Shown here piece after piece: positions 1-64,000 of a stretch of 64,000 nucleotides of DNA. The stretch comes from Patescibacteria group bacterium. Lineage in GTDB: Bacteria > Patescibacteriota > JABMPQ01 > JAQVVF01. The notes beneath the pieces are model-generated. The model had not been told where the DNA came from, did not search any database, and saw only the letters and a list, made by a program, of their open reading frames with translations. Each line of letters starts with the position of its first letter. Positions within the stretch are counted from its first letter, which is position 1. Location: positions 68,557-132,556 of the forward strand of contig JAQVVF010000002.1 of assembly GCA_028699085.1 (NCBI GenBank), read 5' to 3'. The position numbers and the translations under genes are program-made.

Positions 1-209
1 GCACGAGTCTTAACTGGGGACTGTCCGCTGATTCTTTTTAGATTATCAATCATTATATCAATAAGTTTTGGATCTTTCAAGGTCTTTCCGGCACCAATAT
101 TCAAAACAACTTTAGTGATCTTTGGAATTTCATTTACATTTTTATAACCAAACTTCTCCTTCATAAAAGGCACAATCTTCTCATTATATTTTTTTTGTAG
201 TTCTGTCAT
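1..209 (-). CDS. rplE: 50S ribosomal protein L5, N-terminal part (gene runs off left edge)
   Basis: Minus-strand translation from ATG at 209: MTELQKKYNEKIVPFMKEKFGYKNVNEIPKITKVVLNIGAGK... L5-like; position after L24 in spc order. Confidence 0.8.
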   Translation of the reverse strand, partial: MTELQKKYNEKIVPFMKEKFGYKNVNEIPKITKVVLNIGAGKTLKDPKLIDIMIDNLKRISGQSPVKTR

Positions 210-227
210 TACTTTATTACTTTATAA

Positions 228-536
228 TTAAATAGTTTCTTTGCATTTCTTGCAAATTCTAAATTTTTTCTTGTTTTCACCAATCTTTATTCCTGTTCTA
301 ACAGCCTTATTGCATTTTGGACATTTAAACAAAACATTAGAAATATCAATTGGCATATCTACTTGTATTTTCTGACCTTTCTTATCTTGTCTTTTAGATT
401 TTGCATGCTTTGACAATTTATTAACATTCTCAACAACAATTTTATCTTTTTTTGGCAAAACCGAAAGAACTTTGCCAACCTTGCCTTTGTCTTTGCCTGA
501 TATTACTAATACATTATCGCCTTTTTTAATTCTCAT
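228..536 (-). CDS. rplX: 50S ribosomal protein L24 with C-terminal CxxC...CxxC zinc-ribbon tail
   Basis: KOW-type N-terminus MRIKKGDNVLVISGKDKGKVGKV; gene order L14-L24-L5. Confidence 0.88.
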   Translation of the reverse strand: MRIKKGDNVLVISGKDKGKVGKVLSVLPKKDKIVVENVNKLSKHAKSKRQDKKGQKIQVDMPIDISNVLFKCPKCNKAVRTGIKIGENKKKFRICKKCKETI

Positions 537-583
537 AAAATTCTTATTTGTAAATATTATCTACAGAACAACATTATTTATTC

Positions 584-949
584 TTATAATACTTCAACTG
601 CTAAAGATATAATCTTAGAAAAATCGCCCTTTCTTAATTCACGAGCTACTGGACCAAAAATTCTAGTCCCTTTTGGCTCCTTGCCATCAATAATTACCGC
701 TGCATTTTCATCAAACTTAATATATGTTCCATCTTCACGTCTTAATTCTTTATTTTGTCTGACGATAACAGCTTTTACTACTTCCTTGTTCTTAACAACT
801 CCGCCTGGAATAGCTTCTAATACAACAGCTGTAATAGTATCTCCAATTCTAGCGTATCTTCTTTTAAATCCTCTATGTACTCTAACACAACGGATAATCT
901 TTGCTCCGGTGTTATCAGCAACTTTCAATTTTGTTTGAGTCTGTATCAT
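584..949 (-). CDS. rplN: 50S ribosomal protein L14
   Basis: [17 protein letters not shown]...conserved L14 sequence. Confidence 0.95.
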
Positions 950-950
950 C

Positions 951-1214
951 TTATTTAGCTAATATTTTCTTTAATCTATAATGTTTATCTTTGCTCAAAG
1001 GCCTGCATTGCTCAATCAAGACAACATTACCAACTTTAGCTTTATTATTCAAATCATGAGCTTTTACTTTCAAAGAAACATAATATCTCTTTTTATAAAC
1101 AGGATGAGCCTTAATTCTTTCAACCTCAACAACAATGGATTTATCCATTTTATCAGATACAACTGTACCTTCTAATTGGCGTGGCATTTTTTTCTTATCT
1201 AAATTTTTTTCCAT
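951..1214 (-). CDS. rpsQ: 30S ribosomal protein S17
   Basis: [18 protein letters not shown]...HPVYKK motif; operon position. Confidence 0.9.
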
Positions 1215-1233
1215 ATAATTTATAATACTGTAA

Positions 1234-1434
1234 TTAAGCTTCTTTAATTAATAATCTTTCTTTCATGACTGTCAGAACTTTTGCAATATCTTTCTTTAAC
1301 AAAGAAATTTCTTTTACATTCTTATGTTGATTTGAAGCAATCTTAAATCTAACTTCACGCAGGCTTTCTCTTTTTTCAGCCAACATTTTCACTAACTCTT
1401 TATCCTTTTTTTCTCTGATTTCTTTAACTTTCAT
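1234..1434 (-). CDS. rpmC: 50S ribosomal protein L29
   Basis: 66 aa helical protein MKVKEIREKKDKEL...; between L16 and S17. Confidence 0.85.
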   Translation of the reverse strand: MKVKEIREKKDKELVKMLAEKRESLREVRFKIASNQHKNVKEISLLKKDIAKVLTVMKERLLIKEA

Positions 1435-1461
1435 ACTTTAAAACTTTATAACTTTAAAACT

Positions 1462-1869
1462 TTATAACTCCATTATAAACTTAGTCTTAATCGGTAATTT
1501 GTTAGCAGCCAAACGTAATGCCTCTCGTGCGACTTTCTCCGTTACTCCGTCCATTTCAAATAAAATCTTTCCTGGTGCAACAGAAACAACAAAATGATCA
1601 ACTGCACCCTTGCCTTTACCCATTGGAGTTTCAGCTCCTTTTGTAGTTACTGGCTTATCAGGAAATATTCTAATCCAAACTTTTCCACCACGTTGGATAA
1701 ATCTAGTCATAGCACGTCTAGAAGCTTCAATCTGTCTTGCTGTCAACCACTTACCTTCCATCGCTTTAATACCAAACATACCAAAACTTAATTGACTTCC
1801 ACGAACCTCAAGTCTTTTATTGCTTCCTTTTTGCCATTTTCTATGTTTTACTTTTTTCGGCATTAACAT
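1462..1869 (-). CDS. rplP: 50S ribosomal protein L16
   Basis: [15 protein letters not shown]... classic L16 N-terminus. Confidence 0.95.
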
Positions 1870-1898
1870 ATATTCGAAATTAGCTTAATTCTTAAAAA

Positions 1899-2540
1899 TT
1901 ATTTCTGAAAAACTTCACCTTTATAAATCCACACTTTGACACCGATTGTTCCCATTGTAGTTTGCGCATTTCTTTTAGCAAAATCAATATTAGCTCTCAA
2001 AGTATGTAAAGGTAATTTTCCTTCTGCAACCCATTCTCTTCTCGACATTTCCGATCCATCTAATCTGCCAGAAACCATAATCTTGCAACCTTTGACATGT
2101 CTATTCTGCATTGTTCTCTCTAATGCTCTCTTAATAACTCTTCTAAATGAAATTCTTTTTTCAAGTTGTTCTGCAATTAATACTCCAACTGTAGCTGCAT
2201 CTGCTTCTGGCTCTTTTATTTCTTTAATATTAATATCAACCTTTATTCCATTACCAACAATTTTTGCAATATCTTTTTTCATATCTTCAATTTCTGTTCC
2301 ACCACGACCGATAATAATTCCAGGTCTTGAAGAATGCAAAGTAAAAATTATTGATTGTGCAGTTCTTTCAATTTCAACTATAGACAAAGCAGCATTTTTC
2401 AATTTCTCAAAAATCATCTTTCTCAACTTTACATCACTAATCAAATAATTTTTATATTTTTGATTATCAGAAAACCACTTCGATGACCAAGTCTGCAATC
2501 CCCCTATTCTCAAACTGATTGGACTTATCTTATGTCCCAT
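1899..2540 (-). CDS. rpsC: 30S ribosomal protein S3
   Basis: MGHKISPISLRIGG...KH domain GRGG; operon position. Confidence 0.95.
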   Translation of the reverse strand: MGHKISPISLRIGGLQTWSSKWFSDNQKYKNYLISDVKLRKMIFEKLKNAALSIVEIERTAQSIIFTLHSSRPGIIIGRGGTEIEDMKKDIAKIVGNGIKVDINIKEIKEPEADAATVGVLIAEQLEKRISFRRVIKRALERTMQNRHVKGCKIMVSGRLDGSEMSRREWVAEGKLPLHTLRANIDFAKRNAQTTMGTIGVKVWIYKGEVFQK

Positions 2541-2583
2541 ATGTTTAAATAAAAATACTTAATAACTTTATAAAACCTTTAAA

Positions 2584-3087
2584 CTACATTGCTTTTCTTT
2601 GGAAGATCTTATTACCACCGCTTGTCTTTCTTCCAAAAAATCCCCGTTTCTGATCATTATTCTTGCCCCATTTCTTTTTTTTCTTTACTTTCTTTTCTTG
2701 TTTTTCTACAATTTTAGCTTCTTCTTTCTTAATTTTCTTAGCTTTTTTTCCTTTTACTTTTTCTTCCAATTCAATTTCAATATGGCTTGTTCTTCTTCTA
2801 ATAGTATAAGCTCTACCAAATGCTCGAGGACGAAATCTCTTCAATGTCGGTGCTTCATTAACAAAAACCTTAAAAACAAACAGATTATCTTTCTCCATAT
2901 TAAAGTTATGAACTGCGTTACTTGTAGCAGATAATAACAATTTCAATACTAAATCTGAAGATTTTTTATTCAAAAATCTCAATTGATTTTCTGCATCAAT
3001 CACATCTAAACCTCGAATTAGATCAACTACTAATTTCGCTTTTCTCGGAGCAATATGTAAATGTCTTAATGTTGCTTTAACTGACAT
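2584..3087 (-). CDS. rplV: 50S ribosomal protein L22 with ~55 aa Lys-rich C-terminal extension
   Basis: N-terminal 110 aa L22-like (ATLRHLHIAPRKAKLVVDLIRG); long KKEEAK...KKKKKW tail. Confidence 0.9.
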   Translation of the reverse strand: MSVKATLRHLHIAPRKAKLVVDLIRGLDVIDAENQLRFLNKKSSDLVLKLLLSATSNAVHNFNMEKDNLFVFKVFVNEAPTLKRFRPRAFGRAYTIRRRTSHIEIELEEKVKGKKAKKIKKEEAKIVEKQEKKVKKKKKWGKNNDQKRGFFGRKTSGGNKIFQRKAM

Positions 3088-3098
3088 ATATAGATTAA

Positions 3099-3446
3099 TT
3101 ATTCTTTAACTTCTTTTTTTTCACCTTCTTGCGCAGCTGCTAACTTTTGCGTCTCTGCTGCTTGAGCTGCTGCTGCTTCTTCCTTAGCAATTCTACCACC
3201 ATGAACTTCAAATCTTCTTGTCGGAGAAAACTCACCCAATCTATGTCCAACCATTTCTTCTGTTAAAAATACTGGAATGTGTTCTTTTCCATTATGTACT
3301 CCAATTGTAAAACCTACCATTTCTGGAAAAATAGTTGAGGATCTAGACCATGTTTTAATGATAGTCTTATCTCCTTGTCTCAATTTCTTTAATTTCTTTA
3401 AAAGTTTTGGATCACACCACAAACCTTTCTTTAAACTTCGTGACAT
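3099..3446 (-). CDS. rpsS: 30S ribosomal protein S19 with Ala/Glu-rich C-terminal tail
   Basis: [19 protein letters not shown]...[18 protein letters not shown]19 core. Confidence 0.9.
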
Positions 3447-3473
3447 AATATATGTAACTTAGTATCTTATAAA

Positions 3474-4304
3474 TTATTTTCTTCTTCTAAGTATCAACTT
3501 ATCCGATAATCTATGAGGTTTTCTAGTCTTGACACCCATTGCTGGCTTGCCCCATCTTGTCTTTGGATGAATCATACCAATTGAGTTTCTTCCTTCACCA
3601 CCACCATGTGGGTGATCTTTTGGATTCATCGCTTTACCTCTTACTTCTGGTCTTCTGCCCATTTTTCTGCTTCTACCTGCGCTACCAATTATGATATTTC
3701 CATGATCAATATTGCTAATTCTACCAATCGTTGCACAAGAATCAATTAAGATATTTCTTACTTCACCAGAAGGAAATTTTAATTGAGCAAACTTGCCTTC
3801 AATTGCTAAAAGTTGAGCAGCTGCACCAGCACTTCTAACCATTTGTCCGCCTCTATTAGGCGCAAATTCAACTTCAGAAATAAAAGTACCCGTAGGAATA
3901 TATTTCAATGGATATCTATTTCCAACGGTTGCTTCAAGCTTTTTCAATGAACTCTTGACTTTATCACCAACCTTCAAATTTTCTTGAGCTAAAATATATG
4001 CCTTAGAACCATCAGTGTATTCAATCAATGCAACAAAAGCAGATCTATTTGGATCATATTCCAAGCTTTTTACTTCACCTTCAACATCATAATTTGATCT
4101 TCTAAAATCAATCATTCTATATTGTCTTTTGCTGCTTCCACCACGATGACGAATCGTAATTTTTCCTCGATGATTTCTACCACTATGTTTTTTTAATGCT
4201 ACAATCAAACCTTTTTCAGGTTCTTTTTTTGTTAACATTGAAAAATCAACGGTCGTAATATATCGTCTTGATGCTGTAACTGGTTTGTAGGTCTTAATTG
4301 GCAT
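3474..4304 (-). CDS. rplB: 50S ribosomal protein L2
   Basis: 276 aa; ...GRNHRGKITIRHRGGSSKRQYR..., HPHGGGEG motif. Confidence 0.95.
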   Translation of the reverse strand: MPIKTYKPVTASRRYITTVDFSMLTKKEPEKGLIVALKKHSGRNHRGKITIRHRGGSSKRQYRMIDFRRSNYDVEGEVKSLEYDPNRSAFVALIEYTDGSKAYILAQENLKVGDKVKSSLKKLEATVGNRYPLKYIPTGTFISEVEFAPNRGGQMVRSAGAAAQLLAIEGKFAQLKFPSGEVRNILIDSCATIGRISNIDHGNIIIGSAGRSRKMGRRPEVRGKAMNPKDHPHGGGEGRNSIGMIHPKTRWGKPAMGVKTRKPHRLSDKLILRRRK

Positions 4305-4349
4305 TATCGAAAATTATTACTTTATAAATTTTGTAACTTTAAAACTCCG

Positions 4350-4754
4350 TTATACTCCTTCATAGATCTGGATGCTTTTTCCTGCTGGCAATGTTACAAT
4401 CGCTTTCTTTTTTGCGGAAGTCTGTCCAACTGTTTTTCCATATCTTCTTGATTTTCCAGATAAATTTATAACATTAACTTTTATTGGTTTAATTCCATAA
4501 ACTGCATAAATTGCTCTTGCAATCTCTTGCTTTGAAGCTGAGCTCTTTACTTGAAAAACATATTTATTAGAAATATTCAAATCTGCGCCTTTTTCTGAAA
4601 CTACCGGTTTTAACAAACATCTATGTGCTGCGCTATAAATATTTACAGCCTTTTTCGACTTTTCAGTATTTTTAGCAACTGAATCTTTCTTCTTAATAGA
4701 AGTTTCTTTTTTCTCATCTTTCTTTCCTTTTTTGAATACATCTAATAAAGCCAT
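4350..4754 (-). CDS. rplW: 50S ribosomal protein L23 with Lys-rich N-terminal extension
   Basis: C-terminal ~95 aa L23-like; operon position L4-L23-L2. Confidence 0.85.
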   Translation of the reverse strand: MALLDVFKKGKKDEKKETSIKKKDSVAKNTEKSKKAVNIYSAAHRCLLKPVVSEKGADLNISNKYVFQVKSSASKQEIARAIYAVYGIKPIKVNVINLSGKSRRYGKTVGQTSAKKKAIVTLPAGKSIQIYEGV

Positions 4755-4770
4755 ATATTTAACTTGAAAA

Positions 4771-5382
4771 TTATTTAATCATTGCTAAAGATTTCTTATC
4801 TACAACCAATGTATCATATTTAACAACGTCATAAACGTTCAATAAATTTGATAATAATGGTTTTACACTTGAAACATTTCTGATAGACTTCATTGTCTTT
4901 TCATCATTTTCATTCAGCATTACCAAGGCGTTTTTTTCTACTTTAATATTCCTTAAAATCTTTACAAACTCTTTAGTTTTAATTGCTTCCATTTTTAATT
5001 CATCAAGAACAACTAATTTCTTTGAATTGTATTTATCAGAAAGCGCCATATGCAAAGCTTTTCTTTTTTCCTTCTTGTTTATTCTTTTTACATCATTCTT
5101 AGTCGCAACAGGACCAAATGTCTTACCTCCGCCCTTCCATAATGGAGAACGAATAGAACCAACACGAGCACGTCCTGTACCTTTTTGCTTCCATGGCTTA
5201 ATACCGCCACCTCTTACCTCAGCTCTATCTTTTGATTTGGAAGTAACTTCTTTTTTGCTCAATTGGGCAACAACTGCACGATGTACAACAGAATTTTTAA
5301 CTTCAACACCAAAAATATTTGGATCTAAATCCACTGTACCAACTTTCTTTCCTTCTTTGTTCAATATATCAACTTTTAACAT
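4771..5382 (-). CDS. rplD: 50S ribosomal protein L4
   Basis: RGGGIKPWKQKGTGRAR motif. Confidence 0.92.
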   Translation of the reverse strand: MLKVDILNKEGKKVGTVDLDPNIFGVEVKNSVVHRAVVAQLSKKEVTSKSKDRAEVRGGGIKPWKQKGTGRARVGSIRSPLWKGGGKTFGPVATKNDVKRINKKEKRKALHMALSDKYNSKKLVVLDELKMEAIKTKEFVKILRNIKVEKNALVMLNENDEKTMKSIRNVSSVKPLLSNLLNVYDVVKYDTLVVDKKSLAMIK

Positions 5383-5400
5383 ATGTAGCTAAAATAATCT

Positions 5401-6012
5401 TTAATTTCCACGAATTCTTAACCATGTTCCAACTTTGCCAGGCAAAGCTCCTTTTACGGCTAATACGTTTTCATTCACATTTATATCTAAAACTGATGAA
5501 TTCTTTGAAGTTACATTTTCTCCACCCATTCTTCCACCCATTCTTCTACCTTTCATAACGTGTTGAGGATGACCGGAGTTAATAGAACCAGGAGCTCTCC
5601 AATCGTGCTTATGACCATGCGAATGTGGTGCTCCATGAAAACCATGCCTCTTCATAACTCCAGCAAAGCCCTTACCTTTTGAAACGCCTGAAATAGACAA
5701 AGAATCACCAATTTTGAACTGTGAAATATCAATTTTATCACCAATTTTAAATGGAGTCAAGTCTTCAATTCTGAACTCTGCGAAACTACTTAAATTTTCT
5801 TTGATACCCGCCTTATTTAACGATCCTTTTACTCTACCATCGCCCTTTTTAACAATTTTATAGCCAACTTGAATAGCAGAATAGCCATCCTTTTTAGCAT
5901 CCAAAAGCCTAGTAACAAAACAATTACCAATTCTAATTAAGGTAACAGCTTCAAGTTTACCTTCTTTGTACATTCTACTCATTCCAATTTTTTCGCCAAA
6001 AATGAATTTCAT
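5401..6012 (-). CDS. rplC: 50S ribosomal protein L3
   Basis: MKFIFGEKIGMSRMY...GKGFAGVMKRHGF motifs. Confidence 0.95.
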   Translation of the reverse strand: MKFIFGEKIGMSRMYKEGKLEAVTLIRIGNCFVTRLLDAKKDGYSAIQVGYKIVKKGDGRVKGSLNKAGIKENLSSFAEFRIEDLTPFKIGDKIDISQFKIGDSLSISGVSKGKGFAGVMKRHGFHGAPHSHGHKHDWRAPGSINSGHPQHVMKGRRMGGRMGGENVTSKNSSVLDINVNENVLAVKGALPGKVGTWLRIRGN

Positions 6013-6243
6013 TGCTTAAAAATATATATTAACAATATTTATCTATTTCTAAAAAATAAATAAAGACCTAGATAAATTAGGTTAACAAACCTCAAGCGAA
6101 CTAGTCGCCATCTTATTTGCTAAACTTAGTCTATATCTAAAACTATATCTAAACTCGTAACAAATACCTTTAAAACATTCACAAAATCTTTCTCAAGCAT
6201 TCAAATACTCACTCGATTTATTCGAAAAAGCATTCGAGTAAGA

Positions 6244-6585
6244 TTACATCTTTATTTCAACATCAACACCTGCTGGTAAATTAAGGTTCGACAAAGCATC
6301 AATAGTCTTTGGAGTTGGCTTTACAATATCAATCAATCTCTTATGAATTCTAATCTCAAATTGTTCACGAGCGTCTTTATGAACAAATGTAGATTTCAAA
6401 ACAGTATCCCTATGCTTTTCAGTAGGAAGTGGAATCGGGCCGATAACTTCTGCACCGGATCTCTTTGCAGTTTCAATTATCTGCTCTGCTGATTGATCAA
6501 TAATCTTATGATCAAATGCCTTAATTTTAATTCTTATTCTTGGAGAAGATGTTTCTTCTTTCTTTTCTTGATTCTTTGTCATCAA
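6244..6585 (-). CDS. rpsJ: 30S ribosomal protein S10
   Basis: [23 protein letters not shown]... S10 core with short N-terminal extension. Confidence 0.9.
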
Positions 6586-6595
6586 AAGGACTTAT

Positions 6596-6629
6596 TTATT
6601 AAAACCCGACTCAAGTTTGATGAGTCGGG
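6596..6629 (-). terminator. Rho-independent terminator downstream of tuf
   Basis: CCCGACTCA-agtttga-TGAGTCGGG stem-loop followed by T-run on minus strand. Confidence 0.6.
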
Positions 6630-6643
6630 TCTTACTTAATCAT

Positions 6644-7837
6644 TTATTTAATAATCTTAGTTACAACACCAGCACCAACTGTTTTTCCGCCTTCGCGGAT
6701 AGCAAATTTCATCTTTTCTTCCATAGCAACTGGAGCAACTAATTTAACTTTCATTCCATTTACAGTATCGCCAGGCATAACCATTTCAGTTCCAGAAGGT
6801 AATGTTACTTCACCAGTAACATCAGTAGTTCTGACATAGAATTGTGGTTTATAGCCATTTGTAAATGCTGTATGGCGTCCGCCTTCTTCTTTCTTCAAAA
6901 TATAGGATTCTGCTTCAAATTCAGTATGAGGAGTAATTGAACCTGGTTTTGCTAATACTTGTCCTCTTTCAACATCTTCTTTCTTTGTACCACGTAACAA
7001 GATACCAGCGTTATCACCAGCTCTACCTTCATCCAAAGATTTATTGAACATTTCAATGCCAGTAGCAACAGTTTTTTGAGTAGGTTTTAAACCAACAATT
7101 TCAACAGCATCATTAATTTTAACCATGCCTCTTTCAATTCTACCAGTTACAACAGTTCCACGTCCTTCAATTGAGAATACATCTTCAATAGGCATTAATA
7201 ATGGTTTATCAACATCTCTTTTTGGATCAGGGATATATGAATCTAATTTTTCCAATAATTCTAGAATTGGTTTTCCTGCTTCACCTGATGGATCTTCCAA
7301 AGCTTTTAAAGCTGAACCTTTTACAATTGGAACTTCATCGCCAGGAAAATGATATTTCTTTAATAATTCTCTAACTTCTTCTTCAACCAAAGCAACCATT
7401 TCTGGGTCGTCAACTTGATCAACTTTGTTTAAAAATACAACAATTGATGGAACACCAACTTGATAAGCTAAAAGAATATGCTCTCTTGTTTGAGGCATTG
7501 GTCCATCAGCAGCAGATACAACCAAAATAGCACCATCCATTTGAGCTGCACCAGTAATCATATTCTTAATATAATCAGCGTGTCCTGGGCAATCAACGTG
7601 TGCATAGTGTCTTTTGTCTGTTTCATATTCACAGTGAGCTGTAGCAATAGTAATACCTCTCTCATGCTCTTCTGGAGCTGAGTCAATTTGATCAACTGAT
7701 CTTTCTTGTGCTTTACCTTTTCCAGTAGCATTGATAACTTTCAAAATAGCTGCTGTTAAAGTAGTTTTACCATGATCAACATGGCCAATTGTACCTACGT
7801 TTAAATGTGGTTTTGATCTGTCAAATTTTTCTGCCAT
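6644..7837 (-). CDS. tuf: Elongation factor Tu
   Basis: [22 protein letters not shown] motifs; 397 aa. Confidence 0.97.
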
Positions 7838-7863
7838 TTTTTTATAGTTTAATTATTATTTTA

Positions 7864-7892
7864 ATTATATACGCAAAAAATTATAATGTCAA
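7864..7892 (-). promoter_or_regulatory. Consensus sigma70-like promoter for tuf (TTGACA-17-TATAAT)
   Basis: Minus-strand TTGACA at 7892-7887, 17-nt spacer, TATAAT at 7869-7864, about 25 nt before tuf ATG. Confidence 0.5.
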
Positions 7893-8021
7893 ATCTAAAT
7901 CCTCTATTTTTACAACTTAAAAAAAATTATGCAAAAATAAAAAATAATATTTCAAAAATCTATTTTGCAAGAAGCATTATAACAACATTTATGATATAAA
8001 GCAAGACCTTTTTGTTGATAA

Positions 8022-8465
8022 CTATAAGTCAAATCTCTCATCTTCTTGCTCACAATCAACATCATAATAATAGCTCAAATCTTCCTCAACAAAATTATCT
8101 TTCTTACTATTTTGCTTAAGCGATTCATAATCAATACATTGCTTATCTTCTATCCAATTCTTTTTTGGCAAGTATTCTGAATAATCTTTTTCTGCTTCTT
8201 CGTTTTCTAATTTCCAACTAGCTATGTCAGAATTTATTTTATCAATCAACATTTTTCCTGAACAACACTTATCAGTTTTTTCTTTTTTGCTCAATATTTT
8301 TTCATATTCAGGAATAGACATTAAAACAAAAGAAGGTTTTCCATTTTCTACAATAATATATTTTCCGCCAGTAGATTTAAATAATCTCAAAATTGCCGGA
8401 AATTCTTTTGGATCTAAAACATTGATTGTCATAATATTTTTATTTTTAATTATTAGATTATTCAA
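8022..8465 (-). CDS. Phd/YefM-type antitoxin-domain protein with acidic Cys-containing C-terminal extension, no toxin partner
   Basis: N-terminal KYIIVENGKPSFVLMSIPEYEKIL matches Phd/YefM beta-alpha pattern; true start may be internal M (MTINVLD). Confidence 0.5.
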   Translation of the reverse strand: MNNLIIKNKNIMTINVLDPKEFPAILRLFKSTGGKYIIVENGKPSFVLMSIPEYEKILSKKEKTDKCCSGKMLIDKINSDIASWKLENEEAEKDYSEYLPKKNWIEDKQCIDYESLKQNSKKDNFVEEDLSYYYDVDCEQEDERFDL

Positions 8466-8524
8466 TTATCCAATTACTAAATGTTTTCAATTAACATTTA
8501 GTAATTAAGAATTTAATAAACTTT

Positions 8525-10648
8525 TTATTTTCCTTCTTTTTTGCCAGTTCTTCCTTCAACAATCTGCAATTCTACATTCTTTGGAACTTGTTCATAATGA
8601 TCAAATTCCATTACGAAATTTCCACGTCCAGAAGTAATTGATCTGATTGTTGTTACATAGCCAAACATTGATGCAAGAGGAACCATGGCAGAAATAATTT
8701 TTAAGTTATCTCTATCTTCCATTTTTTGAATTTGTGCTCTTTTTGAATTTAAATCTCCAACAATATCACCCATGAACTCAGCTGGCATCATAGCTTCAAT
8801 TTTCATTATTGGTTCAAGTAAAATTGGTTTTGCTCTTCTCTCGCCTTCTTTCATCGCCATAGATGCAGCAATTTTGAAAGCAGCTTCAGAAGAATCAACA
8901 TCATGGAAAGATCCATCATATAATGTTGCTTTGATATCAATTACTGGATAACCAGCAATTACGCCTTCTGTTAATGCCTCTTTACAACCTTTTCCTACAG
9001 CAGGAATAAATTCTTGAGGAATGACACCACCTTTAATTTCATTAATAAATTCAAAACCTTTATTTCTTTCATTTGGTTCTAATCGGAGCCAAACATGTCC
9101 ATACTGACCATGACCACCTGATTGTCTAATATATTTTCCTTCAGCCTCAGCAGTACCCAAAATAGTTTCTTTATAAGCAACTTGTGGATTGCCAATATTA
9201 GCTTCGACTTTAAATTCTCTTTTCATTCTATCGACTAAAACATCCAAGTGTAATTCACCCATACCAGAAATAATTGTCTGCATTGTTTCTTCATCAGTAT
9301 GAACTTTAAAAGTAGGATCTTCTTCCGACAAAGCACGCAAAGCCATCGACATTTTTTCCTGATCAGCTTTTGTTTTTGGTTCAATGGCAATTGAAATAAC
9401 TGGTTCAGGAAAAGTAATTTTTTCCAACATAACAGGATGTTCCATATCACATAAAGTATCGCCAGTAGTAGTACCCTTTAAACCAACAATTGCTGCAATA
9501 TCACCAGCATAGACCTCATCCACTTCCTCTCTTTTATTTGCATGCATACGAATAATTCTACCGACTCTTTCTTTACTATCAGTTGAAGAATTCAAGACAT
9601 AAGATCCAGCTGTTAGAATACCTGAATAAACTCTAAAATAAACTAATTTTCCAACAAACGGATCAGTTGCTACTTTAAAAGCTAAAGCTGTAAATGGTTC
9701 AGTATCACTAACCTTTCTTTCAATTTTTTTTGTCTCGTCTTTTGGATCAAATGCAACTATTGCCGGCACATCTAAGGGGCTAGGCAAACAATCAATTACA
9801 TAATCTAATAACTTTTTGATAATTGCTTTTCTACCATCGCCACCCAAAACTGGAAAAAACTTTCCTGTCAAAGTTGCTTTTCTCAAAGCTGCTCTAATCT
9901 CTTCTTCAGTCAATTCTTGTCCTTCTAAATATTTCTCCATTAATTTATCATCAAATTCAACTATTTTTTCAATCATTTCAGCTCGATATTTTTCACACTT
10001 TTCTTTCATATCAGCAGGAATTTCTTTTGGCTCAGATAATTCCATACCCTCTTCTTTTGCATCGACATTAAAATAAGCCTTCATCATAATAAGATCTACA
10101 GCGCCTTTAATATCTTCGCCAGAACCAATTGGCAACATTACTGGATGAGCATTTTTTGATAATCTGCTGTGAATTGAATCTAAGCTTCTATAAAAATCAC
10201 CGCCAACTAAATTGATCTTATTCAAAAAACAAATTCTTGGAACATGATATTTGTCAGCTTGATGCCAAACAGTTTCCGATTGAGGCTCAACTCCCATTTT
10301 GCCATCAAAAACTACAACAGCTCCATCTAAAACACGCAAGGATCTTTCAACTTCTACTGTAAAATCAACGTGTCCAGGAGTATCAATAATATTAATACGA
10401 TGCTTGTCTTGTTCTTTTTTCCAAATTGGAGACCAAAAACAAGTTGTTGCAGCTGAAGTAATCGTAATTCCTCTTTCTTGTTCTTGTTCCATCCAATCCA
10501 TAGTAGCAGCGCCTTCATGAACTTCACCAATCTTATGTGAAATTCCAGTGAAAAACAAAATACGCTCAGTGATAGTTGTTTTACCAGCATCAATATGAGC
10601 TATAATTCCAATATTTCTTGTTTTTTCAAGTGAGTATTCTCTTGGCAT
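8525..10648 (-). CDS. fusA: Elongation factor G
   Basis: [17 protein letters not shown], 707 aa, EF-G domains IV/V. Confidence 0.97.
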
Positions 10649-10721
10649 AATAAAAATTTAAAAATAAAAATAAATAATAAAAAACACCTACTTAAATATA
10701 TAAAATATCTAAAATCAACTG

Positions 10722-11474
10722 TTATCTTACATCAAAAGGCAGAGTTAAAGGCTCTGAAAATGGCACTGTCACTTCTTCCAATAAGTATCTTTCAGCAATT
10801 CCTACATTAGATTCACATGCTCCCCCATTGGGCGTAAATGAAGCAATGGAAACAGATTGCTTTTGATTTCCATTTTTAACAAAATACCTATCTCCAAACA
10901 CTCTAAGAACTCTAAAATCATCAAGTGGACCATCTGTAATAAAAGCACTTCCTGTGCAATTTGCATCACTGAAATAGACTGTCAAAGAAGAATTTAAGTC
11001 AGCATCAATGTATAAAAATTTCTTCAACGACGGAATATAAATATCAAAAGTCCTTACACCAACATTATTATAAAATCTTAAACTAGCATCTACCAGTATT
11101 CCTAAATCTTGATTATTTGCATCATAAACATGCAATTGCATTCCAGGAACACCCTGTTCACCACGATCTCCTTTTTCTCCCCTTTCGCCTTGGATGCCTT
11201 TAATACCTTGCTCACCTTTATCACCCTTTTCACCTTGAGGTCCCTGATCTCCTTTTACTCCTTGTGGTCCTGTTGGCCCAACGACTGATTTGCTTCCTGC
11301 TTTTAATTTTGCGACATCAACACTTAAAGTATTTACTTTTTTCTTCAAATTTTTTACTAATGTCCAAATTGAAACTTTATTAGCAGCCTGAACAATTGTT
11401 ACACCAGATAATAAAAATAATACAAGAGATACCGCAACAATCGCAACTAAAAACTTTTTGTTTGATTCTTGCAT
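10722..11474 (-). CDS. Membrane-anchored collagen-like triple-helix repeat protein
   Basis: N-terminal TM segment, then 15 uninterrupted G-X-Y triplets (GPTGPQGVKGDQG...GEQGVPG), ~140 aa Cys-containing C-terminal domain. Confidence 0.7.
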   Translation of the reverse strand: MQESNKKFLVAIVAVSLVLFLLSGVTIVQAANKVSIWTLVKNLKKKVNTLSVDVAKLKAGSKSVVGPTGPQGVKGDQGPQGEKGDKGEQGIKGIQGERGEKGDRGEQGVPGMQLHVYDANNQDLGILVDASLRFYNNVGVRTFDIYIPSLKKFLYIDADLNSSLTVYFSDANCTGSAFITDGPLDDFRVLRVFGDRYFVKNGNQKQSVSIASFTPNGGACESNVGIAERYLLEEVTVPFSEPLTLPFDVR

Positions 11475-11577
11475 ATTTTTTTATAATTAAATTCTATCGT
11501 TCTTATTATAATATAAATTATTTTTTTTGCAAGCTTCTTTCTGCTTTATAACTTTAAAAACTTTACAACTTTACAAA

Positions 11578-11608
11578 CTAAAACCTCCGTTTACTACGGA
11601 GGTTTTTT
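11578..11608. terminator. Bidirectional rho-independent terminator
   Basis: A-run, CCTCCGT-ttact-ACGGAGG, T6 run. Confidence 0.6.
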
Positions 11609-11629
11609 ATTTATAGACTTCCTAAAATC

Positions 11630-12052
11630 TTATTGCTTTGGTGCAGCTGGAGCAGATGGAGCAGCAGGATTTGATCCACCCTTCATTGTTCCAACATTTT
11701 TTTTCTTAACCATGAAATAATATAAGATTGATGCTAACCAAGACCATCCAACAAAGAATGTGATGATCAAAACAGCCAACCATACGCCTCTATTTGGAAA
11801 TTCTCTTTTGATACAATCAACTAACATCATAATCCAGAATACCAAGAAAAATAGACCGATCAGTCCACCAATAATTGCGATGATAATTCCAAAGATACCC
11901 ATTCCCATTCCTAATCCTGCCAATGCTTCTGCATCGCTTTCGTTCAATGTTGTAGTAGTTGTATAATTAAAATCTAAATCATTTTGCGCAAAGGCAAAAT
12001 TTGCTCCCAATGTAAGTACGCATACTGTAAGAAAAGCAAAAATTTTCTTCAT
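11630..12052 (-). CDS. Small secreted/membrane protein with PLDc_N-like (cardiolipin synthase N-terminal) domain
   Basis: Signal peptide then WIMMLVDCIKREFPNRGVWLAVLIITFFVGWSWLASILYYFMVKKK, resembling the PLDc_N motif. Confidence 0.5.
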   Translation of the reverse strand: MKKIFAFLTVCVLTLGANFAFAQNDLDFNYTTTTTLNESDAEALAGLGMGMGIFGIIIAIIGGLIGLFFLVFWIMMLVDCIKREFPNRGVWLAVLIITFFVGWSWLASILYYFMVKKKNVGTMKGGSNPAAPSAPAAPKQ

Positions 12053-12169
12053 AATTTTTTTATTAATTAATTATTGTTTTGTTTTAAATAATTCTTATTG
12101 ACAGTCGACCTGCATCTGTCTACTTATCTGTAATATATCATCTTAAAAAAAACATGCAAGATTAATAAT

Positions 12170-12205
12170 ACACAGGACAAAAAAATATGCGAGCAAGTCG
12201 CATAT
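12170..12205 (-). terminator. Terminator-like hairpin downstream of rpsG
   Basis: ATATGCGA-gcaag-TCGCATAT palindrome followed by T-run on minus strand. Confidence 0.45.
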
Positions 12206-12249
12206 TTGTGTTTTAGTAGTCTTAAAAAATTAGTAAAATTCGTAACTGA

Positions 12250-12720
12250 TTATCTTGCAAAGTGAGCAAAAGCTTTATTTGCTCTTGCCATTCTATGGGA
12301 ATCTTCTTTCTTTCTAACAGCTGATCCTTGATTCTTTGCCGCATCAATTATTTCTGTAGCTAATCTGATTGACATTGGCTGACCTTTTTTAGCTTTTGCA
12401 GCCTCAATAATCCATCTGAAGGCTAAAGTTTGTTTTCGATCGCCTCTTACTTCATAAGGGATCTGATAATTAGCGCCACCGATTCTTCTACCTTTTATTT
12501 CCAAATCTGGAGCTACATTTTTTAAAGCTAAATCAAAAATTTCAATTGGATCTTTTTTTAGTTTTGTAGAAATAAAACCTAATGTATTATAAATTGTTTT
12601 TCTAGCTGCGCCTTTCTTACCTCTTTCCATAATACTGTTGATAAATTTGGATACAACTAAATTACCATATTTTGGATCTGGTTTTAATTCTCTTTTATAT
12701 TGTCTTTTTCTTCTTGCCAT
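12250..12720 (-). CDS. rpsG: 30S ribosomal protein S7
   Basis: MARRKRQYKRELKPDPKYGN... S7. Confidence 0.95.
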   Translation of the reverse strand: MARRKRQYKRELKPDPKYGNLVVSKFINSIMERGKKGAARKTIYNTLGFISTKLKKDPIEIFDLALKNVAPDLEIKGRRIGGANYQIPYEVRGDRKQTLAFRWIIEAAKAKKGQPMSIRLATEIIDAAKNQGSAVRKKEDSHRMARANKAFAHFAR

Positions 12721-12828
12721 AAATGATTAAATTCTCAATTTACAATTCTCAATTTTCAAATTATCTAATCCAGCTTTGGAAATTGATTATTGAAAATTTA
12801 TTGTAAATTGATCATTGAAAATTAGTAA

Positions 12829-13272
12829 TTATTTTGTTTCAGCCTTCTTCTTTCCGGAAGCTGATTTCTTCGCGCCATATTTGCTTCTTTGTTGCATTCT
12901 ACCTTCAACACCAGCAGTATCTAAAATACCTCGAACAATATGATATTTTACACCAGGCAAATCCTTAACTCTTCCGCCACGAACAACAACGATTGAGTGC
13001 TCTTGCAAATTATGTCCTTCACCAGGAATATAAGCAGTTACTTCCATTCCGTTTGTTAATCTAACTCTAGCGATTTTTCTCAAAGCAGAGTTTGGTTTCT
13101 TTGGAGTAGTTGTTGTAACTTTTGTGCAAACACCTCTTTTGAAAGGATTGCCTTCTTCTAAAACAACATATCGTTTTTTAATCTTATTAAAATCCCTCTG
13201 CAATGCAGGTGCTTTAGATTTTCTTTTTCCAGATTTTCTTCTTCTCTTAACTAATTGATTTATTGTCGGCAT
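12829..13272 (-). CDS. rpsL: 30S ribosomal protein S12, with ~13 aa internal insertion and short C-terminal tail
   Basis: MPTINQLV... start at internal Met of the track ORF; [20 protein letters not shown] motifs. Confidence 0.92.
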
Positions 13273-13348
13273 ATATAATAATTTTTTATGATAAACAAAT
13301 ATTATCAAATAATAATTTGATTGTCAACAGTTATTAATAGTTTCTAGA

Positions 13349-13975
13349 CTATGCTAAAAACTTATCTATTATTCCAATCACCCAATAGAAATATCTAGAA
13401 AATAAACTGCCACCAATTAACAACAATCCGATCAAAACAAAAAAACCATACTTGTCTAAAAACATTTTGACATTTTCTGCAGAAGGAGGAAGCAAGGCAA
13501 ATAACAATTTTGATCCATCCAAAGGCGGAACTGGAATAACATTAAATGATAGTAACAAAGCATTGATCAATATGAATGTATACAAAAAATCAAACAAGGC
13601 ATTTCCTTCACCTAATCCTGTCAAAGGATAAACAAATTTCAATAACAAAACAAAAATAACAACCAAAATCAAATTAGAAAATGGTCCAGCCAAGGCAACA
13701 ATTGCCGGCCCGATCCTTTGATTCTTAAGATTATATGGATTAAATGGTACTGGTTTGCCCCAACCAAATCCAACAAAAAGCATCAACAATGTTCCCCATA
13801 TATCCATGTGCTTTAGAGGATTCAAAGTCAGCCTTCCTTGATTTTTTGCTGTTGGATCTCCTAATAATGTCCCTGCTAAAGCATGTGAAAATTCATGGAT
13901 CGTAATAGCAAAAATCATTGAAACTGCCCAAGCAAAAAACATTATTGGATTAGTTAAAAGCAATGAAATTATCAT
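13349..13975 (-). CDS. Site-2 protease / peptidase M50 family membrane metalloprotease
   Basis: HEFSHA (HExxH) in TM helix, multiple TM segments. Confidence 0.7.
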   Translation of the reverse strand: MIISLLLTNPIMFFAWAVSMIFAITIHEFSHALAGTLLGDPTAKNQGRLTLNPLKHMDIWGTLLMLFVGFGWGKPVPFNPYNLKNQRIGPAIVALAGPFSNLILVVIFVLLLKFVYPLTGLGEGNALFDFLYTFILINALLLSFNVIPVPPLDGSKLLFALLPPSAENVKMFLDKYGFFVLIGLLLIGGSLFSRYFYWVIGIIDKFLA

Positions 13976-14055
13976 ATTTTAGTAATTAATTAGAATTATC
14001 GGCAACTAGTAATTTAGTTATTTTGTTATTTATAATTTTGTTATTCGAAATTCGC

Positions 14056-14084
14056 TTGTCAAAACAATAATACTCTGTTATTAT
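14056..14084 (+). promoter_or_regulatory. Putative promoter for rpmB (TTGTCA-17-TATTAT)
   Basis: TTGTCA 14056-14061, 17-nt spacer, TATTAT 14079-14084. Confidence 0.35.
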
Positions 14085-14119
14085 TACAAATACAAATTAA
14101 CTTTAATTATCTAAATCAT

Positions 14120-14293
14120 ATGGCAAAACGTTGTGATATCTGCAAACGCGGACCAAGAAAATCAGTTTCACGTTCTCATTCTAACATCGCCAATAAAAGA
14201 AGGCAATATTTAAATTTGCAAAAAATTGAGTATAAAGGCGAAAGTTTGAAGGCCTGCACAAAATGCATTAAAACACTATATAGAACAAAGTAA
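14120..14293 (+). CDS. rpmB: 50S ribosomal protein L28 (57 aa; absent from ORF track because it is shorter than 60 aa)
   Basis: MAKRCDICKRGPRKSVSRSHSNIANKRRQYLNLQKIEYKGESLKACTKCIKTLYRTK: L28 pattern with VSxSHxxxxRR and NLQ. Confidence 0.8.
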   Translation: MAKRCDICKRGPRKSVSRSHSNIANKRRQYLNLQKIEYKGESLKACTKCIKTLYRTK

Positions 14294-14302
14294 TAAGACA
14301 AC

Positions 14303-16228
14303 ATGACAAAAACAAAAATAAAAACTAAACCAAAAACAAAGACAATGATTTCCATTGCCTTACTCGCATTTATAATTTCCGGCTTAGGTCTCGCTGCCGG
14401 AATTTTTTATAATGTAAATTATCCAAAATCAAAATGCAAAAATGCGTTTAAGATTGTCAAATCAAGCAAATGCCAAGGATCATACAAAAAATATACTGTT
14501 GTATCTTTTTGTTCAAAAAATAAAACAGTCCAAAAATTAGCAATAAAAAAATTAAAGAAAAATAAAAAGTGCTATAAATCTTATAAAATTATTAAGAAAA
14601 AAGCCTGCAAATCTTACTACAACAAAACAATTAAATTGTACTGCCCAAAACAAACTGAAAATAACATTAATCAAAATATTAATCAGCCAAACGAATCAAA
14701 TAATAGCACTAATTCACCAATAGGCGAGAATGCCAGCTTGAATCAAAATGAATCAACAGATAACACAGATGACAATGTATCAATTGACGATCCGATTGAT
14801 GAAGAATTCGAAGATATCGAAGATGAGTTGCCAGCAGAACCTATTACAGATTTAGAAGATAATTTAGCTGACATTAATCTAATCAACAAACCAGGATGGC
14901 CAAAAAATAAAAATCATGACAATGAAAAAATCCAATCCATTATTGCTGCAAATATCGACAATCAAGGATCAAAAGAAATAATCAACCAATCTCTAATTGA
15001 TGGCTATAGCACCTTAAGACTTTATGCTTGGCAAAATAATGGACAGCTCTTTAATAATAATTGGCCGATAGAAATTACCAATTGTCCAGCAGGCTGTGTT
15101 CCAAATCAACAAATCATTTCACATAATTTTAAAGCTGTAAATTTTCAAAATAGAGTCTCCAACTTTGCAACTCCTATTTCCATTGGAAAAAGCAATGAAA
15201 TAATTACTAGTATCTATAAAGCCGGACCTCCAGGTTTTTGGTTTCATGATTTATTCAGTTTCAATAAAGACGGACAGAATAATTCCTTCTGGCCAAAAAC
15301 AAAAGAAAAAAATACTACAAATCTAATTATCTCCAACTTAGAAAACAATCAAAATACAAATGTTCTTTTTGGCAGTTCCAATAATACCTACATTCTCAAT
15401 AATCAAGGTGCTGATATTTTTAATAATCTTTCTAATAAAAAAAGTTTTGCACTAACTATTGATGATTCAATTCAAGCTAATCCTAAATTAATTTCATTAG
15501 GCTTTGACTCTGGATCTCCTACATTGCAAATATATGATACAGCTGGAAACAATTTACCAAGTTTTCCTAAACAATTACCTGAACTAAAATCATACTCATC
15601 TTCTCCTTCTTTGACTCTTTCTGATCTCAATAACGACGGATCAAGAGAAATAATTATTCTTGGCGAACATACTCAAGATGGCCTATATTTAAATGCAATC
15701 CAAAATAACGGAAATTCTTTATCTGGATTTCCAATTCAGATTTCTGCTAACCTTACTTCAGATAGCGGTTTAAAAATTTCTAGTGCTGACATTGATCAAG
15801 ACAACAACAATGAAATAGTTTTATTTTTTAGAAATACTGATGAAAACATTATTACTTTTAAAATAATCAATTACAATGCTACGGTCTCGCTCACTAGCCA
15901 ATTGCCTGGAAACAAATTTAGCGAGCCTTTGCTAGCAAATCTAAACAACGATAATAATTTAGAGATTGTCACCACAATCGACAACTCACTATACATTATT
16001 GATACCGCTGAATTAGCTTTTAGAAAAATTGATGCAGCAGGCGATGATCCAAACGAATTTGGCTATTTTCCAACTGTGTTCTTAACTGATTTAGATAATA
16101 ATAATCGCATTGATTTTGTTTCCAACATTGGCAACAAAACAAATGCTTGGGAATTAAATTTCTCAACTAATAACATGCCTTGGCCAATGCCAGATCAAAA
16201 CAATCAGCGCACCAGAATCGCACCATAA
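14303..16228 (+). CDS. Large surface protein: N-terminal TM anchor, Lys/Cys-periodic region, Asn/acidic linker, FG-GAP-like Ca-binding repeats
   Basis: Repeats DLNNDGSREIIIL, ADIDQDNNNEIVLF, ANLNNDNNLEIVTT, TDLDNNNRIDFVSN (DxNxDGxxE/D-like). Confidence 0.6.
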   Translation: MTKTKIKTKPKTKTMISIALLAFIISGLGLAAGIFYNVNYPKSKCKNAFKIVKSSKCQGSYKKYTVVSFCSKNKTVQKLAIKKLKKNKKCYKSYKIIKKKACKSYYNKTIKLYCPKQTENNINQNINQPNESNNSTNSPIGENASLNQNESTDNTDDNVSIDDPIDEEFEDIEDELPAEPITDLEDNLADINLINKPGWPKNKNHDNEKIQSIIAANIDNQGSKEIINQSLIDGYSTLRLYAWQNNGQLFNNNWPIEITNCPAGCVPNQQIISHNFKAVNFQNRVSNFATPISIGKSNEIITSIYKAGPPGFWFHDLFSFNKDGQNNSFWPKTKEKNTTNLIISNLENNQNTNVLFGSSNNTYILNNQGADIFNNLSNKKSFALTIDDSIQANPKLISLGFDSGSPTLQIYDTAGNNLPSFPKQLPELKSYSSSPSLTLSDLNNDGSREIIILGEHTQDGLYLNAIQNNGNSLSGFPIQISANLTSDSGLKISSADIDQDNNNEIVLFFRNTDENIITFKIINYNATVSLTSQLPGNKFSEPLLANLNNDNNLEIVTTIDNSLYIIDTAELAFRKIDAAGDDPNEFGYFPTVFLTDLDNNNRIDFVSNIGNKTNAWELNFSTNNMPWPMPDQNNQRTRIAP

Positions 16229-16240
16229 AAATTTAAAAAC

Positions 16241-16270
16241 ATAAGAATATAAAAACGAGACCAACAAGTC
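16241..16270 (+). terminator. Rho-independent terminator
   Basis: CGAGAC-caacaa-GTCTCG then T7. Confidence 0.65.
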
Positions 16271-16359
16271 TCGTTTTTTTACTTTTTTGATAATTCAATA
16301 ATTAAGCAATCTAGCAATAAAACAATGAAACGATTTATCATTTAACCAGTCTAACTAAT

Positions 16360-16626
16360 TTATTTTTTATCTTTCTTAAACAATCGAACTAAGAATACAG
16401 CACCAATTACCATCAACAAAGTTAAAAAACCAGCATAAATAAATTTCGCCCAAATATTATCTCTTTGCGGAAAAATATAATCAATAAATGACTTAATCGC
16501 ATCATTCCATGCTAAACCAACAATCAAACCGAAAGCAGCAGCAATATAACCGCTCACTTTCTTCAATGCTTCATCTCTTAATTTTATACTCTGCTCTTTA
16601 ATTTTATTTAAAGCCATTTTTACCAT
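16360..16626 (-). CDS. Small two-TM membrane protein (hypothetical)
   Basis: 88 aa, two hydrophobic helices, Lys-rich C-terminus. Confidence 0.4.
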   Translation of the reverse strand: MVKMALNKIKEQSIKLRDEALKKVSGYIAAAFGLIVGLAWNDAIKSFIDYIFPQRDNIWAKFIYAGFLTLLMVIGAVFLVRLFKKDKK

Positions 16627-16711
16627 ATTTTAATATGCTAATTAATCAATCAAACAAACTAGCATATTTTCGAAATAAAATCAATCTTTAACAATTTAAC
16701 AATAAAAATTT

Positions 16712-16984
16712 TTATTTCTTTCCTTCCCAATAAGCATCTCCTTCTTCTTCCATTTTTTCTAATCTATCATAATAATCAGGAAATTCATTCAAATGTGCTA
16801 GAGCAATTTTTCCAGTCATTACAGGATCATCATTAGTCACATTAGTATGCATATCAACAGTTCCATGCTCTAATTCGACATCTAGACCTCTTCGAAATTG
16901 ATCGACGTCAAATTTTGTCCAATCAATTCCCAATTTTTCACCAATTTGCTTAGTTTCTTCTACTGTAAAATTTTGTTTTGACAT
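16712..16984 (-). CDS. Hypothetical acidic 90-aa protein
   Basis: ORF with charged composition; VELEHG motif; no family recognised. Confidence 0.35.
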   Translation of the reverse strand: MSKQNFTVEETKQIGEKLGIDWTKFDVDQFRRGLDVELEHGTVDMHTNVTNDDPVMTGKIALAHLNEFPDYYDRLEKMEEEGDAYWEGKK

Positions 16985-17206
16985 ATTGTTTAATTAATAT
17001 TTTTATGTTTTTTTATTCTTATATAATCTCTTTCTCTTTTTAATTTTAAAGGAGGAGCAACTCTCAGCCTATGTGATGTTCGATAGGCTACCTTTCCATG
17101 ATGAGTTTTGCTAGAAGCGTAATTTTTCATAAATTTATTTTAACACAAAACCCTGTTATAATATAGTAGTAATAATAACTATTAATCTATATTTAATAAA
17201 TATTTT

Positions 17207-18034
17207 ATGAAAAGATTTTTACTCGCCATCACTTCAACGCTTTTTTTACCAACTCTTGGTTTAGCTTTTTTGTTTCTCAATATCACCCACACCATGCTCT
17301 CGCCAAATATTTACAAAAAAGCTTTGACTGATGCCAATGCTTATGAACGTTTATCAAAAATTAATATCAATCAATTATTGTCTATTTTTTCCAAAAACAA
17401 AAATTTAGATATAATGCAAAAAGTCAAAATTAAAGTTTCCAAAGAAACATTGCAAAAAACAGTTGAGCCAACTATCGATTTCTTTTTTGTTGATGTTTTA
17501 AGAAATGGCAAAAAAACAATTATCATTGATTTATCTGATTTTCAAAAAGATTTTTTAGGCCAATATAATATTCCTATTTATCTTTTTCCAGAAGGAATTA
17601 TTCCGCAAAATTATTCTATTCCCATTCCTGGAACAATCTTGCTATTTCAACCATTTATTGCCATCTTGCCAATTCTAACTTATTTATTTTTTGCACTCTC
17701 TTTCTTTTATTTATTTTTAATAATTCTTTTCAAAAAAAATAATCGCGGAAAATTAAGATTGCCAGCCTATCTTATTTTTAGCTTAGGATTAACTTATCTA
17801 ATTATTTATTTTGTTGCTTGGTTTTTAGATCCATCCAAATATATCTCATTAGGATCGCAAAATTTTGCCCAGATTGCTCTAGATGTTTTAAATAATCTAA
17901 AAGTTGTTTTTATCAGACCTTATTTAATTGAAGGCATCATTTTAATAAGCATCAGTATAATTGCATTTATTATTTCTTTTTTTATTCCTCAAGAAAAAAA
18001 TAAATTAATTTTGCCCAACAAACCAATCAAATAG
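17207..18034 (+). CDS. Hypothetical membrane protein
   Basis: 275 aa with N-terminal signal-like segment and 3-4 C-terminal TM helices. Confidence 0.45.
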   Translation: MKRFLLAITSTLFLPTLGLAFLFLNITHTMLSPNIYKKALTDANAYERLSKININQLLSIFSKNKNLDIMQKVKIKVSKETLQKTVEPTIDFFFVDVLRNGKKTIIIDLSDFQKDFLGQYNIPIYLFPEGIIPQNYSIPIPGTILLFQPFIAILPILTYLFFALSFFYLFLIILFKKNNRGKLRLPAYLIFSLGLTYLIIYFVAWFLDPSKYISLGSQNFAQIALDVLNNLKVVFIRPYLIEGIILISISIIAFIISFFIPQEKNKLILPNKPIK

Positions 18035-18042
18035 TTTGAAAC

Positions 18043-18075
18043 AAAAAACGGATCTTTCCAGAATCCGTTTTTTTA
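18043..18075. terminator. Bidirectional terminator between convergent genes
   Basis: A6-CGGAT-ctttccaga-ATCCG-T7. Confidence 0.6.
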
Positions 18076-18096
18076 TTTAAAATAATCCTTTTAATA

Positions 18097-18879
18097 TTAC
18101 ATCGGCCTCAATGTTCCAGAAAAAATTTGCCAAGCCAAAGCTGATTTTGCAATCAAACTTAATAGAATATAAATTGATTCGCCATACAAATAATTTTTCC
18201 AAGGCCCAACTTTCCTATACTGCAAAAACATATTTAAAGCAAAGATATCAAAAAACACAAATATCGAAATCAAAATTCCATAAACAAATTTTGGAATTAC
18301 ATCACCAACGGAAGAAACTGCTCCAGCAAAATAAAGATAAATCACAATCCATGGCACGATTCCCATAATGCAACCAAAAACAAAAGCAGTCCAATTGATC
18401 TTCGTCGTCAATTGATTATATTTTTCCATCATTAGCCCAAATAAAATCATTGCCGAATTAACAGTAAACATTAATATCAAGCTTGATAAGTCATACATAC
18501 CGCATAGCATTGAAATAATCACAATCATTAATGAAGAAGAAATAGCATATTCATACCATCTGATATAATTGATGTGCTTTTTTAAATTTCTTTCATAGAA
18601 TTTAAATAATACTGTTGCAGTCAAAAAATGAGCTAATGCTGAAAGAAATAAGAACATCGCTACCATCGGACCAATTCTCAATTCTGCAACTTCCTTTATA
18701 ACTGTTGTTATTGCTTTTGTTGCCAAATCAAAACTCAAATAAGATGTCGTGATTGGCAATTTAAAATCATTGCTCAACCACAACATTAAGCAAGCTTGAA
18801 TCAAATGGAAAAAACCCATCACTGCATTATAAATCCGCAGCTTGCGATAAGTTTTTTCAGAACCTGTTTTTGTTGTCAT
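18097..18879 (-). CDS. Heliorhodopsin-like 7TM retinal-binding protein
   Basis: 7 predicted TM helices, basic cytoplasmic N-terminus, RWYEYAISSS in TM3, LSLIAKSALAWQIFSG in TM7 with central Lys. Confidence 0.7.
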   Translation of the reverse strand: MTTKTGSEKTYRKLRIYNAVMGFFHLIQACLMLWLSNDFKLPITTSYLSFDLATKAITTVIKEVAELRIGPMVAMFLFLSALAHFLTATVLFKFYERNLKKHINYIRWYEYAISSSLMIVIISMLCGMYDLSSLILMFTVNSAMILFGLMMEKYNQLTTKINWTAFVFGCIMGIVPWIVIYLYFAGAVSSVGDVIPKFVYGILISIFVFFDIFALNMFLQYRKVGPWKNYLYGESIYILLSLIAKSALAWQIFSGTLRPM

Positions 18880-18930
18880 TTTTATTTTTAAATTATTTTA
18901 TAAAGAAGCAATTTATGTATCTCTATTCTT

Positions 18931-19098
18931 ATTTGCAATTTTCTTTTGGCATTTCCATATTTGGGTTGCCATGCTTCACCCACTTACCTTTTTCACAAAC
19001 CCAAGAATCTTCTGGAGTAGAAAATCTTAATATTAAAACAATTCCAATTCCTAAAATAATTATTGCCCCAATAATAATTAAAAGTGTTTTTTTCATTA
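18931..19098 (-). CDS. Small (55 aa) signal-anchored protein, not in ORF track
   Basis: MKKTLLIIIGAIIILGIGIVLILRF... then CEKGKWVKHGNP...NCK; sits between TerC-like gene and heliorhodopsin on the same strand. Confidence 0.3.
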
Positions 19099-19105
19099 AT
19101 TATCA

Positions 19106-20038
19106 TTAAACTTTAATAAGCTTTTCTTGTTTACCATGCCTGTAAGACAAATATAAAAAGAAAACTAAAAGCGAAATTGTAGATACCGGAGCAATCCAGA
19201 ATGGGAATTCTTTGCCAAAAGATTCTAGAATCATAATTGCGCCAAGAACTCCAATCGAATACATTGCGCCATTTTTTAAATAAGCAAATTTTGCAATCAC
19301 ATCTATTCCTTTGATTGTAAGCTCTCTAACTACAAGCGCGCCCAAACCATTACCAATCAAAATCAAAGGCACATAAATAGTAAAAGCAAAAGCACCAATT
19401 ACACCATCAATAGAAAAAGAAGCATCTAATACTTCTAAATAAAATATCTTGCTCCATGCGCCAACACTGCTTGATTTCAGCAATGTTTTGCCTTTTTCTT
19501 CGGCATTTTTCTTCAAACCATCAGTAATAAAAAAGGCAGTTGCGCCGATTGAAGTCGATAATGCCATTGCCGGATTTCCAGCGCTAACAGACAATCCAAT
19601 CATTACTGTAAAAAATACTGAGGCAATTGCATAAAACCAAACTCCTTGATGAAATATAATATGTTCAACTAAAAAAGCATATTTCTTTTTTTCCAGAAAT
19701 AGCCAAGACAAAGCAACAAACAGCAAATAAATTCCACCACCAGATAATAATAATGGCTTTGATTCTTCCAACGCATCTTTTATAGCTGGATCATTTGAAA
19801 AAGCAAATGTTATAACTTCAAAAAATCCTAGATCAGTATTAGCTAGCCAAACAATCAAAAAAGGCAAGATACCTCTAACCAAAAATACTGCAATCAACAA
19901 TCCCCAAAACAAAAATATTTTCCGAAATCTTTTCGGTAAAGTTTGTAAAACATGAGCATTAACAATTGCATTATCAACACTTGAAATGATTTCAAAAACA
20001 CACAAACCTAAAACAATAACTAGATCTTGTAATAACAT
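19106..20038 (-). CDS. TerC/DUF475-like integral membrane protein
   Basis: Duplicated SSVDNAIVNAHVL and SFSIDGVIGAFAF motifs in TM helices; ~8 TM. Confidence 0.5.
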   Translation of the reverse strand: MLLQDLVIVLGLCVFEIISSVDNAIVNAHVLQTLPKRFRKIFLFWGLLIAVFLVRGILPFLIVWLANTDLGFFEVITFAFSNDPAIKDALEESKPLLLSGGGIYLLFVALSWLFLEKKKYAFLVEHIIFHQGVWFYAIASVFFTVMIGLSVSAGNPAMALSTSIGATAFFITDGLKKNAEEKGKTLLKSSSVGAWSKIFYLEVLDASFSIDGVIGAFAFTIYVPLILIGNGLGALVVRELTIKGIDVIAKFAYLKNGAMYSIGVLGAIMILESFGKEFPFWIAPVSTISLLVFFLYLSYRHGKQEKLIKV

Positions 20039-20105
20039 TCTTAAGTATTAAAAAAGTAATATTAATATATTATGATATTTTTTTGATTTTTGCTAGTTAA
20101 AAATA

Positions 20106-20294
20106 CTATTTTGTCTCACCACGAAAACCATATCCAGGTTTAACCTTTTTCTTAGCATGATGTTTTTTTTCAGCTTTTATTGTCTTGCCGATATTCTGTA
20201 CATCTTTAAATTCACCTGTCCTTTCTCTCTTAGTGTACAATTTTTTACCACGTCTTTCCATTTTTGTCCTAAAGACACCTTTTCTTTTTGGCAT
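20106..20294 (-). CDS. Small highly basic protein (hypothetical)
   Basis: 62 aa, Lys/Arg-rich; no family recognised. Confidence 0.3.
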   Translation of the reverse strand: MPKRKGVFRTKMERRGKKLYTKRERTGEFKDVQNIGKTIKAEKKHHAKKKVKPGYGFRGETK

Positions 20295-20403
20295 AATTTT
20301 AAATTATTAATACTTATCCGCCAAAGTTCAATAGAACAAAGACGGAAAAAAATATACCTAGATAATCTAGGTATATTCTAACATAATATTTAAAAAATAT
20401 TAA

Positions 20404-21723
20404 TTACCAGCCAAGCCCATAATTAAATTGTCCGCCATTTCTTTTTGGAAAACGTCTGCTTCCTTGTCCGTCAGTTTGCTGACGTCCACGTCTTTGTCCT
20501 TGAAAATTAGATCTGCCTCTTCCTTGGAAGGAAGTATTAGTTCTAGCTTGTATTGGACGAAAAGAATTGAAAGCAGGCTGGATTGATTGCTCTAATTCTG
20601 GAGTTTTCGAAATACTAATGCTATTTCTAATTAGTCTTTCTATTTGAACAACTTTATATTTTTGATCTGACATAGCAAATGAAATTGCTCGTCCACCTTT
20701 TCCAGCTCTGCCAGTTCTACCAATTCGATGAACATAATCTTCTGGATCATCAGGCAAATCATAATTGATAACTAACTCAATACTTGAAACATCAATACCT
20801 CTTGATGCAACATCAGTTGCAACCAAAATTCTTGATCTGCCTTGCTTAAATAAATTTAAAGCTGCTTGTCTTTGAGCAAAGCTCTTATTGGAATGTATTT
20901 CAGAAGCATTGAATCCAGAAGTAATCAAAAATCTACATAATTTGCTTGCACCAAATTTAGTTCTAGTAAAAATTAATACAGTTCCTTTGTATTGTTTTAA
21001 CAATTTTGATACTAGTAATCTTTTTTGATGAGGATTTACAACAAACAATTCCTGATCAACATTTTCAGCTGCAGTGCCAGCTTGAGCTACTTCAATCCTG
21101 ATTGGACTTTTCATATATTTTGCTGCAATTGCAACTATTCTTCCAGGCATTGTTGCTGAAAACAACATCGTTTGCCTATTTGTTGGTACAGTTTCCAATA
21201 TTTCTTTAATTTGAGGCGCAAAACCCATATCTAGCATTCTGTCAGCTTCATCCAAAACTAAAGTATTAACTTTGCTTAAATTCAAATTGCGTCTTTGTAA
21301 ATGATCAATTATACGGCCTGGAGTGCCGATAATAATGTGTGGATGGCTATAGATTCTTTGTCTTTGCATGCTCATTGATGCGCCACCGACCAATATCGCA
21401 GTTTTGAGACCAAGAGTCCTGCCAATTTTTAATAATGATTCATCAACCTGCATCGCCAATTCTCTTGTTGGCAAAAGAATTAAACCTTGACCATTTGTCT
21501 TGGCAATTCTTTGCATCATTGGCAAACCAAAAGCCATTGTCTTACCAGTACCAGTTTGAGCTATGCCGATAATATCTTTTTCAGAAATAGCAACTGGAAT
21601 AGCCTTTTCTTGAATTGGAGTTGGAATTGTAAATTGTTGTTTTTTCAACGAATTTAAAAGATCTGGGACTAATCCTAGATTTAAAAACGACGCTTTCTTT
21701 GAAAGCACTGCTTCATTTGACAT
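20404..21723 (-). CDS. DEAD-box ATP-dependent RNA helicase with C-terminal RG-rich tail
   Basis: PTPIQ (Q motif), AQTGTGKT, DEAD, SAT, RGID, HRIGRTGR motifs. Start placed at MSNEAVL (21723) because a hairpin lies upstream; the track ORF extends to 21771. Confidence 0.88.
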   Translation of the reverse strand: MSNEAVLSKKASFLNLGLVPDLLNSLKKQQFTIPTPIQEKAIPVAISEKDIIGIAQTGTGKTMAFGLPMMQRIAKTNGQGLILLPTRELAMQVDESLLKIGRTLGLKTAILVGGASMSMQRQRIYSHPHIIIGTPGRIIDHLQRRNLNLSKVNTLVLDEADRMLDMGFAPQIKEILETVPTNRQTMLFSATMPGRIVAIAAKYMKSPIRIEVAQAGTAAENVDQELFVVNPHQKRLLVSKLLKQYKGTVLIFTRTKFGASKLCRFLITSGFNASEIHSNKSFAQRQAALNLFKQGRSRILVATDVASRGIDVSSIELVINYDLPDDPEDYVHRIGRTGRAGKGGRAISFAMSDQKYKVVQIERLIRNSISISKTPELEQSIQPAFNSFRPIQARTNTSFQGRGRSNFQGQRRGRQQTDGQGSRRFPKRNGGQFNYGLGW

Positions 21724-21822
21724 AAATATGTGATCCGATTCCTGCGACGTCACATATTTAGGTAAATGCATGAGCGAGGCTCGAATCTATGGGTGAAAAC
21801 ACCCTAATTTCTAATTACTCTA

Positions 21823-21851
21823 AGTATAGCAAAAAATTAATCTTTTGTCAA
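21823..21851 (-). promoter_or_regulatory. Consensus promoter TTGACA-17-TATACT upstream of helicase
   Basis: Minus-strand TTGACA 21851-21846, 17-nt spacer, TATACT 21828-21823; ~90 nt structured leader follows. Confidence 0.5.
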
Positions 21852-21888
21852 TAAATAAAAAATCTAGTTGAATAAATTAACGTTAAGA

Positions 21889-22407
21889 TTAAATTTTTCG
21901 ACTATCATATGCCCAATGCAACACTGCCTGTCTTTGTCTTTTCCGGCAATCCCAATCACCCTTAAAACAATTTTTCTTAATCTGAGCAATATGGCGCTTT
22001 ATTGCCTTCCAACGCTTTATCTGACGCTGATCATCGTTGTGTCTTCTTCCCAAATAGTATCTACAATACCATTGAAACCAACCTCTAGGATCATCAACAT
22101 GAATCCATCCTTTAGCTCTCCAAACTGACAAAGGCTGACTAGCATTAATGCCAAAATAATTCAATTTTGGATCATGAAATTCATGACAAAGCTTTGCTTT
22201 TTTATACCAATCTACTGGAAATTCTTTTTTACAATCAGTCATATACTTTCCGCCAAAAACACCCATTTCTAACATTTCTTTCGGCGTAAGTTCGGGCCGA
22301 AATTCAGGATCAAAATTTTTACCCATTGGTTCTGTCAAATAATATCGATAATTCTTCTGCATTAAATCATTAACTACCACCAATTTTTTATACTTTTTAT
22401 TTTTCAT
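21889..22407 (-). CDS. Hypothetical Trp/Cys/Arg-rich 172-aa protein
   Basis: ORF with protein-like composition (GWIHVDDPRGWFQWYCRYYLGRRH); no family recognised. Confidence 0.4.
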   Translation of the reverse strand: MKNKKYKKLVVVNDLMQKNYRYYLTEPMGKNFDPEFRPELTPKEMLEMGVFGGKYMTDCKKEFPVDWYKKAKLCHEFHDPKLNYFGINASQPLSVWRAKGWIHVDDPRGWFQWYCRYYLGRRHNDDQRQIKRWKAIKRHIAQIKKNCFKGDWDCRKRQRQAVLHWAYDSRKI

Positions 22408-22565
22408 ATTAATATATTTTATTTTTCTTCAAAGACACTTCTTAATTCATCTTTTCTCTCCTTAAAATTTTCTTTCGGTTCCTTACTTTTTTTTATGCTC
22501 TTTATATCTAAAGTATATCAAAAATCTAATCAACAAAAAATCCCCACACAGGAGGATTTTTAATT

Positions 22566-23579
22566 TTATTTTATTTTTAAAATCTTACTCGGCGAATTAA
22601 ACATCGCATTCATCAAAGATTCAGCCACATGAAAAGGCTTGCCTCGATATGGCACTTCATGAATATCAAAACCAGGCATGTAATTTATTTCAATTATTCC
22701 AAATTTTTCAAACTTTTTAATATCAGAAGCAATCAAATCAATCGCGCAAAATCTTAATTGAAAAATTTCCGCAATTTCTACTGCCAACTTTTTATATTTT
22801 GGATTTACTTCACTATCACATTCAAATGATCTTCCTCCAGTACTAACATTAGCATTCTGTCGCAAAAAAACTTTGTCATCTTTCACAACAACATTATCCT
22901 CAGTTAATTTCTTTTCTCTCAAATTTCTTCTGAATTCAAAATCATTTACAATTGGACATAATGGCTGATCTTTGCCTACTCCTGGCTGATCATTATATTC
23001 GTCAATTAATTGTCTGATTGTTTGCTTACCATCTCCATCAACATAGGCAGGCTCACGTCGCAATGATGTTAACACTTTTCCGTCCATCACCAACAATCGA
23101 TAATCACAACCAAAAAGATATTCTTCAATCAGAAAAGAATTCGGTCTGCCTTTTTTACGACGATTATATTTGTAAACCTCTTTAATTGCTCCAATCAAAC
23201 ATTCCTTATCTTTTATTCCAACAGTTACTGCATGTCCTTGACTGCCATCTATTGGTTTGACCACAACAGGAAATTTAATAATTTTCTGATCAACCATCTG
23301 CAAAGTCTTGCGCATATTTTTCAAAATCCAACCCTTTGGATTCGGAATTTTATGTTTATTCAAGATCAATTTTGCCAAAGCTTTATTACCAGAAACAGTG
23401 CAAGAAACATGGCTATTCAAATCAGGCACATGCCATTTTACATAGACATTTTTACCTTTTTTACTGAATATTCTTAAACCTCTAGCTTTATCAACTAGCT
23501 CAACATCAACACCATTTTTCTCGGCTGCCGATAATAACGCTCCCGTGCAATTAAATTTCGAATACGGTATTTTTTCCAT
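22566..23579 (-). CDS. ATP-grasp family ligase (cyanophycin-synthetase/RimK-like N-terminal type)
   Basis: VVVKPIDGSQGHAVTVG, EEYLFGCDYRLLVMDGKV, ATP-grasp style motifs. Confidence 0.6.
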   Translation of the reverse strand: MEKIPYSKFNCTGALLSAAEKNGVDVELVDKARGLRIFSKKGKNVYVKWHVPDLNSHVSCTVSGNKALAKLILNKHKIPNPKGWILKNMRKTLQMVDQKIIKFPVVVKPIDGSQGHAVTVGIKDKECLIGAIKEVYKYNRRKKGRPNSFLIEEYLFGCDYRLLVMDGKVLTSLRREPAYVDGDGKQTIRQLIDEYNDQPGVGKDQPLCPIVNDFEFRRNLREKKLTEDNVVVKDDKVFLRQNANVSTGGRSFECDSEVNPKYKKLAVEIAEIFQLRFCAIDLIASDIKKFEKFGIIEINYMPGFDIHEVPYRGKPFHVAESLMNAMFNSPSKILKIK

Positions 23580-23717
23580 GATTTAAAACTTTCTTTATAT
23601 TTTTATATAAAAAGACACTCTGTCCAGACTGTCTTTTTAGAAAAACTTGATTATTTGATTATTATGATATAATAACAAAAATTAAATAATATGTCAAGTT
23701 TGCAACTTTTTATCACT

Positions 23718-23788
23718 TCGGGGACCCGGGAATCGAACCCGGTCTACATCCACCCCATGGACGCGTACTACCGGTATACTAGTCCCCG
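23718..23788 (-). tRNA. tRNA-Pro (anticodon GGG)
   Basis: Manual fold: acceptor CGGGGAC/GTCCCCG, D arm GTAT/GTAC, anticodon stem CGTCC/GGATG with loop AUGGGGU, T arm CCGGG-TTCGATT-CCCGG; 71 nt, CCA not encoded. Confidence 0.8.
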
Positions 23789-23901
23789 ACTTAAACATTA
23801 TTATATGCTTTAACAACCGCAAAATCAACAAAAAAAAAGAAGCTATATATAACTTCTTACATAAAAAAACAAAAAATATCATAGATCAAAATTAGAATTT
23901 T

Positions 23902-24555
23902 CTATTCGATTACTTCACATCTTATTGTCGGCTTGTTGCTCCATACGTACACCGCAGTAAGTGTAATATCAGCAACTGTCTCACTACCAACTGTTTGATA
24001 AAAACTAGTTTGGTACACATTGAAACGCAAAGAATCACTTCCTATAGACCTTTTGCTTCCATCATCTTCAATAATAAAACATTCGGAATCAACAAATTTA
24101 CTTTCTTTCCCATTGAGCGGAGCTTCTACTTTGACCTCATAACCACCAATCAATAAATTAGAAAAAGAATATGTCCCATCAAAATCTGGCGTATCAATTC
24201 CTTCATATTGGCAAAGAGGATTAGATCTACAAGCATCTATTAAATCGCTGTTATTGCCCTTATAGCTATACCGTATTCTCAGTTCCGTTTCAAAATCATT
24301 ATATTGCCCATTACATTCATGTTTATAAGTGTCTTCAACAAATACGCATTGTATTTTTCTACCTTCTTTCATGGCAGAATAAGGAATAACGCCTCCTCCC
24401 GGAAACCTGATATATATACTACCAGACACGCTTCCAAACTGATCTTCTGACAAAGTAATGGTTTGATTTTGACTCTGATCTTGTTCACAAGACAACAAAA
24501 CGCTTATCAAAACAAATATCACGACACTGAAAAATCGAGTCTTGTTCTCTAACAT
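23902..24555 (-). CDS. Putative lipoprotein, Cys-rich secreted
   Basis: Signal peptide ending LLSC (lipobox-like) from internal Met MLENKT; 6 further Cys. Confidence 0.45.
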   Translation of the reverse strand: MLENKTRFFSVVIFVLISVLLSCEQDQSQNQTITLSEDQFGSVSGSIYIRFPGGGVIPYSAMKEGRKIQCVFVEDTYKHECNGQYNDFETELRIRYSYKGNNSDLIDACRSNPLCQYEGIDTPDFDGTYSFSNLLIGGYEVKVEAPLNGKESKFVDSECFIIEDDGSKRSIGSDSLRFNVYQTSFYQTVGSETVADITLTAVYVWSNKPTIRCEVIE

Positions 24556-24891
24556 TCTCCCTCCTCTTTTGGGTTTCAACTATCACGAAATAATTTTCTA
24601 AAGATCTTTCTTTACATAAATTAATTTTCTTTAAACATTAATTTACATTACAACACTTTTCTATTTTGTCAATAAAAAAAGCCACATTGCTGTAGCTCTA
24701 CAAAAAGAACAAATTAACCACGAAGTTTCAAAAAATTCAATCTCTTATCTTTCGTTTTTCTCTGAATCGGAACTGTCAAAAATTTTTTCTTACAATGCTC
24801 AAAAGGAATACCTTCGCCTCGTCTTGTTTGATTTAACATAAAAACAGAATCTACCGACAAATGGTTGCTGAACAAAGTAATGAGCAATGCT

Positions 24892-25332
24892 TCAAAAAGT
24901 CTGCTTCCCATCTTGATCTCCTGTATCATCGAATATCCCTGAGAATCTGACCAAATCAGTCCTTAAATCACCAGGTCTCTTTCTTTCATCCTGCAATAAA
25001 AAATGGAAACCTTTGCCTTCAGATTCAACAGGATTACTATCATGTGGCAAAATCACCAAGTTCCAATTCTGAATACAGGTAGTATCTTGAAAAGGATTGA
25101 AATTCCTCAAGATCTCACAATCACATTTGATTTTCAAAGCCATGAAAAAAATGGTTACCCTTCCGAAATGAATTCTGCCAATTCCATTTTTTTGCATTTC
25201 ATTATATTCAGCGATCACTTCTCTGGTCTTTTCCAAACTATGAATTCCACCTTCACAACAACCAGCACGTCGCGCATTCAATTCTTGGTAAAAAGTTCCT
25301 ATCTGCATTTCACACCCCCTCCGATCCGACAC
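24892..25332 (-). CDS. GC-rich ORF B with CC...CDC...NWNL motif (paralogue of ORF A; possibly part of a frameshifted single gene)
   Basis: RAGCCEGG...KCDCEILRNF...CIQNWNLVI; composition clearly higher GC than surroundings. Confidence 0.3.
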   Translation of the reverse strand: MSDRRGCEMQIGTFYQELNARRAGCCEGGIHSLEKTREVIAEYNEMQKNGIGRIHFGRVTIFFMALKIKCDCEILRNFNPFQDTTCIQNWNLVILPHDSNPVESEGKGFHFLLQDERKRPGDLRTDLVRFSGIFDDTGDQDGKQTF

Positions 25333-25726
25333 AGCACTGCGGCATCATCGGATCGCATACGCCACGCACGTAATCTAAATTGATTACACCCAAATCACCA
25401 ATCGAAATTCCCTTTCGCACTCCCTTAATAGACAAATCCCACTGCTCAGACAGCCACCCATTGCCCATATTCAAACATTCCACCTGGCAATCGCATCTCG
25501 CTCCAATTTCCATCAAAAATTCAATCGCCCAATCAGCACGAATTGAAAACTCCAAAGACAGCTCCTGCACTCTGCTAAAAGAATGAACATCATTGCTGCA
25601 ACATTTACGGCCTTCGCGCATCAACTTTACAAAACCAATCAAATCCAAACTGCCTTTTTCAATAGAAAAACCAGAATCGTAAATAGAGCTCATTGGACTC
25701 ATTTCCTTTTCCTCCATCACCAGCAT
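25310..25726 (-). CDS. GC-rich ORF A with CC...CDC...QWDL motif
   Basis: REGRKCCSND...ARCDCQVECLNMGNGWLSEQWDLSI; overlaps ORF B by 23 nt in a different frame. Confidence 0.3.
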   Translation of the reverse strand: MLVMEEKEMSPMSSIYDSGFSIEKGSLDLIGFVKLMREGRKCCSNDVHSFSRVQELSLEFSIRADWAIEFLMEIGARCDCQVECLNMGNGWLSEQWDLSIKGVRKGISIGDLGVINLDYVRGVCDPMMPQCCVGSEGV

Positions 25727-25906
25727 AACTTTTGCTGGTTGCCTGCCAAAATTGGCAGGTCTTTTTTACCTTTTGGGCGTCAAATTTAAGAACAAAAAAT
25801 TGACATCAAAATGTCAAAAGAACATATCTACTAATATATACTATTTTAATATTTTGTCAATAAAAACAAATCACAAATCATGAACTGTATGTAATCTTAT
25901 AATATC

Positions 25907-26977
25907 TTAATTTATAGCTATATTCTCAATAATTCTTACAATATTTACCAAATCAGCTATTTTAATTTTCTCTTTTACACTATGACATTTTTCCCGACCA
26001 TAACCAATACTCAAAGACTCAATTCCTTTTTCACAAAAAACATTTGCATCTGTCGCTCCCATTCTCTTTTCATATGCTACTTTCAATCCCGACTTTCTAA
26101 TACCCTTTGAAATCATTTCGACTAAAGCGCTGTCTTTTTTATAATTATATCCAACAACTTCCTGCATTTTTTTCAATTCATATTTAGCATTGAATTTTTT
26201 ACAGCTATTTTTTAATTTTTTTTCTAATATTCCAATTTGTTTTTTAAAAATATTTTTATCAATCGCCCGAATCTCACCAACAAAATTTATTTCATCACAG
26301 ATTACATTTCCGCCTCTGCCACCAGAAACAACACCAATATTTGAAACACAATATTTGCTAATCCTGCCCGGCTTCCACATATTAATAAATTCTGCAAGAC
26401 AATTAATCGAATTCACGCCTTCTTCTGGCGCGCGCGAGTGCGCCATTTTTCCAATTACCTTACCCGAAAAACTCTGAATATATGGAGCGCCACAAGTTAT
26501 AAAGCCACAACGCGATGAACTATCAATAATTACTGCTCTCTTTGATTTCAAATTTTCGAAAACTAAATTCCTTGCTCCAACGCATCCAATTTCCTCCTGC
26601 ACTGTAAAAATCAATTCCAATGGCCGTACATTTTTTTGTTTTCGTAAATTTTTAACTGCCAACAAAATACCTGCAACACCGGCTTTATCATCAGCTCCCA
26701 AAATTGTCCTCCCATCGCTTCTGATAACACTATTTTTAATTATTGGCTTAATATTTTTTCCCGGCGAAACTGTATCCATATGAGCCGACAAAATTATTGG
26801 CTCGCCTCTGCCTTTTGTTTTTGCAATCACATTGCCGATTTTATCTTGCTTTGCTTTAATTTTAATTTTTTTTAAATAATCAATAATAAAATCAGCAACC
26901 TTTTTTTCATTGCCAGTTTCACTATTAATTTTTACTAGTTTCAAAAAAACTCTTACAACTTCAAGATCTCTCTTCAT
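25907..26977 (-). CDS. M20/M42-family metallopeptidase (peptidase T / tripeptidase-like)
   Basis: SAHMDTV and GADDKAG metal-binding motifs, EEIG. Confidence 0.78.
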   Translation of the reverse strand: MKRDLEVVRVFLKLVKINSETGNEKKVADFIIDYLKKIKIKAKQDKIGNVIAKTKGRGEPIILSAHMDTVSPGKNIKPIIKNSVIRSDGRTILGADDKAGVAGILLAVKNLRKQKNVRPLELIFTVQEEIGCVGARNLVFENLKSKRAVIIDSSSRCGFITCGAPYIQSFSGKVIGKMAHSRAPEEGVNSINCLAEFINMWKPGRISKYCVSNIGVVSGGRGGNVICDEINFVGEIRAIDKNIFKKQIGILEKKLKNSCKKFNAKYELKKMQEVVGYNYKKDSALVEMISKGIRKSGLKVAYEKRMGATDANVFCEKGIESLSIGYGREKCHSVKEKIKIADLVNIVRIIENIAIN

Positions 26978-27045
26978 AAAAAATAATTAAATAATTATAT
27001 CTTAAATTTAATAATTCTCAAAAAAAGGATTAACTAATTTCTTAA

Positions 27046-28767
27046 TTAATCCATAAAAGAACAACTTGTCATTGCCGAATTAGATCGGCCATGAACAATA
27101 TAACCATCAGAGATTGGAATGCAAGTCACTGTATTTCCGCCAAAACTAGAGCTATTTGCATCATTATCAAGCCAATACCAAACACAAATTCTCGTCCGCA
27201 CATTTTCTTTGTCCGCCTTTTTATTAGCTGGATCAAAAATCATCATTTCATCAATTACCATCTCGCAATATTCTTGAGCAATAACAGTTCGTTGTTTTGC
27301 CATTTCCGCAAATGTTTTCACTAGCTTTCTCCATGTACTCCGCATCATCCCCTTACTAATTGCCACAGCATGTCCGCCAGCAGCTTTGTTATCACCACCC
27401 GACAACTTCAGCACTACTTCCGCATCCAATCTTTTTCTAGCCTGTCTAATTTTTACAAACCAATTTTCTCGACCAGACATCACAAAAATTTCTCGCCCAA
27501 CATTTTTAAACATTGTTACCATCTTTGTGGATTCAGGATCAGCCATTTTCCATCCTCTCGTTGACTTTGCCAAAGCCATCAAAGACTTCAAATCTCCCAA
27601 TCCTAAAAATATCTTTTTTCCTAGTTCCAAATCTTTTTTATCTCCCAACTCACGAAAACCAATCAGTTGCAAATTATTATCAAAAGCAAACCAATATTCC
27701 CGAATCTGCATATCTGAAAGTTCCTGCATTGATTCATTAGAATATTCAACGCCCTTCCAAATAAAATTGTTTCCTTTCCAAACAACTGTATAGGCAAAAA
27801 AATTTTTCAATTCAACAAAACCATCGCTTCCCAAAAATTTGATCCATTCTTCATTCAAACGCTCATCAAATAACCATGCCATCAATTCTTTATAATCCAA
27901 AAAAGTCAGCAGATTTGGATGCAGTAAAACTTTGCCATCAAAATAGGCATCAATAATCTTCTTTTCAATATCTGCTGCAAATACTGCCATCCTGTTTTTC
28001 TGTAAATCATTTTTGTCAATTTCAGAATATTCTTTGAAGACTCTTTCCACCAAATCAAGTTTTTTGCCTTTCAAATAAACTCCATCATCTTTGACTTCTG
28101 CCAGAAAAGATATCCCAAACAAAAAAGTCAAACCAAATTCTTTTCCGTATTCTTCAAACAGCTTTGTCAAAGCCTGCTGTTCCGGACCATAACCATCGCG
28201 CCAAGGAGTCAAAAGAATTCCCACATTTCCGCCATTTGGCAACAAATCATGGATAGCTTCGACATACTTTTTGGCAATTGGCTCAAAAAATTTTTTGTCA
28301 GGGAAAAAATTACGCGAAATAATATCAATTACTGCTCCATAACCAGAACCAGTTGCACCCAAAGTAAATTCATTAATCTTCAATCCTTCAGCAGTTCTGA
28401 TTGCATCAATCCGAATTCTTTTTGCCAAAATTACGTTTTTTCTTTCCAATTCTTTTTTCCAAATCTCAATCTGCAATTTTGACCGACCGCAACACAAATC
28501 CTGCCACAGCCAAGAATATTCGCCATTGCTTGATCTCCTCGCCAAATCAACACAACCTCTCAAAAATCTTGGAATCAGATCTTCAAGCCTTTTCAAAGTT
28601 GCAATCTCTCCACAAGTCAAAGCATAAGTTTCCAGCCCAATTCTTGCCGTATAATTTTTTGGCATAGTCCCAATTTTTCCCCAATAAAGACCTTGTTCCA
28701 AATATTCCTTTTCCATTTGCCTACCCAAATCATCATAATCAAACAGCTGTCTGCTCGTTCCCTGCAT
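27046..28767 (-). CDS. Large (573 aa) hypothetical protein with atypical codon usage
   Basis: Long ORF, protein-like composition, G/C-ending codons unlike neighbouring core genes; no family recognised. Confidence 0.5.
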   Translation of the reverse strand: MQGTSRQLFDYDDLGRQMEKEYLEQGLYWGKIGTMPKNYTARIGLETYALTCGEIATLKRLEDLIPRFLRGCVDLARRSSNGEYSWLWQDLCCGRSKLQIEIWKKELERKNVILAKRIRIDAIRTAEGLKINEFTLGATGSGYGAVIDIISRNFFPDKKFFEPIAKKYVEAIHDLLPNGGNVGILLTPWRDGYGPEQQALTKLFEEYGKEFGLTFLFGISFLAEVKDDGVYLKGKKLDLVERVFKEYSEIDKNDLQKNRMAVFAADIEKKIIDAYFDGKVLLHPNLLTFLDYKELMAWLFDERLNEEWIKFLGSDGFVELKNFFAYTVVWKGNNFIWKGVEYSNESMQELSDMQIREYWFAFDNNLQLIGFRELGDKKDLELGKKIFLGLGDLKSLMALAKSTRGWKMADPESTKMVTMFKNVGREIFVMSGRENWFVKIRQARKRLDAEVVLKLSGGDNKAAGGHAVAISKGMMRSTWRKLVKTFAEMAKQRTVIAQEYCEMVIDEMMIFDPANKKADKENVRTRICVWYWLDNDANSSSFGGNTVTCIPISDGYIVHGRSNSAMTSCSFMD

Positions 28768-29036
28768 TTTTTTCTCTCCTGCCTACATTTTTGTAGGCCC
28801 TGGTTGTAAAGAACAATCAAAAACCGGCTTTTAGAGCCGGTCTTTGCACAATATAATTTCTTTAAAAATTATCTTATATAATACAAAAATCGACTCATAA
28901 AAATGAAATGATAATGCCATGAATAAAATTTAAATTGTTGACTGATACTTAACATATATATACTTAATTGCTTATATTCGTACGATTAGTTGCAGTTGCA
29001 GTTGCATTCGCAATATTAATAAGATGAAAACAAAAA

Positions 29037-29063
29037 CTGGCCCAGATATTGAGCCAGCTTTTT
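29037..29063. terminator. Bidirectional terminator hairpin in 443-bp intergenic region
   Basis: A-run, CTGGC-ccagatattga-GCCAG, T5; A/T runs on both sides. Confidence 0.5.
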
Positions 29064-29210
29064 AAAAAAATTATTTAAAATTTATACAATAAAAAGTCGA
29101 CTCAATAATCTTGAATGCCAGTAATGTGTATAAAATTGTCGGCTAATATTTTTCATAATAATATATTATATAACACCTACATCTTTTGTCAATATAACTT
29201 ATCAACAGGC

Positions 29211-29693
29211 CTATTCTGTTCCTTTTTCTTTTTCAGAATATAAATAATCATAATCTATTTTTTTGTATTTAAATAATTCATCATTATTAAAAAATCTGAA
29301 TACTTCTTTCTCCGTATTTTCAGGACTATCGGAAGCATGAACAATGTTGCTTGAACCAGATATACATAAATCGCCTCTGATACTTCCAGCATCAGCTTCA
29401 TAGCCCTTTGTTGGTCCAACTAGCAAGCGAACAGCTGATATCGCATTATAACCTTCCAAAACTGCAGCAACACAAGGCGCACTTTTCATAAAACCCTTTA
29501 AGTCATTAAAAAAAGGCTTGTCCTTATGATGAGCATAATGTTCATCTAATAATACATCGCTTAATTGCATCATTTTCAATGCTGTAATTTTCAATCCTTT
29601 TTTTTCAAAACGAGAAATCACTTCACCTAAAAGATTTCTTTGCAAACCATCTGGTTTTATGATAACTAATGTTCTTTCAATTTTGTCTGGCAT
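29211..29693 (-). CDS. ndk: Nucleoside diphosphate kinase with ~25 aa C-terminal extension
   Basis: LVIIKPDG, NIVHASDS (catalytic His region), 160 aa. Confidence 0.92.
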   Translation of the reverse strand: MPDKIERTLVIIKPDGLQRNLLGEVISRFEKKGLKITALKMMQLSDVLLDEHYAHHKDKPFFNDLKGFMKSAPCVAAVLEGYNAISAVRLLVGPTKGYEADAGSIRGDLCISGSSNIVHASDSPENTEKEVFRFFNNDELFKYKKIDYDYLYSEKEKGTE

Positions 29694-29711
29694 AAAATTG
29701 TTTTATTTAAT

Positions 29712-31016
29712 TTAACCTTTAATTTTGTCCATTAATTTTCTTAACTTTTTCAAAATCCTGAACTGTCCATCTTCCATAAAAAAATCTTTCAAATTTATTT
29801 CTTTATTCAATCCTCTTTTTATTCTCTTTCTCCAAGAAGACTGCTCATGTGATTCTATTGTTTCAAGATACAGATTTAATAATTTCTGAGTTTGATTTTG
29901 GATCGAAAATAATTTTGCTAGTTCTAAAGACTTTGTCGACATTTTAGCACGTAAATCTGGATTTCGCAACAACTCTAAAACTTTTTCAGAATATAAATCT
30001 GAATCATCATTTGGAATTTCAAAACCATTCTCTAAATCCGCCACAACTGAAGTCAAACCTTCATCCTTCAACATTACAATTGGCAAACCAGAAGCTGCTG
30101 CTTCCAACAAAACCAAACTTTGAGTATCAGTCTTCGATGCAAAAACAAAAAATTCTGCATCTGCAAAACATTTTGGCACTTCATCTCGATTCGCAAATCC
30201 GCCAAAAATAACTCTGTCTTGCAATTTCATTTTTTCAAATTCATTTTTTAAATCATCTAAACTTGGTCCAGAACCGATTATCGCCATCACGCAATTTTCA
30301 TCTTCTTTAGCTACTTTTTCAAACATCTCCGCTAAAAACATCGGATTCTTGGGAAGAGCCACTCTGCCCAAATACATTATTATTTTCTTGTCAGCTGGAA
30401 TATTAAACTTTGATCTTAAATATTTTTTTTCAACATTACTAAATTTATCCAACTCAATTCCAGTCTGAATAACTGAAATATCATTTTTTACTCCATATTC
30501 TTGCAACATTTTTTTAACTTTTTCCGAAGGCGAAATTAAAGCATCGCATCTTTGGCTATAAAAAACTGAGATATCTTTTGCCAAGCTCATCACTGCTTTA
30601 TCCATCCTATACCAATTTTTAAATAATGAATGACCTGTATATTTTTCATAAAGCGTATGATAAGTATGGACAACTGGAATATTATAAAATAATGCTACAA
30701 TACTTGCATACATTCCCATATAAAATGGCGTATGAGAATGAACTATGTCAATTTTAAATTTATAAAAATCATGAAAAATCGGAGGTAGATTTGGAAGCGT
30801 CATTGTGAATTCCGAAAATACATCTTGCTTCAATGATTCAATACGATAAACTCTTGGACCATCTTTTGGAACATTTCCATTTTCATCTTTTAATAATGGC
30901 GCAAAAATAAAAACCTGATGACCTTGTTTTTCCAGTTCATCTTTGAATAAATCTATTGAGTTCGCAACACCAGAGACATAAGGATGATAGGTGTCTGTAA
31001 AAAATGCTATATTCAC
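29712..31016 (-). CDS. GT4-family (GT-B) glycosyltransferase, GTG start
   Basis: MNIAFFTDTYHPYVSGVA N-terminus, C-terminal EAAASGLPIV-like motif; extra ~60 aa C-terminal region. Confidence 0.82.
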   Translation of the reverse strand: MNIAFFTDTYHPYVSGVANSIDLFKDELEKQGHQVFIFAPLLKDENGNVPKDGPRVYRIESLKQDVFSEFTMTLPNLPPIFHDFYKFKIDIVHSHTPFYMGMYASIVALFYNIPVVHTYHTLYEKYTGHSLFKNWYRMDKAVMSLAKDISVFYSQRCDALISPSEKVKKMLQEYGVKNDISVIQTGIELDKFSNVEKKYLRSKFNIPADKKIIMYLGRVALPKNPMFLAEMFEKVAKEDENCVMAIIGSGPSLDDLKNEFEKMKLQDRVIFGGFANRDEVPKCFADAEFFVFASKTDTQSLVLLEAAASGLPIVMLKDEGLTSVVADLENGFEIPNDDSDLYSEKVLELLRNPDLRAKMSTKSLELAKLFSIQNQTQKLLNLYLETIESHEQSSWRKRIKRGLNKEINLKDFFMEDGQFRILKKLRKLMDKIKG

Positions 31017-31109
31017 GTTAAAAAAGTTAAAAGTTAAAAGTTAAAAGTTAAAAGTTAAAAGTTAAAAGTTAAAAGTTAAAATTAAAAAGTTAAAAGTTAA
31101 AAGTTACAA
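31017..31109. repeat. Tandem heptanucleotide repeat (GTTAAAA)n, ~12 units (8 perfect)
   Basis: Directly read; begins at the nucleotide adjacent to the GTG start of the GT4 gene. Confidence 0.95.
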
Positions 31110-31174
31110 ATCGAAAGTCGTCATCATTCCTTTTTATTTTTTACTTGCAGTTTTTTACTTTTTACTTTTGACTT

Positions 31175-31891
31175 CTATCTTATGTCGACAAAATCACTTG
31201 GCTGTTTTTTTAAAATAAAAACATTCCAATAATTTTTGATGTGAAACCATAAAAATTTAAAAAATCCCTTCTGAAAACGTCTTGGAGATGTATACACAAA
31301 AATCTTTGGATCAAAAACAACTTTACCATATTTTTTTAATTTCTGGCCTAGATATATATCTTCTGCTGATTTTAGATTCAAATCATATCCGCCAGCTTTT
31401 TCAAAAAAATCTTTTCGATATGCAAAATTCATTCCCGTCACATTATCTTTTCCAAATAATCTCGATATGTGCAAAAACAAAGTATAAATATATCTTGCTA
31501 GAAATCTTAAATAAAATGGACCACCGTTCATTCTTACACTGCCATAAAACAAGACCGCATTATTTTCTTCAAAATATTTGCTAATTTGACTAAGCCAGTT
31601 TTTTGGATAAACCGTGTCAGCATCGCAACTAACAATAATATCACCTTGTGCAATTTTAGCTCCAGATTGCCTAGCATAAGACACGCCTTTTCTGTTTTCT
31701 TTAACAATCTTTAAATTAGAAAAATTATGTTTTTTTGCTACATCCAAAACAACGCCTTCAGTATTATCAGTGCAAGCATTCAAGCTAATAATTAATTCAT
31801 AATCAACAAAATCTTGACTGACCAATGATTCAACGCAAGGTCTAATATATTTTTCTTCATTATATGCTGGAACAACAATCGAAATTTTCAT
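31175..31891 (-). CDS. GT2-family glycosyltransferase (polyprenol-phosphate sugar transferase-like)
   Basis: ISIVVPAYNEE, DAD motif (SCDADTVY), 238 aa. Confidence 0.82.
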   Translation of the reverse strand: MKISIVVPAYNEEKYIRPCVESLVSQDFVDYELIISLNACTDNTEGVVLDVAKKHNFSNLKIVKENRKGVSYARQSGAKIAQGDIIVSCDADTVYPKNWLSQISKYFEENNAVLFYGSVRMNGGPFYLRFLARYIYTLFLHISRLFGKDNVTGMNFAYRKDFFEKAGGYDLNLKSAEDIYLGQKLKKYGKVVFDPKIFVYTSPRRFQKGFFKFLWFHIKNYWNVFILKKQPSDFVDIR

Positions 31892-31903
31892 GATCGAAAT
31901 TAA

Positions 31904-32761
31904 TTATAATTTGTTGCAATTAATTTTAATTCCATCTCCAACACATTTTATATCTTCATCCAGATCAGTCCTAAAAACTTTAATGCCTGAATTATTCAAG
32001 TTATCCAAAGTAGTTTGATGCGGATGATGATAAGAATTTTTCAAACCTACCATAATTATACCATAATTCGATGCAACTTTTTCCAAAAAATCCACTGAAC
32101 TTGAATACTTGCTTCCGTGATGCCCAACTTTCAAAATATCACTCTTTAAATCTGCGTTATTATTCAAAATTTCTTTTTCAATTTCCATTCCTGCATCACC
32201 TGTCATCATAATCGAATTTTGTCCATAAATCAACCTTAAAACAATTGAAGAATTATTCAAATCATCACTTTCAACATTATTGATTGGCGCTAATATTTTT
32301 ATTGTTGTTTGACCCAACAAAACCTCATCTCCAGCTTTAACATTCTTTGAAACAATATTTTTTTCTTTAATTAAATTTAATAGTTCCAGATATCCAGCAT
32401 AATCATTTTTAGTTCCATAATATAACACCTCGCCAACATCATATCTTTTTAAAATATCAACTAAACCATCGACATGGTCGCTATGTCCATGACTTAGAAT
32501 TACTAATTCAATTTTTTTATCATAATATGGCATTATTTCTCCTAATTTTGACAGCACTTTACTACCCGGCCCACCATCAATCAAAATATCTTGAGAATCA
32601 GCAGTTCGAAAATAACTAGCATCACCTTGTCCTACATCAAAAAAATAAGCAGTTAATTTTTGATCATTACCTTTAAATACCATTGGCCACAAAACAATGT
32701 TTAACAATCCAAATACCACCATTACGCTATATGCAAATTTTTTATTTTTAATTTTAACCAT
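31904..32761 (-). CDS. ComEC C-terminal metallo-beta-lactamase domain protein (separate gene with its own TM anchor)
   Basis: YFFDVGQGDASYF, ILSHGHSDHVDG motifs; ATG overlaps upstream stop (TAATG). Confidence 0.8.
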   Translation of the reverse strand: MVKIKNKKFAYSVMVVFGLLNIVLWPMVFKGNDQKLTAYFFDVGQGDASYFRTADSQDILIDGGPGSKVLSKLGEIMPYYDKKIELVILSHGHSDHVDGLVDILKRYDVGEVLYYGTKNDYAGYLELLNLIKEKNIVSKNVKAGDEVLLGQTTIKILAPINNVESDDLNNSSIVLRLIYGQNSIMMTGDAGMEIEKEILNNNADLKSDILKVGHHGSKYSSSVDFLEKVASNYGIIMVGLKNSYHHPHQTTLDNLNNSGIKVFRTDLDEDIKCVGDGIKINCNKL

Positions 32762-34227
32762 TATTTTTTTCTTAATGCCCTCCAGATAATATAAATAATA
32801 ACATAATATATAATAACTAACCCAAACCAAATTTTTTTTACTTCAATTGCTGCCCAATTAAATTGCGAAAAAAATTCCACAATCTTAATCATATATGACA
32901 CAAACAACCAGGCAATCAATCCTAATAATTTTCCTAAAGGAAAAAATATTATTCCAGCTAATCCTCCCAAAAAACCAACTAGCATTGTAATCGGAATTAT
33001 CGGCAAGATCAACAAATTTGCTAAAGGTGAAATTAAAGATAATCTTTCAAAATTATTAAATATTATTGGTAAAACCAAAAATTGTGCAGCAAATGTTGTT
33101 GCTAATACCTCTCTCAACTTAAAGACATTCGGCATTTTTTTCAAATATCTCAAAATAATTGGCGTAAAATAAACAATTCCGATCGTTGCCAAAAATGATA
33201 ATTGGAATCCGACATCAAAAGACAAAAACAATGGATTAACTGTAACTATTGCAATTGCCGAAAACAATAACACATTGCGAATATTCGACATCCTGCCAAA
33301 ATTCAATGCCACAACAACTAATCCGCCCATAATTGATGCTCTAATCGCCGACGCTTGGATTCCAGTCAATAATACAAAAAATATTAAACCCAAAACAGCT
33401 AACCAAAACGCCTTTTTGCGATCAAAAACCATTATCCCAAGATATAACAGTATAGAAGAAATCACTGTCACGTGATAACCTGAAACAACAATTACATGAG
33501 ACACGCCAACTAAATTGAATTTATCCAATAATTCCTTCGGCAAACCGCTTTTATTTCCTAACAATAAACCATCAATCAACGATGCCTGAGGTTCTGGCAA
33601 AATTTTATTTATGCTGTCTCTAAAATAATATTTAATTTTCAAAACAAAATTAAATATAAAATTTCCTTTATTCTTATCAGCTAGAATAATCTCTGGATTA
33701 TATACTACAGAATAAATACCTGACTTTGCTAAATAATCACGATAATTAAATTCATTAAACTCTCCAGGATCTTTTAATTTAGCTTTTACTTCCAATAGAT
33801 CGCCATAATTAAAAACTGGATATCTTGGCACTGTAATCAAAATTCTGCCTTTTAAATTTTTATCAAGCTCTTTTGATCTTAAATTGCCAAGCACTAATTT
33901 TGTGTTTTCTATTCGTAAATCAGGTTCAACAATTACCGTTCCAACCAACACAATTTCCCTTTTTTCATTATAATATTGAATCCAATCACTATTTATTTTT
34001 GGCAAAGCTAATTCATATCGAAGCATACCAAGAAAGAAAACGATGATCCCAAATCCAATTACTAAACACACCTTAAATTTATGCCAAATAAAAATCAAAA
34101 TAAAAGCGCAATTTAAAAGCGCTAATTTTATTATTAAATCAATCAAAAAAAATTGAGATAAAAAAATCCCTCCTAAAAATGACACTCCAAGCCAAAAAAA
34201 TATTTTTGCTTTAGACAATTTGAACAC
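32761..34227 (-). CDS. ComEC/Rec2 N-terminal part (DUF4131 + competence membrane domain)
   Basis: Multi-TM protein with ComEC competence-domain-like segments; followed by MBL-domain gene. Confidence 0.75.
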   Translation of the reverse strand: MFKLSKAKIFFWLGVSFLGGIFLSQFFLIDLIIKLALLNCAFILIFIWHKFKVCLVIGFGIIVFFLGMLRYELALPKINSDWIQYYNEKREIVLVGTVIVEPDLRIENTKLVLGNLRSKELDKNLKGRILITVPRYPVFNYGDLLEVKAKLKDPGEFNEFNYRDYLAKSGIYSVVYNPEIILADKNKGNFIFNFVLKIKYYFRDSINKILPEPQASLIDGLLLGNKSGLPKELLDKFNLVGVSHVIVVSGYHVTVISSILLYLGIMVFDRKKAFWLAVLGLIFFVLLTGIQASAIRASIMGGLVVVALNFGRMSNIRNVLLFSAIAIVTVNPLFLSFDVGFQLSFLATIGIVYFTPIILRYLKKMPNVFKLREVLATTFAAQFLVLPIIFNNFERLSLISPLANLLILPIIPITMLVGFLGGLAGIIFFPLGKLLGLIAWLFVSYMIKIVEFFSQFNWAAIEVKKIWFGLVIIYYVIIYIIWRALRKK

Positions 34228-34349
34228 TATATCTGTTCATGACTAAATAAAAAATAAATCAATGATCTAAATATTTGTTCAAAATTTATTATAACAAAAA
34301 GTCCGTGACATTTCACGGACTTATATTTTATACCTTTAATCTATTTTGT

Positions 34350-35498
34350 TTATTTATTCAATTTTCTTCTAATAAAAGCTGGCACATCTAATTCATCATC
34401 ATCTGCCTCAATTGGTCTGCGAGGCTCTTGAATTTTAGGTTTATTATTATCTACTGATTGATAGCTAAATCCCTTAAAAACATCATTTTGGATTGAAGAA
34501 GAAGACGTTGATAATGGCATAGAATCATCTAAGCTCTTTTTCTTTTTCTTAGATGAGAATCCAGTTGCAATTACTGTAATCTTAATTTCATTATTTAAAC
34601 TTTCATCTCTAACAGCGCCAAAGATAATTTTTGCTTTTGGATCAACAGACTCAGTAATAACCTTTGCAGCCTCATCAATTTCTAACATTCCCAAATCATC
34701 ACCGCCAGAAACATTGAATAATACACCAGTCGCACCATCAACAGATTGTTCAAGCAATGGACTATCAATCGCTTTCTTTGCAGCTTCTGCGGCTCTATTC
34801 TCGCCAGATGCAACACCAATACCCATCAATGCTGAACCAGTACCTTCCATAATTGCTCGGACATCTGCAAAGTCAACATTAACAACTCCAGGAATTGTAA
34901 TCAAATCAGATATACCTTGAACACCTTGTCTCAATACTTCATCAATAACCTTGAAAGCATCGGTTAAAGCAGTTTTTTTATCAATTATCTGTAACAACTT
35001 ATCATTAGGAATTGTAATTAATGTATCAACTTTGCTTTCTAATTCTTCATGTCCTTTTTCAGCAATTTCATTTCTTTGAGCGCCTTCAAAAGCAAACGGT
35101 TTTGTTACTACTCCGACAGTCAAAGCACCAGCTTCTTTTGCAATACTAGCAACAACTGGAGCTGCACCTGTACCAGTTCCACCACCAAGACCGCAAGTAA
35201 TAAAAACCATATCACTGCCTTTTACAGCTTCTTGAATTTCTTCTTGATCTTCCTCAGCTGCCTGTCTTCCAATTTCTGGATTCATGCCTGCTCCTAATCC
35301 TCGAGTTAAAGTCTTTCCAATATTAATTCGCGTTTTAATATTTGATACCTGTAATGCTTGTGCGTCAGTATTAACAATAATAAAATCTACACCCTTCATT
35401 GACGAAGAATGCATTCTACTCACCGCTGAACATCCACCTCCACCAACACCGATTACTTTAATTCTTGCAAATGTTTCAATTTCCGGTTTTATCTCCAT
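34350..35498 (-). CDS. ftsZ: Cell division protein FtsZ
   Basis: [20 protein letters not shown] tubulin signature. Confidence 0.97.
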
Positions 35499-35650
35499 AA
35501 ATTTATTTTAAATGCTAAAAAAATATCTTAAACAAAAATGAGCTTATCTAATAGCTCATTATAGGTTAAAAAATTTTATTCATCAAGAATCAATGTGGAT
35601 AAGTTGAACAAGACTATTGTTCAAACCGACCAAATTTTGTTTACAGCAAT

Positions 35651-36886
35651 CTAGGGAAGAAATGTTTTAAACCAACCTTTTATCTTATCGACTGTATTAC
35701 CCATCGAAGAAATTCCAGGGATATCTTTTCTTTCTTCAACATGAGAGAGACCCCACATAATTAAACCTTCTGGAGTTGCATATGATGGATCATCCATCTT
35801 GTCAACGACTCCTGGGATACTTTCTGGAAAGCCTATTTGAGCAGGAAGTCTCAATTCTTTTTTAGCCAAATCAACAATGTTTGGCAACTTCGCACCACCG
35901 CCACATAATACTATTCCTGCCGGCAATTTTCCTGATCGATCAATCTTTCTTAATTCTTTATCTACCATTGAAAACATTTCTGAAAGTCTTGCTTCAATTA
36001 TTTCAACAATTTTTTTTCTAGCAACTAATTGTGGCTCACCGCCAACAATTTTTGATAAATCAACCTCATCTCTTTTATCAACATCAGATGTAGCCGCAAC
36101 TCCATATTCTAATTTAATTCTTTCAGCATCTTCGATTGAGGTTCTTAATCCAATCGCTAAATCATTTGTAATATGTTCTGAACCAATTGGCAAAACAGAA
36201 ACAGTCATTAAGTCACCTTCCTCATAGACAACTAATCCTGTTGTTCCTCCGCCAATATCTACCAAAACAACACCAAGTTCTTTTTGTTTTTTTGACAAAA
36301 CAGAATAACTTGCTGCCAAAGGAGATACAATCAGATCGTCAATTTCGATTCCTGCTCTAGCAATACATTTAGTTAAATTTTTAATATATGATGTAGCACC
36401 TTCAACTATTACAGCCTCAACTTCTAATCTAACGCCATTCATCCCGATTGGATCCTTAATGCCTTCCTGATTGTCAACAATAAAATATCTTGGCACAACA
36501 TGTAAAATTTCATGATTAGGTGGCAATGAAATAGCTGATGCCGCATCAATTGCTCTAGAAACATCATCATTAGTAATTTCATTATCAGCACGACCAACAG
36601 CAATAACACCTTTGCTATTTTCAGAAATAACATGACTGCCGCCAACAGAAACAAAGGCATGCTCAATTGGCACACCACTTGTTCTTTCTGCTTTTTCAAT
36701 AGACGAGGATATACTACTTGTTGCTTCTTCAACATCAACAACAACACCACGTCTTATCCCATTAGAAAAAGATTCCCCCAAACCAATAATTTGCGGTTTT
36801 TCTGTTTCAAAATCAACTCTTGAAACAATTGTTCTAATTTTGTGAGACCCTATATCTAGTCCAACAATAATTTCTTCTTTAGGCAT
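35651..36886 (-). CDS. ftsA: Cell division protein FtsA
   Basis: Actin-like ATPase; VGLDIGSHKIR, DIGGGTT motifs; upstream of ftsZ. Confidence 0.93.
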   Translation of the reverse strand: MPKEEIIVGLDIGSHKIRTIVSRVDFETEKPQIIGLGESFSNGIRRGVVVDVEEATSSISSSIEKAERTSGVPIEHAFVSVGGSHVISENSKGVIAVGRADNEITNDDVSRAIDAASAISLPPNHEILHVVPRYFIVDNQEGIKDPIGMNGVRLEVEAVIVEGATSYIKNLTKCIARAGIEIDDLIVSPLAASYSVLSKKQKELGVVLVDIGGGTTGLVVYEEGDLMTVSVLPIGSEHITNDLAIGLRTSIEDAERIKLEYGVAATSDVDKRDEVDLSKIVGGEPQLVARKKIVEIIEARLSEMFSMVDKELRKIDRSGKLPAGIVLCGGGAKLPNIVDLAKKELRLPAQIGFPESIPGVVDKMDDPSYATPEGLIMWGLSHVEERKDIPGISSMGNTVDKIKGWFKTFLP

Positions 36887-37002
36887 TTAATTTTGATTTT
36901 GTTTTGTAAATATAATACTTTTCAATAATAGATTTATTGTAACAAAAAAATCAATAAATTGTAAGATTAGTTTGTTGATAATTAGATCTAAAAAATTTCT
37001 AA

Positions 37003-37380
37003 TTAAATATTAAATAAATTTAAAATTCTTGGCAAGAATATAATCACTCCAATTGCAACAGCCGCTACTGCTGCAACAAGTACAGTTGCTGCCATCATAT
37101 CTTTAATTACCATTGCATAAGAATGAATTCGAGGCTTCAAAATATCAACGATTCTTTCAAAAATTGAATTAACAAGTTCAGCAAAAATAACCAATGTCAT
37201 TGCAATTATCAATACTAAGGATTCTAATCTTGATACTTTAAAAAATACCATCAAAATTATCACTATCACGGCAAAAAATAAATGGATTCTAAAATTCTGT
37301 TCTTCTTTAAATGTATAAATCAAACCCTTAAAAGAATAACCAAAACTTTTTATCAATCTTTTTAAATCAATTATTTTCAT
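37003..37380 (-). CDS. dgkA: Diacylglycerol/undecaprenol kinase DgkA family
   Basis: 125 aa, 3 TM, NFRIH and AELVNSIFERIVD-like motifs. Confidence 0.75.
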   Translation of the reverse strand: MKIIDLKRLIKSFGYSFKGLIYTFKEEQNFRIHLFFAVIVIILMVFFKVSRLESLVLIIAMTLVIFAELVNSIFERIVDILKPRIHSYAMVIKDMMAATVLVAAVAAVAIGVIIFLPRILNLFNI

Positions 37381-37781
37381 TTTATTTTTTTTAATATCTG
37401 ATTTTGCATAAAAACCATTTTTTTATAACCATTTTCATCTTCATCCGAATAGTCAAAAAGATGTAAAATCCCATGTATAAGAATTTCTGCTAACTCTTCT
37501 TTTTGATTTCTTTTAGCCTTTTTTGCTTGTTTGCTAACTTGATCCAGACAAATAAAAATCTGACCTAAAAATTTCTCTTCTTTAATGTTAAAAGTCAGAA
37601 CATCAGTAATTTTATCAATTTTACGATATTTTCTATTTAAATATCTTATCTCTTTATTTTTAACCAAAACCAGATCAAAGTCATAATTACTTTTTTCATT
37701 CAGATAGCTAAAAGTATTTTTAGCTATCTTTTCAAAAAAGTCTTTACTAATTATTCTCTTTGTGCGATTAATTAAATTCAT
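37377..37781 (-). CDS. ybeY: rRNA maturation RNase YbeY
   Basis: HGILHLFDYSDEDENG (HxxxHxxGYDH-type metal motif). Confidence 0.85.
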   Translation of the reverse strand: MNLINRTKRIISKDFFEKIAKNTFSYLNEKSNYDFDLVLVKNKEIRYLNRKYRKIDKITDVLTFNIKEEKFLGQIFICLDQVSKQAKKAKRNQKEELAEILIHGILHLFDYSDEDENGYKKMVFMQNQILKKIK

Positions 37782-38023
37782 TATTGTTTGAATGCTTGAC
37801 TATCTAATTTTCCAATCCTACGTAAATAATCTCTTTCTTTTCTAAATTCACTGCGCTTAATAGCGCTTCTTCTTGTTAAATTCTTACTTTTCTTTCTTTC
37901 AAATCGTTTTTTGCTTCTTGCCAAAACTAAAACTCCACTTCTCTGAAGTTGTTTTTTAAACCTTCTTAGCATGCTTTCAATTTTCTCATCGCCTCTTTTG
38001 GTTACATCAACCATTAGATTCAC
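37781..38023 (-). CDS. rpsU: 30S ribosomal protein S21
   Basis: MLRRFKKQLQRSGVLVLARSKKRFERKK pattern. Confidence 0.78.
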   Translation of the reverse strand: MNLMVDVTKRGDEKIESMLRRFKKQLQRSGVLVLARSKKRFERKKSKNLTRRSAIKRSEFRKERDYLRRIGKLDSQAFKQ

Positions 38024-38053
38024 CCACCTTTCTAATAAATAATATTTAATAAA

Positions 38054-39388
38054 CTAATTCTTTTGATTTAACTTCTTTTTGATTTCAATAGCTAGATTAT
38101 CTTGACTTAATACTTCCTGAATACCACTTTGCATATCTCTAATTAAAACACTTTTATCTAGAACTTCTTTTTGACCCAAAATTAATGCATATCTAACACC
38201 TTGGTTGCTTGCATATCTTAATTGCGATTTAATACTATCTTTATGCATATTTTCAATAACAAAAATACCATTATCCATTAATGTATTGATAATTCCTAAA
38301 GCTTTTTTTCTAGCCATATCTCCCAACTGTACTAACATTATATCAGCTTTCTTTCTAGGCAAATCTTTCCTTTCTCTGTTCTCTTTTAAATAATTAATTA
38401 TTCTTTCTACACCTAATGCCATGCCTATCGCTGGAGTTTCTCTTCCACCCATAATTTCAACTAAATCATCATATCTGCCTCCACCACCGAAACTTCCTTG
38501 TGAAGCAGATGCCTTTTCAGAAGTTGGCCAAAATTCAAAAGCAGTTTTTGTATAGTAATCTAAACCACGAACTAATTTAGAATTCAAATTATAAGGAATT
38601 TTAGCTTCATCCAAATATTCAAGTACTTCTTTAAAATGATTGTGGCATTCATCACACAAATAATCAATAATTTGAGGTGCTTCATTTACTACTTCCTGGC
38701 ATCTTGAATTTTTGCAATCCAAAATCCTTAAAGGATTCTTTTTTAATCTTTTTTTACAATCAATGCACAATCTTTGTTTTTTACTAGACAAAAAATCAAC
38801 AAGCATTTCACGATATTGTTCACGACAGACTCTACAACCAACACTATTAATCTGAACCTCAAAATTGTTCAATCCAATTTTCTTCAAAACTTTCCATGCA
38901 ATAAAAATAACTTGCGCATCAATAACTGGTTTTGAACTACCCAAAGCTTCAATATTAAATTGATGAAATTCTCTTTGTCTTCCTGCTTGAGGCTTTTCTC
39001 TGCGAAACATCGGACCAACGTAATATAATTTTACTGGTTGAGGATAGGTATGCATTCCATTTTCTATATAAGCTCTAACAACACCGGGAGTACCCTCTGG
39101 TCTTAATGTTAAATCATCTCCCCCTTTGTCTAGAAAAGAAAACATTTCCTTCTGAACAATATCTGTGTTCTCTCCAGTCGATCTTTGGAACAACTCAGTC
39201 CTTTCTAAAATAGGGGTTTCTACTTTACTAAAACCAAAAGTTGCAGTAGTTTTTTCTACAGCATCTAAAAATAAATCCCAATATGGCATTTCTGAAGGCA
39301 ATATATCATGCATCCCTCTAACTTTTTCAACTAATTTTTTCTTTACTCTTAATTTAGGTTTCTTTAATGTTTTCTTAGGTCTGCCCAT
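38054..39388 (-). CDS. hisS: Histidine--tRNA ligase with internal double-CxxC insertion
   Basis: VRGMHDILP, FRREKPQAGRQREFHQ, GGGRYDDL class II / HisRS motifs. Confidence 0.95.
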   Translation of the reverse strand: MGRPKKTLKKPKLRVKKKLVEKVRGMHDILPSEMPYWDLFLDAVEKTTATFGFSKVETPILERTELFQRSTGENTDIVQKEMFSFLDKGGDDLTLRPEGTPGVVRAYIENGMHTYPQPVKLYYVGPMFRREKPQAGRQREFHQFNIEALGSSKPVIDAQVIFIAWKVLKKIGLNNFEVQINSVGCRVCREQYREMLVDFLSSKKQRLCIDCKKRLKKNPLRILDCKNSRCQEVVNEAPQIIDYLCDECHNHFKEVLEYLDEAKIPYNLNSKLVRGLDYYTKTAFEFWPTSEKASASQGSFGGGGRYDDLVEIMGGRETPAIGMALGVERIINYLKENRERKDLPRKKADIMLVQLGDMARKKALGIINTLMDNGIFVIENMHKDSIKSQLRYASNQGVRYALILGQKEVLDKSVLIRDMQSGIQEVLSQDNLAIEIKKKLNQKN

Positions 39389-39397
39389 AGTTAATAA

Positions 39398-39982
39398 TTA
39401 ATTTTTAACACTAAAATAAAGCGGCGTTTTAAAAATACCAACTTTTGCCAATGGCCAGCCTCGCAGCCAAACACGTCCTATCAAATTTTTTTCTGGCAAA
39501 GGACCCCATATTCTCGAATCACTACTGGCTTTTCTATTATCACCCAAGACAAAATATTCATCATCATTGACTTTATAATCGATTTTACCTGGAGTTTTCA
39601 AATCTGCTGGCAAATAACTCTCGTCAACCAAAACTCCTTCCGGATGATCTTGGTTATATATTTTAACACTTCCATCAAAAATTTCAAGTCTTTCACCTGG
39701 CAAAGCAATAATTCTCTTTATAAAATATTGAGATGGATCTTTTGGATATTTTAAAATAACAACGTCTCCTCGCTTAGGTTTTTCGAAACGATAGCTTATT
39801 TCATCAACGATAAGATATTGACCATCAGAAAAATTCGGCTCCATGCTATCACCTCTTACAAAAAAAGGTTGAAACAAAAAATATCTTATTGGAACAATAA
39901 TTGCTAGAGAAATCAAAATAATCTTTACCAATTCAACAACAAATTCTTTTGTTGAGGTCTTTTGCACTGTTTTTGTTTCCAT
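39398..39982 (-). CDS. lepB: Signal peptidase I
   Basis: RGDSMEPNF (Ser box), KRIIALPGE (Lys box), GDNRKASSDSR. Confidence 0.9.
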   Translation of the reverse strand: METKTVQKTSTKEFVVELVKIILISLAIIVPIRYFLFQPFFVRGDSMEPNFSDGQYLIVDEISYRFEKPKRGDVVILKYPKDPSQYFIKRIIALPGERLEIFDGSVKIYNQDHPEGVLVDESYLPADLKTPGKIDYKVNDDEYFVLGDNRKASSDSRIWGPLPEKNLIGRVWLRGWPLAKVGIFKTPLYFSVKN

Positions 39983-40075
39983 TTTAAAACCTCCATCGCT
40001 TTTTTAAAAAAGCAAATTAGTATTTTTTTAATTAATATAATTATACCACAACTAAAGATTTGTTAGCAAGACCAA

Positions 40076-41497
40076 TTGACATCAATAAACAACAACTTAT
40101 ATAATACATTATATATTATGTTAAATCATAACAGCGAAAAAAATAAAAACTGGAAAGATAAAATTGTCCCAACATTCTTGATTATTTTTTTATTGATTGC
40201 TTCACTTATTTCATATAAGTTTTTTTCAATTGGCAAAACAATTTTCAAAATAACAGCTGCAAATACGTCGTTATTAGGACAGCTTCAAAAATTTGCAATA
40301 CCTAACAAAAAACTAAAAGGCGAAAAAGAAAAAAGAACAAACATATTACTTCTTGGAGTTGGCGGAGAAGGTCATGATGGCGCAATGCTTACTGACACAA
40401 TTATTATTTTCAGTATTAAATATGAAGATGATAAACCTAGAGTTGCTCTGATTTCTATCCCTCGAGATCTCTATGTTGATCTAAAAAATTTTGGCAACAC
40501 AAAAATTAATAGCATTTATGCTTTAGACAAAGATAGCAGTCCTGATTCAAATCGCATTATTAAATCAATCGAAGATATCACTGGTCTGCCAATCCATTAT
40601 TATGTTCAAGCTGACTTTGAAGGTTTTAAAAAAGCCGTTGATGCTATTGGCGGAATTAATGTTAATGTAGAACACAGTTTTATCGATGAAGAATACCCAA
40701 CTGATGACTTCGGATATGAAACAATTTCTTTTGAAAAGGGGTTAAATCACATGAATGGAGAAACAGCACTAAAATATTCTCGATCTCGACATGGCATTGT
40801 TACTGATGGCTCAGAAGCATACGAAGCAAACGACAGTGCTAGAGCAAAAAGGCAACAACAAATTCTTTACGCTTCAAAAGAAAAAGCAATGTCTCTCTGG
40901 ACTATTAGTAATCCTAAAAAAATTAATGATCTTTTAGGAATTCTTGGAGAACATATAAGAACGAATTTAGAGCTATGGGAAATGTTAAAACTTGGAGAGC
41001 TTGCCAAAAATATTGATTCAAGCGATCTAAAAAATCACGTTCTAGATGATTCTCCAAATGGCTTGCTCTATGCTTCAACTAGTCCGGACGGTGCATTTAT
41101 TTTTCTGCCAAAAACAAATAACTTCACAGAGATCCATCATTACTGCAAAAATGTTTTTGAGCCAAAACAAGAAGATATTGAAACAGCAAATATTAAAGTC
41201 CTGAATGGAACAGAAATTCCAAATCAAGCGCAAGAAGCAGCCGCAATGATCGCCTATGATAATATCAAAATATTAGCTCTTGACAATGCATCGAAAATAG
41301 ATTATAACAAAACGATAGTCTATGATTATTCAAATGGCAAAAAACCAAATACTATCGAATTTTTAAAAAACAGATTTGATGCTAAAGTCATTAAATCAAC
41401 AACCATTCCGAAAGAATATATTGATAATAATAATCAAATAGACATTATTATGATTATCGGTAAAAATTTTTCGCAATTACCTCGCTATGAATACTAA
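40076..41497 (+). CDS. LytR-CpsA-Psr (LCP) family cell-envelope phosphotransferase
   Basis: LLLGVGGEGHDGAMLTDTIII...ISIPRDLYV LCP core; C-terminal LytR_C-like region. Confidence 0.85.
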   Translation: MTSINNNLYNTLYIMLNHNSEKNKNWKDKIVPTFLIIFLLIASLISYKFFSIGKTIFKITAANTSLLGQLQKFAIPNKKLKGEKEKRTNILLLGVGGEGHDGAMLTDTIIIFSIKYEDDKPRVALISIPRDLYVDLKNFGNTKINSIYALDKDSSPDSNRIIKSIEDITGLPIHYYVQADFEGFKKAVDAIGGINVNVEHSFIDEEYPTDDFGYETISFEKGLNHMNGETALKYSRSRHGIVTDGSEAYEANDSARAKRQQQILYASKEKAMSLWTISNPKKINDLLGILGEHIRTNLELWEMLKLGELAKNIDSSDLKNHVLDDSPNGLLYASTSPDGAFIFLPKTNNFTEIHHYCKNVFEPKQEDIETANIKVLNGTEIPNQAQEAAAMIAYDNIKILALDNASKIDYNKTIVYDYSNGKKPNTIEFLKNRFDAKVIKSTTIPKEYIDNNNQIDIIMIIGKNFSQLPRYEY

Positions 41498-42821
41498 TGT
41501 CGTTATAATTGGCAGACCAAACTGTGGCAAATCAACACTTTTTAACAAACTTGTTGGACGTAGTAAAGCTGTTACATCACCCATTGCTGGTACAACAAGA
41601 GACGTTGTCAAAGGTTCTACTAGTTGGAAAGGAAAAGTATTTACGCTTTTTGACACTGGAGGATTCGAATACAAAGTCAAAGAACAAGATGTTATAAGTA
41701 AAAGTGTTCAAGACCAAATCCAATTCGCTTTAAAAAAAGCGGATATTATTTTATTTATAACAAATATTAAAACAGGCATTACTGCCCCAGATATTAGTTT
41801 TTCTCAAGAACTTAAAAAAGTAAAAAAACCAATAATTCTTGTTGCAAATAAAGCTGACAATGAAGATTTAAGACAAAGAGGATCAGAGATGTTAAGCCTT
41901 GGACTCGGACAACCACAAGTAATTTCAGCCTTAACTAGCGTTGGCGTTGGAGATTTGCTTGATAAAATATCTGCCTTAATAGAAAAAACAGAAGAATCAG
42001 AAAATGAAGACAATGAAATTAAACCAATTAGAGTGGGTTTTTTTGGCAAACCTAATGTCGGAAAATCTTCAATAATTAATGCTTTAACTGGTGAAGAAAA
42101 AGTTATTGTTTCTGATATTCCAGGAACAACAAGAGATGCAATCGAAAATACTATTAATTATAAGAATAAAAAATTAATTGTAATTGACTCTGCTGGAATA
42201 AAAAGAAAAAGAGAAGCCAGATTTGATATTGAAAAATTTTCTATCAGAAAAAGCTTGCAAACAATTTTAGATTGTGATGTTATCTTGTTTGTTGTAGATT
42301 GCGAGGACTTTTTATCAAGACAAGATAAAAGAATTTCCGAAAGAATTCTAGAAAGTAAGGCTAGTGTCATCATTGTCGCCAACAAATTTGATTTAATGGA
42401 ACAAAAACAAAATAATATTGATAAAATAGTAAACTCACTACGTTTCCATTTTAATTTCCTTTATTTTGCTCCAATTATTTTTACTTCCGCAAAGACAAAT
42501 CAAAATATTAAAGAAATTTTAGATTTAATACTTTTAGCTGATGAAAAAAGAAAAAAAGTTGTTAATCAAGAAGAATTAACAAAATTTTTATTAGACATCT
42601 TAAAAAATTATCCTCCTCATCGCAATAAAAAATCAAAGAAAAGACCAAAGCTAATTAGGCTAATTCAATTCAGAACTGATCCGCCAAAATTTAATCTTTA
42701 TTTAGAAGGACCAGAAACAATCGCTCCTCAATATTTAAGATTTTTAGAGCGAAAAATTCACGAAAAATATGGATTTGAATGCGCTCCACTTCATATTTCA
42801 GTAGCACGTGAAGACAAATAA
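41487..42821 (+). CDS. der: Ribosome-biogenesis GTPase Der (EngA)
   Basis: Two G domains: GRPNCGKSTLFN and GKPNVGKSSIIN, KH-like C-terminus. Confidence 0.95.
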   Translation: MNTNVVIIGRPNCGKSTLFNKLVGRSKAVTSPIAGTTRDVVKGSTSWKGKVFTLFDTGGFEYKVKEQDVISKSVQDQIQFALKKADIILFITNIKTGITAPDISFSQELKKVKKPIILVANKADNEDLRQRGSEMLSLGLGQPQVISALTSVGVGDLLDKISALIEKTEESENEDNEIKPIRVGFFGKPNVGKSSIINALTGEEKVIVSDIPGTTRDAIENTINYKNKKLIVIDSAGIKRKREARFDIEKFSIRKSLQTILDCDVILFVVDCEDFLSRQDKRISERILESKASVIIVANKFDLMEQKQNNIDKIVNSLRFHFNFLYFAPIIFTSAKTNQNIKEILDLILLADEKRKKVVNQEELTKFLLDILKNYPPHRNKKSKKRPKLIRLIQFRTDPPKFNLYLEGPETIAPQYLRFLERKIHEKYGFECAPLHISVAREDK

Positions 42822-42896
42822 TTTAGCATTATATTTTTAAAATCCGATTCAAATAATTTCCTAAAATAAAAAAAACAAAAAATAACAACTTCAATT

Positions 42897-43282
42897 ATGA
42901 TAAACATTTGCCGGGCAATAGGAAAAAGAATTGATCAAAAATTTCTAGATGATTTTTCAAAAGAAGGTATCCTTTATGATTCAAAAAAAATCTGGCTTAC
43001 TATTACAGGCAATAGTGTGCGAACTCCTCGTTTTATCTGCGGAATTTCAAAACAATTAACACGCGGACAATTAATTAAAACCAAAAAAAATTAATTATCT
43101 TGGCTGGAAGTTTTAAAATTGTTGATATTCCTTTAGAGCATCCTCTATATCAAGAAATAATAATTGATCGCACAAAGCCAAAAAGATTTGTTATTACGCT
43201 TGATCTATCTAAATTTCCTGCTGGCTATTCAGGAAATATAAAATTATCTTTTCATTTAGATCCTAAAAGCGTTCTGATCTAA
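42897..43282 (+). other. Two short adjacent ORFs (65 and 60 aa) separated at an A8 tract; possibly one disrupted or slippage-prone gene
   Basis: Track ORFs 42897..43094 and 43100..43282 (TTG start); no family recognised. Confidence 0.2.
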
Positions 43283-43314
43283 ATCTTATTAAAAAAATAA
43301 ATAATATTTAATTT

Positions 43315-43836
43315 ATGAAAATAATTATTGGTCTAGGCAATCCAGGTGAAAAATATAATAACACTCGTCACAATGTTGGCTTTCAAACTTTAAACATATT
43401 AGCAAAAAAGCTGGATCTAAATTTTAGTTTAGAAAAAAAATTCAATGCTGAAATTGCTCAGACTACTCTAAAAGACGAAAAAACAATTCTTGCCAAACCA
43501 CAAACTTTTATGAATAATTCCGGTCTTTCAGTTCAAGCTCTTGTTTCATTTTACAAAATTGATCCTAAAAAAGATCTAATTATAATTTACGACGACATTG
43601 ATTTGCTAATTGGTGAAATCAGAACTTCTGGACAATCTTCTGGCGGTCATAACGGCATGCAATCAATTATTCAATCATTAGGAACAAATGAAATAAAACG
43701 CTTTAGAATCGGTATTTTAAATTTGCCAAAAGAACAGATTTCCAAAACTTCTAATTATGTTCTTGGAAATTTTTCGAAAAAAGAGCAAGACATTATTAGT
43801 AAAAGTATAGGCCAAGTCATTGAAGAAATTGTTTAA
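43315..43836 (+). CDS. pth: Peptidyl-tRNA hydrolase
   Basis: IIGLGNPGEKYNNTRHNVGF, catalytic His region. Confidence 0.93.
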   Translation: MKIIIGLGNPGEKYNNTRHNVGFQTLNILAKKLDLNFSLEKKFNAEIAQTTLKDEKTILAKPQTFMNNSGLSVQALVSFYKIDPKKDLIIIYDDIDLLIGEIRTSGQSSGGHNGMQSIIQSLGTNEIKRFRIGILNLPKEQISKTSNYVLGNFSKKEQDIISKSIGQVIEEIV

Positions 43837-43854
43837 AACAGAATAAAAAATCGC

Positions 43855-43884
43855 AATAATGCGATTTTATTTTATAATTTAATC
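43855..43884 (+). terminator. Rho-independent terminator after pth
   Basis: AATCGCA-ataa-TGCGATT then TTTATTTT. Confidence 0.6.
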
Positions 43885-43910
43885 ATGCTTTATCCATTTT
43901 CCTGTCTGCA

Positions 43911-43997
43911 AGCCTAAGCAAAAGCTTAAATTATAGCTACTCACAAAACTTAAGGAGGGATAGTTTTGCTTTGGCAACTCGCAGACAGAAAAATGAA
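43911..43997. ncRNA. Long imperfect hairpin (~24 bp total, 20-nt apical loop): candidate structured RNA or regulatory element
   Basis: CTGTCTGC/GCAGACAG outer stem, GCC/GGC, AAGCAAAA/TTTTGCTT, CTTAA/TTAAG inner stem; strand unassigned. Confidence 0.3.
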
Positions 43998-44088
43998 AAA
44001 AACTTTTTCATAACATATTAGCAAATGGAAAAAAAATGTCAAGATTCGAAATCTTGCCAAAAAGATAAAAATATGCTATCCTCTACCC

Positions 44089-47000
44089 ATGCTAGAACAA
44101 CTAGCCAAAACGCTTTCTTCAAACAAAAAAACGGTTTTTACCGGCATTTGTGAACAAGCAAAGCCATACATTATTACCAAGCTGATACCCCCAGAAAATC
44201 AAAATCAGCCGATTTTTTATTTTGTAAAAAATCATCAACTTGCATTATTCACATATTATAATCTAAAAAACTGGCAACACAATACCATAGCCAGAATTTT
44301 CAAACCAATCGAAGAAAAATCACTAAATCTAGACAATGAAAAAATACGACAAAATTTCATAGAAAAACAAAATTTTTTATCAGATATATCAGAAAATAAG
44401 CCTGGATTTTATGTTATTCCAATCGAACATATTGATAGCTCATGTCCAAAGATTAACAATTTTGAAAAAAATTTCTCAAGTGCTACAAAAAATGAGCTTA
44501 TAGATCCAAATGATTTAGCAAAAGATCTAACTTCTCAAGGATATGAACGAGCAACAAATGCCGTCTCAAAAGGATACTTTTCTAAGAAAGGCGGTCTTAT
44601 CGAAATATTTCCAATCAACAAAAAATATCCAGTCAGAATAGAATTTATTGGTAATAGAATTGAAGAAATTCAACTCTTTGATCCAAAAAATAGAAAAGGA
44701 TTAGAAAAAATTGATTTAATATTTATTCCACCTATCAAGACCAATGACAGTAACGGCAAGTTATCTGATTATTTAAAATTAACAAAAAAAGCAATTGCTA
44801 TTATTAACGATCCTCAAAGCTTAAAAGAATCCATCGATCCATTTTCTTACAAACCATACCAGCAATTCGAAAAAACAATCAGTGAATTAACACAAATTAT
44901 CATTCAATCTTTTCCTGAAGAAAAAACAATTGATCTTGATTTTTCATCAATTCCAAATTATAGCAACAATTTATTAGCTCTTAAAAAAGATTTACAAAAA
45001 TATCAAGATTTTAAAATAATTATTTTTACCCAAGAAGAAAAAATAATTAAAAAAATATTTGCTAATTTAAATATTGATCCTTCTGAAATAATTTTTGAAA
45101 AAAAAGAATACTTAAAAAATATTACGGGCTTTAAAAGCAATCAACATAAATTACTATTTTTAACTGACAATGAAATAATTCAAGAAAAAACTGAAAATAA
45201 AAAAAGAATTAATGAAGCTTTTATTTCCGAATTAAAAATTAACGACTTTTTAGTTCATGAAGATCATGGTATTTGTTTATTTAAAGGAACAACAAAAAGA
45301 ATTATTGATAAAATTGAAAAAGAATATTTGATTTTGGAATATGCCAATAACGATAAACTTTTTTTGCCAGTTGAATATTCTGAAAAAATAACTAAATATA
45401 TTGGCCAATCACATCCAAAAATCAATCGCCTTCATACTGCTTCTTGGTTAGAATTAAAAAGTAAAATAAAAAAAAGGACTGAAATTATTGCCAAGGATCT
45501 TCTAAAAATTTATGCCAGTCGCGAAAAATCACAAGGCTTTACTTTTTCAGCTGATACAGAGATTCAAAAAGAATTAGAAAATAGTTTTCCATATCAAGAA
45601 ACTCCTGATCAAATAAAAGTCATTAAAGAGGTAAAAGACGATATGGAAAAGAAAAAATCAAAAAAACCAATGGATCGATTAATTTGTGGCGATGTTGGTT
45701 TTGGTAAAACAGAAATCGCGTTACGTGCTGCTTTCAAAGCTACTCAAGATAAAAAACAAGTTGCTATTCTTTGTCCAACAACCATTCTTGCTAAACAACA
45801 TTTTGATAATTTCAAAAATCGATTAGAAAATTTTGATTTAAAAATTGCAGTTATTTCTCGCTTCCAATCAAAATTGCAACAACAAGATATCTTGGAAAAA
45901 TTATCAACTGGACAAATTGATATCATCATTGGTACTCACCGACTATTATCAACTGATATAAAATTTAAAGATTTAGGTCTTCTAATCTTAGACGAGGAAC
46001 AAAGATTCGGTGTTAAACATAAGGAAACAATCAAAAAATTAAAAGCTAATATTGATATTCTGGCATTATCAGCAACTCCAATTCCCAGAACTTTGAATTT
46101 ATCATTATCCGGACTTCGAGATATTAGTATTATCAGCACTCCGCCTCCAGGTAGACAATCAGTAATTAATTACATAAAGCCATATTCTGAAGATACAATC
46201 TATAATGCTTTCAAAAAAGAGCTTGATCGCAATGGCCAGATTTATTTTCTCCATAATAAAGTCCAAACTATCCAGGCTGCAACAGAAAAAATTAAAAATT
46301 TGTTAAAAAAATATAACAAGCCAATTTCAGTTGCCTTCGCTCATGGACAAATGCCAGAAAACAATCTTGAAAAAATCATGGCTGAATTTTACGACAAAAA
46401 AATTGATATTTTGATTGCTTCATCAATTATTGAGAATGGCCTTGATATTCCAAATGTTAATACCATCATTATTGATAATGCTTCCAATTTTGGTCTCGCT
46501 GATTTATATCAGCTAAAAGGAAGAGTCGGAAGAGGACAAAAACAAGCCTTTGCTTACTTTTTGTATAAAAGCACAGAATTAAAAGAAAAAGCAAGACGCA
46601 GATTAGAAGCATTGCTTGAAGCAAAAGAGCTTGGATCTGGTTTTCAATTGGCATTAAGAGATCTTGAAATTAGAGGTGCAGGAAATATTTTAGGTAAAGA
46701 GCAATCTGGCGCTGTCACAACAGTTGGCTTAAATTTATATTGCCGACTACTAAATCAGGCAATTCAAAATCTAAAATCAGGACAAGAAAAGACAACTGAA
46801 GAAAAAATATCGCCAACTCTTGATTTGCCATTATCAGCTTATTTATCTGAAAAAATATTTCCTAATTTTGAAAAAAGATTAAAACTATACCAACAAATTA
46901 CGAATATCGAAAATATTAATGAACTAGAACAACAAAAAAACAATCTGCTCAAAGACATCGTAAATAATAGCGCTGAAGCAAATACTCAAATAAACTACTT

Positions 47001-47274
47001 AAATAATTTATTCTATATATTAGAACTTAAAATTATTGCCCAAAAAGCAAAAGTTAAATATATCAAGACAAAGCAAATTAATCAGCCAGACGGAAAAAAT
47101 TTTAATCGTTTTGTTATTAACTTCATTGGACAAACAAATTACGAAAAAGCATATCAATTAATCAAAAAAAATCCTCAATGGGATATTGAAGATACTGAAA
47201 TAAAAATAAACCAGTCTGATCTTGGACCAGACTGGAAAAATTCATTAAAACAAAGTTTACAATTTTTTATTTAA
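44089..47274 (+). CDS. mfd: Transcription-repair coupling factor Mfd
   Basis: GDVGFGKTE (Walker A), LLILDEEQRFGV (DEEQ), helicase C motifs, TRG-like region; 1061 aa. Confidence 0.92.
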   Translation: MLEQLAKTLSSNKKTVFTGICEQAKPYIITKLIPPENQNQPIFYFVKNHQLALFTYYNLKNWQHNTIARIFKPIEEKSLNLDNEKIRQNFIEKQNFLSDISENKPGFYVIPIEHIDSSCPKINNFEKNFSSATKNELIDPNDLAKDLTSQGYERATNAVSKGYFSKKGGLIEIFPINKKYPVRIEFIGNRIEEIQLFDPKNRKGLEKIDLIFIPPIKTNDSNGKLSDYLKLTKKAIAIINDPQSLKESIDPFSYKPYQQFEKTISELTQIIIQSFPEEKTIDLDFSSIPNYSNNLLALKKDLQKYQDFKIIIFTQEEKIIKKIFANLNIDPSEIIFEKKEYLKNITGFKSNQHKLLFLTDNEIIQEKTENKKRINEAFISELKINDFLVHEDHGICLFKGTTKRIIDKIEKEYLILEYANNDKLFLPVEYSEKITKYIGQSHPKINRLHTASWLELKSKIKKRTEIIAKDLLKIYASREKSQGFTFSADTEIQKELENSFPYQETPDQIKVIKEVKDDMEKKKSKKPMDRLICGDVGFGKTEIALRAAFKATQDKKQVAILCPTTILAKQHFDNFKNRLENFDLKIAVISRFQSKLQQQDILEKLSTGQIDIIIGTHRLLSTDIKFKDLGLLILDEEQRFGVKHKETIKKLKANIDILALSATPIPRTLNLSLSGLRDISIISTPPPGRQSVINYIKPYSEDTIYNAFKKELDRNGQIYFLHNKVQTIQAATEKIKNLLKKYNKPISVAFAHGQMPENNLEKIMAEFYDKKIDILIASSIIENGLDIPNVNTIIIDNASNFGLADLYQLKGRVGRGQKQAFAYFLYKSTELKEKARRRLEALLEAKELGSGFQLALRDLEIRGAGNILGKEQSGAVTTVGLNLYCRLLNQAIQNLKSGQEKTTEEKISPTLDLPLSAYLSEKIFPNFEKRLKLYQQITNIENINELEQQKNNLLKDIVNNSAEANTQINYLNNLFYILELKIIAQKAKVKYIKTKQINQPDGKNFNRFVINFIGQTNYEKAYQLIKKNPQWDIEDTEIKINQSDLGPDWKNSLKQSLQFFI

Positions 47275-47999
47275 TTTTTTACTTGAATGTTTTCAAGCAA
47301 AGCATCCATGTGCTTTATATTATTTTCAGTATAATAATCTTCTGCTTCTTTTGTTGGAAAAGCTTGACCAGGAGTAATTGTGAATACTTTATTGCCAGCA
47401 GAAAAGAGATACTTGATTCCTAAAATACCATATTTTTGATCAAATTCATCTGTAACTATAACTTTTAAAGCATTAATTTTTTGATCCTTACCAATCATAA
47501 CACTTTCTAATTCTAACAAATTATCTTGGTCAAAATTATAAGTTATAACATCTCTTAGAGATTCTTTTGCATCGTTATTAATAACGCCAACTCCGAATAT
47601 TCCAAAATCATAAAAATCATATTTTCTTTCACCAGGAATATCAATTTGTCTTACCTTTCGACTTTGTTCTAATACTTCAGGATATAAGAAAGAAATTCCT
47701 TGAACATCAAATTCCAACCAATCAGCAGTTACATTTTTGCTCTCATTTAAATTTACATTTTCATTTACAGCAGTATTTTCATTAACATTTACTTTTTGTT
47801 CATTTACCTTAATTTCTTCTATTTTTTTATCTTTCTTTAAACTAATATAGTTCTTAAATTCAATATCACTTGTAACTAAAAAAGCAATTAAATATCCTCC
47901 TAAACCTAAAACCAAAACACCAAAAATTATTCCCAAAACAATTTTTAATGTTTTTTCTCGATTTTGCTTTTTTTGTTCTTGATTTTGTTCGTTAATCAT
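47271..47999 (-). CDS. Membrane-anchored hypothetical protein
   Basis: Single N-terminal TM, Asn/Val-rich linker, ~150 aa C-terminal domain. Confidence 0.4.
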   Translation of the reverse strand: MINEQNQEQKKQNREKTLKIVLGIIFGVLVLGLGGYLIAFLVTSDIEFKNYISLKKDKKIEEIKVNEQKVNVNENTAVNENVNLNESKNVTADWLEFDVQGISFLYPEVLEQSRKVRQIDIPGERKYDFYDFGIFGVGVINNDAKESLRDVITYNFDQDNLLELESVMIGKDQKINALKVIVTDEFDQKYGILGIKYLFSAGNKVFTITPGQAFPTKEAEDYYTENNIKHMDALLENIQVKN

Positions 48000-48118
48000 A
48001 AAAAATGATTTAAAATAAATTATCTAACAGTATAATTTATTTTTGGCTTTTTGTCAACAGTTTGTTTATAACCTACTTTTTTGCTACCATAAAACAAATA
48101 GTCAATTTTGTAAAATCT

Positions 48119-49210
48119 ATGAATAATGACCTCAAATACTGGAATGCTCTAAATCAAAATTTAAAAATTGGTGCCAGAAGATTCAAAAAAATATATAACT
48201 ATTTTTCCGACATGGAACAAGCCTGGCATGCCGATTCATTAGAATTAAGCAAAGCTGGCTTAGAAGATAAAGTCATAGATTATATTCTAGTAAAAAGACC
48301 AACCATTTCAATAGATTTTGAAATGGAAAGATTAGAAAAAGAAAATATCCAAATCATTACAATCAAAGATAAAAAATACCCAAAATTGCTCAAAGAAATT
48401 TATGACCCGCCTGCTCTACTCTATGTCCGAGGCGAATTAAAAGAGCAAGACGAATTTGCCATCAGCGTTGTTGGCACTAGAAAAATTTCTCAATACGGTA
48501 AACAAGTTGTTCCTGATATTGTCCATGAATTAGCAAGCAACAAAATCACAATAATATCTGGTTTAGCACTTGGAACTGATACTTTTGCTCATCAAGCAGC
48601 AATTGCTGCCCAAGGTCGAACTATCGCAGTCTTAGGATCAGGACTCGATCGGCAACATATTTACCCGTATTGCAACAAATCTCTTTCTGAAATTATTTCT
48701 CAACATGGAGCAATAATTTCCGAATATCCATTGGGTACCTTGCCACTAAAACAACATTTTCCTGCTCGTAATAGGATTGTATCTGGCATGTCACTTGGGA
48801 TATTAATAATTGAAGCACCAATGGATTCTGGCGCTTTGATTACAGCTAAATTTGGTTTAGAACATAATCGAGATATCTTTTCGATTCCTGGCAGTATTTA
48901 TTCTGAAAACTCAAAAGGACCAAATAATTTAATTAAACAAGGTGCAAAATTAATTACTTGTGCCCAAGATATCTTAGATGAACTTAATCTATCGCTTGCA
49001 ACTTCATATCAACAAACCAAAAAAATTGTTCCAGAAAGCAAAGAAGAAGAAATCTTATTAAATATAATTACCAAAGAACCTCTTCACATTGACAAAATAG
49101 TTCAGCAATCCAAAATGCCTGCTTCACAAGTTAGTGCATCTTTAACAATAATGGAGATGAAAGGTAAAGTTCGTAATTTAGGAGCAATGAATTATGTATT
49201 AGCCAGATGA
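48119..49210 (+). CDS. dprA: DNA processing protein DprA (Smf)
   Basis: ISVVGTRKISQYG, SGLALGTDTFAHQAA Rossmann-like DprA core; ATG 48119 preferred over the TTG 48062 used by the track. Confidence 0.82.
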   Translation: MNNDLKYWNALNQNLKIGARRFKKIYNYFSDMEQAWHADSLELSKAGLEDKVIDYILVKRPTISIDFEMERLEKENIQIITIKDKKYPKLLKEIYDPPALLYVRGELKEQDEFAISVVGTRKISQYGKQVVPDIVHELASNKITIISGLALGTDTFAHQAAIAAQGRTIAVLGSGLDRQHIYPYCNKSLSEIISQHGAIISEYPLGTLPLKQHFPARNRIVSGMSLGILIIEAPMDSGALITAKFGLEHNRDIFSIPGSIYSENSKGPNNLIKQGAKLITCAQDILDELNLSLATSYQQTKKIVPESKEEEILLNIITKEPLHIDKIVQQSKMPASQVSASLTIMEMKGKVRNLGAMNYVLAR

Positions 49211-49296
49211 AAATTTGACTTATTCCATAAAAAGATTATTGTAGAAAATATACAATAAAAATATTTTTTACTTTTAAAATTTTACTTTTAAAATTT

Positions 49297-51540
49297 ATGC
49301 CTAAGTTAGTTATAGTTGAGTCGCCTACAAAAGCCAGAACAATAACTCGTTTTTTACCAAAAAAAGATTATATTATCGAATCTTCTTACGGCCATATCCG
49401 CGATCTCCCCAAAGCAGAATTAGGAGTTGATGTTGAAAATAATTTTGAACCAAAATATATTATTCCAACAAAAGCTAAAAAACAAGTCAGCATTTTAAAA
49501 AAAGAAACTAAAAAAGCTGATAGCGTGATACTTGCAACTGATGAAGACCGCGAAGGAGAAGCAATCGCCTGGCATCTCGTTAAGGCTCTCGATCTAGATC
49601 AAGACAAAGCTGATCGTATTGTTTTTCATGAAATTACCGAAAAAGCGATTCTTAATGCTTTAAAAAAGCCTCGAAAAATAAATTTAGATTTAGTCGATGC
49701 TCAACAAGCACGACGTATTTTAGATAGATTAGTTGGCTACAAACTATCGCCTTTTTTATGGAAAAAAATTAGACGCGGATTATCAGCTGGACGTGTTCAA
49801 TCTGTTGCTGTCCGCTTAATTGTTGATAAAGAGAGAGAAAGAGAAAAATTTAAAGAACAAGAATATTGGCAAATAGAAGCAGAACTAAAGAAAAAAAACG
49901 CTAAAGAATCATTTCTAGCAAGATTAATTAAAAAAGACGAAACAATCTTCAAGAAATTAGACATTAAAAATAAAGAACAAGCCGACAAAATTGTTACTGA
50001 TCTTAATAATGCAGAATATTTAGTATCAGATATTATAAAAAAAGAAATCAGAAAATCTCCAACTCCTCCATTTACAACCAGTACTTTGCAACAAGAAGCT
50101 TCAAAAAAATTAGGCTATTCTGCAAAACAAACAATGATGCTTGCTCAACAACTCTACGAAGGTATTAATATTGATGGTAAATCAACAGGCTTGATTACAT
50201 ACATGAGAACAGATTCTGTTAACTTAGCTGAAGATGCTTTAGCTGAAGCAAAAAATGTTATTGAACAAAAATATAGTTCAGAATATTCTCTATCTGAACC
50301 AAGACGTTTCAAAACTAAATCAAAAGGCGCGCAAGAAGCACATGAAGCAATCAGACCGACTTCTTTCACTAGAATCCCGGACGAAATACAAAACAGTTTA
50401 GATCCAAAACAGTACAAACTTTACCGCCTAATTTGGCAAAGAGCTCTTGCCTGTCAAATGCAACAAGCAACCCTAGATTCTGTCTCTGTTGATATCAAAG
50501 CAAAAAATTATACCTTCAGATCTAATGGTTCAACAGTCAAATTCGCTGGCTTTTTAAAAGTCTATGCGCAAGATGGAAAATTACCTTTGAAAGAAGTAAT
50601 TTTGCCAGAATTAACAAAAAACGAAATTTTAGATTTTGTAAAGTTACTTCCAGGCAAACATATGACCGAACCGCCTGCTCGCTATTCTGAAGCAACATTG
50701 ATTAAAGCACTAGAAGAACAAGGTATCGGCCGTCCATCAACCTATGCTCCAACCCTCTCCACAATTCAATTACGAAACTATGTTACTAAAGACGAAAACC
50801 GCAAATTCTATCCTACTGAAGTCGGAATTTTAGTTGATGACCTTCTAGTTAAACATTTTCCACAAATTGTCGATATTAAATTTACAGCTTTAATGGAAGA
50901 AAGCTTAGATAAAATTGCAGAAGGTGAAAAAAAATGGCAACCAACTATCAAAGAATTTTATGATCCTTTTGCTAAAAATTTAAAAACCAAAGAAACTGAA
51001 GTTAAAAAATTTGAAGAAGAAACTGGAAAAAAATGTCCAAAATGCGGAAAACCAGTTGTTATCAAATATGGACGTTTTGGGAAATTCCAAGCTTGCTCTG
51101 GCTTTCCAGAATGTAAATTTGCCGAACCAATCGAATCAGAAAAGAAAGAAAAAGAAGAGCTTGAAAAAAAATATGCTGGAGAAAAATGTGAAAAATGCAA
51201 TTCGCCGATGATTATTAAACAAGGACGTTTCGGCCAATTCTTAGCTTGCTCTAAATATCCAGAATGCAAAACAACTAAGCCAATTGAAAAAACAACTGGG
51301 GTCAAATGTCCAAAATGTGGCAAAGGAGATATTATTGAAAAAAGATCAAAACGAGGCAAAACTTTCTTTGCCTGCAACCAATATCCAAAATGCAAAAATG
51401 CCTATTGGAGCAAACCTACTGGCGAAAAATGTCCTAAATGCCAATCACTATTGATTTATGCTACTGATAAAAAAATAAAATGTTCGAGCAAAGAGTGCGA
51501 TTTTACAAAAGATCAGCCAGAAAAAAAAGAAGAAAAATAA
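49297..51540 (+). CDS. topA: DNA topoisomerase I with four C-terminal C4 zinc ribbons
   Basis: TOPRIM LVIVESPTKAR, catalytic Tyr region LITYMRTDS, repeated CPKCGK...C..C modules. Confidence 0.95.
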   Translation: MPKLVIVESPTKARTITRFLPKKDYIIESSYGHIRDLPKAELGVDVENNFEPKYIIPTKAKKQVSILKKETKKADSVILATDEDREGEAIAWHLVKALDLDQDKADRIVFHEITEKAILNALKKPRKINLDLVDAQQARRILDRLVGYKLSPFLWKKIRRGLSAGRVQSVAVRLIVDKEREREKFKEQEYWQIEAELKKKNAKESFLARLIKKDETIFKKLDIKNKEQADKIVTDLNNAEYLVSDIIKKEIRKSPTPPFTTSTLQQEASKKLGYSAKQTMMLAQQLYEGINIDGKSTGLITYMRTDSVNLAEDALAEAKNVIEQKYSSEYSLSEPRRFKTKSKGAQEAHEAIRPTSFTRIPDEIQNSLDPKQYKLYRLIWQRALACQMQQATLDSVSVDIKAKNYTFRSNGSTVKFAGFLKVYAQDGKLPLKEVILPELTKNEILDFVKLLPGKHMTEPPARYSEATLIKALEEQGIGRPSTYAPTLSTIQLRNYVTKDENRKFYPTEVGILVDDLLVKHFPQIVDIKFTALMEESLDKIAEGEKKWQPTIKEFYDPFAKNLKTKETEVKKFEEETGKKCPKCGKPVVIKYGRFGKFQACSGFPECKFAEPIESEKKEKEELEKKYAGEKCEKCNSPMIIKQGRFGQFLACSKYPECKTTKPIEKTTGVKCPKCGKGDIIEKRSKRGKTFFACNQYPKCKNAYWSKPTGEKCPKCQSLLIYATDKKIKCSSKECDFTKDQPEKKEEK

Positions 51541-51548
51541 TTCAATTA

Positions 51549-51571
51549 CCCTAGCAAAACTAGGGTTTTTT
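51549..51571 (+). terminator. Rho-independent terminator after topA
   Basis: CCCTAG-caaaa-CTAGGG-T6. Confidence 0.7.
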
Positions 51572-51622
51572 ATTAAATTTGACTTGCTTAAAATTTAGAT
51601 TTATGCTAATAATATCAAGTTT

Positions 51623-53773
51623 ATGAACGAAAAAATATTTTTCGACCAAGCTAAACAACTTTACCAAGATAATGAGCTTGAATTAATCAAGAAGGCTTAT
51701 CTTTTTGCAAATCGCTGCCATATTGACCAAATGCGCGAAAGTAAGGAGCCTTTTATTACTCACCCACTTAATGTGGCTCTTTTTTTAATGAAAATGAATC
51801 TTGACGCCACTACAATCGTTGCCGCACTACTACATGATACTGTCGAAGATACATGCATTAAATTAGAGGACATAAAAAAAGAATTTGGCAACGAAGTTGC
51901 TAAATTAGTTTCTGGTGTTACAAAATTAAAACAAGCCGTAATTTACCAAGAAAATATTAAAAGTTATTCAGCTGAAAATATTAGAAGAATGTTTCTAGCA
52001 ATGGCACAAGATATTCGTGTTGTCTTGATCAAATTAGCTGATCGATATCACAACATGGCTACTTTAGATTACAAAGAACCAAAAAAAAGATTAGAAAAAG
52101 CCCGTGAAACACTTGATATTTATGCTCCTTTAGCAAATCGTCTTTGCATGGGTGAACTAAAAGGCCAATTAGAAGACTACGCCTTCCCTATACTAATGCC
52201 AAATGAATATAATTGGGTCAAAGGCTTAACCCAGAAAAAGATTGAAGAACGAAAAAAATACATTGATAAAGTCATAATTGATATAAAAAGAAAACTAAAA
52301 AAAGCAAATTTTAAATATATTGATATTCACGGAAGAGCAAAACATTATTACAGTCTTTATAAAAAATTATTACGCAATAATAAAAATATCAATGAAATTT
52401 ATGATATCGTTGCTTTACGTATAATAGTTAAAGACATTCCAACATGTTATGCCGTGTTAGGTCTTATTCATCAAAATTGGAGACCTTTAATAGGTAGAAT
52501 CAAAGACTATATTGCGTTACCAAAAACAAACGGCTATCAATCTATACATACTACTGTAATCAGACCAGATGGCGAAATCATCGAAATCCAAATTAGAACA
52601 GCAACTATGCACGAAGAAGCAGAACGCGGTATTGCAGCTCACTGGCAGTACGATGAATTAGGTAAGCCAAAAAATCCAGCGAAACTACCAGCTGAAAAAA
52701 TTGCTTGGATTAAAAAATTGACTGATTGGCAAAAAGAGCTGCCAATCAAAAATAGGTCAGAAAAATTTGCTGAATCTCTAAAAATTGATATCTTTAAAGA
52801 TCGCATCTTTGCTTTCACGCCAAAAGGTGACGTTTTAGATTTACCAGAAAACGCAACTCCAATCGACTTTGCTTATCAAGTTCATACTGAAATTGGACAC
52901 AGATGCAAAGAAGTTTGGATTAACGGCCATATTGCTTCATTAGATTATAAAATCAAAAATGGTGACGTTGTTAATATTGTCACCTCATCAATTGCAAAAC
53001 CAAAAAGAGATTGGCTAACTTTTGCTAAAACTAGCATTGCTCAAAGTAAAATTAAAGATTGGTTTAAAAAGGTAGATAAAGACAAAAATATCGCTTACGG
53101 GAAAAGAATTTTAAATATTGAGCTTGCTCAGTTAGGACACAAGCCAATTGAAACCGTACCTAAAACTAAACTTTCTAATGCTTTACAAAAATTAAATTAT
53201 CATGATTTAAATGGCATGCTCGCTGCATTAGGAGAAGGAGAAATCAATTTAAATCAAATCATCAAAGCTATTTATGAAGAAAAGGAATTCTTAGAAAAAG
53301 ATGACAAAAAATTTATTTTCTTTAAAAAAGAACCACAACCAAGAGCAATAATTTCCGAAACTGGCGGGTTTTTAACCAAAATAGCAAAGTGCTGTAATCC
53401 AACGATTAACGATAAAATCAAAGCTCATATCACCAGATCTGAAGGCGCTAGTATTCATAAATATAATTGCCCAGAGTTGCTAAAAGCAGAACAAGGTAGA
53501 ATTGTTGATGCTAAATGGGATACAGATCTAAAAGAAAATTTTCACGCTAAGATTGAAGTCGAAAGCCTTAATCGCATTGGTATGATCAAAGATATATCAA
53601 CACTCTTATCAAATTTTAATATTAATATTGAAAATTTTCACTCAAAACAAAATCCTAAAAAGGATACTTTTATCCTTTGTTTACACCTTGAAATAAAAAA
53701 CCTCGATCAGTTTTTCGAGGTTTTGCATGAAATTTCTAAAATTGAAGGTATAATTGATGTCAGAAAAGTTTAA
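51623..53773 (+). CDS. rel: Bifunctional (p)ppGpp synthetase/hydrolase Rel/SpoT
   Basis: HD domain HPLNVALFL...HDTVEDT, synthetase domain, TGS and ACT regions; 716 aa. Confidence 0.93.
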   Translation: MNEKIFFDQAKQLYQDNELELIKKAYLFANRCHIDQMRESKEPFITHPLNVALFLMKMNLDATTIVAALLHDTVEDTCIKLEDIKKEFGNEVAKLVSGVTKLKQAVIYQENIKSYSAENIRRMFLAMAQDIRVVLIKLADRYHNMATLDYKEPKKRLEKARETLDIYAPLANRLCMGELKGQLEDYAFPILMPNEYNWVKGLTQKKIEERKKYIDKVIIDIKRKLKKANFKYIDIHGRAKHYYSLYKKLLRNNKNINEIYDIVALRIIVKDIPTCYAVLGLIHQNWRPLIGRIKDYIALPKTNGYQSIHTTVIRPDGEIIEIQIRTATMHEEAERGIAAHWQYDELGKPKNPAKLPAEKIAWIKKLTDWQKELPIKNRSEKFAESLKIDIFKDRIFAFTPKGDVLDLPENATPIDFAYQVHTEIGHRCKEVWINGHIASLDYKIKNGDVVNIVTSSIAKPKRDWLTFAKTSIAQSKIKDWFKKVDKDKNIAYGKRILNIELAQLGHKPIETVPKTKLSNALQKLNYHDLNGMLAALGEGEINLNQIIKAIYEEKEFLEKDDKKFIFFKKEPQPRAIISETGGFLTKIAKCCNPTINDKIKAHITRSEGASIHKYNCPELLKAEQGRIVDAKWDTDLKENFHAKIEVESLNRIGMIKDISTLLSNFNINIENFHSKQNPKKDTFILCLHLEIKNLDQFFEVLHEISKIEGIIDVRKV

Positions 53774-54690
53774 TAACTTTTTCCAGAAATTACTTCCATA
53801 ATATTTCCTAATTCTTCTTCAGAAAAGAAATCAACAATCACCTTACCTGTTTTTCCAGTTTTCTTTATTTCTACTTTTGTACCCAAAGATTGAGCCAAAC
53901 GCTCCTCATAATCTAAGATTAGAGGAGTTTTTTGATTGAAAGATCTTAAATGTTTTTTTACTTTTACACTCTTTGCTCCATTTTCAGAATCCCGAACAGA
54001 TAAATTGTTCAGCAAAATATTCTTAAATAATTTCAATTGTTCTTCTTCAGTTTTCAAACTTAAGATTGCTTTTGCATGACCAAAGCTAATTTTCTTTTCA
54101 AAAATAGCCTTTTGTATCTCTTCTGGCAAAGTCAACAATCTTAAAGTATTTGTCACAAAAGCACGGCTTTTAGCAACTTTTTTTGCTACTTCTTCCTGTT
54201 TTAAATTAAATTCATCAATTAAACTGCTGTAAGCCAAAGCTTCTTCCATGGGATTCAAATCTTGACGCTGGACATTTTCGACTAAAGCCATTTCTAATTT
54301 TTGCTGTTCAGTCAACTCTCTAACAATCACTGGAACTTTTTTTAAACCAGCAAGTTTTGATGCTTGAAGTCTTCTTTCTCCAGCCAATAGCTGATACTGA
54401 TTATCAAAAACCTTCGTTGCAATCAATGGCTGTAAAATTCCATGTATTTTAATTGATTCTGCCAACTCTTTTAACTGTAATTCATCAAAATGTTTTCTTG
54501 GTTGATGCGGATTTGGTTCAATAAAATTAGTTTCAACCAAAATTACCGACTCACTCAAAGCAGGCGAAAATTTCTTTAATCTTTCAACTGTTTTCTGACT
54601 GACTTCCTTTTTTTGACTATTTTTAACAAATTGATTCTTTTTTAATGGGATTAAAGATTCCAAACCACGTCCCAAACTCTTATTTAGCAT
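53770..54690 (-). CDS. parB: Chromosome partitioning protein ParB (Spo0J)
   Basis: LGRGLESLIP, GERRLQASKLAG ParB box. Confidence 0.92.
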   Translation of the reverse strand: MLNKSLGRGLESLIPLKKNQFVKNSQKKEVSQKTVERLKKFSPALSESVILVETNFIEPNPHQPRKHFDELQLKELAESIKIHGILQPLIATKVFDNQYQLLAGERRLQASKLAGLKKVPVIVRELTEQQKLEMALVENVQRQDLNPMEEALAYSSLIDEFNLKQEEVAKKVAKSRAFVTNTLRLLTLPEEIQKAIFEKKISFGHAKAILSLKTEEEQLKLFKNILLNNLSVRDSENGAKSVKVKKHLRSFNQKTPLILDYEERLAQSLGTKVEIKKTGKTGKVIVDFFSEEELGNIMEVISGKSY

Positions 54691-55492
54691 AAATAGTTTT
54701 TACTTTTTGTTGTGAATTTTCTAAATTTATTTTATTAATAACGTCTAATGCTTCTTTGCCTAAACTCCGATAAGCACGAGCTCCTTTTGACCAAGAAGCA
54801 TATTGTAGAATTGATTTTCCAAAACTTGGAGCTTCAGCTAATCTAACATTGCGAGGAATAATTGATTCAAAAACTCTAAATGGAAACTTTGTTCTAACTT
54901 CTGATACAACCTCTTCCGACAATTTGATTCTTCGATCATGCATTGTCAGTAATACTCCTAAAATTTCCAAATTAGGCTGTAAATTATCTTTAATCAACTG
55001 AATTGTTTTCAATAATTGGCCTAAACCTTCCAAAGCATAATACTCACATTGTACTGGAATTAAGACATAATTAGAAGCAACTAAACTGTTAATAGTTAAC
55101 AACCCTAAAGAAGGTGGACAATCAATTAATACAAAATCAAAATCAACAAGTTTCTCTAATGCTTTTTTCAATCTATATTCTCTATCCTCCATGTCAACCA
55201 ATTCGATTGTTGCACCAGCTAGAGATTGATTAGTTGGTAACACAAAAAGATTTTTCACCACTGATTCCATAATCACATCATGAATGTCAGCTTTATCAGT
55301 CAGCACTTCATAAATTCCTTTTGTCTCTTCATTAACCAAGACACCAACACCAGAACTCGCATTTCCTTGTGGATCAAAATCAACAATTAATACCCGTTTT
55401 CCCAATTCAGCCAAAGCTGCCGCAAAATTTATTGTTGTGGTTGTTTTACCAGTACCGCCTTTTTGATTTACAATTGATATTATATTTGGCAT
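54680..55492 (-). CDS. parA: Chromosome partitioning ATPase ParA (Soj)
   Basis: NQKGGTGKTTTTINFA deviant Walker A. Confidence 0.93.
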   Translation of the reverse strand: MPNIISIVNQKGGTGKTTTTINFAAALAELGKRVLIVDFDPQGNASSGVGVLVNEETKGIYEVLTDKADIHDVIMESVVKNLFVLPTNQSLAGATIELVDMEDREYRLKKALEKLVDFDFVLIDCPPSLGLLTINSLVASNYVLIPVQCEYYALEGLGQLLKTIQLIKDNLQPNLEILGVLLTMHDRRIKLSEEVVSEVRTKFPFRVFESIIPRNVRLAEAPSFGKSILQYASWSKGARAYRSLGKEALDVINKINLENSQQKVKTIYAK

Positions 55493-55525
55493 ACTTTTAT
55501 CTTATCATACTATATTTAATTAAAA

Positions 55526-55554
55526 TTGACAACAACGTAAAATCAAGCTAAAAT
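55526..55554 (+). promoter_or_regulatory. Promoter for tRNA-Leu (TTGACA-17-TAAAAT)
   Basis: TTGACA 55526-55531, 17-nt spacer, TAAAAT 55549-55554, ~17 nt before the tRNA 5-prime end. Confidence 0.5.
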
Positions 55555-55570
55555 TGATTTAAAGTGACTA

Positions 55571-55651
55571 GCCGAAGTGGCGAAATGGCAGACGCGCACG
55601 ACTCAAAATCGTGTGAGTTTACTCATGAGGGTTCGACTCCCTCCTTCGGCA
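55571..55651 (+). tRNA. tRNA-Leu (anticodon CAA), type II with long variable arm
   Basis: Acceptor GCCGAAG/CTTCGGC, anticodon stem CACGA/TCGTG with loop CUCAAAA, variable stem TGAG/CTCA, T arm GAGGG-TTCGACT-CCCTC. Confidence 0.85.
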
Positions 55652-55675
55652 TTTATATTATACCAAATTTATTCA

Positions 55676-55702
55676 AAAACGGCTCACTCGAGTCGTTTTT
55701 TT
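55676..55702 (+). terminator. Terminator after tRNA-Leu
   Basis: CGGCTC-actc-GAGTCG then T7. Confidence 0.6.
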
Positions 55703-55729
55703 GTTATTTCATTATTTAGTTATTTCTAA

Positions 55730-56965
55730 TTATTTAAGTCCTGGCATTTCATATTTTCCACACAACTTCTTAACTTCATTCTTTATCCTTTTTAAAACTC
55801 GTTCGTTATTCACATTCTCGCTTACTTCATTCATCCAAAAAGCAATTTGCTTCATTTCTTTTTCTTTCATACCCAAAGTTGTTATTGCCGGTGTTCCAAT
55901 CCTAATTCCAGACGGATCAAAAGGTGAGCGCTTATCATAAGGTACTGTATTTGCATTACATTCAATTCCTGCTTTGATTAAAGCAGACGACATTTGTTTG
56001 CCAGACAAATTCTTGTTTGTCATATCAATTAAAATCAAATGATTGTCAGTTCCACCAGTTACCAAATCAAAATTATAATTTAATAATTCTTTTGCCAAAG
56101 CTTGAGCGTTTTTGATAATCTGCTTAGCATAATTCTTAAATTTTGAAGTATCAGCTTCTTTCAACGCTACAGCAATTGCCGCAGTTGTATTATCATGCGG
56201 TCCCCCTTGAAGACCAGGAAATACGGCTTTATCAATCAATTTAGCATGTTTTTCTTTACACATAATCATCGCTCCTCTTGGACCTCGTAAAGATTTATGT
56301 GTTGTCGTTGTTACAACATCAGCATAAGGAACTGGACTTTGATGCAATCCTGCTGCTACTAATCCTGAAATATGGGCAATATCAGCCAAAAAATAAGCAC
56401 CAACCTCATCAGCAATCTCTTTGAATTTTTTAAAATCAATCTTACGAGGATAAGCAGTTGCACCAGCAACAATAATCTGTGGTTTTTCACGTTTTGCTAT
56501 CTCTAAAATTTCATCGTAATCTAACAGGTTCGTTTTTTTATCAACAGCATATTGAACCGCATTAAAAAACTTGGCAGTTGCTGAAACTTTCCAGCCATGA
56601 GTTAGATGTCCGCCATGAGGCAAGCTCATTCCCATTATTTTTTCTGAAGGTTTAAGTAAAGCAAAATAGACCGCCAAATTTGCTGGAGAACCAGAATATG
56701 GCTGAACATTAACATGATCTGCCCTGAACAACTTTTTTGCTCGGGCTACAGCTTCTTCTTCAATTTGATCAATGTACTCTTGTCCTTCATAATATCTTTT
56801 TCTAGAATAGCCTTCAGAATACTTATTTGTCAAAATAGAGCCAGTTGCTTCTAATACGCTCTTTGAAACATAATTTTCAGAAGGAATTAAACGAATACTC
56901 TCAGCTTGTCTTTTCTGTTCTTTTTTAATAAGATCGTAAATCTTTCTATCTGTTGCTTTTAGCAT
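55730..56965 (-). CDS. glyA: Serine hydroxymethyltransferase
   Basis: TTTTHKSLRGPRG PLP-lysine motif. Confidence 0.95.
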   Translation of the reverse strand: MLKATDRKIYDLIKKEQKRQAESIRLIPSENYVSKSVLEATGSILTNKYSEGYSRKRYYEGQEYIDQIEEEAVARAKKLFRADHVNVQPYSGSPANLAVYFALLKPSEKIMGMSLPHGGHLTHGWKVSATAKFFNAVQYAVDKKTNLLDYDEILEIAKREKPQIIVAGATAYPRKIDFKKFKEIADEVGAYFLADIAHISGLVAAGLHQSPVPYADVVTTTTHKSLRGPRGAMIMCKEKHAKLIDKAVFPGLQGGPHDNTTAAIAVALKEADTSKFKNYAKQIIKNAQALAKELLNYNFDLVTGGTDNHLILIDMTNKNLSGKQMSSALIKAGIECNANTVPYDKRSPFDPSGIRIGTPAITTLGMKEKEMKQIAFWMNEVSENVNNERVLKRIKNEVKKLCGKYEMPGLK

Positions 56966-57019
56966 AATTTAAAATTTAAATATCAAAAATAAAAATTACA
57001 ATGCAAAATTTAAAATTTT

Positions 57020-57643
57020 TTATTTTACATTGTCATTTTCCATTTTGATTTTTGCATTTTCAATTTTCACATCTCCTTGTCTTAACATTTTAATTTTATT
57101 TTCAGTTACATCAACTACTGTTGAGATATGGCCTTCTGTTAATTTTCCGCCATCGATCACTAAATCAGGTTCATTGCTTTTTCCCTCAAACTGTTTCTTA
57201 ATGTCTTCAACAGAATAGCAAGTCTTCTCGCCTGCCAAATTTGCACTTGTTGAAGTTACTGGAAAATCTACCTTCTCCATTATTTTTTTTATTAAATCAT
57301 AACTTGATATTCTAATTCCTAATGTATTTTTTACAAAAGGAATATTTTTTTTATTTTTTAAAACCAAAGTTAAAGGTCCAGGCAAATATTTTTTTGCCAA
57401 TTCCAATGCATTGTTATTAATCTCAACATATTCTTTTGCCATTTCCAAATCTTTCATAAAAACAGATAATTCCTTACTAACATCGCGCTGCTTAATCTCA
57501 AAAACCTTTTTAACAGCATCTTTACTCAAAGCATTAGCCAGTATTCCATAAGCAGTTTCTGTCGGTGCAACAATAACTTTATTATCTTTTAAATATTTTA
57601 TAATCTCATCAATTTTTATTTCATCGATATCAACTATTTTCAT
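57020..57643 (-). CDS. tsaC: L-threonylcarbamoyladenylate synthase (YrdC/TsaC/Sua5 family)
   Basis: VIVAPTETAYGILANA, PGPLTLVL YrdC motifs. Confidence 0.82.
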   Translation of the reverse strand: MKIVDIDEIKIDEIIKYLKDNKVIVAPTETAYGILANALSKDAVKKVFEIKQRDVSKELSVFMKDLEMAKEYVEINNNALELAKKYLPGPLTLVLKNKKNIPFVKNTLGIRISSYDLIKKIMEKVDFPVTSTSANLAGEKTCYSVEDIKKQFEGKSNEPDLVIDGGKLTEGHISTVVDVTENKIKMLRQGDVKIENAKIKMENDNVK

Positions 57644-57761
57644 AGCAATTACTTTATAAACTTTAGAAACTAATTAATTTATCTTATCATAGCCAAAACT
57701 TATTGCAAAGTTTTCTCATCTTGTTAAAATATAATTAAGATTATTAAATAATCCAAAACAA

Positions 57762-57926
57762 ATGGCAAAAGCAAAATTTGTTGGCAACAAAGAAACAAAA
57801 ATGTGCCACGTATCAGGATGCGGTGCTTTGAAAAACATCAAAAAAAGCAATCGCGAGAATTTTTCTTCCTGCAAAATTGCACAAAAAAAAGGCTACAAAT
57901 GCTGCAAGCTTTGTGGTAAAAAATAG
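57762..57926 (+). CDS. Small (54 aa) Ada-type metal-binding domain protein; not in ORF track
   Basis: FVGNKETKMCHVSGCGALKNIKKSNRENFSSCKIAQKKGYKCCKLC parallels Ada N-terminal Zn domain pattern F-x6-T-x2-C-x3-C...EN-x2-F...G-[FY]-x2-C-K-x-C. Confidence 0.5.
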   Translation: MAKAKFVGNKETKMCHVSGCGALKNIKKSNRENFSSCKIAQKKGYKCCKLCGKK

Positions 57927-57940
57927 TTAAAATATAAAAA

Positions 57941-57967
57941 GACAGCACTGCTGAAGGGCTGTCTTTA
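57941..57967. terminator. Terminator hairpin between convergent genes
   Basis: AAAGACAGC-actgctgaagg-GCTGTCTTT. Confidence 0.55.
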
Positions 57968-57977
57968 AAATTAAAAA

Positions 57978-58709
57978 TTATTTTACCATTTGCTTTGCTC
58001 TTTCAAGCTCTTCTGGCCTATTTATTCCAAGTACATTATTTAAATCAGTAGTTACTACAGTATCTAACTTTAATCCTTTTTTATTCATAATCTCAATCAG
58101 ATCAGTCAAATAATATTCTTTCTGAACATTATTATCAGTAATTAAATCTAAATTGTCTAATAATGCTTTTACTTTAAAACAATAAACGCCAATATTCATT
58201 TCTGAAATTTTCAATTCTTCTGCGGTTGCATCTTTTTGCTCAACAATTTTCAAAACATTATTATCTTTATCTCTAATTATTCGCCCCCATTCAGGCGGAT
58301 TTTTTTTGATATCAACTGTCAGTATGCAACCATCTAAATTATTCTTTTCACATTTGTCTAATAACGACAAAAACATTTCTTTTTTCAAAAAAGGCATATC
58401 TCCATAAGAAATCAAAACATATCCATCAGCATGCATTAATAAATCCTTTGCCTGCATTACAGCATGTCCAGTACCCAATTGTTCTTTTTGATATACATAT
58501 TCAACTCTATTTTTTAAATAATCTCTGACTAATTCTTGTTTAAAACCAACAACTAAAATAATTTTTTCAACATTCAGATCTTCCATTGTTCTTACCTGGT
58601 ACTCAATCATTGGTTCCTCGCCTATCTTCATCATCACTTTTGGCATATCAGTACAATTTAATCTTGTCCCTTTTCCTCCTGCCAAAATGACTGAAATAAT
58701 ATTTTTCAT
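57978..58709 (-). CDS. Sugar-phosphate nucleotidyltransferase (GlmU N-terminal / RmlA-like)
   Basis: ILAGGKGTRL, LGTGHAV motifs; 243 aa without acetyltransferase hexapeptide domain. Confidence 0.78.
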   Translation of the reverse strand: MKNIISVILAGGKGTRLNCTDMPKVMMKIGEEPMIEYQVRTMEDLNVEKIILVVGFKQELVRDYLKNRVEYVYQKEQLGTGHAVMQAKDLLMHADGYVLISYGDMPFLKKEMFLSLLDKCEKNNLDGCILTVDIKKNPPEWGRIIRDKDNNVLKIVEQKDATAEELKISEMNIGVYCFKVKALLDNLDLITDNNVQKEYYLTDLIEIMNKKGLKLDTVVTTDLNNVLGINRPEELERAKQMVK

Positions 58710-58751
58710 AAATTTAAATAAAATAAAAAGTGAAACTAGTTCACTTTAATT

Positions 58752-59345
58752 CTAACCCAAAGTTCGAAACCATTCAAGAATTGCCTGTGCATTTTGTTCC
58801 GCTGATTTACCAGTTGTATTCAGCAACAATTTCTTTTTCATTCTACTACTTGCAAATGCTTCTCGATATGCATCACGCTTTCGAAAAATACTTTTCAAAT
58901 CTTTGTCCCAATTACCAGTTTTTCCTAAAATCCGCCTTTCTTCCATCCTTCTATGCAATTCATCGTCATCAACATCTAACACAATCAAACAAACTCCAAT
59001 ACTATTCAGATATTCTTCCAACTCGTCATGCTCTGTATCAATTCCATGGAACAGTTTCAAATACACGATATCGGTCAGATGCAAACGCAACATTAATACT
59101 TCCTCATGTTCAGCAGCTTCAAAAACAGGCAAAAGAGATTCCATCTTTGTCCTTCCATATTCAACCATTTCCCACAACTTACCTTCATAAGACGCAACAA
59201 CAGCTGGATGATAATACCCATGAACAGTTACTGACACACATTCAGTGAATAACCTCTCCAATTCTGCCATAATGCTCGATTTTCCAGATTGATTACAACC
59301 TTCAAGAATACCCTTGAACAGCTGCATTCCCTTCCCTCCTTGCAA
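58752..59345 (-). CDS. P-loop nucleotide/nucleoside kinase-like protein (dNK/TMPK-like Walker A), atypical composition
   Basis: ILEGCNQSGKSS Walker A; GC visibly higher than neighbours. Confidence 0.55.
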   Translation of the reverse strand: MQGGKGMQLFKGILEGCNQSGKSSIMAELERLFTECVSVTVHGYYHPAVVASYEGKLWEMVEYGRTKMESLLPVFEAAEHEEVLMLRLHLTDIVYLKLFHGIDTEHDELEEYLNSIGVCLIVLDVDDDELHRRMEERRILGKTGNWDKDLKSIFRKRDAYREAFASSRMKKKLLLNTTGKSAEQNAQAILEWFRTLG

Positions 59346-59428
59346 AGTACGTTATCTTAAGATTATATAATAAAAATAAAAAAAGTCAAGATTACTTGGC
59401 TTTATTTTTTAACCATTTTTTTATAATT

Positions 59429-60082
59429 CTACAATATACATTTTACAATATTTGTTGCTTGATAAAGGCCTTTTACAGTAAAATTATTCAGTTCTGCTTT
59501 CTCTTCTGAATATTTACCGCCTGGTCTTTCAATCTTGATTGCTACAATATATGGAAAACCTCTTTTTATATAATCAATGTTATCAGGCACATCTTCTATG
59601 ATTGCAATTTTTTTATCTCGATGCTCATTAATCACATCTTTCAATACATCTTTCATAAAACTGCCATCGCCTTCAGTCACAATAATTTTTGAGAAAAAAC
59701 CATTTATTTGGCAACTATTAATTTTTGCCTCTTGGAATCTTTTTGTCCCTAATGAAACTAAAAATAGCTCACATTCATCCTTGATACTCTCCAAGAATGA
59801 AATGACATCATCGTACAAATAAGTTTTTGAATTTGAAACAAGACCGTTTACTTCAGCCATTAGGCTTTGAATATCCGTAATCTCACCTTCCAAAAGTCTC
59901 AAATGCAAAGCAGGATCATAAGGCCTTTTTAACTTTTTTTTAATATATGTGTAAGTTTGTTCATATCTTTCAGAAGACACATTATAACGCATAAAAATAG
60001 TCTTCAAATGCCTCTTGAAAAGCTCGGTATTGAATATGGTATGATCAAAGTCTAATATTACTAATTTATCCTTTTTTAACAT
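59429..60082 (-). CDS. HAD-superfamily hydrolase
   Basis: LVILDFDHTIF (DxDxT motif I). Confidence 0.55.
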   Translation of the reverse strand: MLKKDKLVILDFDHTIFNTELFKRHLKTIFMRYNVSSERYEQTYTYIKKKLKRPYDPALHLRLLEGEITDIQSLMAEVNGLVSNSKTYLYDDVISFLESIKDECELFLVSLGTKRFQEAKINSCQINGFFSKIIVTEGDGSFMKDVLKDVINEHRDKKIAIIEDVPDNIDYIKRGFPYIVAIKIERPGGKYSEEKAELNNFTVKGLYQATNIVKCIL

Positions 60083-61056
60083 AATTTTAACAAAATCTTA
60101 GCTAACTTATTTGGATCATGATGAATCAGACTTCGCTTCAAAATATCGCCTTTTTTCTTTTCTTTAAGCTTGCCCAATAAATCTGCACCAACAAATCCCA
60201 ATTTGGATTTACTAGCTGAGTATTCAACAAAGCTTTCCTTTCTTTTTTTGTATTCTGTAAGGACTTTTTCATCAGGTCTCACATTATTATATAACACAAA
60301 ATCTATTTTTGAGCCAGAATATTTTTTGACAATACTAACATGTTCCTGAACACTAAAATTGTTCGTCTGCCCCCACTTGGTCATTAAATTACAAACATAT
60401 ACTTTTTTAGCTTTACTAATCTTTAAAGCATTAGCAACTCCAGGAACACACAAGCATGCCACAACCGATGTATACAAATCTCCAGGTCCAATTACAATTA
60501 GATCAGCATCCAAAATTGCCTTCACAACCTTAGAATTAACCTTAATTTTCGGCTCAATCCAAGCTTTTTCAATCTTCAATTTGCCCTCAAATCCAACAAC
60601 TTCATCAATTAAAGTTTCAGACTTTATAATTTGCCTATTTTCAAGCTCAATACATAAATTAGCTCTCTTCAAGGCAACAGGAAATATATCAGCCTTAATT
60701 TTTAATTCTTTTTTCAATTCATCAATCGCTTTTTCAATATTGTTATTTTTTTCCTGCAAATTAGCAATGATAATATTCCCCAAATTATGGCCTGCCAATT
60801 TTCCTTTTTCAAAACGTAAATCCAAAATCTCTTGCCATTTTTTATTTTCTGGCATCAAAGCCAAAATCATCTTTCTCAAATCTCCCATTGGCAACAAATC
60901 TATATTTTCTTTCAATAATCTACCAGTTGATCCCCCATTATCAGTAATTGGATAAATTCCTGTTAGTTCACAATTTTTTGCATTTTTCAAACCACCTAAA
61001 ACAACGCTTGCTCCTGTTCCACCGCCGAGATAAACAATTTTCTTGACTTTTTGCAT
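60076..61056 (-). CDS. yvcK: YvcK/CofD-family (UPF0052) gluconeogenesis factor-like protein
   Basis: VYLGGGTGASVVLGGL and ITDNGGSTGRL motifs. Confidence 0.85.
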   Translation of the reverse strand: MQKVKKIVYLGGGTGASVVLGGLKNAKNCELTGIYPITDNGGSTGRLLKENIDLLPMGDLRKMILALMPENKKWQEILDLRFEKGKLAGHNLGNIIIANLQEKNNNIEKAIDELKKELKIKADIFPVALKRANLCIELENRQIIKSETLIDEVVGFEGKLKIEKAWIEPKIKVNSKVVKAILDADLIVIGPGDLYTSVVACLCVPGVANALKISKAKKVYVCNLMTKWGQTNNFSVQEHVSIVKKYSGSKIDFVLYNNVRPDEKVLTEYKKRKESFVEYSASKSKLGFVGADLLGKLKEKKKGDILKRSLIHHDPNKLAKILLKLC

Positions 61057-61113
61057 AGAAATGTAATTATGTAGAAAGTTAACGATTCCACCTTAGACAG
61101 AAGGAGAGAAAAA

Positions 61114-61338
61114 ATGCAAACGCGCAAAAATCTCCAGATATTTCTTCTCGTAATTGAAATCCTCTTAATAATAGCAGTCATATACCCAATCGCCCTTTCA
61201 ATCTTTAATTTCGTAACAAAGAACGAAAGTATCTATCAAATCGCCAGCAACAATAGTAATTTAATACCTTTGTACGGTTCTTTTATCCTCTTAATTTGTG
61301 GAATTTTTTATGCAAGATACGATCTAAAAAAACAATAA
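61114..61338 (+). CDS. Small two-TM membrane protein (hypothetical)
   Basis: 74 aa; preceded by AAGGAGAG RBS 7 nt upstream. Confidence 0.4.
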   Translation: MQTRKNLQIFLLVIEILLIIAVIYPIALSIFNFVTKNESIYQIASNNSNLIPLYGSFILLICGIFYARYDLKKQ

Positions 61339-61417
61339 CCAGCCCTTTCTCAACCTCATCCGAGGTTTTTTTGTATTCGAAAATAAATTTGATTTATTCG
61401 AAAAATTATTAGAGTGA

Positions 61418-63235
61418 TTATTCCACTGTTACGCTCTTTGCCAAATTCCTCGGCTTATCAACATCCAAGCCTTTTATTTCTGCCATATGATAAGCCAAAA
61501 GTTGTATTGGAATTACTGTTAGCAAAGGCTCCAACATTTCCAAAGTTTCTGGAATATAAATCACATCATCAACATATTTTTCGATTTCATAATTATCTTC
61601 TGTTGTTACAGCAATAATTTTTCCTGATCTTGCTTTAATTTCCTGCATATTGCTAATTGTTTTATCATAAACACTATCTTTTGGCGCTACAAAAACGCAT
61701 GGAAATTTTTCATCAATCATTGCAATTGCGCCATGTTTCATCTCGCCAGCAGAATAACCTTCGGCATGCACATAAGAAATTTCTTTCATTTTCAAAGCAC
61801 CTTCCAAAGCTAATGGATAATTGAATCTTCTGCCTAAATAAAGGAAATTTTTATAATCACGATATTTTTCCGCCAAGTTTTTTATTTTATCATTTTGTTC
61901 TAAAATCTTTTTGATCTTTTCTGGAATTTTTTTAATCTCGGAAGCTATTTCTTTTCCTTCCATAAAAGACAAATTTCTCACTCTACCAAATTCCAATGCC
62001 AAAATTGCTAAAACTGTAATTTGCGCTAAAAATGCTTTTGTAGAAGCAACTCCAATTTCTGGTCCAGCATGAACAAACACTCCGCCATCAGTCTCACGCG
62101 CAATTGTTGATCCAACAACATTAGAAATTCCTAACACCTTAATTCCTTTTCGCTGAATCTCTCGCATTGCTGCAATCGTATCAGCTGTCTCACCAGATTG
62201 CGAAATCACAAAAACCAAAGTATCTTTATCTAGTAAAATTCTTTTGTAACGTAATTCTGATGCGCATTCTGCCTCGCAAGGGATAGAAGCACATTCTTCA
62301 ATCATATATTTCCCAACCAATCCAGCATGCAAAGCAGTACCACAAGCAATAAAAATAATTCTTTTAACCTTCAATAATTCTTCTGTTGTTAAATTCAAAC
62401 CGCCTAAATGCGCAATACCTTCTGAAGGAATAATTCTTCCAGCAAAAGCATTTTCCATTATTTTTGGTTGTTCAAAAATTTCTTTCAACATGAAATGATT
62501 GAATCCTTTCTTTTCTGCTAAATCAGCTTCCCAATCAATTTCATGTATTTTTGAATCAACTTTTTTATCATCAATTGTAATTGTATAGAAACCATCTTTT
62601 GTGATTTCCACAATTTCATTTTCCTCAATAAAAACTACTTTTTTTGTGTATGGCATCAAAGCCGTCGCGTCAGAAGCAAAATAATTTTCGCCCTCGCCAA
62701 CTCCCACGACTAATGGACTGCCATGACGGGCTGCTACAATTCTATCAGGTTCTTTAGATGAAATTACAACAATTCCATATGTTCCATCAACACAAAGTAG
62801 TGCACGCCTTACTGCCTCTTTTAGATTTCCTTCATAATATTTTTCAATCAAATGCGATAATACTTCTGTATCAGTTTCTGACCGAAATTTATGGCCTTCG
62901 TTAATTAATTGTTCTTTCAATTTCGCAAAATTTTCAATAATGCCATTATGAATTACTGCAATTTTTCCTTCACAATCTAGATGCGGATGAGCGTTTTGAT
63001 CAGTCACTCCACCATGAGTTGCCCATCTTGTATGACCCATACCAATTGTTCCAACAAGATTTGTCATTTCCAAATTTTGCCCAATTCTTCCAACACTTTT
63101 TACAAAATTAATTTTACCAGAATCTACAGTTGCCAATCCCCAAGAATCATACCCGCGATATTCTAATTTTTTCAAACCATCAACCAAAATTGGCGATGCT
63201 TTTTTATCTCCGATATAAGCAATTATTCCACACAT
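61418..63235 (-). CDS. glmS: Glutamine--fructose-6-phosphate aminotransferase
   Basis: MCGIIAYIG N-terminal nucleophile Cys, two SIS domains, 605 aa. Confidence 0.97.
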   Translation of the reverse strand: MCGIIAYIGDKKASPILVDGLKKLEYRGYDSWGLATVDSGKINFVKSVGRIGQNLEMTNLVGTIGMGHTRWATHGGVTDQNAHPHLDCEGKIAVIHNGIIENFAKLKEQLINEGHKFRSETDTEVLSHLIEKYYEGNLKEAVRRALLCVDGTYGIVVISSKEPDRIVAARHGSPLVVGVGEGENYFASDATALMPYTKKVVFIEENEIVEITKDGFYTITIDDKKVDSKIHEIDWEADLAEKKGFNHFMLKEIFEQPKIMENAFAGRIIPSEGIAHLGGLNLTTEELLKVKRIIFIACGTALHAGLVGKYMIEECASIPCEAECASELRYKRILLDKDTLVFVISQSGETADTIAAMREIQRKGIKVLGISNVVGSTIARETDGGVFVHAGPEIGVASTKAFLAQITVLAILALEFGRVRNLSFMEGKEIASEIKKIPEKIKKILEQNDKIKNLAEKYRDYKNFLYLGRRFNYPLALEGALKMKEISYVHAEGYSAGEMKHGAIAMIDEKFPCVFVAPKDSVYDKTISNMQEIKARSGKIIAVTTEDNYEIEKYVDDVIYIPETLEMLEPLLTVIPIQLLAYHMAEIKGLDVDKPRNLAKSVTVE

Positions 63236-63398
63236 AATAATAAAATTTAAAATTAATACTCAACCTGTTAATTCATAATATTATATTTTTTCATCTATTT
63301 CAAGACACTTGTCCGCCAAAAATTTTTGACAAAAACAAATAAAAACCGGCCAAAAACCGATTTTTTTAATTTTCTTCAAAATTTTTTATTTTTAAGTT

Positions 63399-63974
63399 TT
63401 ACTTTTTTATCACAACCATCGCTTTTCTGCCATTCAAAATCGGATAAGGATTTGATTTGCTAGTTCCATCAATAAAATCATGAATTGAATCAAACAAATT
63501 ATCAAAAGTATATCTGAATTTAAATCCTTGCCATACTCCTGGATCATTAGTAATAAAACCATTCTCATCAAATCCTACAACCACTAAATTATGATAAACA
63601 GGTCCTGGAGCTGTAAAATGTGGATTAGCTAGCAATTGACCAGCAGTTGGCACTAATACTGGATTGCCTTTTGCAACTTCTTCTTTAATATCATCAATCA
63701 TAATATCATATTTAACTTCCACATTCTTATAACCATAATATTCCTTAGCTAATTTGGCAATATTTTCAGCCTTCAAATCATAATGTCCGCCCCAATTCTG
63801 CATTTGCCAATCTACCATATCTAAAATTTCCTGATTTGCCACATTCTTTGGCATTTCTTGATTAAAATATTCACCTTTTAGATAATGATCGATCATCATT
63901 AAAGAGGCTTCCTCACAAGCTTCTTGCCATGGTTCTGCCCAATTTTGATAAGGCGCTTGACAAGTAAAAGGCAC
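63399..63974 (-). CDS. Papain-like / C39-like cysteine peptidase domain protein (N-terminus may lie beyond the window)
   Basis: FTCQAPYQNW...CEEASLMM Cys-containing N-terminal motif and distal His/Asn-rich region; weak call. Confidence 0.35.
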   Translation of the reverse strand: MPFTCQAPYQNWAEPWQEACEEASLMMIDHYLKGEYFNQEMPKNVANQEILDMVDWQMQNWGGHYDLKAENIAKLAKEYYGYKNVEVKYDIMIDDIKEEVAKGNPVLVPTAGQLLANPHFTAPGPVYHNLVVVGFDENGFITNDPGVWQGFKFRYTFDNLFDSIHDFIDGTSKSNPYPILNGRKAMVVIKK

Positions 63975-64000
63975 CTCTAAATCACAAGCTTCTGGAATCA

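Follow-up and report, generated by a model that had tools for sequence, protein, structure and literature searches.

Between ndk and an open reading frame (ORF) of 573 amino acids (aa) in a Patescibacteria group bacterium lies a 443-bp spacer crowded with repeats, hairpins and promoter-like motifs, which raises the question of what this spacer does and for which gene. The window analysed here is the whole 64,000-nt stretch of contig JAQVVF010000002.1 in which it is found. Patescibacteria/CPR bacteria have tiny genomes and take amino acids from their hosts, and to our knowledge almost nothing is known about their gene regulation. The original prediction placed the spacer at exactly these limits and divided it into four elements, namely direct repeats, a bidirectional terminator, promoters on both strands and, on the minus strand, a leader of attenuator or riboswitch-like type. 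The limits hold and nearly all of the motifs are present, but they are not separate elements; they form a single minus-strand unit, in which a promoter is followed by two paralogous modules of ~130 nt (Table 1). Most likely, the spacer serves as 5' leader (~390 nt) to an operon of a ligase and an M20 peptidase in this Saccharibacteria-like CPR bacterium, and it probably comprises two ribosome-mediated (leader-peptide) transcription attenuators in series. This reading draws on pairing that is specific to one register, a small number of compensatory changes, a reading frame that is open throughout and conservation of an RNA-like kind.

Table 1. Features of the spacer and its neighbouring genes (positions in the window; 1:2, 2:3 and 3:4 stand for pairing between numbered regions of a module).
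Feature	Position	Strand	Details
ndk	29211-29693	-	gene upstream of the leader
Spacer	28768-29210 (443 bp)	-	from ndk stop to start of the 573-aa ORF
Sigma-70-type promoter	29165..29192	-	-35 TTGACA 29192-29187, 16-nt spacer, -10 TATAAT 29170-29165
Module 1	29156-29031	-	24-codon ORF, terminator, helices 1:2, 2:3, 3:4
Leader ORF 1	29082..29156	-	24 codons plus stop: MKNISRQFYTHYWHSRLLSRLFIV
Region 1, module 1	29138..29144	-	AGCCGAC, codons 5-7; pairs with region 2
CUGGC	29117..29121	-	overlaps Tyr-Trp-His codons UA(C UGG C)AU; from the MFE fold
Region 2, module 1	29090..29107	-	UAUUGAGUCGACUUUUUA; Leu-Leu-Ser-Arg-Leu-Phe codons
Region 3, module 1	29047..29064	-	UAAAAAGCUGGCUCAAUA; antiterminator 3' arm and terminator 1 5' arm
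Intrinsic terminator 1 (3:4)	29022..29062 (scan 29062-29032)	-	13-pair stem, 5-nt loop, then UUUUUGUUUU
Inter-module spacer	28956..29021	-	GCAAC x3; two GCGAAT-type heptamers (UGCGAAU, UACGAAU)
Module 2	28955-28818	-	28-codon ORF, terminator, helices 1:2, 2:3, 3:4
Leader ORF 2	28869..28955	-	28 codons plus stop: MLSISQQFKFYSWHYHFIFMSRFLYYIR
Region 1, module 2	28937..28943	-	AGUCAAC
Region 2, module 2	28874..28901	-	UUUAUGAGUCGAUUUUUGUAUUAUAUAA; from forced folds
Region 3, module 2	28829..28856	-	antiterminator 3' arm and terminator 2 5' arm
Intrinsic terminator 2	28812..28846 (scan 28846-28818)	-	CAAAGACCGGCU-CUAAA-AGCCGGUUUUUG, then AUUGUU
Pre-Shine-Dalgarno hairpin	28781-28798	-	GCCUACA-AAAA-UGUAGGC; ends 1 nt before the Shine-Dalgarno sequence and leaves it uncovered
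Shine-Dalgarno sequence and ATG of the 573-aa gene	28765..28780	-	AGGAGAG
Regulated gene 1, orphan ATP-grasp ligase	27046..28767	-	573 aa
Regulated gene 2, M20 metallopeptidase or deacylase	25907..26977	-	PepT-like / ArgE-DapE family

Transcription of the unit would begin at the minus-strand TTGACA-16-TATAAT, which had been placed at 29195-29168, 3 nt away from its actual position, and which matches the consensus at 12 of 12 positions in a promoter scan. TTGACA-16-TAnnnT is found at the same place in all six leaders compared, and the -10 element lies 6-8 nt from the leader ATG in four of the six (8 nt in the window). The transcription start that we infer, about 29158-29156, either coincides with the ATG of leader ORF 1 or precedes it by 1-2 nt, and this ORF would therefore be leaderless. 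A second promoter, TTGACT-15-TATACT, had been proposed on the plus strand; its 15-nt spacer falls outside the range of the scan and it is not conserved. Its '-35' hexamer TTGACT comes from region 1 of module 2 (AGTCAAC) read on the opposite strand; the other species have AGTCGAC in this region, and hence TTGTCG in place of the plus-strand hexamer.

Two intrinsic terminators were detected in the 2-kb region scanned, compared with 0.8 +/- 0.9 in shuffled sequences, and both are conserved in all homologous leaders. The terminator-like hairpin predicted at 28820-28846 on the minus strand is terminator 2, while the CTGGC...GCCAG hairpin, thought to terminate in both directions, is terminator 1 and was flagged on the minus strand only. 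Terminator 1 probably also ends ndk transcripts, since ndk has no separate terminator upstream of it. The hairpin foreseen before the ribosome binding site was likewise recovered, as GCCTACA-tttt-TGTAGGC directly 5' of GGAGAG. Three homologous loci (L005, L009 and L010) have hairpins of other sequence at the same position before the Shine-Dalgarno (SD) sequence, and the element may serve to stabilise a 5' end or to mark a site of processing.

Transcripts of ~100-130 nt had been expected in both orientations. For the minus strand, sequence logic and conservation point to an RNA that ends at the first terminator; neither conservation nor the scan lends support to the plus-strand one. A promoter followed ~130 nt on by a terminator does predict an abundant short RNA, and terminated attenuator RNAs can act in trans, as outlined for rnTrpL in Sinorhizobium (PMC6614838, PMC7968998). 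It is nevertheless highly improbable that the locus consists of stand-alone sRNAs or small-protein genes, transcribed from one or both strands, which act in trans without regulating what lies downstream. The element occurs only before this ligase family, whatever the gene upstream, module 2 lacks a promoter consensus, and a trans role would supplement a cis role and not substitute for it.

The imperfect direct repeats of the original prediction are real but were understated, being parts of two paralogous attenuator modules and not elements of their own. Aligned by themselves, the repeats of 45-50 nt give a z of 4.2, whereas alignment of the full modules (29156-29031 against 28955-28818) gives a z of 8.4, which was reached by none of 2000 shuffles; the two ORFs differ by a 6-nt in-frame indel. 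Covariance model R1 scores the two modules of the window at 113 and 135 bits. Its next best match in the 64-kb window, 31.8 bits at 21554-21684, lies antisense inside a gene, is without ORF or terminator logic and was dismissed as spurious; no further module copies were found in the window using blastn-short or the covariance model. The GTTGCA x3 mini-repeat, reported earlier, is present at 28989-29006 and is the GCAAC x3 of the inter-module spacer on the minus strand. A promoter scan of this spacer (28956..29021) returned no promoter consensus, and inspection by eye of the five two-module species revealed nothing consistent as a -10/-35 of module 2's own. Of the motifs shared by the repeats, TCGACTCA corresponds to region 2 and ATGCCA to the CUGGC site at the Trp-His codons (29117..29121). 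The two short ORFs and the antiterminator pairings had been overlooked.

Folding and alignment give three mutually exclusive helices per module, arranged as in trp-type attenuators; a test for exclusive terminator and antiterminator folds in the minus-strand leader had been suggested earlier. Region 1, in the 5' part of the ORF, would pair with region 2, in its last codons; alternatively region 2 would pair with region 3, or region 3 with region 4 to form the terminator. In module 1, regions 2 and 3 form an inverted repeat (I7) of 18 nt with 83% complementarity, and region 1 is proposed to be the arm of an anti-antiterminator or pause helix; the corresponding repeat of module 2 (I1) spans 28 nt with 71% complementarity. 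CUGGC can in addition pair with GCCAG of region 4, which extends the 2:3 helix into a long hairpin.

Pairing statistics were obtained from ten aligned units, which are related by descent; the comparison as a whole covers six species-level sequences. RNAalifold returned exactly the 1:2 helix and the terminator, and no further helix. The 1:2 helix (columns 13-19/62-68) is 94% paired, with compensatory changes in columns 14/67 and 15/66 and variation among G-C, A-U, G-U and C-G, U-G, U-A pairs. The 3:4 terminator is 96.5% paired, column 121/139 being C-G in six units and U-A in four. The 2:3 helix has 88% of its cells paired when in register and shows compensatory changes in columns 59/127 and 67/119, and for CUGGC:GCCAG 94% of cells are paired across the ten units, with one-sided variation only. 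Taken together in register, 1:2 plus 3:4 is 95.7% paired and 2:3 plus CUGGC:GCCAG 89.8%, and sliding the partners by 1-3 columns reduces pairing to only 23-55%. Covariation is thin, at two to three compensatory pairs per structure, and shuffle controls were only marginal.

When region 1 was masked, 2:3 was more stable than 3:4 in ten of ten units, the margin being 6-10 kcal/mol for module 1 and for both modules of locus L006, and 0.3-2.4 kcal/mol for the four remaining units of module 2. In module 1 of four species, folds with a ribosome mask at the stop codon gave a terminator probability of 0.83-0.97, and folds with the A site at codons 5-9 gave 0.1 or less. The antiterminator of module 2 wins narrowly, and only with U-tract pairs left out; equilibrium folding of module 2 predicts termination in every ribosome state (window, L001, L005 and L009). 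Since the 2:3 state leaves region 4 able to pair with CUGGC beside the U-tract, the long hairpin of that state might itself terminate.

The sequence of events that these structures suggest is that of a classical attenuator. RNA polymerase would start on or beside the AUG that opens leader ORF 1. A ribosome that reaches the stop codon would cover region 2, allowing 3:4 to pair and terminating transcription with an RNA of ~130 nt, while an early stall, with the A site at about codons 5-11, would cover region 1, free region 2 and favour the 2:3 antiterminator and read-through. If no ribosome translates the ORF, 1:2 would form first and then 3:4, so that termination would result too. Expression of the ligase and the peptidase would require read-through at both modules. 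We infer that the leader switch would be coupled to translation, and the leader ORFs bear on this point.

In the 11 units, the leader ATG is invariant and frame 1 contains no stops, compared with 22 and 16 stops in frames 2 and 3. The stop codon lies 10-19 nt past the core of region 2, in a fixed position relative to it. ORF 2 has neither an SD sequence nor a recognisable promoter of its own, but a missing SD would be no objection to its translation, as only 6 of the 57 ORFs of the window have an SD-like motif; the strong SD of the 573-aa gene is unusual here. Divergence at third codon positions is 7-26% for the leader ORFs and 27-55% for the ligase gene; in the leader ORFs it does not clearly exceed that at the first two positions, and non-synonymous codon changes outnumber synonymous ones. 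The invariant UGG and CGA/CGG codons sit within helices, so that RNA pairing alone could explain their invariance. Judged by these alignments, conservation of the leader is RNA-like and not protein-like. The peptides are not hydrophobic helices and there is no conserved antisense promoter, and a type I toxin was rejected.

Conservation at the nucleotide level is also what would be seen if an RNA-binding protein or small ligand chose among 1:2, 2:3 and 3:4, with the ORFs being incidental. A frame would stay open by chance in any one unit with a non-negligible probability of about 0.2, and in several species the terminators are followed by YGYGAAT/CACAAAT heptamers, spaced by ~10 nt, to which an oligomeric protein could bind. 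Such a translation-independent attenuator is unlikely in our estimation. All 11 units, divergent L006 and L010 included, preserve the ATG together with an open frame, the in-frame indel and the position of the stop, the promoter puts the ATG at the extreme 5' end in four leaders, and the heptamers are absent from L001. The Rfam comparison that had been suggested as a check placed the leader in no family: nothing in the region reached a gathering score, the sole match in the window being a tRNA elsewhere, and the sub-threshold matches (E up to 10) were driven by the terminator, the best of them, to L20_leader with 25.8 bits against a threshold of 58.7, covering the terminator only. No aptamer family is matched, and module 1 has between its regions 1 and 2 no more than ~40 nt, variable and weakly structured (48 in module 2), too little for a typical aptamer. 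Of the two options originally offered for the minus-strand leader, the attenuator is supported by sequence logic and conservation, and little speaks for the riboswitch.

If the switch is a ribosome-mediated attenuator, the stall window should hint at its signal. Phe, Tyr, Trp and His make up 31.9% of the leader peptides, compared with 10.2% of the proteins of the window, and they occupy four to six of codons 6-14 across the ten aligned units. The stall window follows the pattern RQF[HY]x[YH][YF]W[HY], rich in Phe, Tyr, His and Trp codons, without the single-codon run of trpL, hisL or pheL. Since this window is rich in these codons, our best guess is that the signal would be a shortage of charged aromatic or His tRNAs, which fits a symbiont that has to scavenge amino acids.

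To place the leader in a wider context, homologs of the 573-aa gene were searched for and their upstream regions compared. A two-module leader precedes all five close homologs (80-52% identity), and as the genes upstream of it differ (ndk, hypothetical ORFs, a HAD-hydrolase neighbourhood), the leader is tied to the ligase gene. The more distant homolog L010 (37% identity) has one module, with the different sequences UUGGCU / AGCCAA / GGCUGGUUU / AAACCAGCC and the same three helices, whose energies are equal (-40.0 and -40.0 kcal/mol); its stop codon is too distant from region 2 for full cover by a terminating ribosome, and its peptide has nothing but MKNI and a W-x-H motif in common with the other leader peptides. 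A protein scan of JGI metagenomes gave no more homologous leaders, a GTDB genome scan gave only two loci, both duplicates of contigs already included, and no ligase-family protein beyond the same 7 came out of 5.8 billion clusters searched with a profile. The DNA pattern CGACAATTT-N12-TGGYAT-N11-17-GAGTYG had 12 metagenome matches, mostly GC-rich and without ORF or terminator context, which were set aside as chance.

The first regulated gene encodes an orphan ligase with no match among Pfam, NCBIfam and PDB sequences. Its AF2 model (pLDDT 71) predicts the fold of eukaryotic-type glutathione synthetase, GspS and YjfC/YgiC. Foldseek against the PDB gave E values of 1e-9 to 4e-5 with probability 1.0 for 8fbz, 3kaj, 7uk6, 7uk8 and 2io7, to which the protein is only 9-12% identical, with TM-scores of 0.30-0.55. 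Distant relatives of the family are 430-480 aa long, about 100 residues shorter, and are labelled 'hypothetical protein' at most; one has a faint match to Pfam GSP_synth. The M20 gene follows the ligase wherever a contig reaches a downstream gene (window, L001-L004, L005, L006-L008) and is probably in the same operon, and its protein has weak, sub-threshold matches to [LysW]-lysine hydrolase and ArgE/DapE deacylases. We know of no link between either gene and any amino acid.

These enzymes invite another reading, in which the short ORFs encode precursor or scaffold peptides for the ligase and the M20 protein, of RiPP or LysW type, and the hairpins, as leaky terminators, determine how much peptide is made per enzyme. 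The pair of ligase and peptidase genes is always immediately preceded by two paralogous small ORFs, the ligase fold is that of an amide-bond-forming ATP-grasp enzyme, the M20 matches would suit such a pathway, and partial terminators after precursor genes are common in RiPP clusters. The constant position of the leader ORFs immediately before the ligase gene, with the M20 gene next wherever a contig reaches far enough, is predicted by the attenuator model as well. The peptides show no purifying selection at the amino-acid level, their third positions being no more variable than the others, and they undergo radical replacements where base pairs persist, as in region 2 of L006, where Arg CGG has become Trp TGG and the pair is retained as a G-U wobble. 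Their C-termini vary (A, V, Y, R, L), and in L010 the RNA switch logic is intact with the peptide almost wholly changed. Acidic residues are nearly absent and lysines few, so that no Asp/Glu or Lys cross-link pattern is seen, and a precursor gene would not need 1:2 and 2:3 pairings within its ORF. We therefore regard precursor peptides as improbable. A combined version, in which the peptides double as translation sensors and as substrates or carriers for the ligase and M20 protein (LysW/'pearlin'-like) in Saccharibacteria-like CPR only, is similarly doubtful; its weaker form is a CPR-specific aromatic-starvation attenuator that switches on scavenging in an organism unable to make amino acids.

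Two serial ribosome-mediated attenuators thus remain the preferred reading. If it is true, translation-coupled transcription control operates in CPR bacteria, apparently from a leaderless start; our literature search found no paper on leader-peptide attenuation in Saccharibacteria or CPR. The condition that stalls ribosomes on RQF[HY]x[YH][YF]W[HY] would then be the one calling for the ligase and peptidase, which gives a lead, open to experiment, on the role of the 7-member ligase family. The layout of an ORF with 1:2, 2:3 and 3:4 helices could also serve as a search template for attenuators that have no Rfam model.

Among known systems, two short ORFs within one long leader are also found in mgtCBR. 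In mgtCBR the two ORFs have no relationship to one another and respond to separate signals (ATP; proline-charged tRNA), whereas the modules of the window are paralogs (z = 8.4), each followed by a canonical intrinsic terminator. In Salmonella mgtCBR, translation of the short ORFs mgtM and mgtP is anticipated to steer the stem-loops of the leader, and hence transcription (PMC3641672). The ribosome stalling proposed here, on a short ORF, which would remodel downstream RNA or termination ahead of genes that are not amino-acid biosynthetic, is likewise shared with the antibiotic- or metabolite-sensing leaders ermCL, tnaC, speFL and yxjB of B. subtilis, the last described as a tylosin-inducible leader of the arrest-peptide type (PMC6851288). 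Arrest leaders of this kind need a nascent-peptide sequence that is conserved at the amino-acid level, in contrast to the RNA-like conservation seen here and the unrelated peptide of L010. The leader of the window is probably of a known attenuator type, without an Rfam family match. It resembles trpL, hisL, pheL, leuL, thrL and ilvL of Proteobacteria and the trp and ilv/leu leaders of Actinobacteria in its leader ORF, its exclusive 1:2, 2:3 and 3:4 helices with 3:4 as an intrinsic terminator, region 1 within the ORF, a stop codon close to region 2 and a predicted terminated RNA of ~130 nt. Unlike these classical attenuators, it matches no Rfam leader by sequence or covariance model, and has a mixed Phe/Tyr/His/Trp stretch instead of a homopolymeric run of regulatory codons, a first ORF that is apparently leaderless, two modules in series and an extra CUGGC:GCCAG pairing; and the genes that it would control in this CPR bacterium, for an orphan ATP-grasp ligase and an M20 peptidase, do not make up a biosynthetic operon.

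A 443-bp spacer separates ndk from the gene of the 573-aa protein in a window of 31.6% G+C, and every gene flanking it lies on the minus strand. The minus-strand promoter put forward in the original prediction is a perfect TTGACA-16-TATAAT. Of the terminators proposed there, two intrinsic ones were recovered on the minus strand, but the bidirectionality predicted for one of them was not, the plus strand being unflagged in the scan. Stand-alone or plus-strand small RNAs are very improbable, as nothing supports them beyond the expected terminated leader RNA. The hairpin directly before the AGGAGAG ribosome-binding site of the 573-aa gene and the threefold GTTGCA mini-repeat are both present. Only 18 nt lie between the ndk stop codon and the -35 element, and ndk is without a terminator of its own; transcription of ndk probably continues into the leader as far as the first leader terminator. 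No curated Rfam family matches the spacer, none covering its promoter, hairpins or repeats. Elsewhere in the window, Rfam at the gathering score detected a tRNA-Leu and missed a tRNA-Pro(GGG).

The ~45-bp direct repeats noticed earlier are real (alignment z = 4.2), but they are the cores of two longer paralogous modules rather than separate elements. The modules align with z = 8.4, a score reached by 0 of 2000 shuffles. Read on the minus strand, each begins with an ATG and a short ORF and ends with a terminator, and between these lie the mutually exclusive terminator and antiterminator folds that the original prediction had proposed to look for. Four helix arms (regions 1-4) would form the anti-antiterminator (1:2), antiterminator (2:3) and terminator (3:4). 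Region 2 (UUGAGUCGACUUUUUA, the last ORF codons) is complementary both to region 1 (AGCCGAC, codons 5-7) and to region 3, which serves as the terminator 5' arm, the latter pairs being inverted repeats I7 and I1. Seen from the opposite strand, the repeat motif TCGACTCA corresponds to region 2, and ATGCCA to the Trp-His codons. CUGGC, over the Trp codon and its neighbours, is able to pair with GCCAG in the terminator 3' arm, which in module 1 gives a long-hairpin MFE structure (z = -3.9 versus shuffles).

The contigs of the six other relatives of the 573-aa protein found in 5.8 billion protein clusters were compared. In five species (100-52% identity) a non-coding stretch of 380-610 nt with the same two modules precedes the gene, while the upstream neighbours vary (hypothetical ORFs, ndk or a HAD-hydrolase neighbourhood). 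The promoter elements TTGACA and TAnnnT, 16 nt apart, occur in 6/6 leaders, and in four of these the ATG of ORF 1 stands only 6-8 nt past the -10, implying that ORF 1 is leaderless. Using RNAalifold, alignment A2 of 10 units (single modules) independently yielded the 1:2 helix and the terminator. On author-defined structures for these 10 units, the share of paired cells is 95.7% (1:2 plus 3:4) and 89.8% (2:3 together with CUGGC:GCCAG), against only 23-55% when partners are slid by 1-3 columns. Two-sided changes occur at alignment columns 14/67, 15/66, 121/139, 59/127 and 67/119; this covariation is supportive, not decisive, because the units are few and share ancestry. The most independent support for the predicted switch layout comes from the 37%-identity homolog (L010), whose single module has different sequences (UUGGCU, GAGAAAUCAGCCAA, GGCUGGUUUCUC and AAACCAGCC). 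It keeps an ATG after the promoter, a 30-codon ORF and the same three helices, with terminated and antiterminated folds of equal energy (-40.0 and -40.0 kcal/mol).

From the ATG to region 2, frame 1 holds no stop in 11 units, compared with 22 and 16 stops in frames 2 and 3; the chance of an open frame is ~0.2 per unit. The length difference between the two modules is an in-frame 6-nt indel, and without exception the stop codon lies 10-19 nt past the region-2 core. A missing Shine-Dalgarno (SD) sequence is no argument against translation, since an SD-like motif lies within 20 nt of the start in only 6 of 57 long ORFs (at least 120 codons, whole 64-kb window). Most ORF starts there have plain A/T-rich surroundings; exceptions, with strong GGAGG-type sites, include the 573-aa gene itself and several of those directly downstream. 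A translation-independent attenuator, protein-binding or riboswitch-like, could draw on YGYGAAT/CACAAAT repeats past the terminators that might bind a factor, but with ATG, frame and stop position conserved this reading, judged on six sequences, is unlikely. These sense-strand heptamers, spaced by ~10 nt, could be a protein-binding array; they number 2-11 in each of the window, L005, L006 and L009 leaders (most in L006), are absent from the L001 leader, and in L005 also lie upstream of the promoter.

Between species, 7-26% of third codon positions differ in the leader ORFs, which does not clearly exceed the divergence at positions 1 and 2; in the ligase gene of the same genomes the third-position figure is 27-55%, about twice the second-position rate. 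Non-synonymous codon changes outnumber synonymous ones, and in L006 the region-2 Arg codon CGG became TGG (Trp), the base pair being kept as a G-U wobble. Together these patterns suggest constraint on the RNA and the reading frame, as expected of a regulatory leader peptide, and the peptide itself is probably not the product.

The 573-aa protein had no sequence match in Pfam, NCBIfam or PDB; a hypothetical protein from a 'Patescibacteria group bacterium' MAG is 100% identical to it. Its AlphaFold model (7-sequence alignment, pLDDT 71) matched eukaryotic-type glutathione synthetases, E. coli YjfC/YgiC and glutathionylspermidine synthetase in Foldseek (E 1e-9 to 4e-5, probability 1.0). Together with a faint GSP_synth match in one distant relative, this makes it a predicted orphan ATP-grasp carboxylate-amine ligase. 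The family is extremely rare: 5.8 billion clusters yielded 7 sequences, the GTDB species representatives 2 and the JGI metagenome collection none. Among GTDB genomes of named lineage, a Candidatus Saccharibacteria MAG is the only one to contain a homolog. The nearest relatives, mostly 430-500 aa, are labelled at most 'hypothetical protein'. An M20 peptidase or deacylase gene follows wherever the locus extends far enough downstream, a pairing that makes it attractive to view the leader peptides as substrates of both enzymes (RiPP or LysW-like); given that substitutions follow an RNA-like pattern and that the L010 peptide is unrelated, this is improbable. Directly 5' of the ligase SD most homologs have a hairpin, whose sequence varies from one to the next; that of L005 and L009 is a GC-rich ~32-nt palindrome (GTCCRCC...GGYGGAC; two copies in L009) resembling a small repeated element. 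A 26-codon hydrophobic ORF (MKKFVILVVLAVILGIVEHLAQRKKS in L010) occurs in L010 and L011, the most distant of the homologs, and is absent from the window; its end overlaps the ligase start codon in an ATGA, which suggests a small membrane peptide whose translation is coupled to that of the ligase.

Features of the leader locus and of homologous contigs (~, approximate)
Feature	Contig	Position	Strand
GT2 glycosyltransferase	window	31175-31891	minus
GT4 glycosyltransferase	window	29712-31016	minus
ndk	window	29211-29693	minus
ndk stop to -35	window	29193-29210	
Spacer, between ndk and 573-aa ORF	window	28768-29210	
Promoter	window	29192-29165	minus
Module 1, peptide MKNISRQFYTHYWHSRLLSRLFIV (stop)	window	29156-29031	minus
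Module 2, peptide MLSISQQFKFYSWHYHFIFMSRFLYYIR (stop)	window	28955-28818	minus
Terminators	window	29062-29032, 28846-28818	minus
Heptamers	window	29006, 28976	minus
Heptamers	L005	649-670, 1012-1042	sense
Heptamers	L006	4699-4740, 4898-4962	sense
Heptamers	L009	1860-1876	sense
Ligase-SD hairpin	window	28781-28798	
Ligase-SD hairpin	L005	~1200-1240	
Ligase-SD hairpin	L009	~2060-2125	
Ligase-SD hairpin	L010	~395-435	
573-aa ORF	window	27046-28767	minus
M20 peptidase	window	25907-26977	minus
Downstream genes with GGAGG-type sites	window	23902-25308	
tRNA-Pro(GGG)	window	23717-23789	minus
tRNA-Leu(CAA)	window	55571-55651	plus
Hydrophobic ORF	L010	476-556	
Hydrophobic ORF	L011	1-63	
Trp_repressor-family HTH	L001	3730-4053	
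Trp_repressor-family HTH	L002	507-830	
Ornithine carbamoyltransferase	L006	7983-8876	
Arginyl-tRNA synthetase	L006	9844-11694	

The RNA was folded with a ribosome footprint kept single-stranded. With the ribosome at the stop codon of module 1, predicted terminator probability was 0.83-0.97 in the window, L001, L005 and L009 (0.46 in L006); with the A site at codons 5-9 it was at most 0.1 (0.03 in L006). When region 1 was masked and the RNA ended at region 4, 2:3 was more stable than 3:4 in 10/10 units, the advantage being 6-10 kcal/mol for module 1 and for either module of L006, and 0.3-2.4 kcal/mol for the remaining four module 2 units. At equilibrium module 2 is termination-biased in the window, L001, L005 and L009, so how it acts would hinge on the kinetics of folding. 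Under the proposed attenuation mechanism, smooth translation to the stop codon would cover region 2 and cause termination, while early stalling within the ORF would leave the ribosome over region 1, allowing the antiterminator and polymerase read-through. Lack of translation would give 1:2, then 3:4 and termination, and two modules in series may sharpen the response.

We infer a putative stalling signal from codon content, codons 6-14 reading RQF[HY]x[YH][YF]W[HY] and thus being rich in Phe, Tyr, Trp and His. These residues make up 31.9% of leader peptides versus 10.2% of window proteins. However, UGG and the rare Arg codons CGA/CGG lie inside helices, and base pairing by itself may account for their presence. 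Gene context offers possible clues to the signal or pathway: in one relative (L001; also on L002) a Trp_repressor-family HTH gene ~950 nt upstream of its leader, and ornithine carbamoyltransferase and arginyl-tRNA synthetase genes close downstream of the M20 gene in L006.

The spacer is thus a real, conserved, predicted cis-regulatory leader of an already known kind, showing four structural features of the leader-peptide attenuator class. No description of such attenuators in Saccharibacteria or CPR was found in the open-access literature, and the leader is of moderate interest for its host lineage, its tandem paralogous design, the putatively leaderless ORF 1 and the predicted control of an orphan enzyme. 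The region can be likened to the tandem-ORF leader of Salmonella mgtCBR (PMC3641672). It is predicted to work as classical leader-peptide attenuators do, with the same stop, stall and no-translation logic as the trp attenuator.

What the first reader, a model, noticed from the sequence alone, without database searches (positions are those of the whole stretch)
31017..31109. Perfect heptanucleotide microsatellite (GTTAAAA)n abutting the GTG start of a glycosyltransferase
About 12 tandem 7-bp units (8 perfect) begin at the base next to the GTG start codon of the GT4 glycosyltransferase (29712-31016) and fill most of the spacer to the upstream GT2 gene. A further AGTAAAA-like degenerate repeat run follows at 31130-31170. 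The repeat therefore is the 5-prime UTR and promoter of a surface-glycosylation gene. Slipped-strand changes in unit number would alter spacing and expression. This is the classic architecture of a phase-variable contingency locus.
Basis: seen in the sequence. Interest (0 to 1): 0.6.

Follow-up and report, generated by a model that had tools for sequence, protein, structure and literature searches.

The report
Variable heptamer repeat in intercistronic hairpin
A real 7-base repeat in front of a glycosyltransferase gene of an uncultured ultra-small (Patescibacteria) bacterium differs in copy number between otherwise identical strains. It is one arm of a conserved hairpin between two same-strand genes, not a recognisable promoter, so it more likely tunes the gene than switches it on and off.

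Summary
There are twelve 7-nt units at 31022-31105 (gene strand: AACTTTT x3, TAATTTT, AACTTTT x8), then TTAAC and the GTG start of the GT4 gene. This is far beyond chance. Copy number varies: a contig from another sample is 100% identical over 1,136 bp except that it has 4 units, and a sister lineage (96.5% GT4) has 5.

The promoter interpretation is not supported:
- The spacer has no sigma-70-like match on the gene strand.
- GT2 and GT4 overlap by ATGA in four distant relatives.
- This genome uses no Shine-Dalgarno sites.

The repeat is the 3' arm of a stem-loop whose 5' arm is the "degenerate AGTAAAA run". Orthologous GT2-GT4 spacers in at least eight lineages carry unrelated sequences, yet fold into hairpins that run from the stop codon to the start codon (z -3 to -8). 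Their arms are often heptamer arrays. Two more such hairpins lie in the window (rpsL-rpsG, tsaC-glyA).

Best model (inferred): an intercistronic hairpin masks the GT4 start, and units beyond about 9 leave an unpaired U-rich leader, giving graded control of translation. The closest analogue is the H. influenzae hmw heptamer/hairpin 5'-UTR. A neutral VNTR remains a serious rival.

The parts
31022..31105 (-). Heptanucleotide array of 12 units. Read on the gene strand: (AACTTTT)3 at 31105-31085, variant TAATTTT at 31084-31078, (AACTTTT)8 at 31077-31022. It is the 3' arm of the hairpin plus surplus units.
   Evidence: TRF score 156. Unit coordinates and shuffle control. Alleles with 4 and 5 units in other samples.
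31017..31021 (-). Linker TTAAC between the last unit and the GTG. Together with the last unit's TTTT it forms a run of six T/U (31020-31025).
   Evidence: Sequence reading. The same linker occurs in L003, L175 and L008.
29712..31016 (-). GT4-family glycosyltransferase gene, 434 aa, GTG start at 31016-31014. It is a distant relative of alpha-monoglucosyl-diacylglycerol synthase.
   Evidence: Pfam Glycos_transf_1 and Glyco_transf_4. NCBIfam NF049988, 168 bits against a cut-off of 400. N-terminus MNI(A/G)FFTD is invariant in homologues.
31129..31174 (-). 5' arm of the hairpin: a degenerate A-rich heptamer run, AAGTC AAAAGT AAAAAGT AAAAAACTGC AAGT AAAAAAT AAAAAGG. It begins at the base after the GT2 stop codon.
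   Evidence: TRF 31130-31174, period 7. Inverted repeat I2. Pairs with the array in the predicted folds.
31106..31128 (-). Central, non-repetitive loop region, AATGATGACGACTTTCGATTTGT. It holds a 7-codon mini-ORF (31127-31104, ATG ATG ACG ACT TTC GAT TTG TAA) that ends in the first repeat unit.
   Evidence: Sequence reading. Homologous loop in L175, L003 and L004.
31175..31891 (-). Upstream GT2-family glycosyltransferase gene, 238 aa, stop TAG at 31177-31175.
   Evidence: Pfam Glycos_transf_2. Conserved comEC-MBL-GT2-GT4-ndk gene order in relatives.
12721..12828 (-). Second hairpin of the same style, with period-7/14 arms, in the rpsL-to-rpsG spacer. It ends 9 nt before the rpsG ATG.
   Evidence: Period peaks at 14 and 7. 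Fold -22.1 kcal/mol, z = -3.0. Pfam S12 and S7.
56966..57075 (-). Third hairpin of the same style, with period-7 arms, between tsaC/Sua5 and glyA. Its 5' arm lies in the last codons of tsaC and its 3' arm abuts the glyA ATG.
   Evidence: Longest inverted repeat in the window, I1. TRF period 7 on both arms. Fold z = -3.2. Pfam.

Best explanation
The feature is a strain-polymorphic heptanucleotide VNTR, (AACUUUU)n on the mRNA strand. It forms the start-codon-proximal arm of a long A/U-rich stem-loop that fills the spacer between two same-strand, probably co-transcribed glycosyltransferase genes (GT2 then GT4) of a Patescibacteria MAG.

The conserved element is the stem-loop, not the repeat sequence. 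In relatives the spacer sequence is replaced again and again, but it still folds into a hairpin whose base brings the GT2 stop codon next to the GT4 start codon.

This organism has no Shine-Dalgarno sites, so initiation should depend on an unstructured leader. The proposed mechanism has three steps:
- The hairpin masks the GT4 initiation region.
- A ribosome finishing GT2, or an endonuclease such as RNase III, opens it.
- Repeat units beyond what the 5' arm can pair (about 8-9) leave a free U-rich leader in front of the GUG.

Slippage in the array would then change GT4 translation or coupling in a graded way, like a rheostat. It would not change promoter spacing in an ON/OFF way.

Shown: the repeat, its copy-number polymorphism, the complementary arms, the conservation of the hairpin, the absence of SD sites and of a promoter match. 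Inferred: co-transcription, that the structure forms in RNA, and any effect on expression.
For: 1. Polymorphism.
- L003 (SRR31593246) is identical to the window over 1,136 bp except for a 56-bp (8-unit) deletion.
- Its 4-unit junction is shorter than 31 nt. It therefore cannot be a collapse artefact of a k=31 assembly (k value from my own knowledge of Logan).
- The L175/L179-L182 lineage has 2+variant+2 units, and L008 has 1+variant+2.

2. Hairpin.
- The arms are reverse complements and pair in the predicted folds.

3. Hairpin conservation with sequence turnover in the orthologous GT2-GT4 spacers.
- L177 -27.6 kcal/mol, z = -8.0; L015 z = -6.6; L176 z = -5.5; L014 z = -4.6.
- L022 z = -3.3; L024 z = -3.1; L021 z = -3.5; L004 z = -2.7.
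- Arm motifs are unrelated: AAAACAG/CTGTTTT, AATTTTG/CAAAATT, TGTAAC/GTTACA, TGCCAAT/ATTGGCA.
- Only 0-5 unpaired nt lie next to the start codon in seven of the eight (12 in L021), and 0-5 next to the stop codon in seven (10 in L022).

4. Operon context.
- ATGA stop/start overlap of GT2 and GT4 in L020, L023, L100 and L103.
- No terminator-like or promoter-like site on the gene strand in the spacer.

5. No Shine-Dalgarno motif upstream of nearly all 60 ORFs in the window.

6. Thermodynamic model. The mean probability that the 25 nt before the GUG are unpaired is 0.33-0.47 for 2-8 units. It is 0.80-0.86 for 10 or more. The window allele gives 0.84 and the 4-unit allele 0.33.

7. Precedent. The H. 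influenzae hmw heptamer SSR is transcribed, forms an arm of a 5'-UTR hairpin cleaved by RNase III, and expression scales with repeat number (PMC12721329).
Against: - In the window allele the fold is no more stable than shuffled sequence (z = +0.3, +0.16).
- Sense and antisense strands fold equally well and G-U pairs are rare. Nothing therefore shows that the structure acts in RNA rather than DNA, or that selection rather than mutation keeps the arms complementary.
- No transcript, read-level or expression data exist.
- The hairpin is dispensable in some relatives. L010/L011 have a 23-nt spacer with no fold, and four lineages have an ATGA overlap.
- In L008 a 192-aa gene sits between the two arms.
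- The 5-unit allele is identical in at least 4 samples, so the locus is not variable everywhere.
- RNase III was not found in the 64-kb window, which is uninformative.
Confidence: 0.45

Rival explanations
1. Neutral VNTR in a quasi-palindrome. The array is a slippage-prone A/T-rich microsatellite with no regulatory consequence. The arms stay complementary through a mutational process (template switching, or 'quasipalindrome correction', during replication) rather than through selection.
For: - Arms are Watson-Crick complementary with very few G-U pairs, and neither strand is favoured.
- Spacer sequence turns over very fast between relatives whose GT4 proteins are 89-96% identical.
- The hairpin is absent in some relatives.
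- The window allele's fold is not better than shuffles.
- Intergenic spacers in this genome show only a weak general period-7/14/21 signal (z 2.3-3.9).
Against: - The hairpin persists at the same junction from 38% to 96% GT4 identity, with unrelated sequences and z down to -8.
- It is consistently flush with the stop and start codons.
- From general knowledge: long palindromes are normally unstable, and intergenic DNA is scarce in small Patescibacteria genomes, so persistence suggests selection.
Confidence: 0.25
2. The repeat is, or lies within, the GT4 promoter. Slipped-strand changes alter promoter element spacing and give ON/OFF phase variation of a surface-glycosylation gene, as in a classic contingency locus.
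For: - Copy number is polymorphic between near-identical strains.
- The gene is a glycosyltransferase.
- The SRR22315503 contig L002 ends exactly where the 12-unit and 4-unit alleles diverge. This is compatible with mixed alleles in one sample, but only suggestive.
Against: - No sigma-70-like hexamer pair on the gene strand in the spacer. The only matches in the array are on the opposite strand and at the chance rate (22 found against 21.5 expected).
- The genome's real promoters look like TTGACAAAA-N-TATAAT.
- GT2/GT4 ATGA overlap in relatives.
- The array is downstream of any possible -10 element and abuts the start codon.
- The same hairpin style precedes rpsG and glyA.
- The GT4 family match points to a membrane glycolipid synthase.
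Confidence: 0.1
3. An hmw-type mechanism in the strict sense. The transcribed hairpin is an RNase III (or other endonuclease) processing site. Cleavage separates the GT2 and GT4 mRNAs and sets GT4 mRNA stability or translation, and unit number changes how efficiently it is processed.
For: - Long, nearly perfect stems of 25-43 bp in orthologues.
- Direct precedent with a heptamer SSR arm (PMC12721329).
Against: - No RNase III gene was seen in this window; the rest of the genome was not examined.
- No RNA data.
- The A/U-rich stems are weak in the window's own lineage (-15 to -18 kcal/mol).
Confidence: 0.1
4. Leaky intrinsic terminator or attenuator. The hairpin followed by U6 partly terminates transcription after GT2, setting a GT2:GT4 ratio. 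Unit number shifts the distance between the hairpin and the U-tract.
For: A U5-U6 run follows the 3' arm in the window, L003, L175, L004, L177 and L015.
Against: - The terminator scan finds nothing here.
- The genome's evident terminators have G+C-rich stems.
- L014, L022 and L021 have no U-run after the hairpin.
- The stem base next to the U-tract is A/U-rich.
Confidence: 0.07
5. A DNA-level element. The inverted heptamer arrays are binding sites for a dimeric or multimeric DNA-binding protein, or they extrude a cruciform that affects replication or transcription.
For: Perfect DNA dyad symmetry and no strand preference. Repeated heptamers resemble iterated binding sites.
Against: Arm sequences are unrelated between close relatives, which argues against a sequence-specific binding protein. 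No candidate regulator is linked to the locus.
Confidence: 0.03

Closest known systems
Haemophilus influenzae hmw1A/hmw2A 5'-UTR (ATCTTTC)n repeat with RNase III-targeted hairpin (PMC12721329; also PMC10127715, PMC2424069)
   Same: - A 7-nt unit in a non-coding array upstream of the start codon.
- The array forms one arm of a long imperfect hairpin with a complementary partner arm.
- Copy number varies between strains.
- The effect is graded, not ON/OFF (here only predicted).
   Different: - Here the array is the 3' arm and abuts the start codon. In hmw it is the 5' arm, at -175 to -116.
- Here the partner arm is itself a degenerate heptamer array. In hmw it is a G-rich stretch.
- Here the context is intercistronic, with no promoter found. 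In hmw there is a dedicated promoter.
- The predicted direction of the effect is opposite: more units give a more open leader.
- The host lacks SD sites, and the gene is a cytoplasmic or membrane glycosyltransferase, not an adhesin.
- Transcription, RNase III cleavage and the expression effect are all untested here.
Classical intergenic SSR contingency loci (promoter-spacing type, for example TA repeats between -35 and -10 of H. influenzae hif, or TAAA repeats upstream of Neisseria nadA; from my own knowledge and the reviews PMC11475388 and PMC2651432 listed)
   Same: A hypermutable SSR 5' of a gene for a cell-envelope-related enzyme, with strain-level unit-number variation.
   Different: No promoter elements flank or include the array. 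The array lies between a stop codon and a start codon in an apparent operon. The organism is an environmental Patescibacteria, not a host-adapted pathogen.
MIRU-VNTR of mycobacteria (tandem repeats in intercistronic regions of operons; from my own knowledge)
   Same: Variable-number tandem repeats that sit exactly between the stop and start codons of co-transcribed genes. Copy number differs between strains, and function is mostly unproven.
   Different: MIRU units are 40-100 bp, carry small ORFs that overlap the neighbouring stop and start codons, and are dispersed in many copies. Here the unit is 7 bp, has a stop codon in every frame, is part of a hairpin, and occurs only once in the window.
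Translational coupling by unmasking of a structured initiation region (for example MS2 coat-replicase, or E. coli infC-rpmI-rplT; from my own knowledge)
   Same: A stem-loop sequesters the downstream start and would be melted by the ribosome terminating on the upstream gene. The hairpin base brings stop and start together.
   Different: The known cases do not use tandem-repeat arms and are not copy-number variable. Coupling here is only an inference.
Hypervariable 9-mer coding repeat in a Gracilibacteria (CPR) genome (PMC6851277)
   Same: SSR hypervariation within a CPR population, which also broke the assembly at the repeat.
   Different: That repeat is coding (PTD repeats) and inside a gene. 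This one is non-coding and structural.

Membership tests
SSR-mediated phase-variable (contingency) locus | Tandem simple-sequence repeat long and perfect enough to be hypermutable | tested here: met
   12 units, 8 of them perfect and contiguous. A 60-nt perfect period-7 tract against a maximum of 21 in shuffles.
SSR-mediated phase-variable (contingency) locus | Unit number differs between closely related strains or populations | tested here: met
   12 versus 4 units with 100% identical flanks. 5 units in the lineage with 96.5% GT4 identity, but identical there in at least 4 samples.
SSR-mediated phase-variable (contingency) locus | Repeat lies in an ORF or between/next to promoter elements, so that unit changes switch expression | tested here: not met
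   Non-coding (TAA in every frame). No sigma-70-like promoter on the gene strand in the spacer. ATGA-coupled GT2/GT4 in relatives.
SSR-mediated phase-variable (contingency) locus | High-frequency reversible switching within a clonal population | not testable with these tools
   No reads are available. The only hint is that contig L002 stops where the alleles diverge.
SSR-mediated phase-variable (contingency) locus | Controlled gene encodes a surface or interaction determinant | tested here: inconclusive
   GT4 enzyme. Best match is alpha-monoglucosyl-DAG synthase, 168 bits, below the cut-off of 400.
hmw-type transcribed heptamer SSR / 5'-UTR hairpin | Heptanucleotide array upstream of the start codon | tested here: met
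hmw-type transcribed heptamer SSR / 5'-UTR hairpin | Array pairs with a complementary region to form a long hairpin | tested here: met
   Inverted repeat I2 and predicted stems. Stability is not above shuffles in the window, but is strongly so in orthologues.
hmw-type transcribed heptamer SSR / 5'-UTR hairpin | Array is transcribed as part of the mRNA leader | not testable with these tools
   Inferred only, from the operon context.
hmw-type transcribed heptamer SSR / 5'-UTR hairpin | RNase III cleaves the hairpin, and expression scales with unit number | not testable with these tools
   No RNA or protein data. No rnc signature in this 64-kb window.
Intrinsic (Rho-independent) terminator | G+C-rich stem directly followed by a U-tract | tested here: not met
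   The scan finds no terminator-like site in the spacer. The stem has about one G-C pair per 7 bp, although a U6 run follows.
MIRU-type intercistronic VNTR | 40-100-bp units with small ORFs overlapping the flanking stop and start codons, in many dispersed copies | tested here: not met
   7-bp unit with a stop in all frames. The motif is found only at this locus in the window.
Known RNA families (Rfam 15) | Match to a curated covariance model | tested here: not met
   No hit at gathering score. Only chance-level hits with E above 3.

The most novel reading that the evidence does not exclude
Patescibacteria of this clade carry a so far undescribed class of 'stop-to-start' intercistronic hairpins. 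Their arms are built from tandem heptamers, and three are seen in this window alone: GT2-GT4, rpsL-rpsG and tsaC-glyA. In an organism without Shine-Dalgarno sites they would gate translation of the downstream cistron. Because the arms are microsatellites, they would also act as fast-evolving tuning knobs for operon stoichiometry. The GT4 array would be a member caught in an expanded, currently variable state.
Probability: 0.2. Interest if true: 0.75.

Novelty: new variant of a known kind. Interest (0 to 1): 0.55.

Why it matters
SSR-driven expression variation is known almost only from host-adapted pathogens. I found no report of it for intergenic regions of the Candidate Phyla Radiation. These are ultra-small, largely uncultured episymbionts with few conventional regulators.

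If unit number tunes a glycolipid or glycan transferase, this would be a simple heritable way for such cells to vary their envelope. That in turn could affect attachment to hosts or exposure to phages.

The comparative result matters more broadly. A hairpin kept at one gene junction while its sequence is replaced, with arms made of heptamer arrays, gives a concrete and testable model. It addresses how organisms without SD sites control translation of downstream cistrons, and how the hmw-type link between an SSR and an RNA hairpin may arise.

It also has a practical side. The repeat breaks k=31 assemblies at this locus and could serve as a strain marker.

Tried and rejected
- Coding repeat. Rejected: TAA in every frame, and GT4 homologues all start at the same Met-Asn-Ile.
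- Known RNA family. None found in Rfam at gathering score, and only chance-level hits at E up to 10.
- Promoter in the spacer. No gene-strand match. I hand-checked TTGTAA-N17-TTTAAT, which the variant unit creates. It lacks the conserved A at position 2 of the -10 element and is absent from the 4-unit allele.
- Thermodynamic significance of the window's own hairpin. Not significant (z +0.3 and +0.16). The case for the hairpin rests on complementary arms and on the orthologues.
- Strand asymmetry or G-U pairs, to tell RNA from DNA. No signal.
- Mobile or dispersed repeat element. The unit occurs in tandem only here in the window.
- Exact-match scan of JGI metagenomes with the left flank. Zero hits.
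- Assembly collapse as the source of the 4-unit allele. Rejected: the contig needs 31-mers that join both unique flanks across exactly 4 units (28 nt), and it carries a 31-mer absent from the window allele (k=31 from my own knowledge of Logan).
- RNase III signature in the window. None; uninformative for the genome.
- Literature on SSRs or phase variation in CPR intergenic regions. Nothing relevant.
- The mini-ORF in the loop as a conserved leader peptide. It is shared only among close relatives, so it is left as an observation.

Full report
**Observation**

All genes in this part of the window lie on the minus strand. They run comEC (32761-34227), a metallo-beta-lactamase-fold ORF (31904-32830), GT2 (31175-31891), GT4 (29712-31016) and ndk (29211-29693).

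The 158-nt GT2-GT4 spacer, read on the gene strand, has four parts:
- an A-rich degenerate heptamer run, AAGTC AAAAGT AAAAAGT AAAAAACTGC AAGT AAAAAAT AAAAAGG (31174-31129);
- a 23-nt unique centre (31128-31106);
- the array (AACTTTT)3 TAATTTT (AACTTTT)8 (31105-31022);
- the linker TTAAC, then the GTG start.

Tandem Repeats Finder gives period 7, 12.1 copies, 94% matches and score 156. This is by far the best of 109 rows in the window. The 60-nt perfect period-7 tract compares with a maximum of 21 nt in 100 dinucleotide shuffles.

The repeat has TAA in every frame on the gene strand. The GT4 N-terminus MNI(A/G)FFTD is invariant in 13 homologues, and close relatives carry ATG or GTG at the same codon. 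The start assignment and the non-coding nature are therefore sound.

**Source organism**

The GT4 protein is identical to MDD3887456.1, from a 'Patescibacteria group bacterium' MAG with a 200.5-kb contig. The nearest species-representative genome is an 'uncultured Candidatus Saccharibacteria' MAG with 96% GT4 identity. G+C content is about 31%.

Upstream regions of about 60 ORFs show essentially no Shine-Dalgarno motif. Leaders are simply A/T-rich. The missing SD in front of GT4 is therefore normal for this genome.

**Is the repeat hypervariable?**

*Same strain lineage.* Exact-protein look-ups found Logan contigs from two samples.
- In SRR22315503 the contigs are 100% identical to the window, but they break inside the repeat from both sides (L001, L002).
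- In SRR31593246 a 1,136-bp contig (L003) spans the spacer. It is 100% identical on both flanks but has only four perfect units, a spacer of 102 nt against 158, which is exactly eight units fewer.

Logan uses k=31 (my own knowledge). Four units are 28 nt, so the contig needs 31-mers that touch both unique flanks. It also contains a 31-mer (left flank plus four perfect units) that does not exist in the window allele. It is therefore a real second allele, not a collapsed repeat.

*Related lineages.*
- A sister lineage (GT4 96.5% identical; JGI samples 3300026161/63/77/78) has 2 + variant + 2 units. This allele is identical in at least four samples.
- An 84% relative has 1 + variant + 2 units.

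Unit number has therefore changed on both sides of the old variant unit. The only lineage with a long perfect tract shows a large length difference between otherwise identical sequences, which is what an SSR is expected to do.

*Within-sample variation.* This could not be tested. The only hint is that contig L002 stops exactly where the 12-unit and 4-unit alleles diverge.

**Is it a promoter?**

The evidence says no.
- The consensus scan finds no sigma-70-like pair on the gene strand in the spacer. The total count in 29000-33000 equals the shuffle expectation (22 against 21.5).
- Other spacers of the window show obvious TTGACAAAA-N-TATAAT promoters and G+C-rich terminators.
- The gene order comEC-MBL-GT2-GT4-ndk is conserved.
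- In four more distant relatives (L020, L023, L100, L103) the GT2 stop overlaps the GT4 start as ATGA. This is the signature of a co-transcribed, translationally coupled pair.

The spacer is therefore best read as an insertion into an operon junction.

**What the spacer is**

The two repeat runs are reverse complements. They form inverted repeat I2 with 52-nt arms, 75% complementary, the second longest in the window. They pair in every predicted fold.

In the window the fold is no better than shuffles (z +0.3 and +0.16), because the 3' arm has outgrown the 5' arm. The orthologous spacers decide the matter. Their sequences are unrelated, yet each folds into one long hairpin.

| Locus | GT4 identity | Arm motifs | Fold |
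|---|---|---|---|
| L177, L178, L095 | 89% | AAAATAG AAAACAG GAAACAG / CTGTTTT CTGTTTC CTAATTT | -27.6 kcal/mol, z = -8.0 |
| L176 | 94% (first 127 aa only) | same unit type, different unit numbers | z = -5.5 |
| L015 | 96% | TGCCAAT..ACGAAT / ATTGGCA..ATTAGCA | -31.7 kcal/mol, z = -6.6 |
| L014 | 69% | AATTTTG x4 / CAAAATT x5 | z = -4.6 |
| L022 | 40% | TGTAACG TATAACT / AGTTACA x4 | z = -3.3 |
| L024 | 38% | AAAAAGT x5 / ACTTTT-type | z = -3.1 |
| L004-L007 | 95% | A-rich arm / T-rich arm | z = -2.7 |
| L021 | 41% | — | z = -3.5 |

Other variants at the same junction:
- L019 carries about three copies of a 24-nt unit that is single in L021.
- L009 (83%) shows a different array, (AGAAATT) at least 4 times, abutting the ATG at a broken contig end.

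In these hairpins the first paired base lies 0-5 nt after the GT2 stop (10 in L022). The last paired base lies 0-5 nt before the GT4 start (12 in L021). The stem therefore brings stop and start together. The conserved feature is the hairpin, and its arms are repeatedly built from roughly 7-nt units.

**The same style elsewhere in the window**
- The longest inverted repeat (I1, 56966-57065) and the 12721-12828 spacer are also period-7 or period-14 hairpins that end at the next start codon (z = -3.2 and -3.0).
- They sit between tsaC/Sua5 and glyA, and between rpsL and rpsG.
- Across 31 other spacers there is a weak excess of self-similarity at periods 7, 14 and 21 (z 2.6, 2.3 and 3.9).

The GT4 array is therefore the extreme, young member of a local style that is not specific to envelope genes.

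**Mechanism (inferred)**

Initiation here cannot rely on an SD site, so accessibility of the leader should matter. In a partition-function model of the spacer plus flanks, I computed the mean probability that the 25 nt before the GUG are unpaired:
- 0.33-0.47 for 2-8 units;
- 0.59 for 9 units;
- 0.80-0.86 for 10 or more units;
- 0.33 for the 4-unit allele and 0.84 for the window allele.

I therefore propose three steps. The hairpin masks the GT4 start. A ribosome terminating on GT2, or a double-strand-specific nuclease, opens it. Surplus units uncouple GT4 from this control in a graded way.

This is close to the mechanism shown for the H. influenzae hmw adhesin genes. There a transcribed (AUCUUUC)n array forms one arm of a 5'-UTR hairpin, RNase III cleaves it, and expression depends on unit number (PMC12721329).

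**Limits**
- Sense and antisense folds are equally good and G-U pairs are rare. RNA and DNA, or selection and quasipalindrome-correcting mutation, cannot be told apart.
- Some relatives lack the hairpin.
- In L008 a 192-aa gene lies between the arms.
- There are no expression or read-level data.
- A neutral VNTR therefore remains a serious rival. A leaky terminator (a U6 run follows the stem) and a promoter-spacing switch are less likely.

**Gene function**

GT4 matches Glycos_transf_1 and Glyco_transf_4. Its best full-length NCBIfam match is alpha-monoglucosyl-diacylglycerol synthase, at 168 bits against a cut-off of 400. The nearest solved structures are MshA-like enzymes. 'Surface glycosylation' is thus possible but unproven, and a membrane glycolipid role is at least as likely.

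**Novelty**

The kind of system is known: an intergenic SSR whose length affects expression, and specifically a heptamer SSR as a hairpin arm. The following points are variants of it:
- the intercistronic stop-to-start position;
- both arms built from heptamer arrays;
- conservation of the structure through complete sequence turnover;
- the SD-less host;
- the phylum.

I found no report of intergenic SSR variation in CPR bacteria. The nearest is a coding 9-mer repeat in a Gracilibacterium (PMC6851277).

**Verdict**

Interest is moderate.

Noticed in passing
window 12721-12828 (- strand): The rpsL-to-rpsG spacer is a 108-nt hairpin with period-7/14 arms (TTTTCAA TGATCAA TTTACAA ... / TTGAAAA TTGAGAA TTGTAAA TTGAGAA), z = -3.0. 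It could be the S7 autoregulatory site, or another member of the same hairpin class.
   Followed up: partly
window 56966-57075 (- strand): This is the longest inverted repeat in the window. Its period-7 arms form a hairpin (z = -3.2) that abuts the glyA (SHMT) ATG. The 5' arm is inside the last ~18 codons of tsaC/Sua5, so the C-terminal tail of that protein is encoded by repeat sequence.
   Followed up: partly
window, all ORF starts: Almost none of the ~60 ORFs has a Shine-Dalgarno-like motif upstream; leaders are A/T-rich. This genome appears to initiate translation without SD pairing.
   Followed up: partly
window 31104-31127 (- strand); L004 2944-3003: The hairpin loop holds a mini-ORF, ATG ATG ACG ACT TTC GAT TTG TAA. 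In the 95% relative (L004-L007), which lacks TAA-bearing units, the homologous ATG opens an 18-codon ORF that runs through the T-rich arm. It ends in TGA overlapping the GT4 ATG (ATATGA), which is possible translational coupling through a leader peptide.
   Followed up: no
L008 1785-2363: In the 84% relative a 192-aa ORF lies between the two hairpin arms. It looks like a SAM-methyltransferase by eye but has no Pfam/NCBIfam hit. The A-rich arm serves as its leader and the (AACTTTT) arm as the GT4 leader. It is either an insertion into the loop or a loss in the other lineages.
   Followed up: no
L009 1-35: In the 83% relative a different heptamer array (AGAAATT AGAAATT GAAAATT AGAAATT) abuts the GT4 ATG, and the k=31 contig breaks in it. 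This looks like an independent, or inverted, array at the same position.
   Followed up: no
L019 2387-2500 versus L021 2456-2500: Two ~40% relatives differ in the copy number of a 24-nt unit (GATGGTTCGACAAGCTCACCATA, about 3 copies versus 1) in the same GT2-GT4 spacer.
   Followed up: no
L001 start and L002 end (= window ~31051 and ~31085): Both SRR22315503 contigs end inside the repeat. L002 stops exactly after the third unit, where the 12-unit and 4-unit alleles diverge. This would fit mixed alleles in that sample but is not proof.
   Followed up: partly
window 28768-29210 (- strand): This 443-nt spacer after ndk has a perfect 12/12 sigma-70 promoter (29192-29165) and the only terminator-like site of the region (29062-29032). 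Together they bracket a ~100-130-nt unit with a 24-aa ORF (29082-29156). An (AGTTGC)3 repeat lies at 28988-29006. It may be a small RNA or a small protein; Rfam has no match.
   Followed up: no
window 1426-1469: A period-8 array (gene strand AGTTTTAA AGTTATAA AGTTTTAA AGT) runs directly into an ATG just downstream of ORF 1462-1869, in the ribosomal-protein cluster. It is another repeat-built leader.
   Followed up: no
window 31904-34227: ComEC appears split. The Competence/DUF4131 membrane part (32761-34227) and the metallo-beta-lactamase part (31904-32830, called as 285 aa in relatives) are separate ORFs. The same split is seen in all relatives examined.
   Followed up: no
window 10722-11474: This 250-aa ORF has a collagen triple-helix repeat match (PF01391), which is unusual in a small Patescibacteria genome.
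   Followed up: no
window 23717-23789: ARAGORN calls a tRNA-Pro(GGG) here, but Rfam's tRNA model did not report it at gathering score.
   Followed up: no

What the first reader, a model, noticed from the sequence alone, without database searches (positions are those of the whole stretch)
43905..44003. Extended ~24-bp imperfect hairpin with 20-nt apical loop between pth and mfd
After the pth terminator, an 87-nt element folds into 8 bp (CTGTCTGC/GCAGACAG), 3 bp, 8 bp (AAGCAAAA/TTTTGCTT) and 5 bp (CTTAA/TTAAG) stacked stems, with a purine-rich asymmetric bulge GAGGGAUAG and a 20-nt loop. It is too long and too structured for a simple terminator. It lacks the GNRA-capped helix expected of SRP RNA. 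It may be an uncharacterised small RNA, a leader for mfd, or a protein-binding site.
Basis: seen in the sequence. Interest (0 to 1): 0.5.

Follow-up and report, generated by a model that had tools for sequence, protein, structure and literature searches.

The report
Conserved small RNA with anti-Shine-Dalgarno loop
The "hairpin" between pth and mfd is a separate small RNA gene on the opposite strand, absent from Rfam 15. It is shared by many Patescibacteria (CPR bacteria) and folds into a long rod whose exposed loop always carries CCUCCU, the sequence ribosomes use to recognise mRNAs.

Summary
It is an independent non-coding RNA gene on the minus strand.

- **Transcription unit:** near-consensus promoter (TTGACA, 16 nt, TGcTAATAT; 44042-44015), inferred start near 44008, structured core 44003-43887, intrinsic terminator 43868-43847.
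- **Conservation:** a covariance model finds 37 strong homologues in about 170 pth loci. All are Patescibacteria-type, and all lie downstream of and convergent with pth. No locus labelled Bacillota, Chloroflexota or Gastranaerophilales has one.
- **Structure:** a three-way junction. P1 is 19 bp in the model and 26 bp in the window; the others are a 3-bp helix, hairpin P2 and variable hairpin P3. Of all aligned base-pair cells, 91% are paired, against 37-48% when partners are slid. 33 of 35 pairs show compensatory changes.
- **Functional site:** the P2 loop carries CCUCCU in 37 of 37 homologues, usually AUCCCUCCUUA, which resembles the 16S rRNA 3' tail.
- **Known families:** no Rfam 15 family matches; SRP, 6S and 5S RNAs are all absent from the hits.

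I infer that the loop pairs with GGAGG-type ribosome-binding sites, or mimics the 16S tail. The function is untested. A related rod-shaped RNA with the same loop sits in tandem with it in some genomes.

The parts
44037..44042 (-). -35 promoter hexamer TTGACA of the RNA gene
   Evidence: Promoter scan. Invariant in the 5 close relatives while the spacer varies. A TTGAC(A/T)-type -35 with a TAnnnT -10 lies upstream of 29 of 37 homologues.
44015..44023 (-). Extended -10 element TGcTAATAT
   Evidence: 16-nt spacer, TG present. Conserved as TGnTA(A/T)GAT in relatives. A TG extension is seen in at least 17 homologues.
44008..44008 (-). Inferred transcription start (about +/-2 nt)
   Evidence: Inference: 7 nt downstream of the -10 hexamer. 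Not measured.
43840..44008 (-). Predicted primary transcript, about 169 nt (start to end of terminator U-tract)
   Evidence: Promoter and terminator scan; fold of this stretch gives -56.1 kcal/mol.
43894..43996 (-). Conserved structured core (covariance-model match)
   Evidence: R1 110.5 bits, E = 4e-27. R2 106.5 bits. It is the only match in the 64-kb window.
43977..44003 (-). P1 closing stem, 5' arm
   Evidence: MFE fold. The 19 modelled pairs are 96.3% paired and 17 of them show compensatory changes.
43887..43913 (-). P1 closing stem, 3' arm
43974..43976 (-). P1b short helix, 5' side (UGC; usually GGY in homologues)
   Evidence: Pairs with 43935-43937. All 3 pairs covary and 83% of cells are paired. 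The outer pair is U-U in the window and A-U in L165.
43935..43937 (-). P1b short helix, 3' side (GCU; usually RCC)
43970..43973 (-). Internal loop, 5' strand CAAA (GAAA in most homologues)
   Evidence: GAA/AAA present in 30 of 37 homologues.
43938..43942 (-). Internal loop, 3' strand GAGUA (loop-E / sarcin-ricin-like AGUA)
   Evidence: AGUA present in 18 of 37 homologues. The motif assignment rests on my own knowledge and is not tested in 3D.
43962..43969 (-). P2 hairpin, 5' arm GCAAAACU
   Evidence: All 8 pairs show compensatory changes; 84.6% paired.
43943..43950 (-). P2 hairpin, 3' arm AGUUUUGU
43951..43961 (-). P2 apical loop AUCCCUCCUUA carrying the invariant CCUCCU (anti-Shine-Dalgarno-like); proposed functional site
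   Evidence: CCUCCU in 37 of 37 homologues with variable flanks. Mean probability of being unpaired is 0.86. Only 2 of 37 transcripts contain a GGAGG that could pair with it internally.
43930..43934 (-). A-rich junction (AUAAU) between P1b and P3
   Evidence: Alignment A3 consensus.
43914..43929 (-). P3 hairpin (UUAAGC-UUUU-GCUUAG). Its length varies among homologues and it is absent in L173.
   Evidence: The 5 base pairs at its foot all covary; 88% paired.
43847..43868 (-). Intrinsic terminator hairpin, followed by a U-tract at 43840-43846. It is bidirectional and also ends pth.
   Evidence: Equivalent terminators, or a U-tract directly after an extended P1, occur in homologues.

Best explanation
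Window 44042-43840, minus strand, is a free-standing gene for a stable small non-coding RNA. The structured core is about 120 nt and the primary transcript about 169 nt.

**Supported by the sequence comparisons (no transcript or 3D data)**
- It has a conserved strong promoter and a terminator.
- Its 5' and 3' ends pair into a long rod (P1).
- The rod opens into a three-way junction: a 3-bp helix stacked under hairpin P2, and a variable hairpin P3.
- P2 presents an 11-13-nt loop that always contains CCUCCU.

**Inferred**
- The loop is the working part.
- Most likely it base-pairs with GGAGG-type (Shine-Dalgarno) sequences of mRNAs and blocks or modulates their translation. It would act in trans, and in some lineages in cis on a small gene just downstream.
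- The scaffold serves mainly to keep the RNA stable and the loop exposed.

My confidence that this is an independent, conserved, structured RNA gene on the minus strand is about 0.9. My confidence that it works by pairing with Shine-Dalgarno-like sequences is about 0.4. The single confidence value given (0.55) is a compromise between these two figures.
For: **Strand and transcription unit**
- The -35 is invariant, the spacer varies and the extended -10 is conserved in close relatives.
- Promoter-like sites lie upstream of 29 of 37 homologues, and terminators or U-tracts lie downstream.
- The model scores 110.5 bits on the minus strand and 28.4 on the plus strand.
- G-U pairs occur only on the minus strand.

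**Independence from neighbouring genes**
- The block is 90-94% identical in relatives whose Pth protein is only 77-86% identical.
- Flanking genes are inserted or lost around it.
- In L069 it sits directly upstream of two tRNA genes on the same strand.

**Family**
- There are 37 strong hits, E = 1e-6 to 1e-28. Fourteen were not in the seed.
- All are downstream of and convergent with pth.

**Structure**
- 91.4% of cells are paired, against 37-48% when partners are slid.
- 33 of 35 pairs show double changes.
- The covariation score is 0.729 against 0.28 in shuffles (0 of 500 reach it).
- Single-sequence MFE folds give the same fold independently.

**Functional loop**
- CCUCCU is present in 37 of 37, the flanks vary, and P(unpaired) is 0.86.
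- No conserved internal partner exists.
- A second scaffold, 'type B', carries the same loop motif and sits in tandem in L044, L069 and L103.
- The few strong ribosome-binding sites in the window (AAGGAGGGA at 59333-59341; AGGAGGGA at 24558-24565) are exact complements of the loop.
Against: - There is no transcript evidence. Promoter, start and terminator are all inferred from sequence.
- The window genome hardly uses Shine-Dalgarno sequences: about 6 of 64 long ORFs. The RNA is nevertheless extremely conserved there, so a general 'titrate all SDs' role cannot explain it in this lineage.
- Phylum-wide conservation of sequence and of position next to pth is unusual for base-pairing regulatory RNAs. 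It is more typical of housekeeping RNAs that bind proteins.
- Predicted targets rest on 8-9-nt matches only.
Confidence: 0.55

Rival explanations
1. Molecular mimic of the 16S rRNA 3' tail. The loop AUCCCUCCUUA imitates AUCACCUCCUUA and binds or sequesters a protein, a ribosomal site or a nuclease that normally recognises the anti-SD tail. Alternatively, it supplies an anti-SD in trans in lineages whose 16S rRNA has lost it.
For: - The most common form of the loop differs from the canonical 16S tail at one position (the 16S sequence is from my own knowledge and from the title of Tu et al. 2011 as cited in PMC10582724).
- The RNA stays conserved in an SD-poor genome.
- The anti-SD motif CCTCCT was detected at the 16S 3' end in only 48% of Parcubacteria (PMC9297842).
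- Phylum-wide conservation and a loop-E-like internal loop in about half of the homologues would suit a protein-binding RNA.
Against: - Only CCUCCU is invariant; the 'AUC' part varies.
- The best-known binder of this tail, Era, is missing from most CPR (PMC10582724).
- The motif sits in a closed loop, not in a free 3' tail.
- No partner has been identified, and the 16S rRNA of these genomes was not available here.
Confidence: 0.2
2. Cis-acting 5' leader or type-I-toxin-like module. The RNA is the untranslated leader of a small gene just downstream on the same strand, and its CCUCCU loop sequesters that gene's ribosome-binding site.
For: - In L031, L055 and L159 a small hydrophobic ORF (66-92 aa) with a strong AAGGAGG/GGGAG site starts 36-77 nt after the RNA.
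- L165, L169 and L174 have SD-led hypothetical genes 110-140 nt downstream.
Against: - 18 of 37 homologues, including the window, have no ORF of 60 aa or more starting within 400 nt downstream.
- The downstream genes that do exist are mostly unrelated to one another (only those of L165 and L174 are alike), and terminators intervene in many loci.
- In the window the RNA runs into the 3' end of the convergent pth gene.
Confidence: 0.08
3. Highly divergent signal-recognition-particle (4.5S) RNA of CPR bacteria.
For: - It is a rod-like RNA with paired ends, a single copy in the window and its own promoter.
- The 3' strand AGUAGCCA resembles AGCAGCCA of E. coli 4.5S helix 8, and the CUGUYU...GRCAG flanks are alike. 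This is from memory and is a lead only.
Against: - No SRP family hit at E <= 10 in three homologues scanned in short stretches.
- There is no GNRA tetraloop. P2 is 8 bp with an 11-13-nt loop.
- The AGCA/AGG symmetric loop is not present.
- An extra hairpin P3 is present.
- Tandem paralogues occur in some genomes.
Confidence: 0.04
4. Plus-strand element as first read: a pth terminator extension, an mfd leader, or a 15-aa peptide gene behind the AAGGAGG site.
For: - On the plus strand there is a perfect AAGGAGG, a 7-nt spacer and a TTG start opening a 15-codon ORF (MLWQLADRKMKKTFS).
- The element lies between pth and mfd.
Against: - The ORF exists only in the 5 closest relatives, and 27 of 37 homologues have no start codon at all.
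- The plus strand scores 28 bits against 110 bits.
- The position relative to mfd is not conserved.
- A separate pth terminator exists.
- No conserved plus-strand promoter is seen.
Confidence: 0.02
5. DNA-level palindrome: a protein-binding site, a repeat element or a recombination site.
For: It is an imperfect inverted repeat lying between divergent promoters.
Against: - Compensatory changes preserve pairing rather than sequence.
- G-U pairing is strand-asymmetric.
- There is a single copy in 64 kb.
- The invariant part is the unpaired loop.
Confidence: 0.02

Closest known systems
C-rich ('UCCC-motif') regulatory RNAs of Bacillota: RsaE/RoxS and the RNAIII hairpins (Geissmann et al. 2009, PMC2790875)
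   Same: It is an independently transcribed small RNA with a C-rich sequence held unpaired in a hairpin loop, complementary to GGAGG/GGGA ribosome-binding sites. No Hfq-type chaperone need be assumed.
   Different: There is no sequence or structural homology and no Rfam hit. The motif is the full anti-SD hexamer CCUCCU. The scaffold is a long rod with a three-way junction. Conservation spans much of a superphylum, with fixed synteny next to pth. sRNAs of this kind are usually confined to a family or order.
3' tail of 16S rRNA (anti-Shine-Dalgarno, ...GAUCACCUCCUUA)
   Same: The loop AUCCCUCCUUA matches 10 of the last 11 nt, including the CCUCC core.
   Different: It is presented in a closed hairpin loop of a small RNA, not as a free 3' end after helix 45. 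The flanks outside CCUCCU vary.
6S RNA and CsrB/RsmZ-type decoy RNAs
   Same: These are abundant, stable, rod-like RNAs that work by imitating a nucleic-acid ligand of the expression machinery. This parallel is one of concept only.
   Different: There is no central bubble, no GGA repeats, no Rfam match, and no evidence of a protein partner.
Bacterial small SRP (4.5S) RNA
   Same: Similar size, a rod shape with paired ends, an internal loop near the apex, and a short GGY/RCC helix.
   Different: The defining GNRA tetraloop and the AGCA symmetric loop are absent. An extra hairpin is present. No covariance-model match was found.

Membership tests
Bacterial small SRP RNA (RF00169) | Match to the family covariance model | tested here: not met
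   No SRP hit at gathering score in the window, nor at E <= 10 in short scans of the window element, L105 and L173.
Bacterial small SRP RNA (RF00169) | Helix 8 capped by a GNRA tetraloop on a short stem | tested here: not met
   P2 is 8 bp with an 11-13-nt loop containing CCUCCU in 37 of 37 homologues.
Bacterial small SRP RNA (RF00169) | Symmetric loop with conserved AGG / AGCA strands (Ffh M-domain site) | tested here: not met
   The strands are GAAA / (G)AGUA, and AGUA is present in only 18 of 37. The SRP consensus itself is from my own knowledge.
6S RNA (RF00013) | Covariance-model match; long rod with a large central bubble | tested here: not met
   No hit. The conserved fold is a three-way junction without a central bubble.
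5S rRNA (RF00001) | Covariance-model match | tested here: not met
   No hit at E <= 10.
Intrinsic terminator | Short G+C-rich stem directly followed by a U-tract | tested here: not met
   The terminator scan reports only 43847-43868. The element is not followed by a U-tract on the plus strand. In some homologues an extended P1 plus U-tract ends the RNA itself.
C-rich (UCCC / anti-SD motif) base-pairing sRNAs | C-rich motif kept single-stranded in a loop | tested here: met
   CCUCCU in 37 of 37; P(unpaired) 0.86; no internal GGAGG partner in 35 of 37.
C-rich (UCCC / anti-SD motif) base-pairing sRNAs | Own promoter and terminator; not part of an mRNA | tested here: met
   (sequence evidence only).
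C-rich (UCCC / anti-SD motif) base-pairing sRNAs | Demonstrated pairing with ribosome-binding sites of target mRNAs and an effect on translation | not testable with these tools
   Only 8-9-nt complementary sites were found in the window.
Loop-E / sarcin-ricin internal loop | AGUA opposite GAA, flanked by helices | tested here: inconclusive
   AGUA in 18 of 37 and GAA/AAA in 30 of 37. No 3D test was possible.

The most novel reading that the evidence does not exclude
The RNA is a stand-alone anti-Shine-Dalgarno module. It would be a stable RNA that imitates or replaces the 16S rRNA 3' tail, and it would act with the ribosome or its factors to select or silence the few GGAGG-led mRNAs. This would matter most in Parcubacteria-type lineages, whose 16S rRNA has lost the anti-SD and whose genes have largely lost SD sequences. 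That would be a new layer of translation-initiation control: mimicry of the ribosome's own mRNA-recognition sequence.
Probability: 0.15. Interest if true: 0.9.

Novelty: new variant of a known kind. Interest (0 to 1): 0.72.

Why it matters
CPR/Patescibacteria have tiny genomes and almost no described regulatory RNAs. A strongly promoted small RNA that is structurally conserved across much of the group and displays the exact anti-Shine-Dalgarno hexamer is therefore notable. It would be one of very few lineage-wide non-coding RNAs known there.

It also bears on an open puzzle. Many Parcubacteria lack the anti-SD in 16S rRNA (PMC9297842), and this window's genome barely uses SD sequences. How such organisms control translation initiation is unknown.

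The finding yields a ready covariance model, precise coordinates and a single 6-nt site to mutate. That makes the question testable in the few cultivated CPR systems and in metatranscriptomes.

Tried and rejected
- **Rfam.** I scanned the whole window at gathering score, made four short scans at E <= 10 (window element, L105, L173 and type B in L064), and scanned 20 homologue-bearing loci at gathering score. Only tRNAs and chance microRNA-type hairpin hits appeared. The best non-miRNA hit was rli51 at 25 bits, against a threshold of 48.
- **Relatives from the genome and metagenome collections.** Close relatives came from the protein search followed by exact-protein contig look-ups.
- **Canonical SRP domain IV.** A regular-expression search of all held DNA found one hit, in a Lachnospiraceae locus. 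This is uninformative.
- **Viral contigs.** A pattern scan gave 44 matches. None was confirmed by the covariance model, so they are chance matches.
- **Plus-strand peptide.** Rejected.
The inner helices are rejected.
- **Link between the RNA and SD usage.** Per-locus SD usage was too noisy to test this. The RNA occurs in both SD-poor and SD-rich loci.
- **Literature.** Six searches covered CPR non-coding RNAs and anti-SD mimics. None describes this RNA. One preprint could not be opened.

Full report
**1. The observation**

Window 43905-44003 does contain a long imperfect inverted repeat. It folds better than dinucleotide shuffles on both strands, and better on the minus strand:
- plus strand: -32.3 kcal/mol, z = -3.9;
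- minus strand: -38.8 kcal/mol, z = -5.3;
- no shuffle out of 200 folds as well on either strand.

Pth is named as a 'Patescibacteria group bacterium' protein. The window has about 31% G+C.

**2. It is a gene on the other strand**

A promoter scan finds a near-consensus site on the minus strand: TTGACA (44042-44037), a 16-nt spacer, and TG-extended TAATAT (44020-44015). A bidirectional terminator hairpin lies at 43847-43868.

In an alignment with four relatives the pattern is that of a promoter followed by a transcribed RNA. The -35 hexamer is invariant and the spacer varies. The -10 region and everything from about 44010 down to 43893 are almost invariant.

The few substitutions in the closing stem produce G-U or A-U pairs on the minus strand but C-A mismatches on the plus strand.

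A covariance model scores the window element at 110.5 bits on the minus strand and 28.4 bits on the plus strand. The start at about 44008 is inferred from the -10 position and has not been measured.

**3. Conservation and independence from neighbours**

The collection scans returned only distant pth loci. The protein search found Pth relatives of 60-86% identity, and exact-protein look-ups gave their contigs.

The block 43893-44046 is 90-94% identical in DNA in relatives whose Pth protein is only 77-86% identical.

Its neighbours change from locus to locus:
- In L162 two minus-strand genes separate it from mfd.
- In L165, L169 and L174 a gene separates it from pth.
- In L170 an FKBP gene and others replace mfd.

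So it is neither a pth trailer nor an mfd leader.

nhmmer and then covariance model R1 found it in many distant loci. There are 37 strong matches, with E from 1e-6 to 1e-28, and 14 of them were not in the seed. All are on the strand opposite to pth and lie 21-1634 nt beyond its stop codon (pth ends).

No locus labelled Bacillota, Chloroflexota or Gastranaerophilales has a significant match (E <= 0.05). One Clostridiaceae locus, L036, gave only a weak, short match (47 nt; 18 bits, E = 0.14).

Promoter-like sites (TTGACA-type -35, often with a TG-extended -10) precede 29 of 37 homologues. Terminators, or a U-tract directly after an extended P1, follow many of them.

In L069 the RNA lies directly upstream of two tRNA genes on the same strand. 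That is typical of a stable RNA.

**4. Structure**

Single-sequence MFE folds of 23 homologues give the same architecture repeatedly:
- a long closing stem, P1, formed by the two ends;
- a 3-bp helix, P1b (GGY/RCC);
- an internal loop (GAAA opposite (G)AGUA);
- hairpin P2;
- an A-rich junction;
- a variable hairpin, P3.

On the model-based alignment of 37 sequences, 91.4% of base-pair cells are standard pairs. Sliding the partners gives 37-48%. 33 of 35 pairs show changes on both sides. The covariation score is 0.729 against 0.28 in shuffles, and 0 of 500 shuffles reach it. The alignment was fitted to the model, which favours the structure somewhat. The slid controls and the independent MFE folds argue that the signal is real.

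| Helix | Pairs | Cells paired |
|---|---|---|
| P1 (modelled part) | 19 | 96% |
| P1b | 3 | 83% |
| P2 | 8 | 85% |
| P3 (base) | 5 | 88% |

L173 lacks P3 altogether and is a plain rod.

**5. The invariant loop**

The P2 loop contains CCUCCU in 37 of 37 homologues. The flanks vary, and the commonest form is AUCCCUCCUUA. In the window its mean probability of being unpaired is 0.86. Only 2 of 37 transcripts contain a GGAGG that could pair with it internally, so the loop is available for a partner.

CCUCCU is the anti-Shine-Dalgarno motif, and the common loop form differs from the 16S 3' tail AUCACCUCCUUA at one position. The 16S sequence is from my own knowledge, from the motif as given in PMC9297842 and from the title of Tu et al. 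2011 as cited in PMC10582724.

A second, simpler rod-shaped RNA ('type B') has the loop ...UCCUCCUUG... It occurs in other loci and sits in tandem with the first type in L044, L069 and L103. In L044 it has its own TTGACA promoter. Two scaffolds presenting the same hexamer point to the hexamer as the functional element.

**6. What it is not**

- **Any Rfam family.** No Rfam 15 family matches. There is nothing at gathering score in the window or in 20 homologue loci, and nothing credible at E <= 10 in short scans of three homologues. SRP, 6S and 5S are all absent.
- **A peptide gene.** The plus-strand 15-codon ORF behind AAGGAGG exists only in the five closest relatives.
- **A repeat.** There is one copy in 64 kb.
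- **A viral element.** It was not found in viral contigs.

**7. Mechanism (inferred)**

The simplest reading is a base-pairing RNA whose exposed anti-SD-like loop binds GGAGG-type ribosome-binding sites. The C-rich loops of RsaE/RoxS and RNAIII in Bacillota work this way (PMC2790875).

Two observations complicate a 'global SD titration' model.
- The window genome is SD-poor. About 6 of 64 long ORFs have AGGAG or GGAGG before an early start codon, and pth and mfd have none. The RNA is nevertheless under very strong constraint there.
- The conservation is superphylum-wide and syntenic, which is unusual for this kind of regulator.

In an SD-poor genome the few strong sites would become specific targets. 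AAGGAGGGA at 59333-59341 and AGGAGGGA at 24558-24565 both lie just upstream of start codons.

In some lineages an SD-led small ORF follows the RNA within 36-77 nt, so cis sequestration is possible there.

The main alternative is mimicry of the 16S tail towards a protein or the ribosome. Its interest comes from the report that only 48% of Parcubacteria 16S genes carry the anti-SD motif (PMC9297842). Era, the classic binder of that tail, is missing from most CPR (PMC10582724). I could not examine the 16S rRNA of these genomes.

**8. Novelty and verdict**

The family is not in Rfam 15, and none of six full-text searches turned up a description.

By working principle it most resembles C-rich SD-binding sRNAs. 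It is not a member of any of those families. It differs in its scaffold, in carrying the full CCUCCU hexamer, and in its breadth of conservation.

I rate it a new variant of a known kind. There is a 15% chance of something more novel: a stand-alone anti-SD mimic acting with the translation machinery.

- **Supported by sequence comparison:** conserved promoter-like and terminator signals, strand, homologues, covarying three-way-junction structure, invariant loop.
- **Inferred:** transcription start, RNA abundance, pairing with SD-like sites.
- **Unknown:** expression, partners, phenotype.

Noticed in passing
L044:4281-4360, L069:5464-5561, L103:710-808, L071:4007-4098, L017:4089-4180, L064:3865-3962 (also L080, L141, L142), L089:3585-3667 (all minus strand): A second, related RNA type ('type B'). 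It is a plain rod (CUACUUGC-YUAAGGG ... CCCUU ... GCAAGUAG) with an apical loop ..UCCUCCUUG.. In L044, L069 and L103 it lies in tandem, 25-250 nt upstream of the three-way-junction type. In L044 it has its own TTGACA promoter. No Rfam match.
   Followed up: partly
window, whole (for example upstream of 43315 and 44089): The genome is poor in Shine-Dalgarno sequences. Only about 6 of 64 long ORFs have AGGAG or GGAGG before an early start codon. Upstream regions are A/T-rich. This fits the reported loss of the 16S anti-SD in part of Parcubacteria (PMC9297842).
   Followed up: partly
window 44054-44091: mfd looks leaderless. TTGCCA, a 17-nt spacer and TG-extended TATCCT end at 44082, and the ATG is at 44089, with no ribosome-binding site. 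This promoter is back-to-back with the RNA promoter; the two -35 boxes are 11 bp apart. The arrangement is conserved in L167, L165 and L169.
   Followed up: partly
window 59333-59341, 24558-24565, 34166-34174 (minus strand): Rare strong GGAGGG-type sites (AAGGAGGGA, AGGAGGGA, AGGAGGGAU) are exact complements of the RNA loop. Two lie just upstream of start codons: a 191-aa P-loop-kinase-like gene and a 217-aa gene of unknown function.
   Followed up: partly
L069:4959-5254: The RNA is followed within about 12 nt by two tRNA genes on the same strand. Together with the type-B RNA upstream, this looks like a stable-RNA cluster.
   Followed up: partly
L172:1-60: A second, truncated copy of the RNA's 5' half lies at the contig end, about 1.5 kb from the complete copy (1515-1616). 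It could be a real duplication or an assembly repeat.
   Followed up: no
L165:3592-4134, L174:657-1214, L162:4433-4975 and 3822-4328, L169:3624-3965: Hypothetical minus-strand genes with no Pfam domain are inserted next to the RNA in close relatives but are absent from the window. Those immediately downstream of the RNA (L165, L169, L174) have unusually strong purine-rich ribosome-binding sites for this SD-poor lineage, and those of L165 and L174 are homologous to each other (180 and 185 aa).
   Followed up: partly
window 42897-43094 and 43100-43282 (plus strand): Two small ORFs (65 and 60 aa) lie between der and pth and have no Pfam match. The first was also called as a gene in the Logan contig (L161).
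   Followed up: no
window 1-40000 and 56000-64000: GC skew is strongly negative (-0.17 to -0.38; C 19.5% against G 12.1% overall). It tracks the strand that carries most genes and is near zero at 40-56 kb, where genes are on the plus strand.
   Followed up: no
window 10722-11474 (minus strand): A 250-aa ORF with collagen-like triple-helix repeats sits inside the ribosomal str-operon region (S12, S7, and a 707-aa ORF at 8525-10648 that is EF-G by size and position only, not checked).
   Followed up: no
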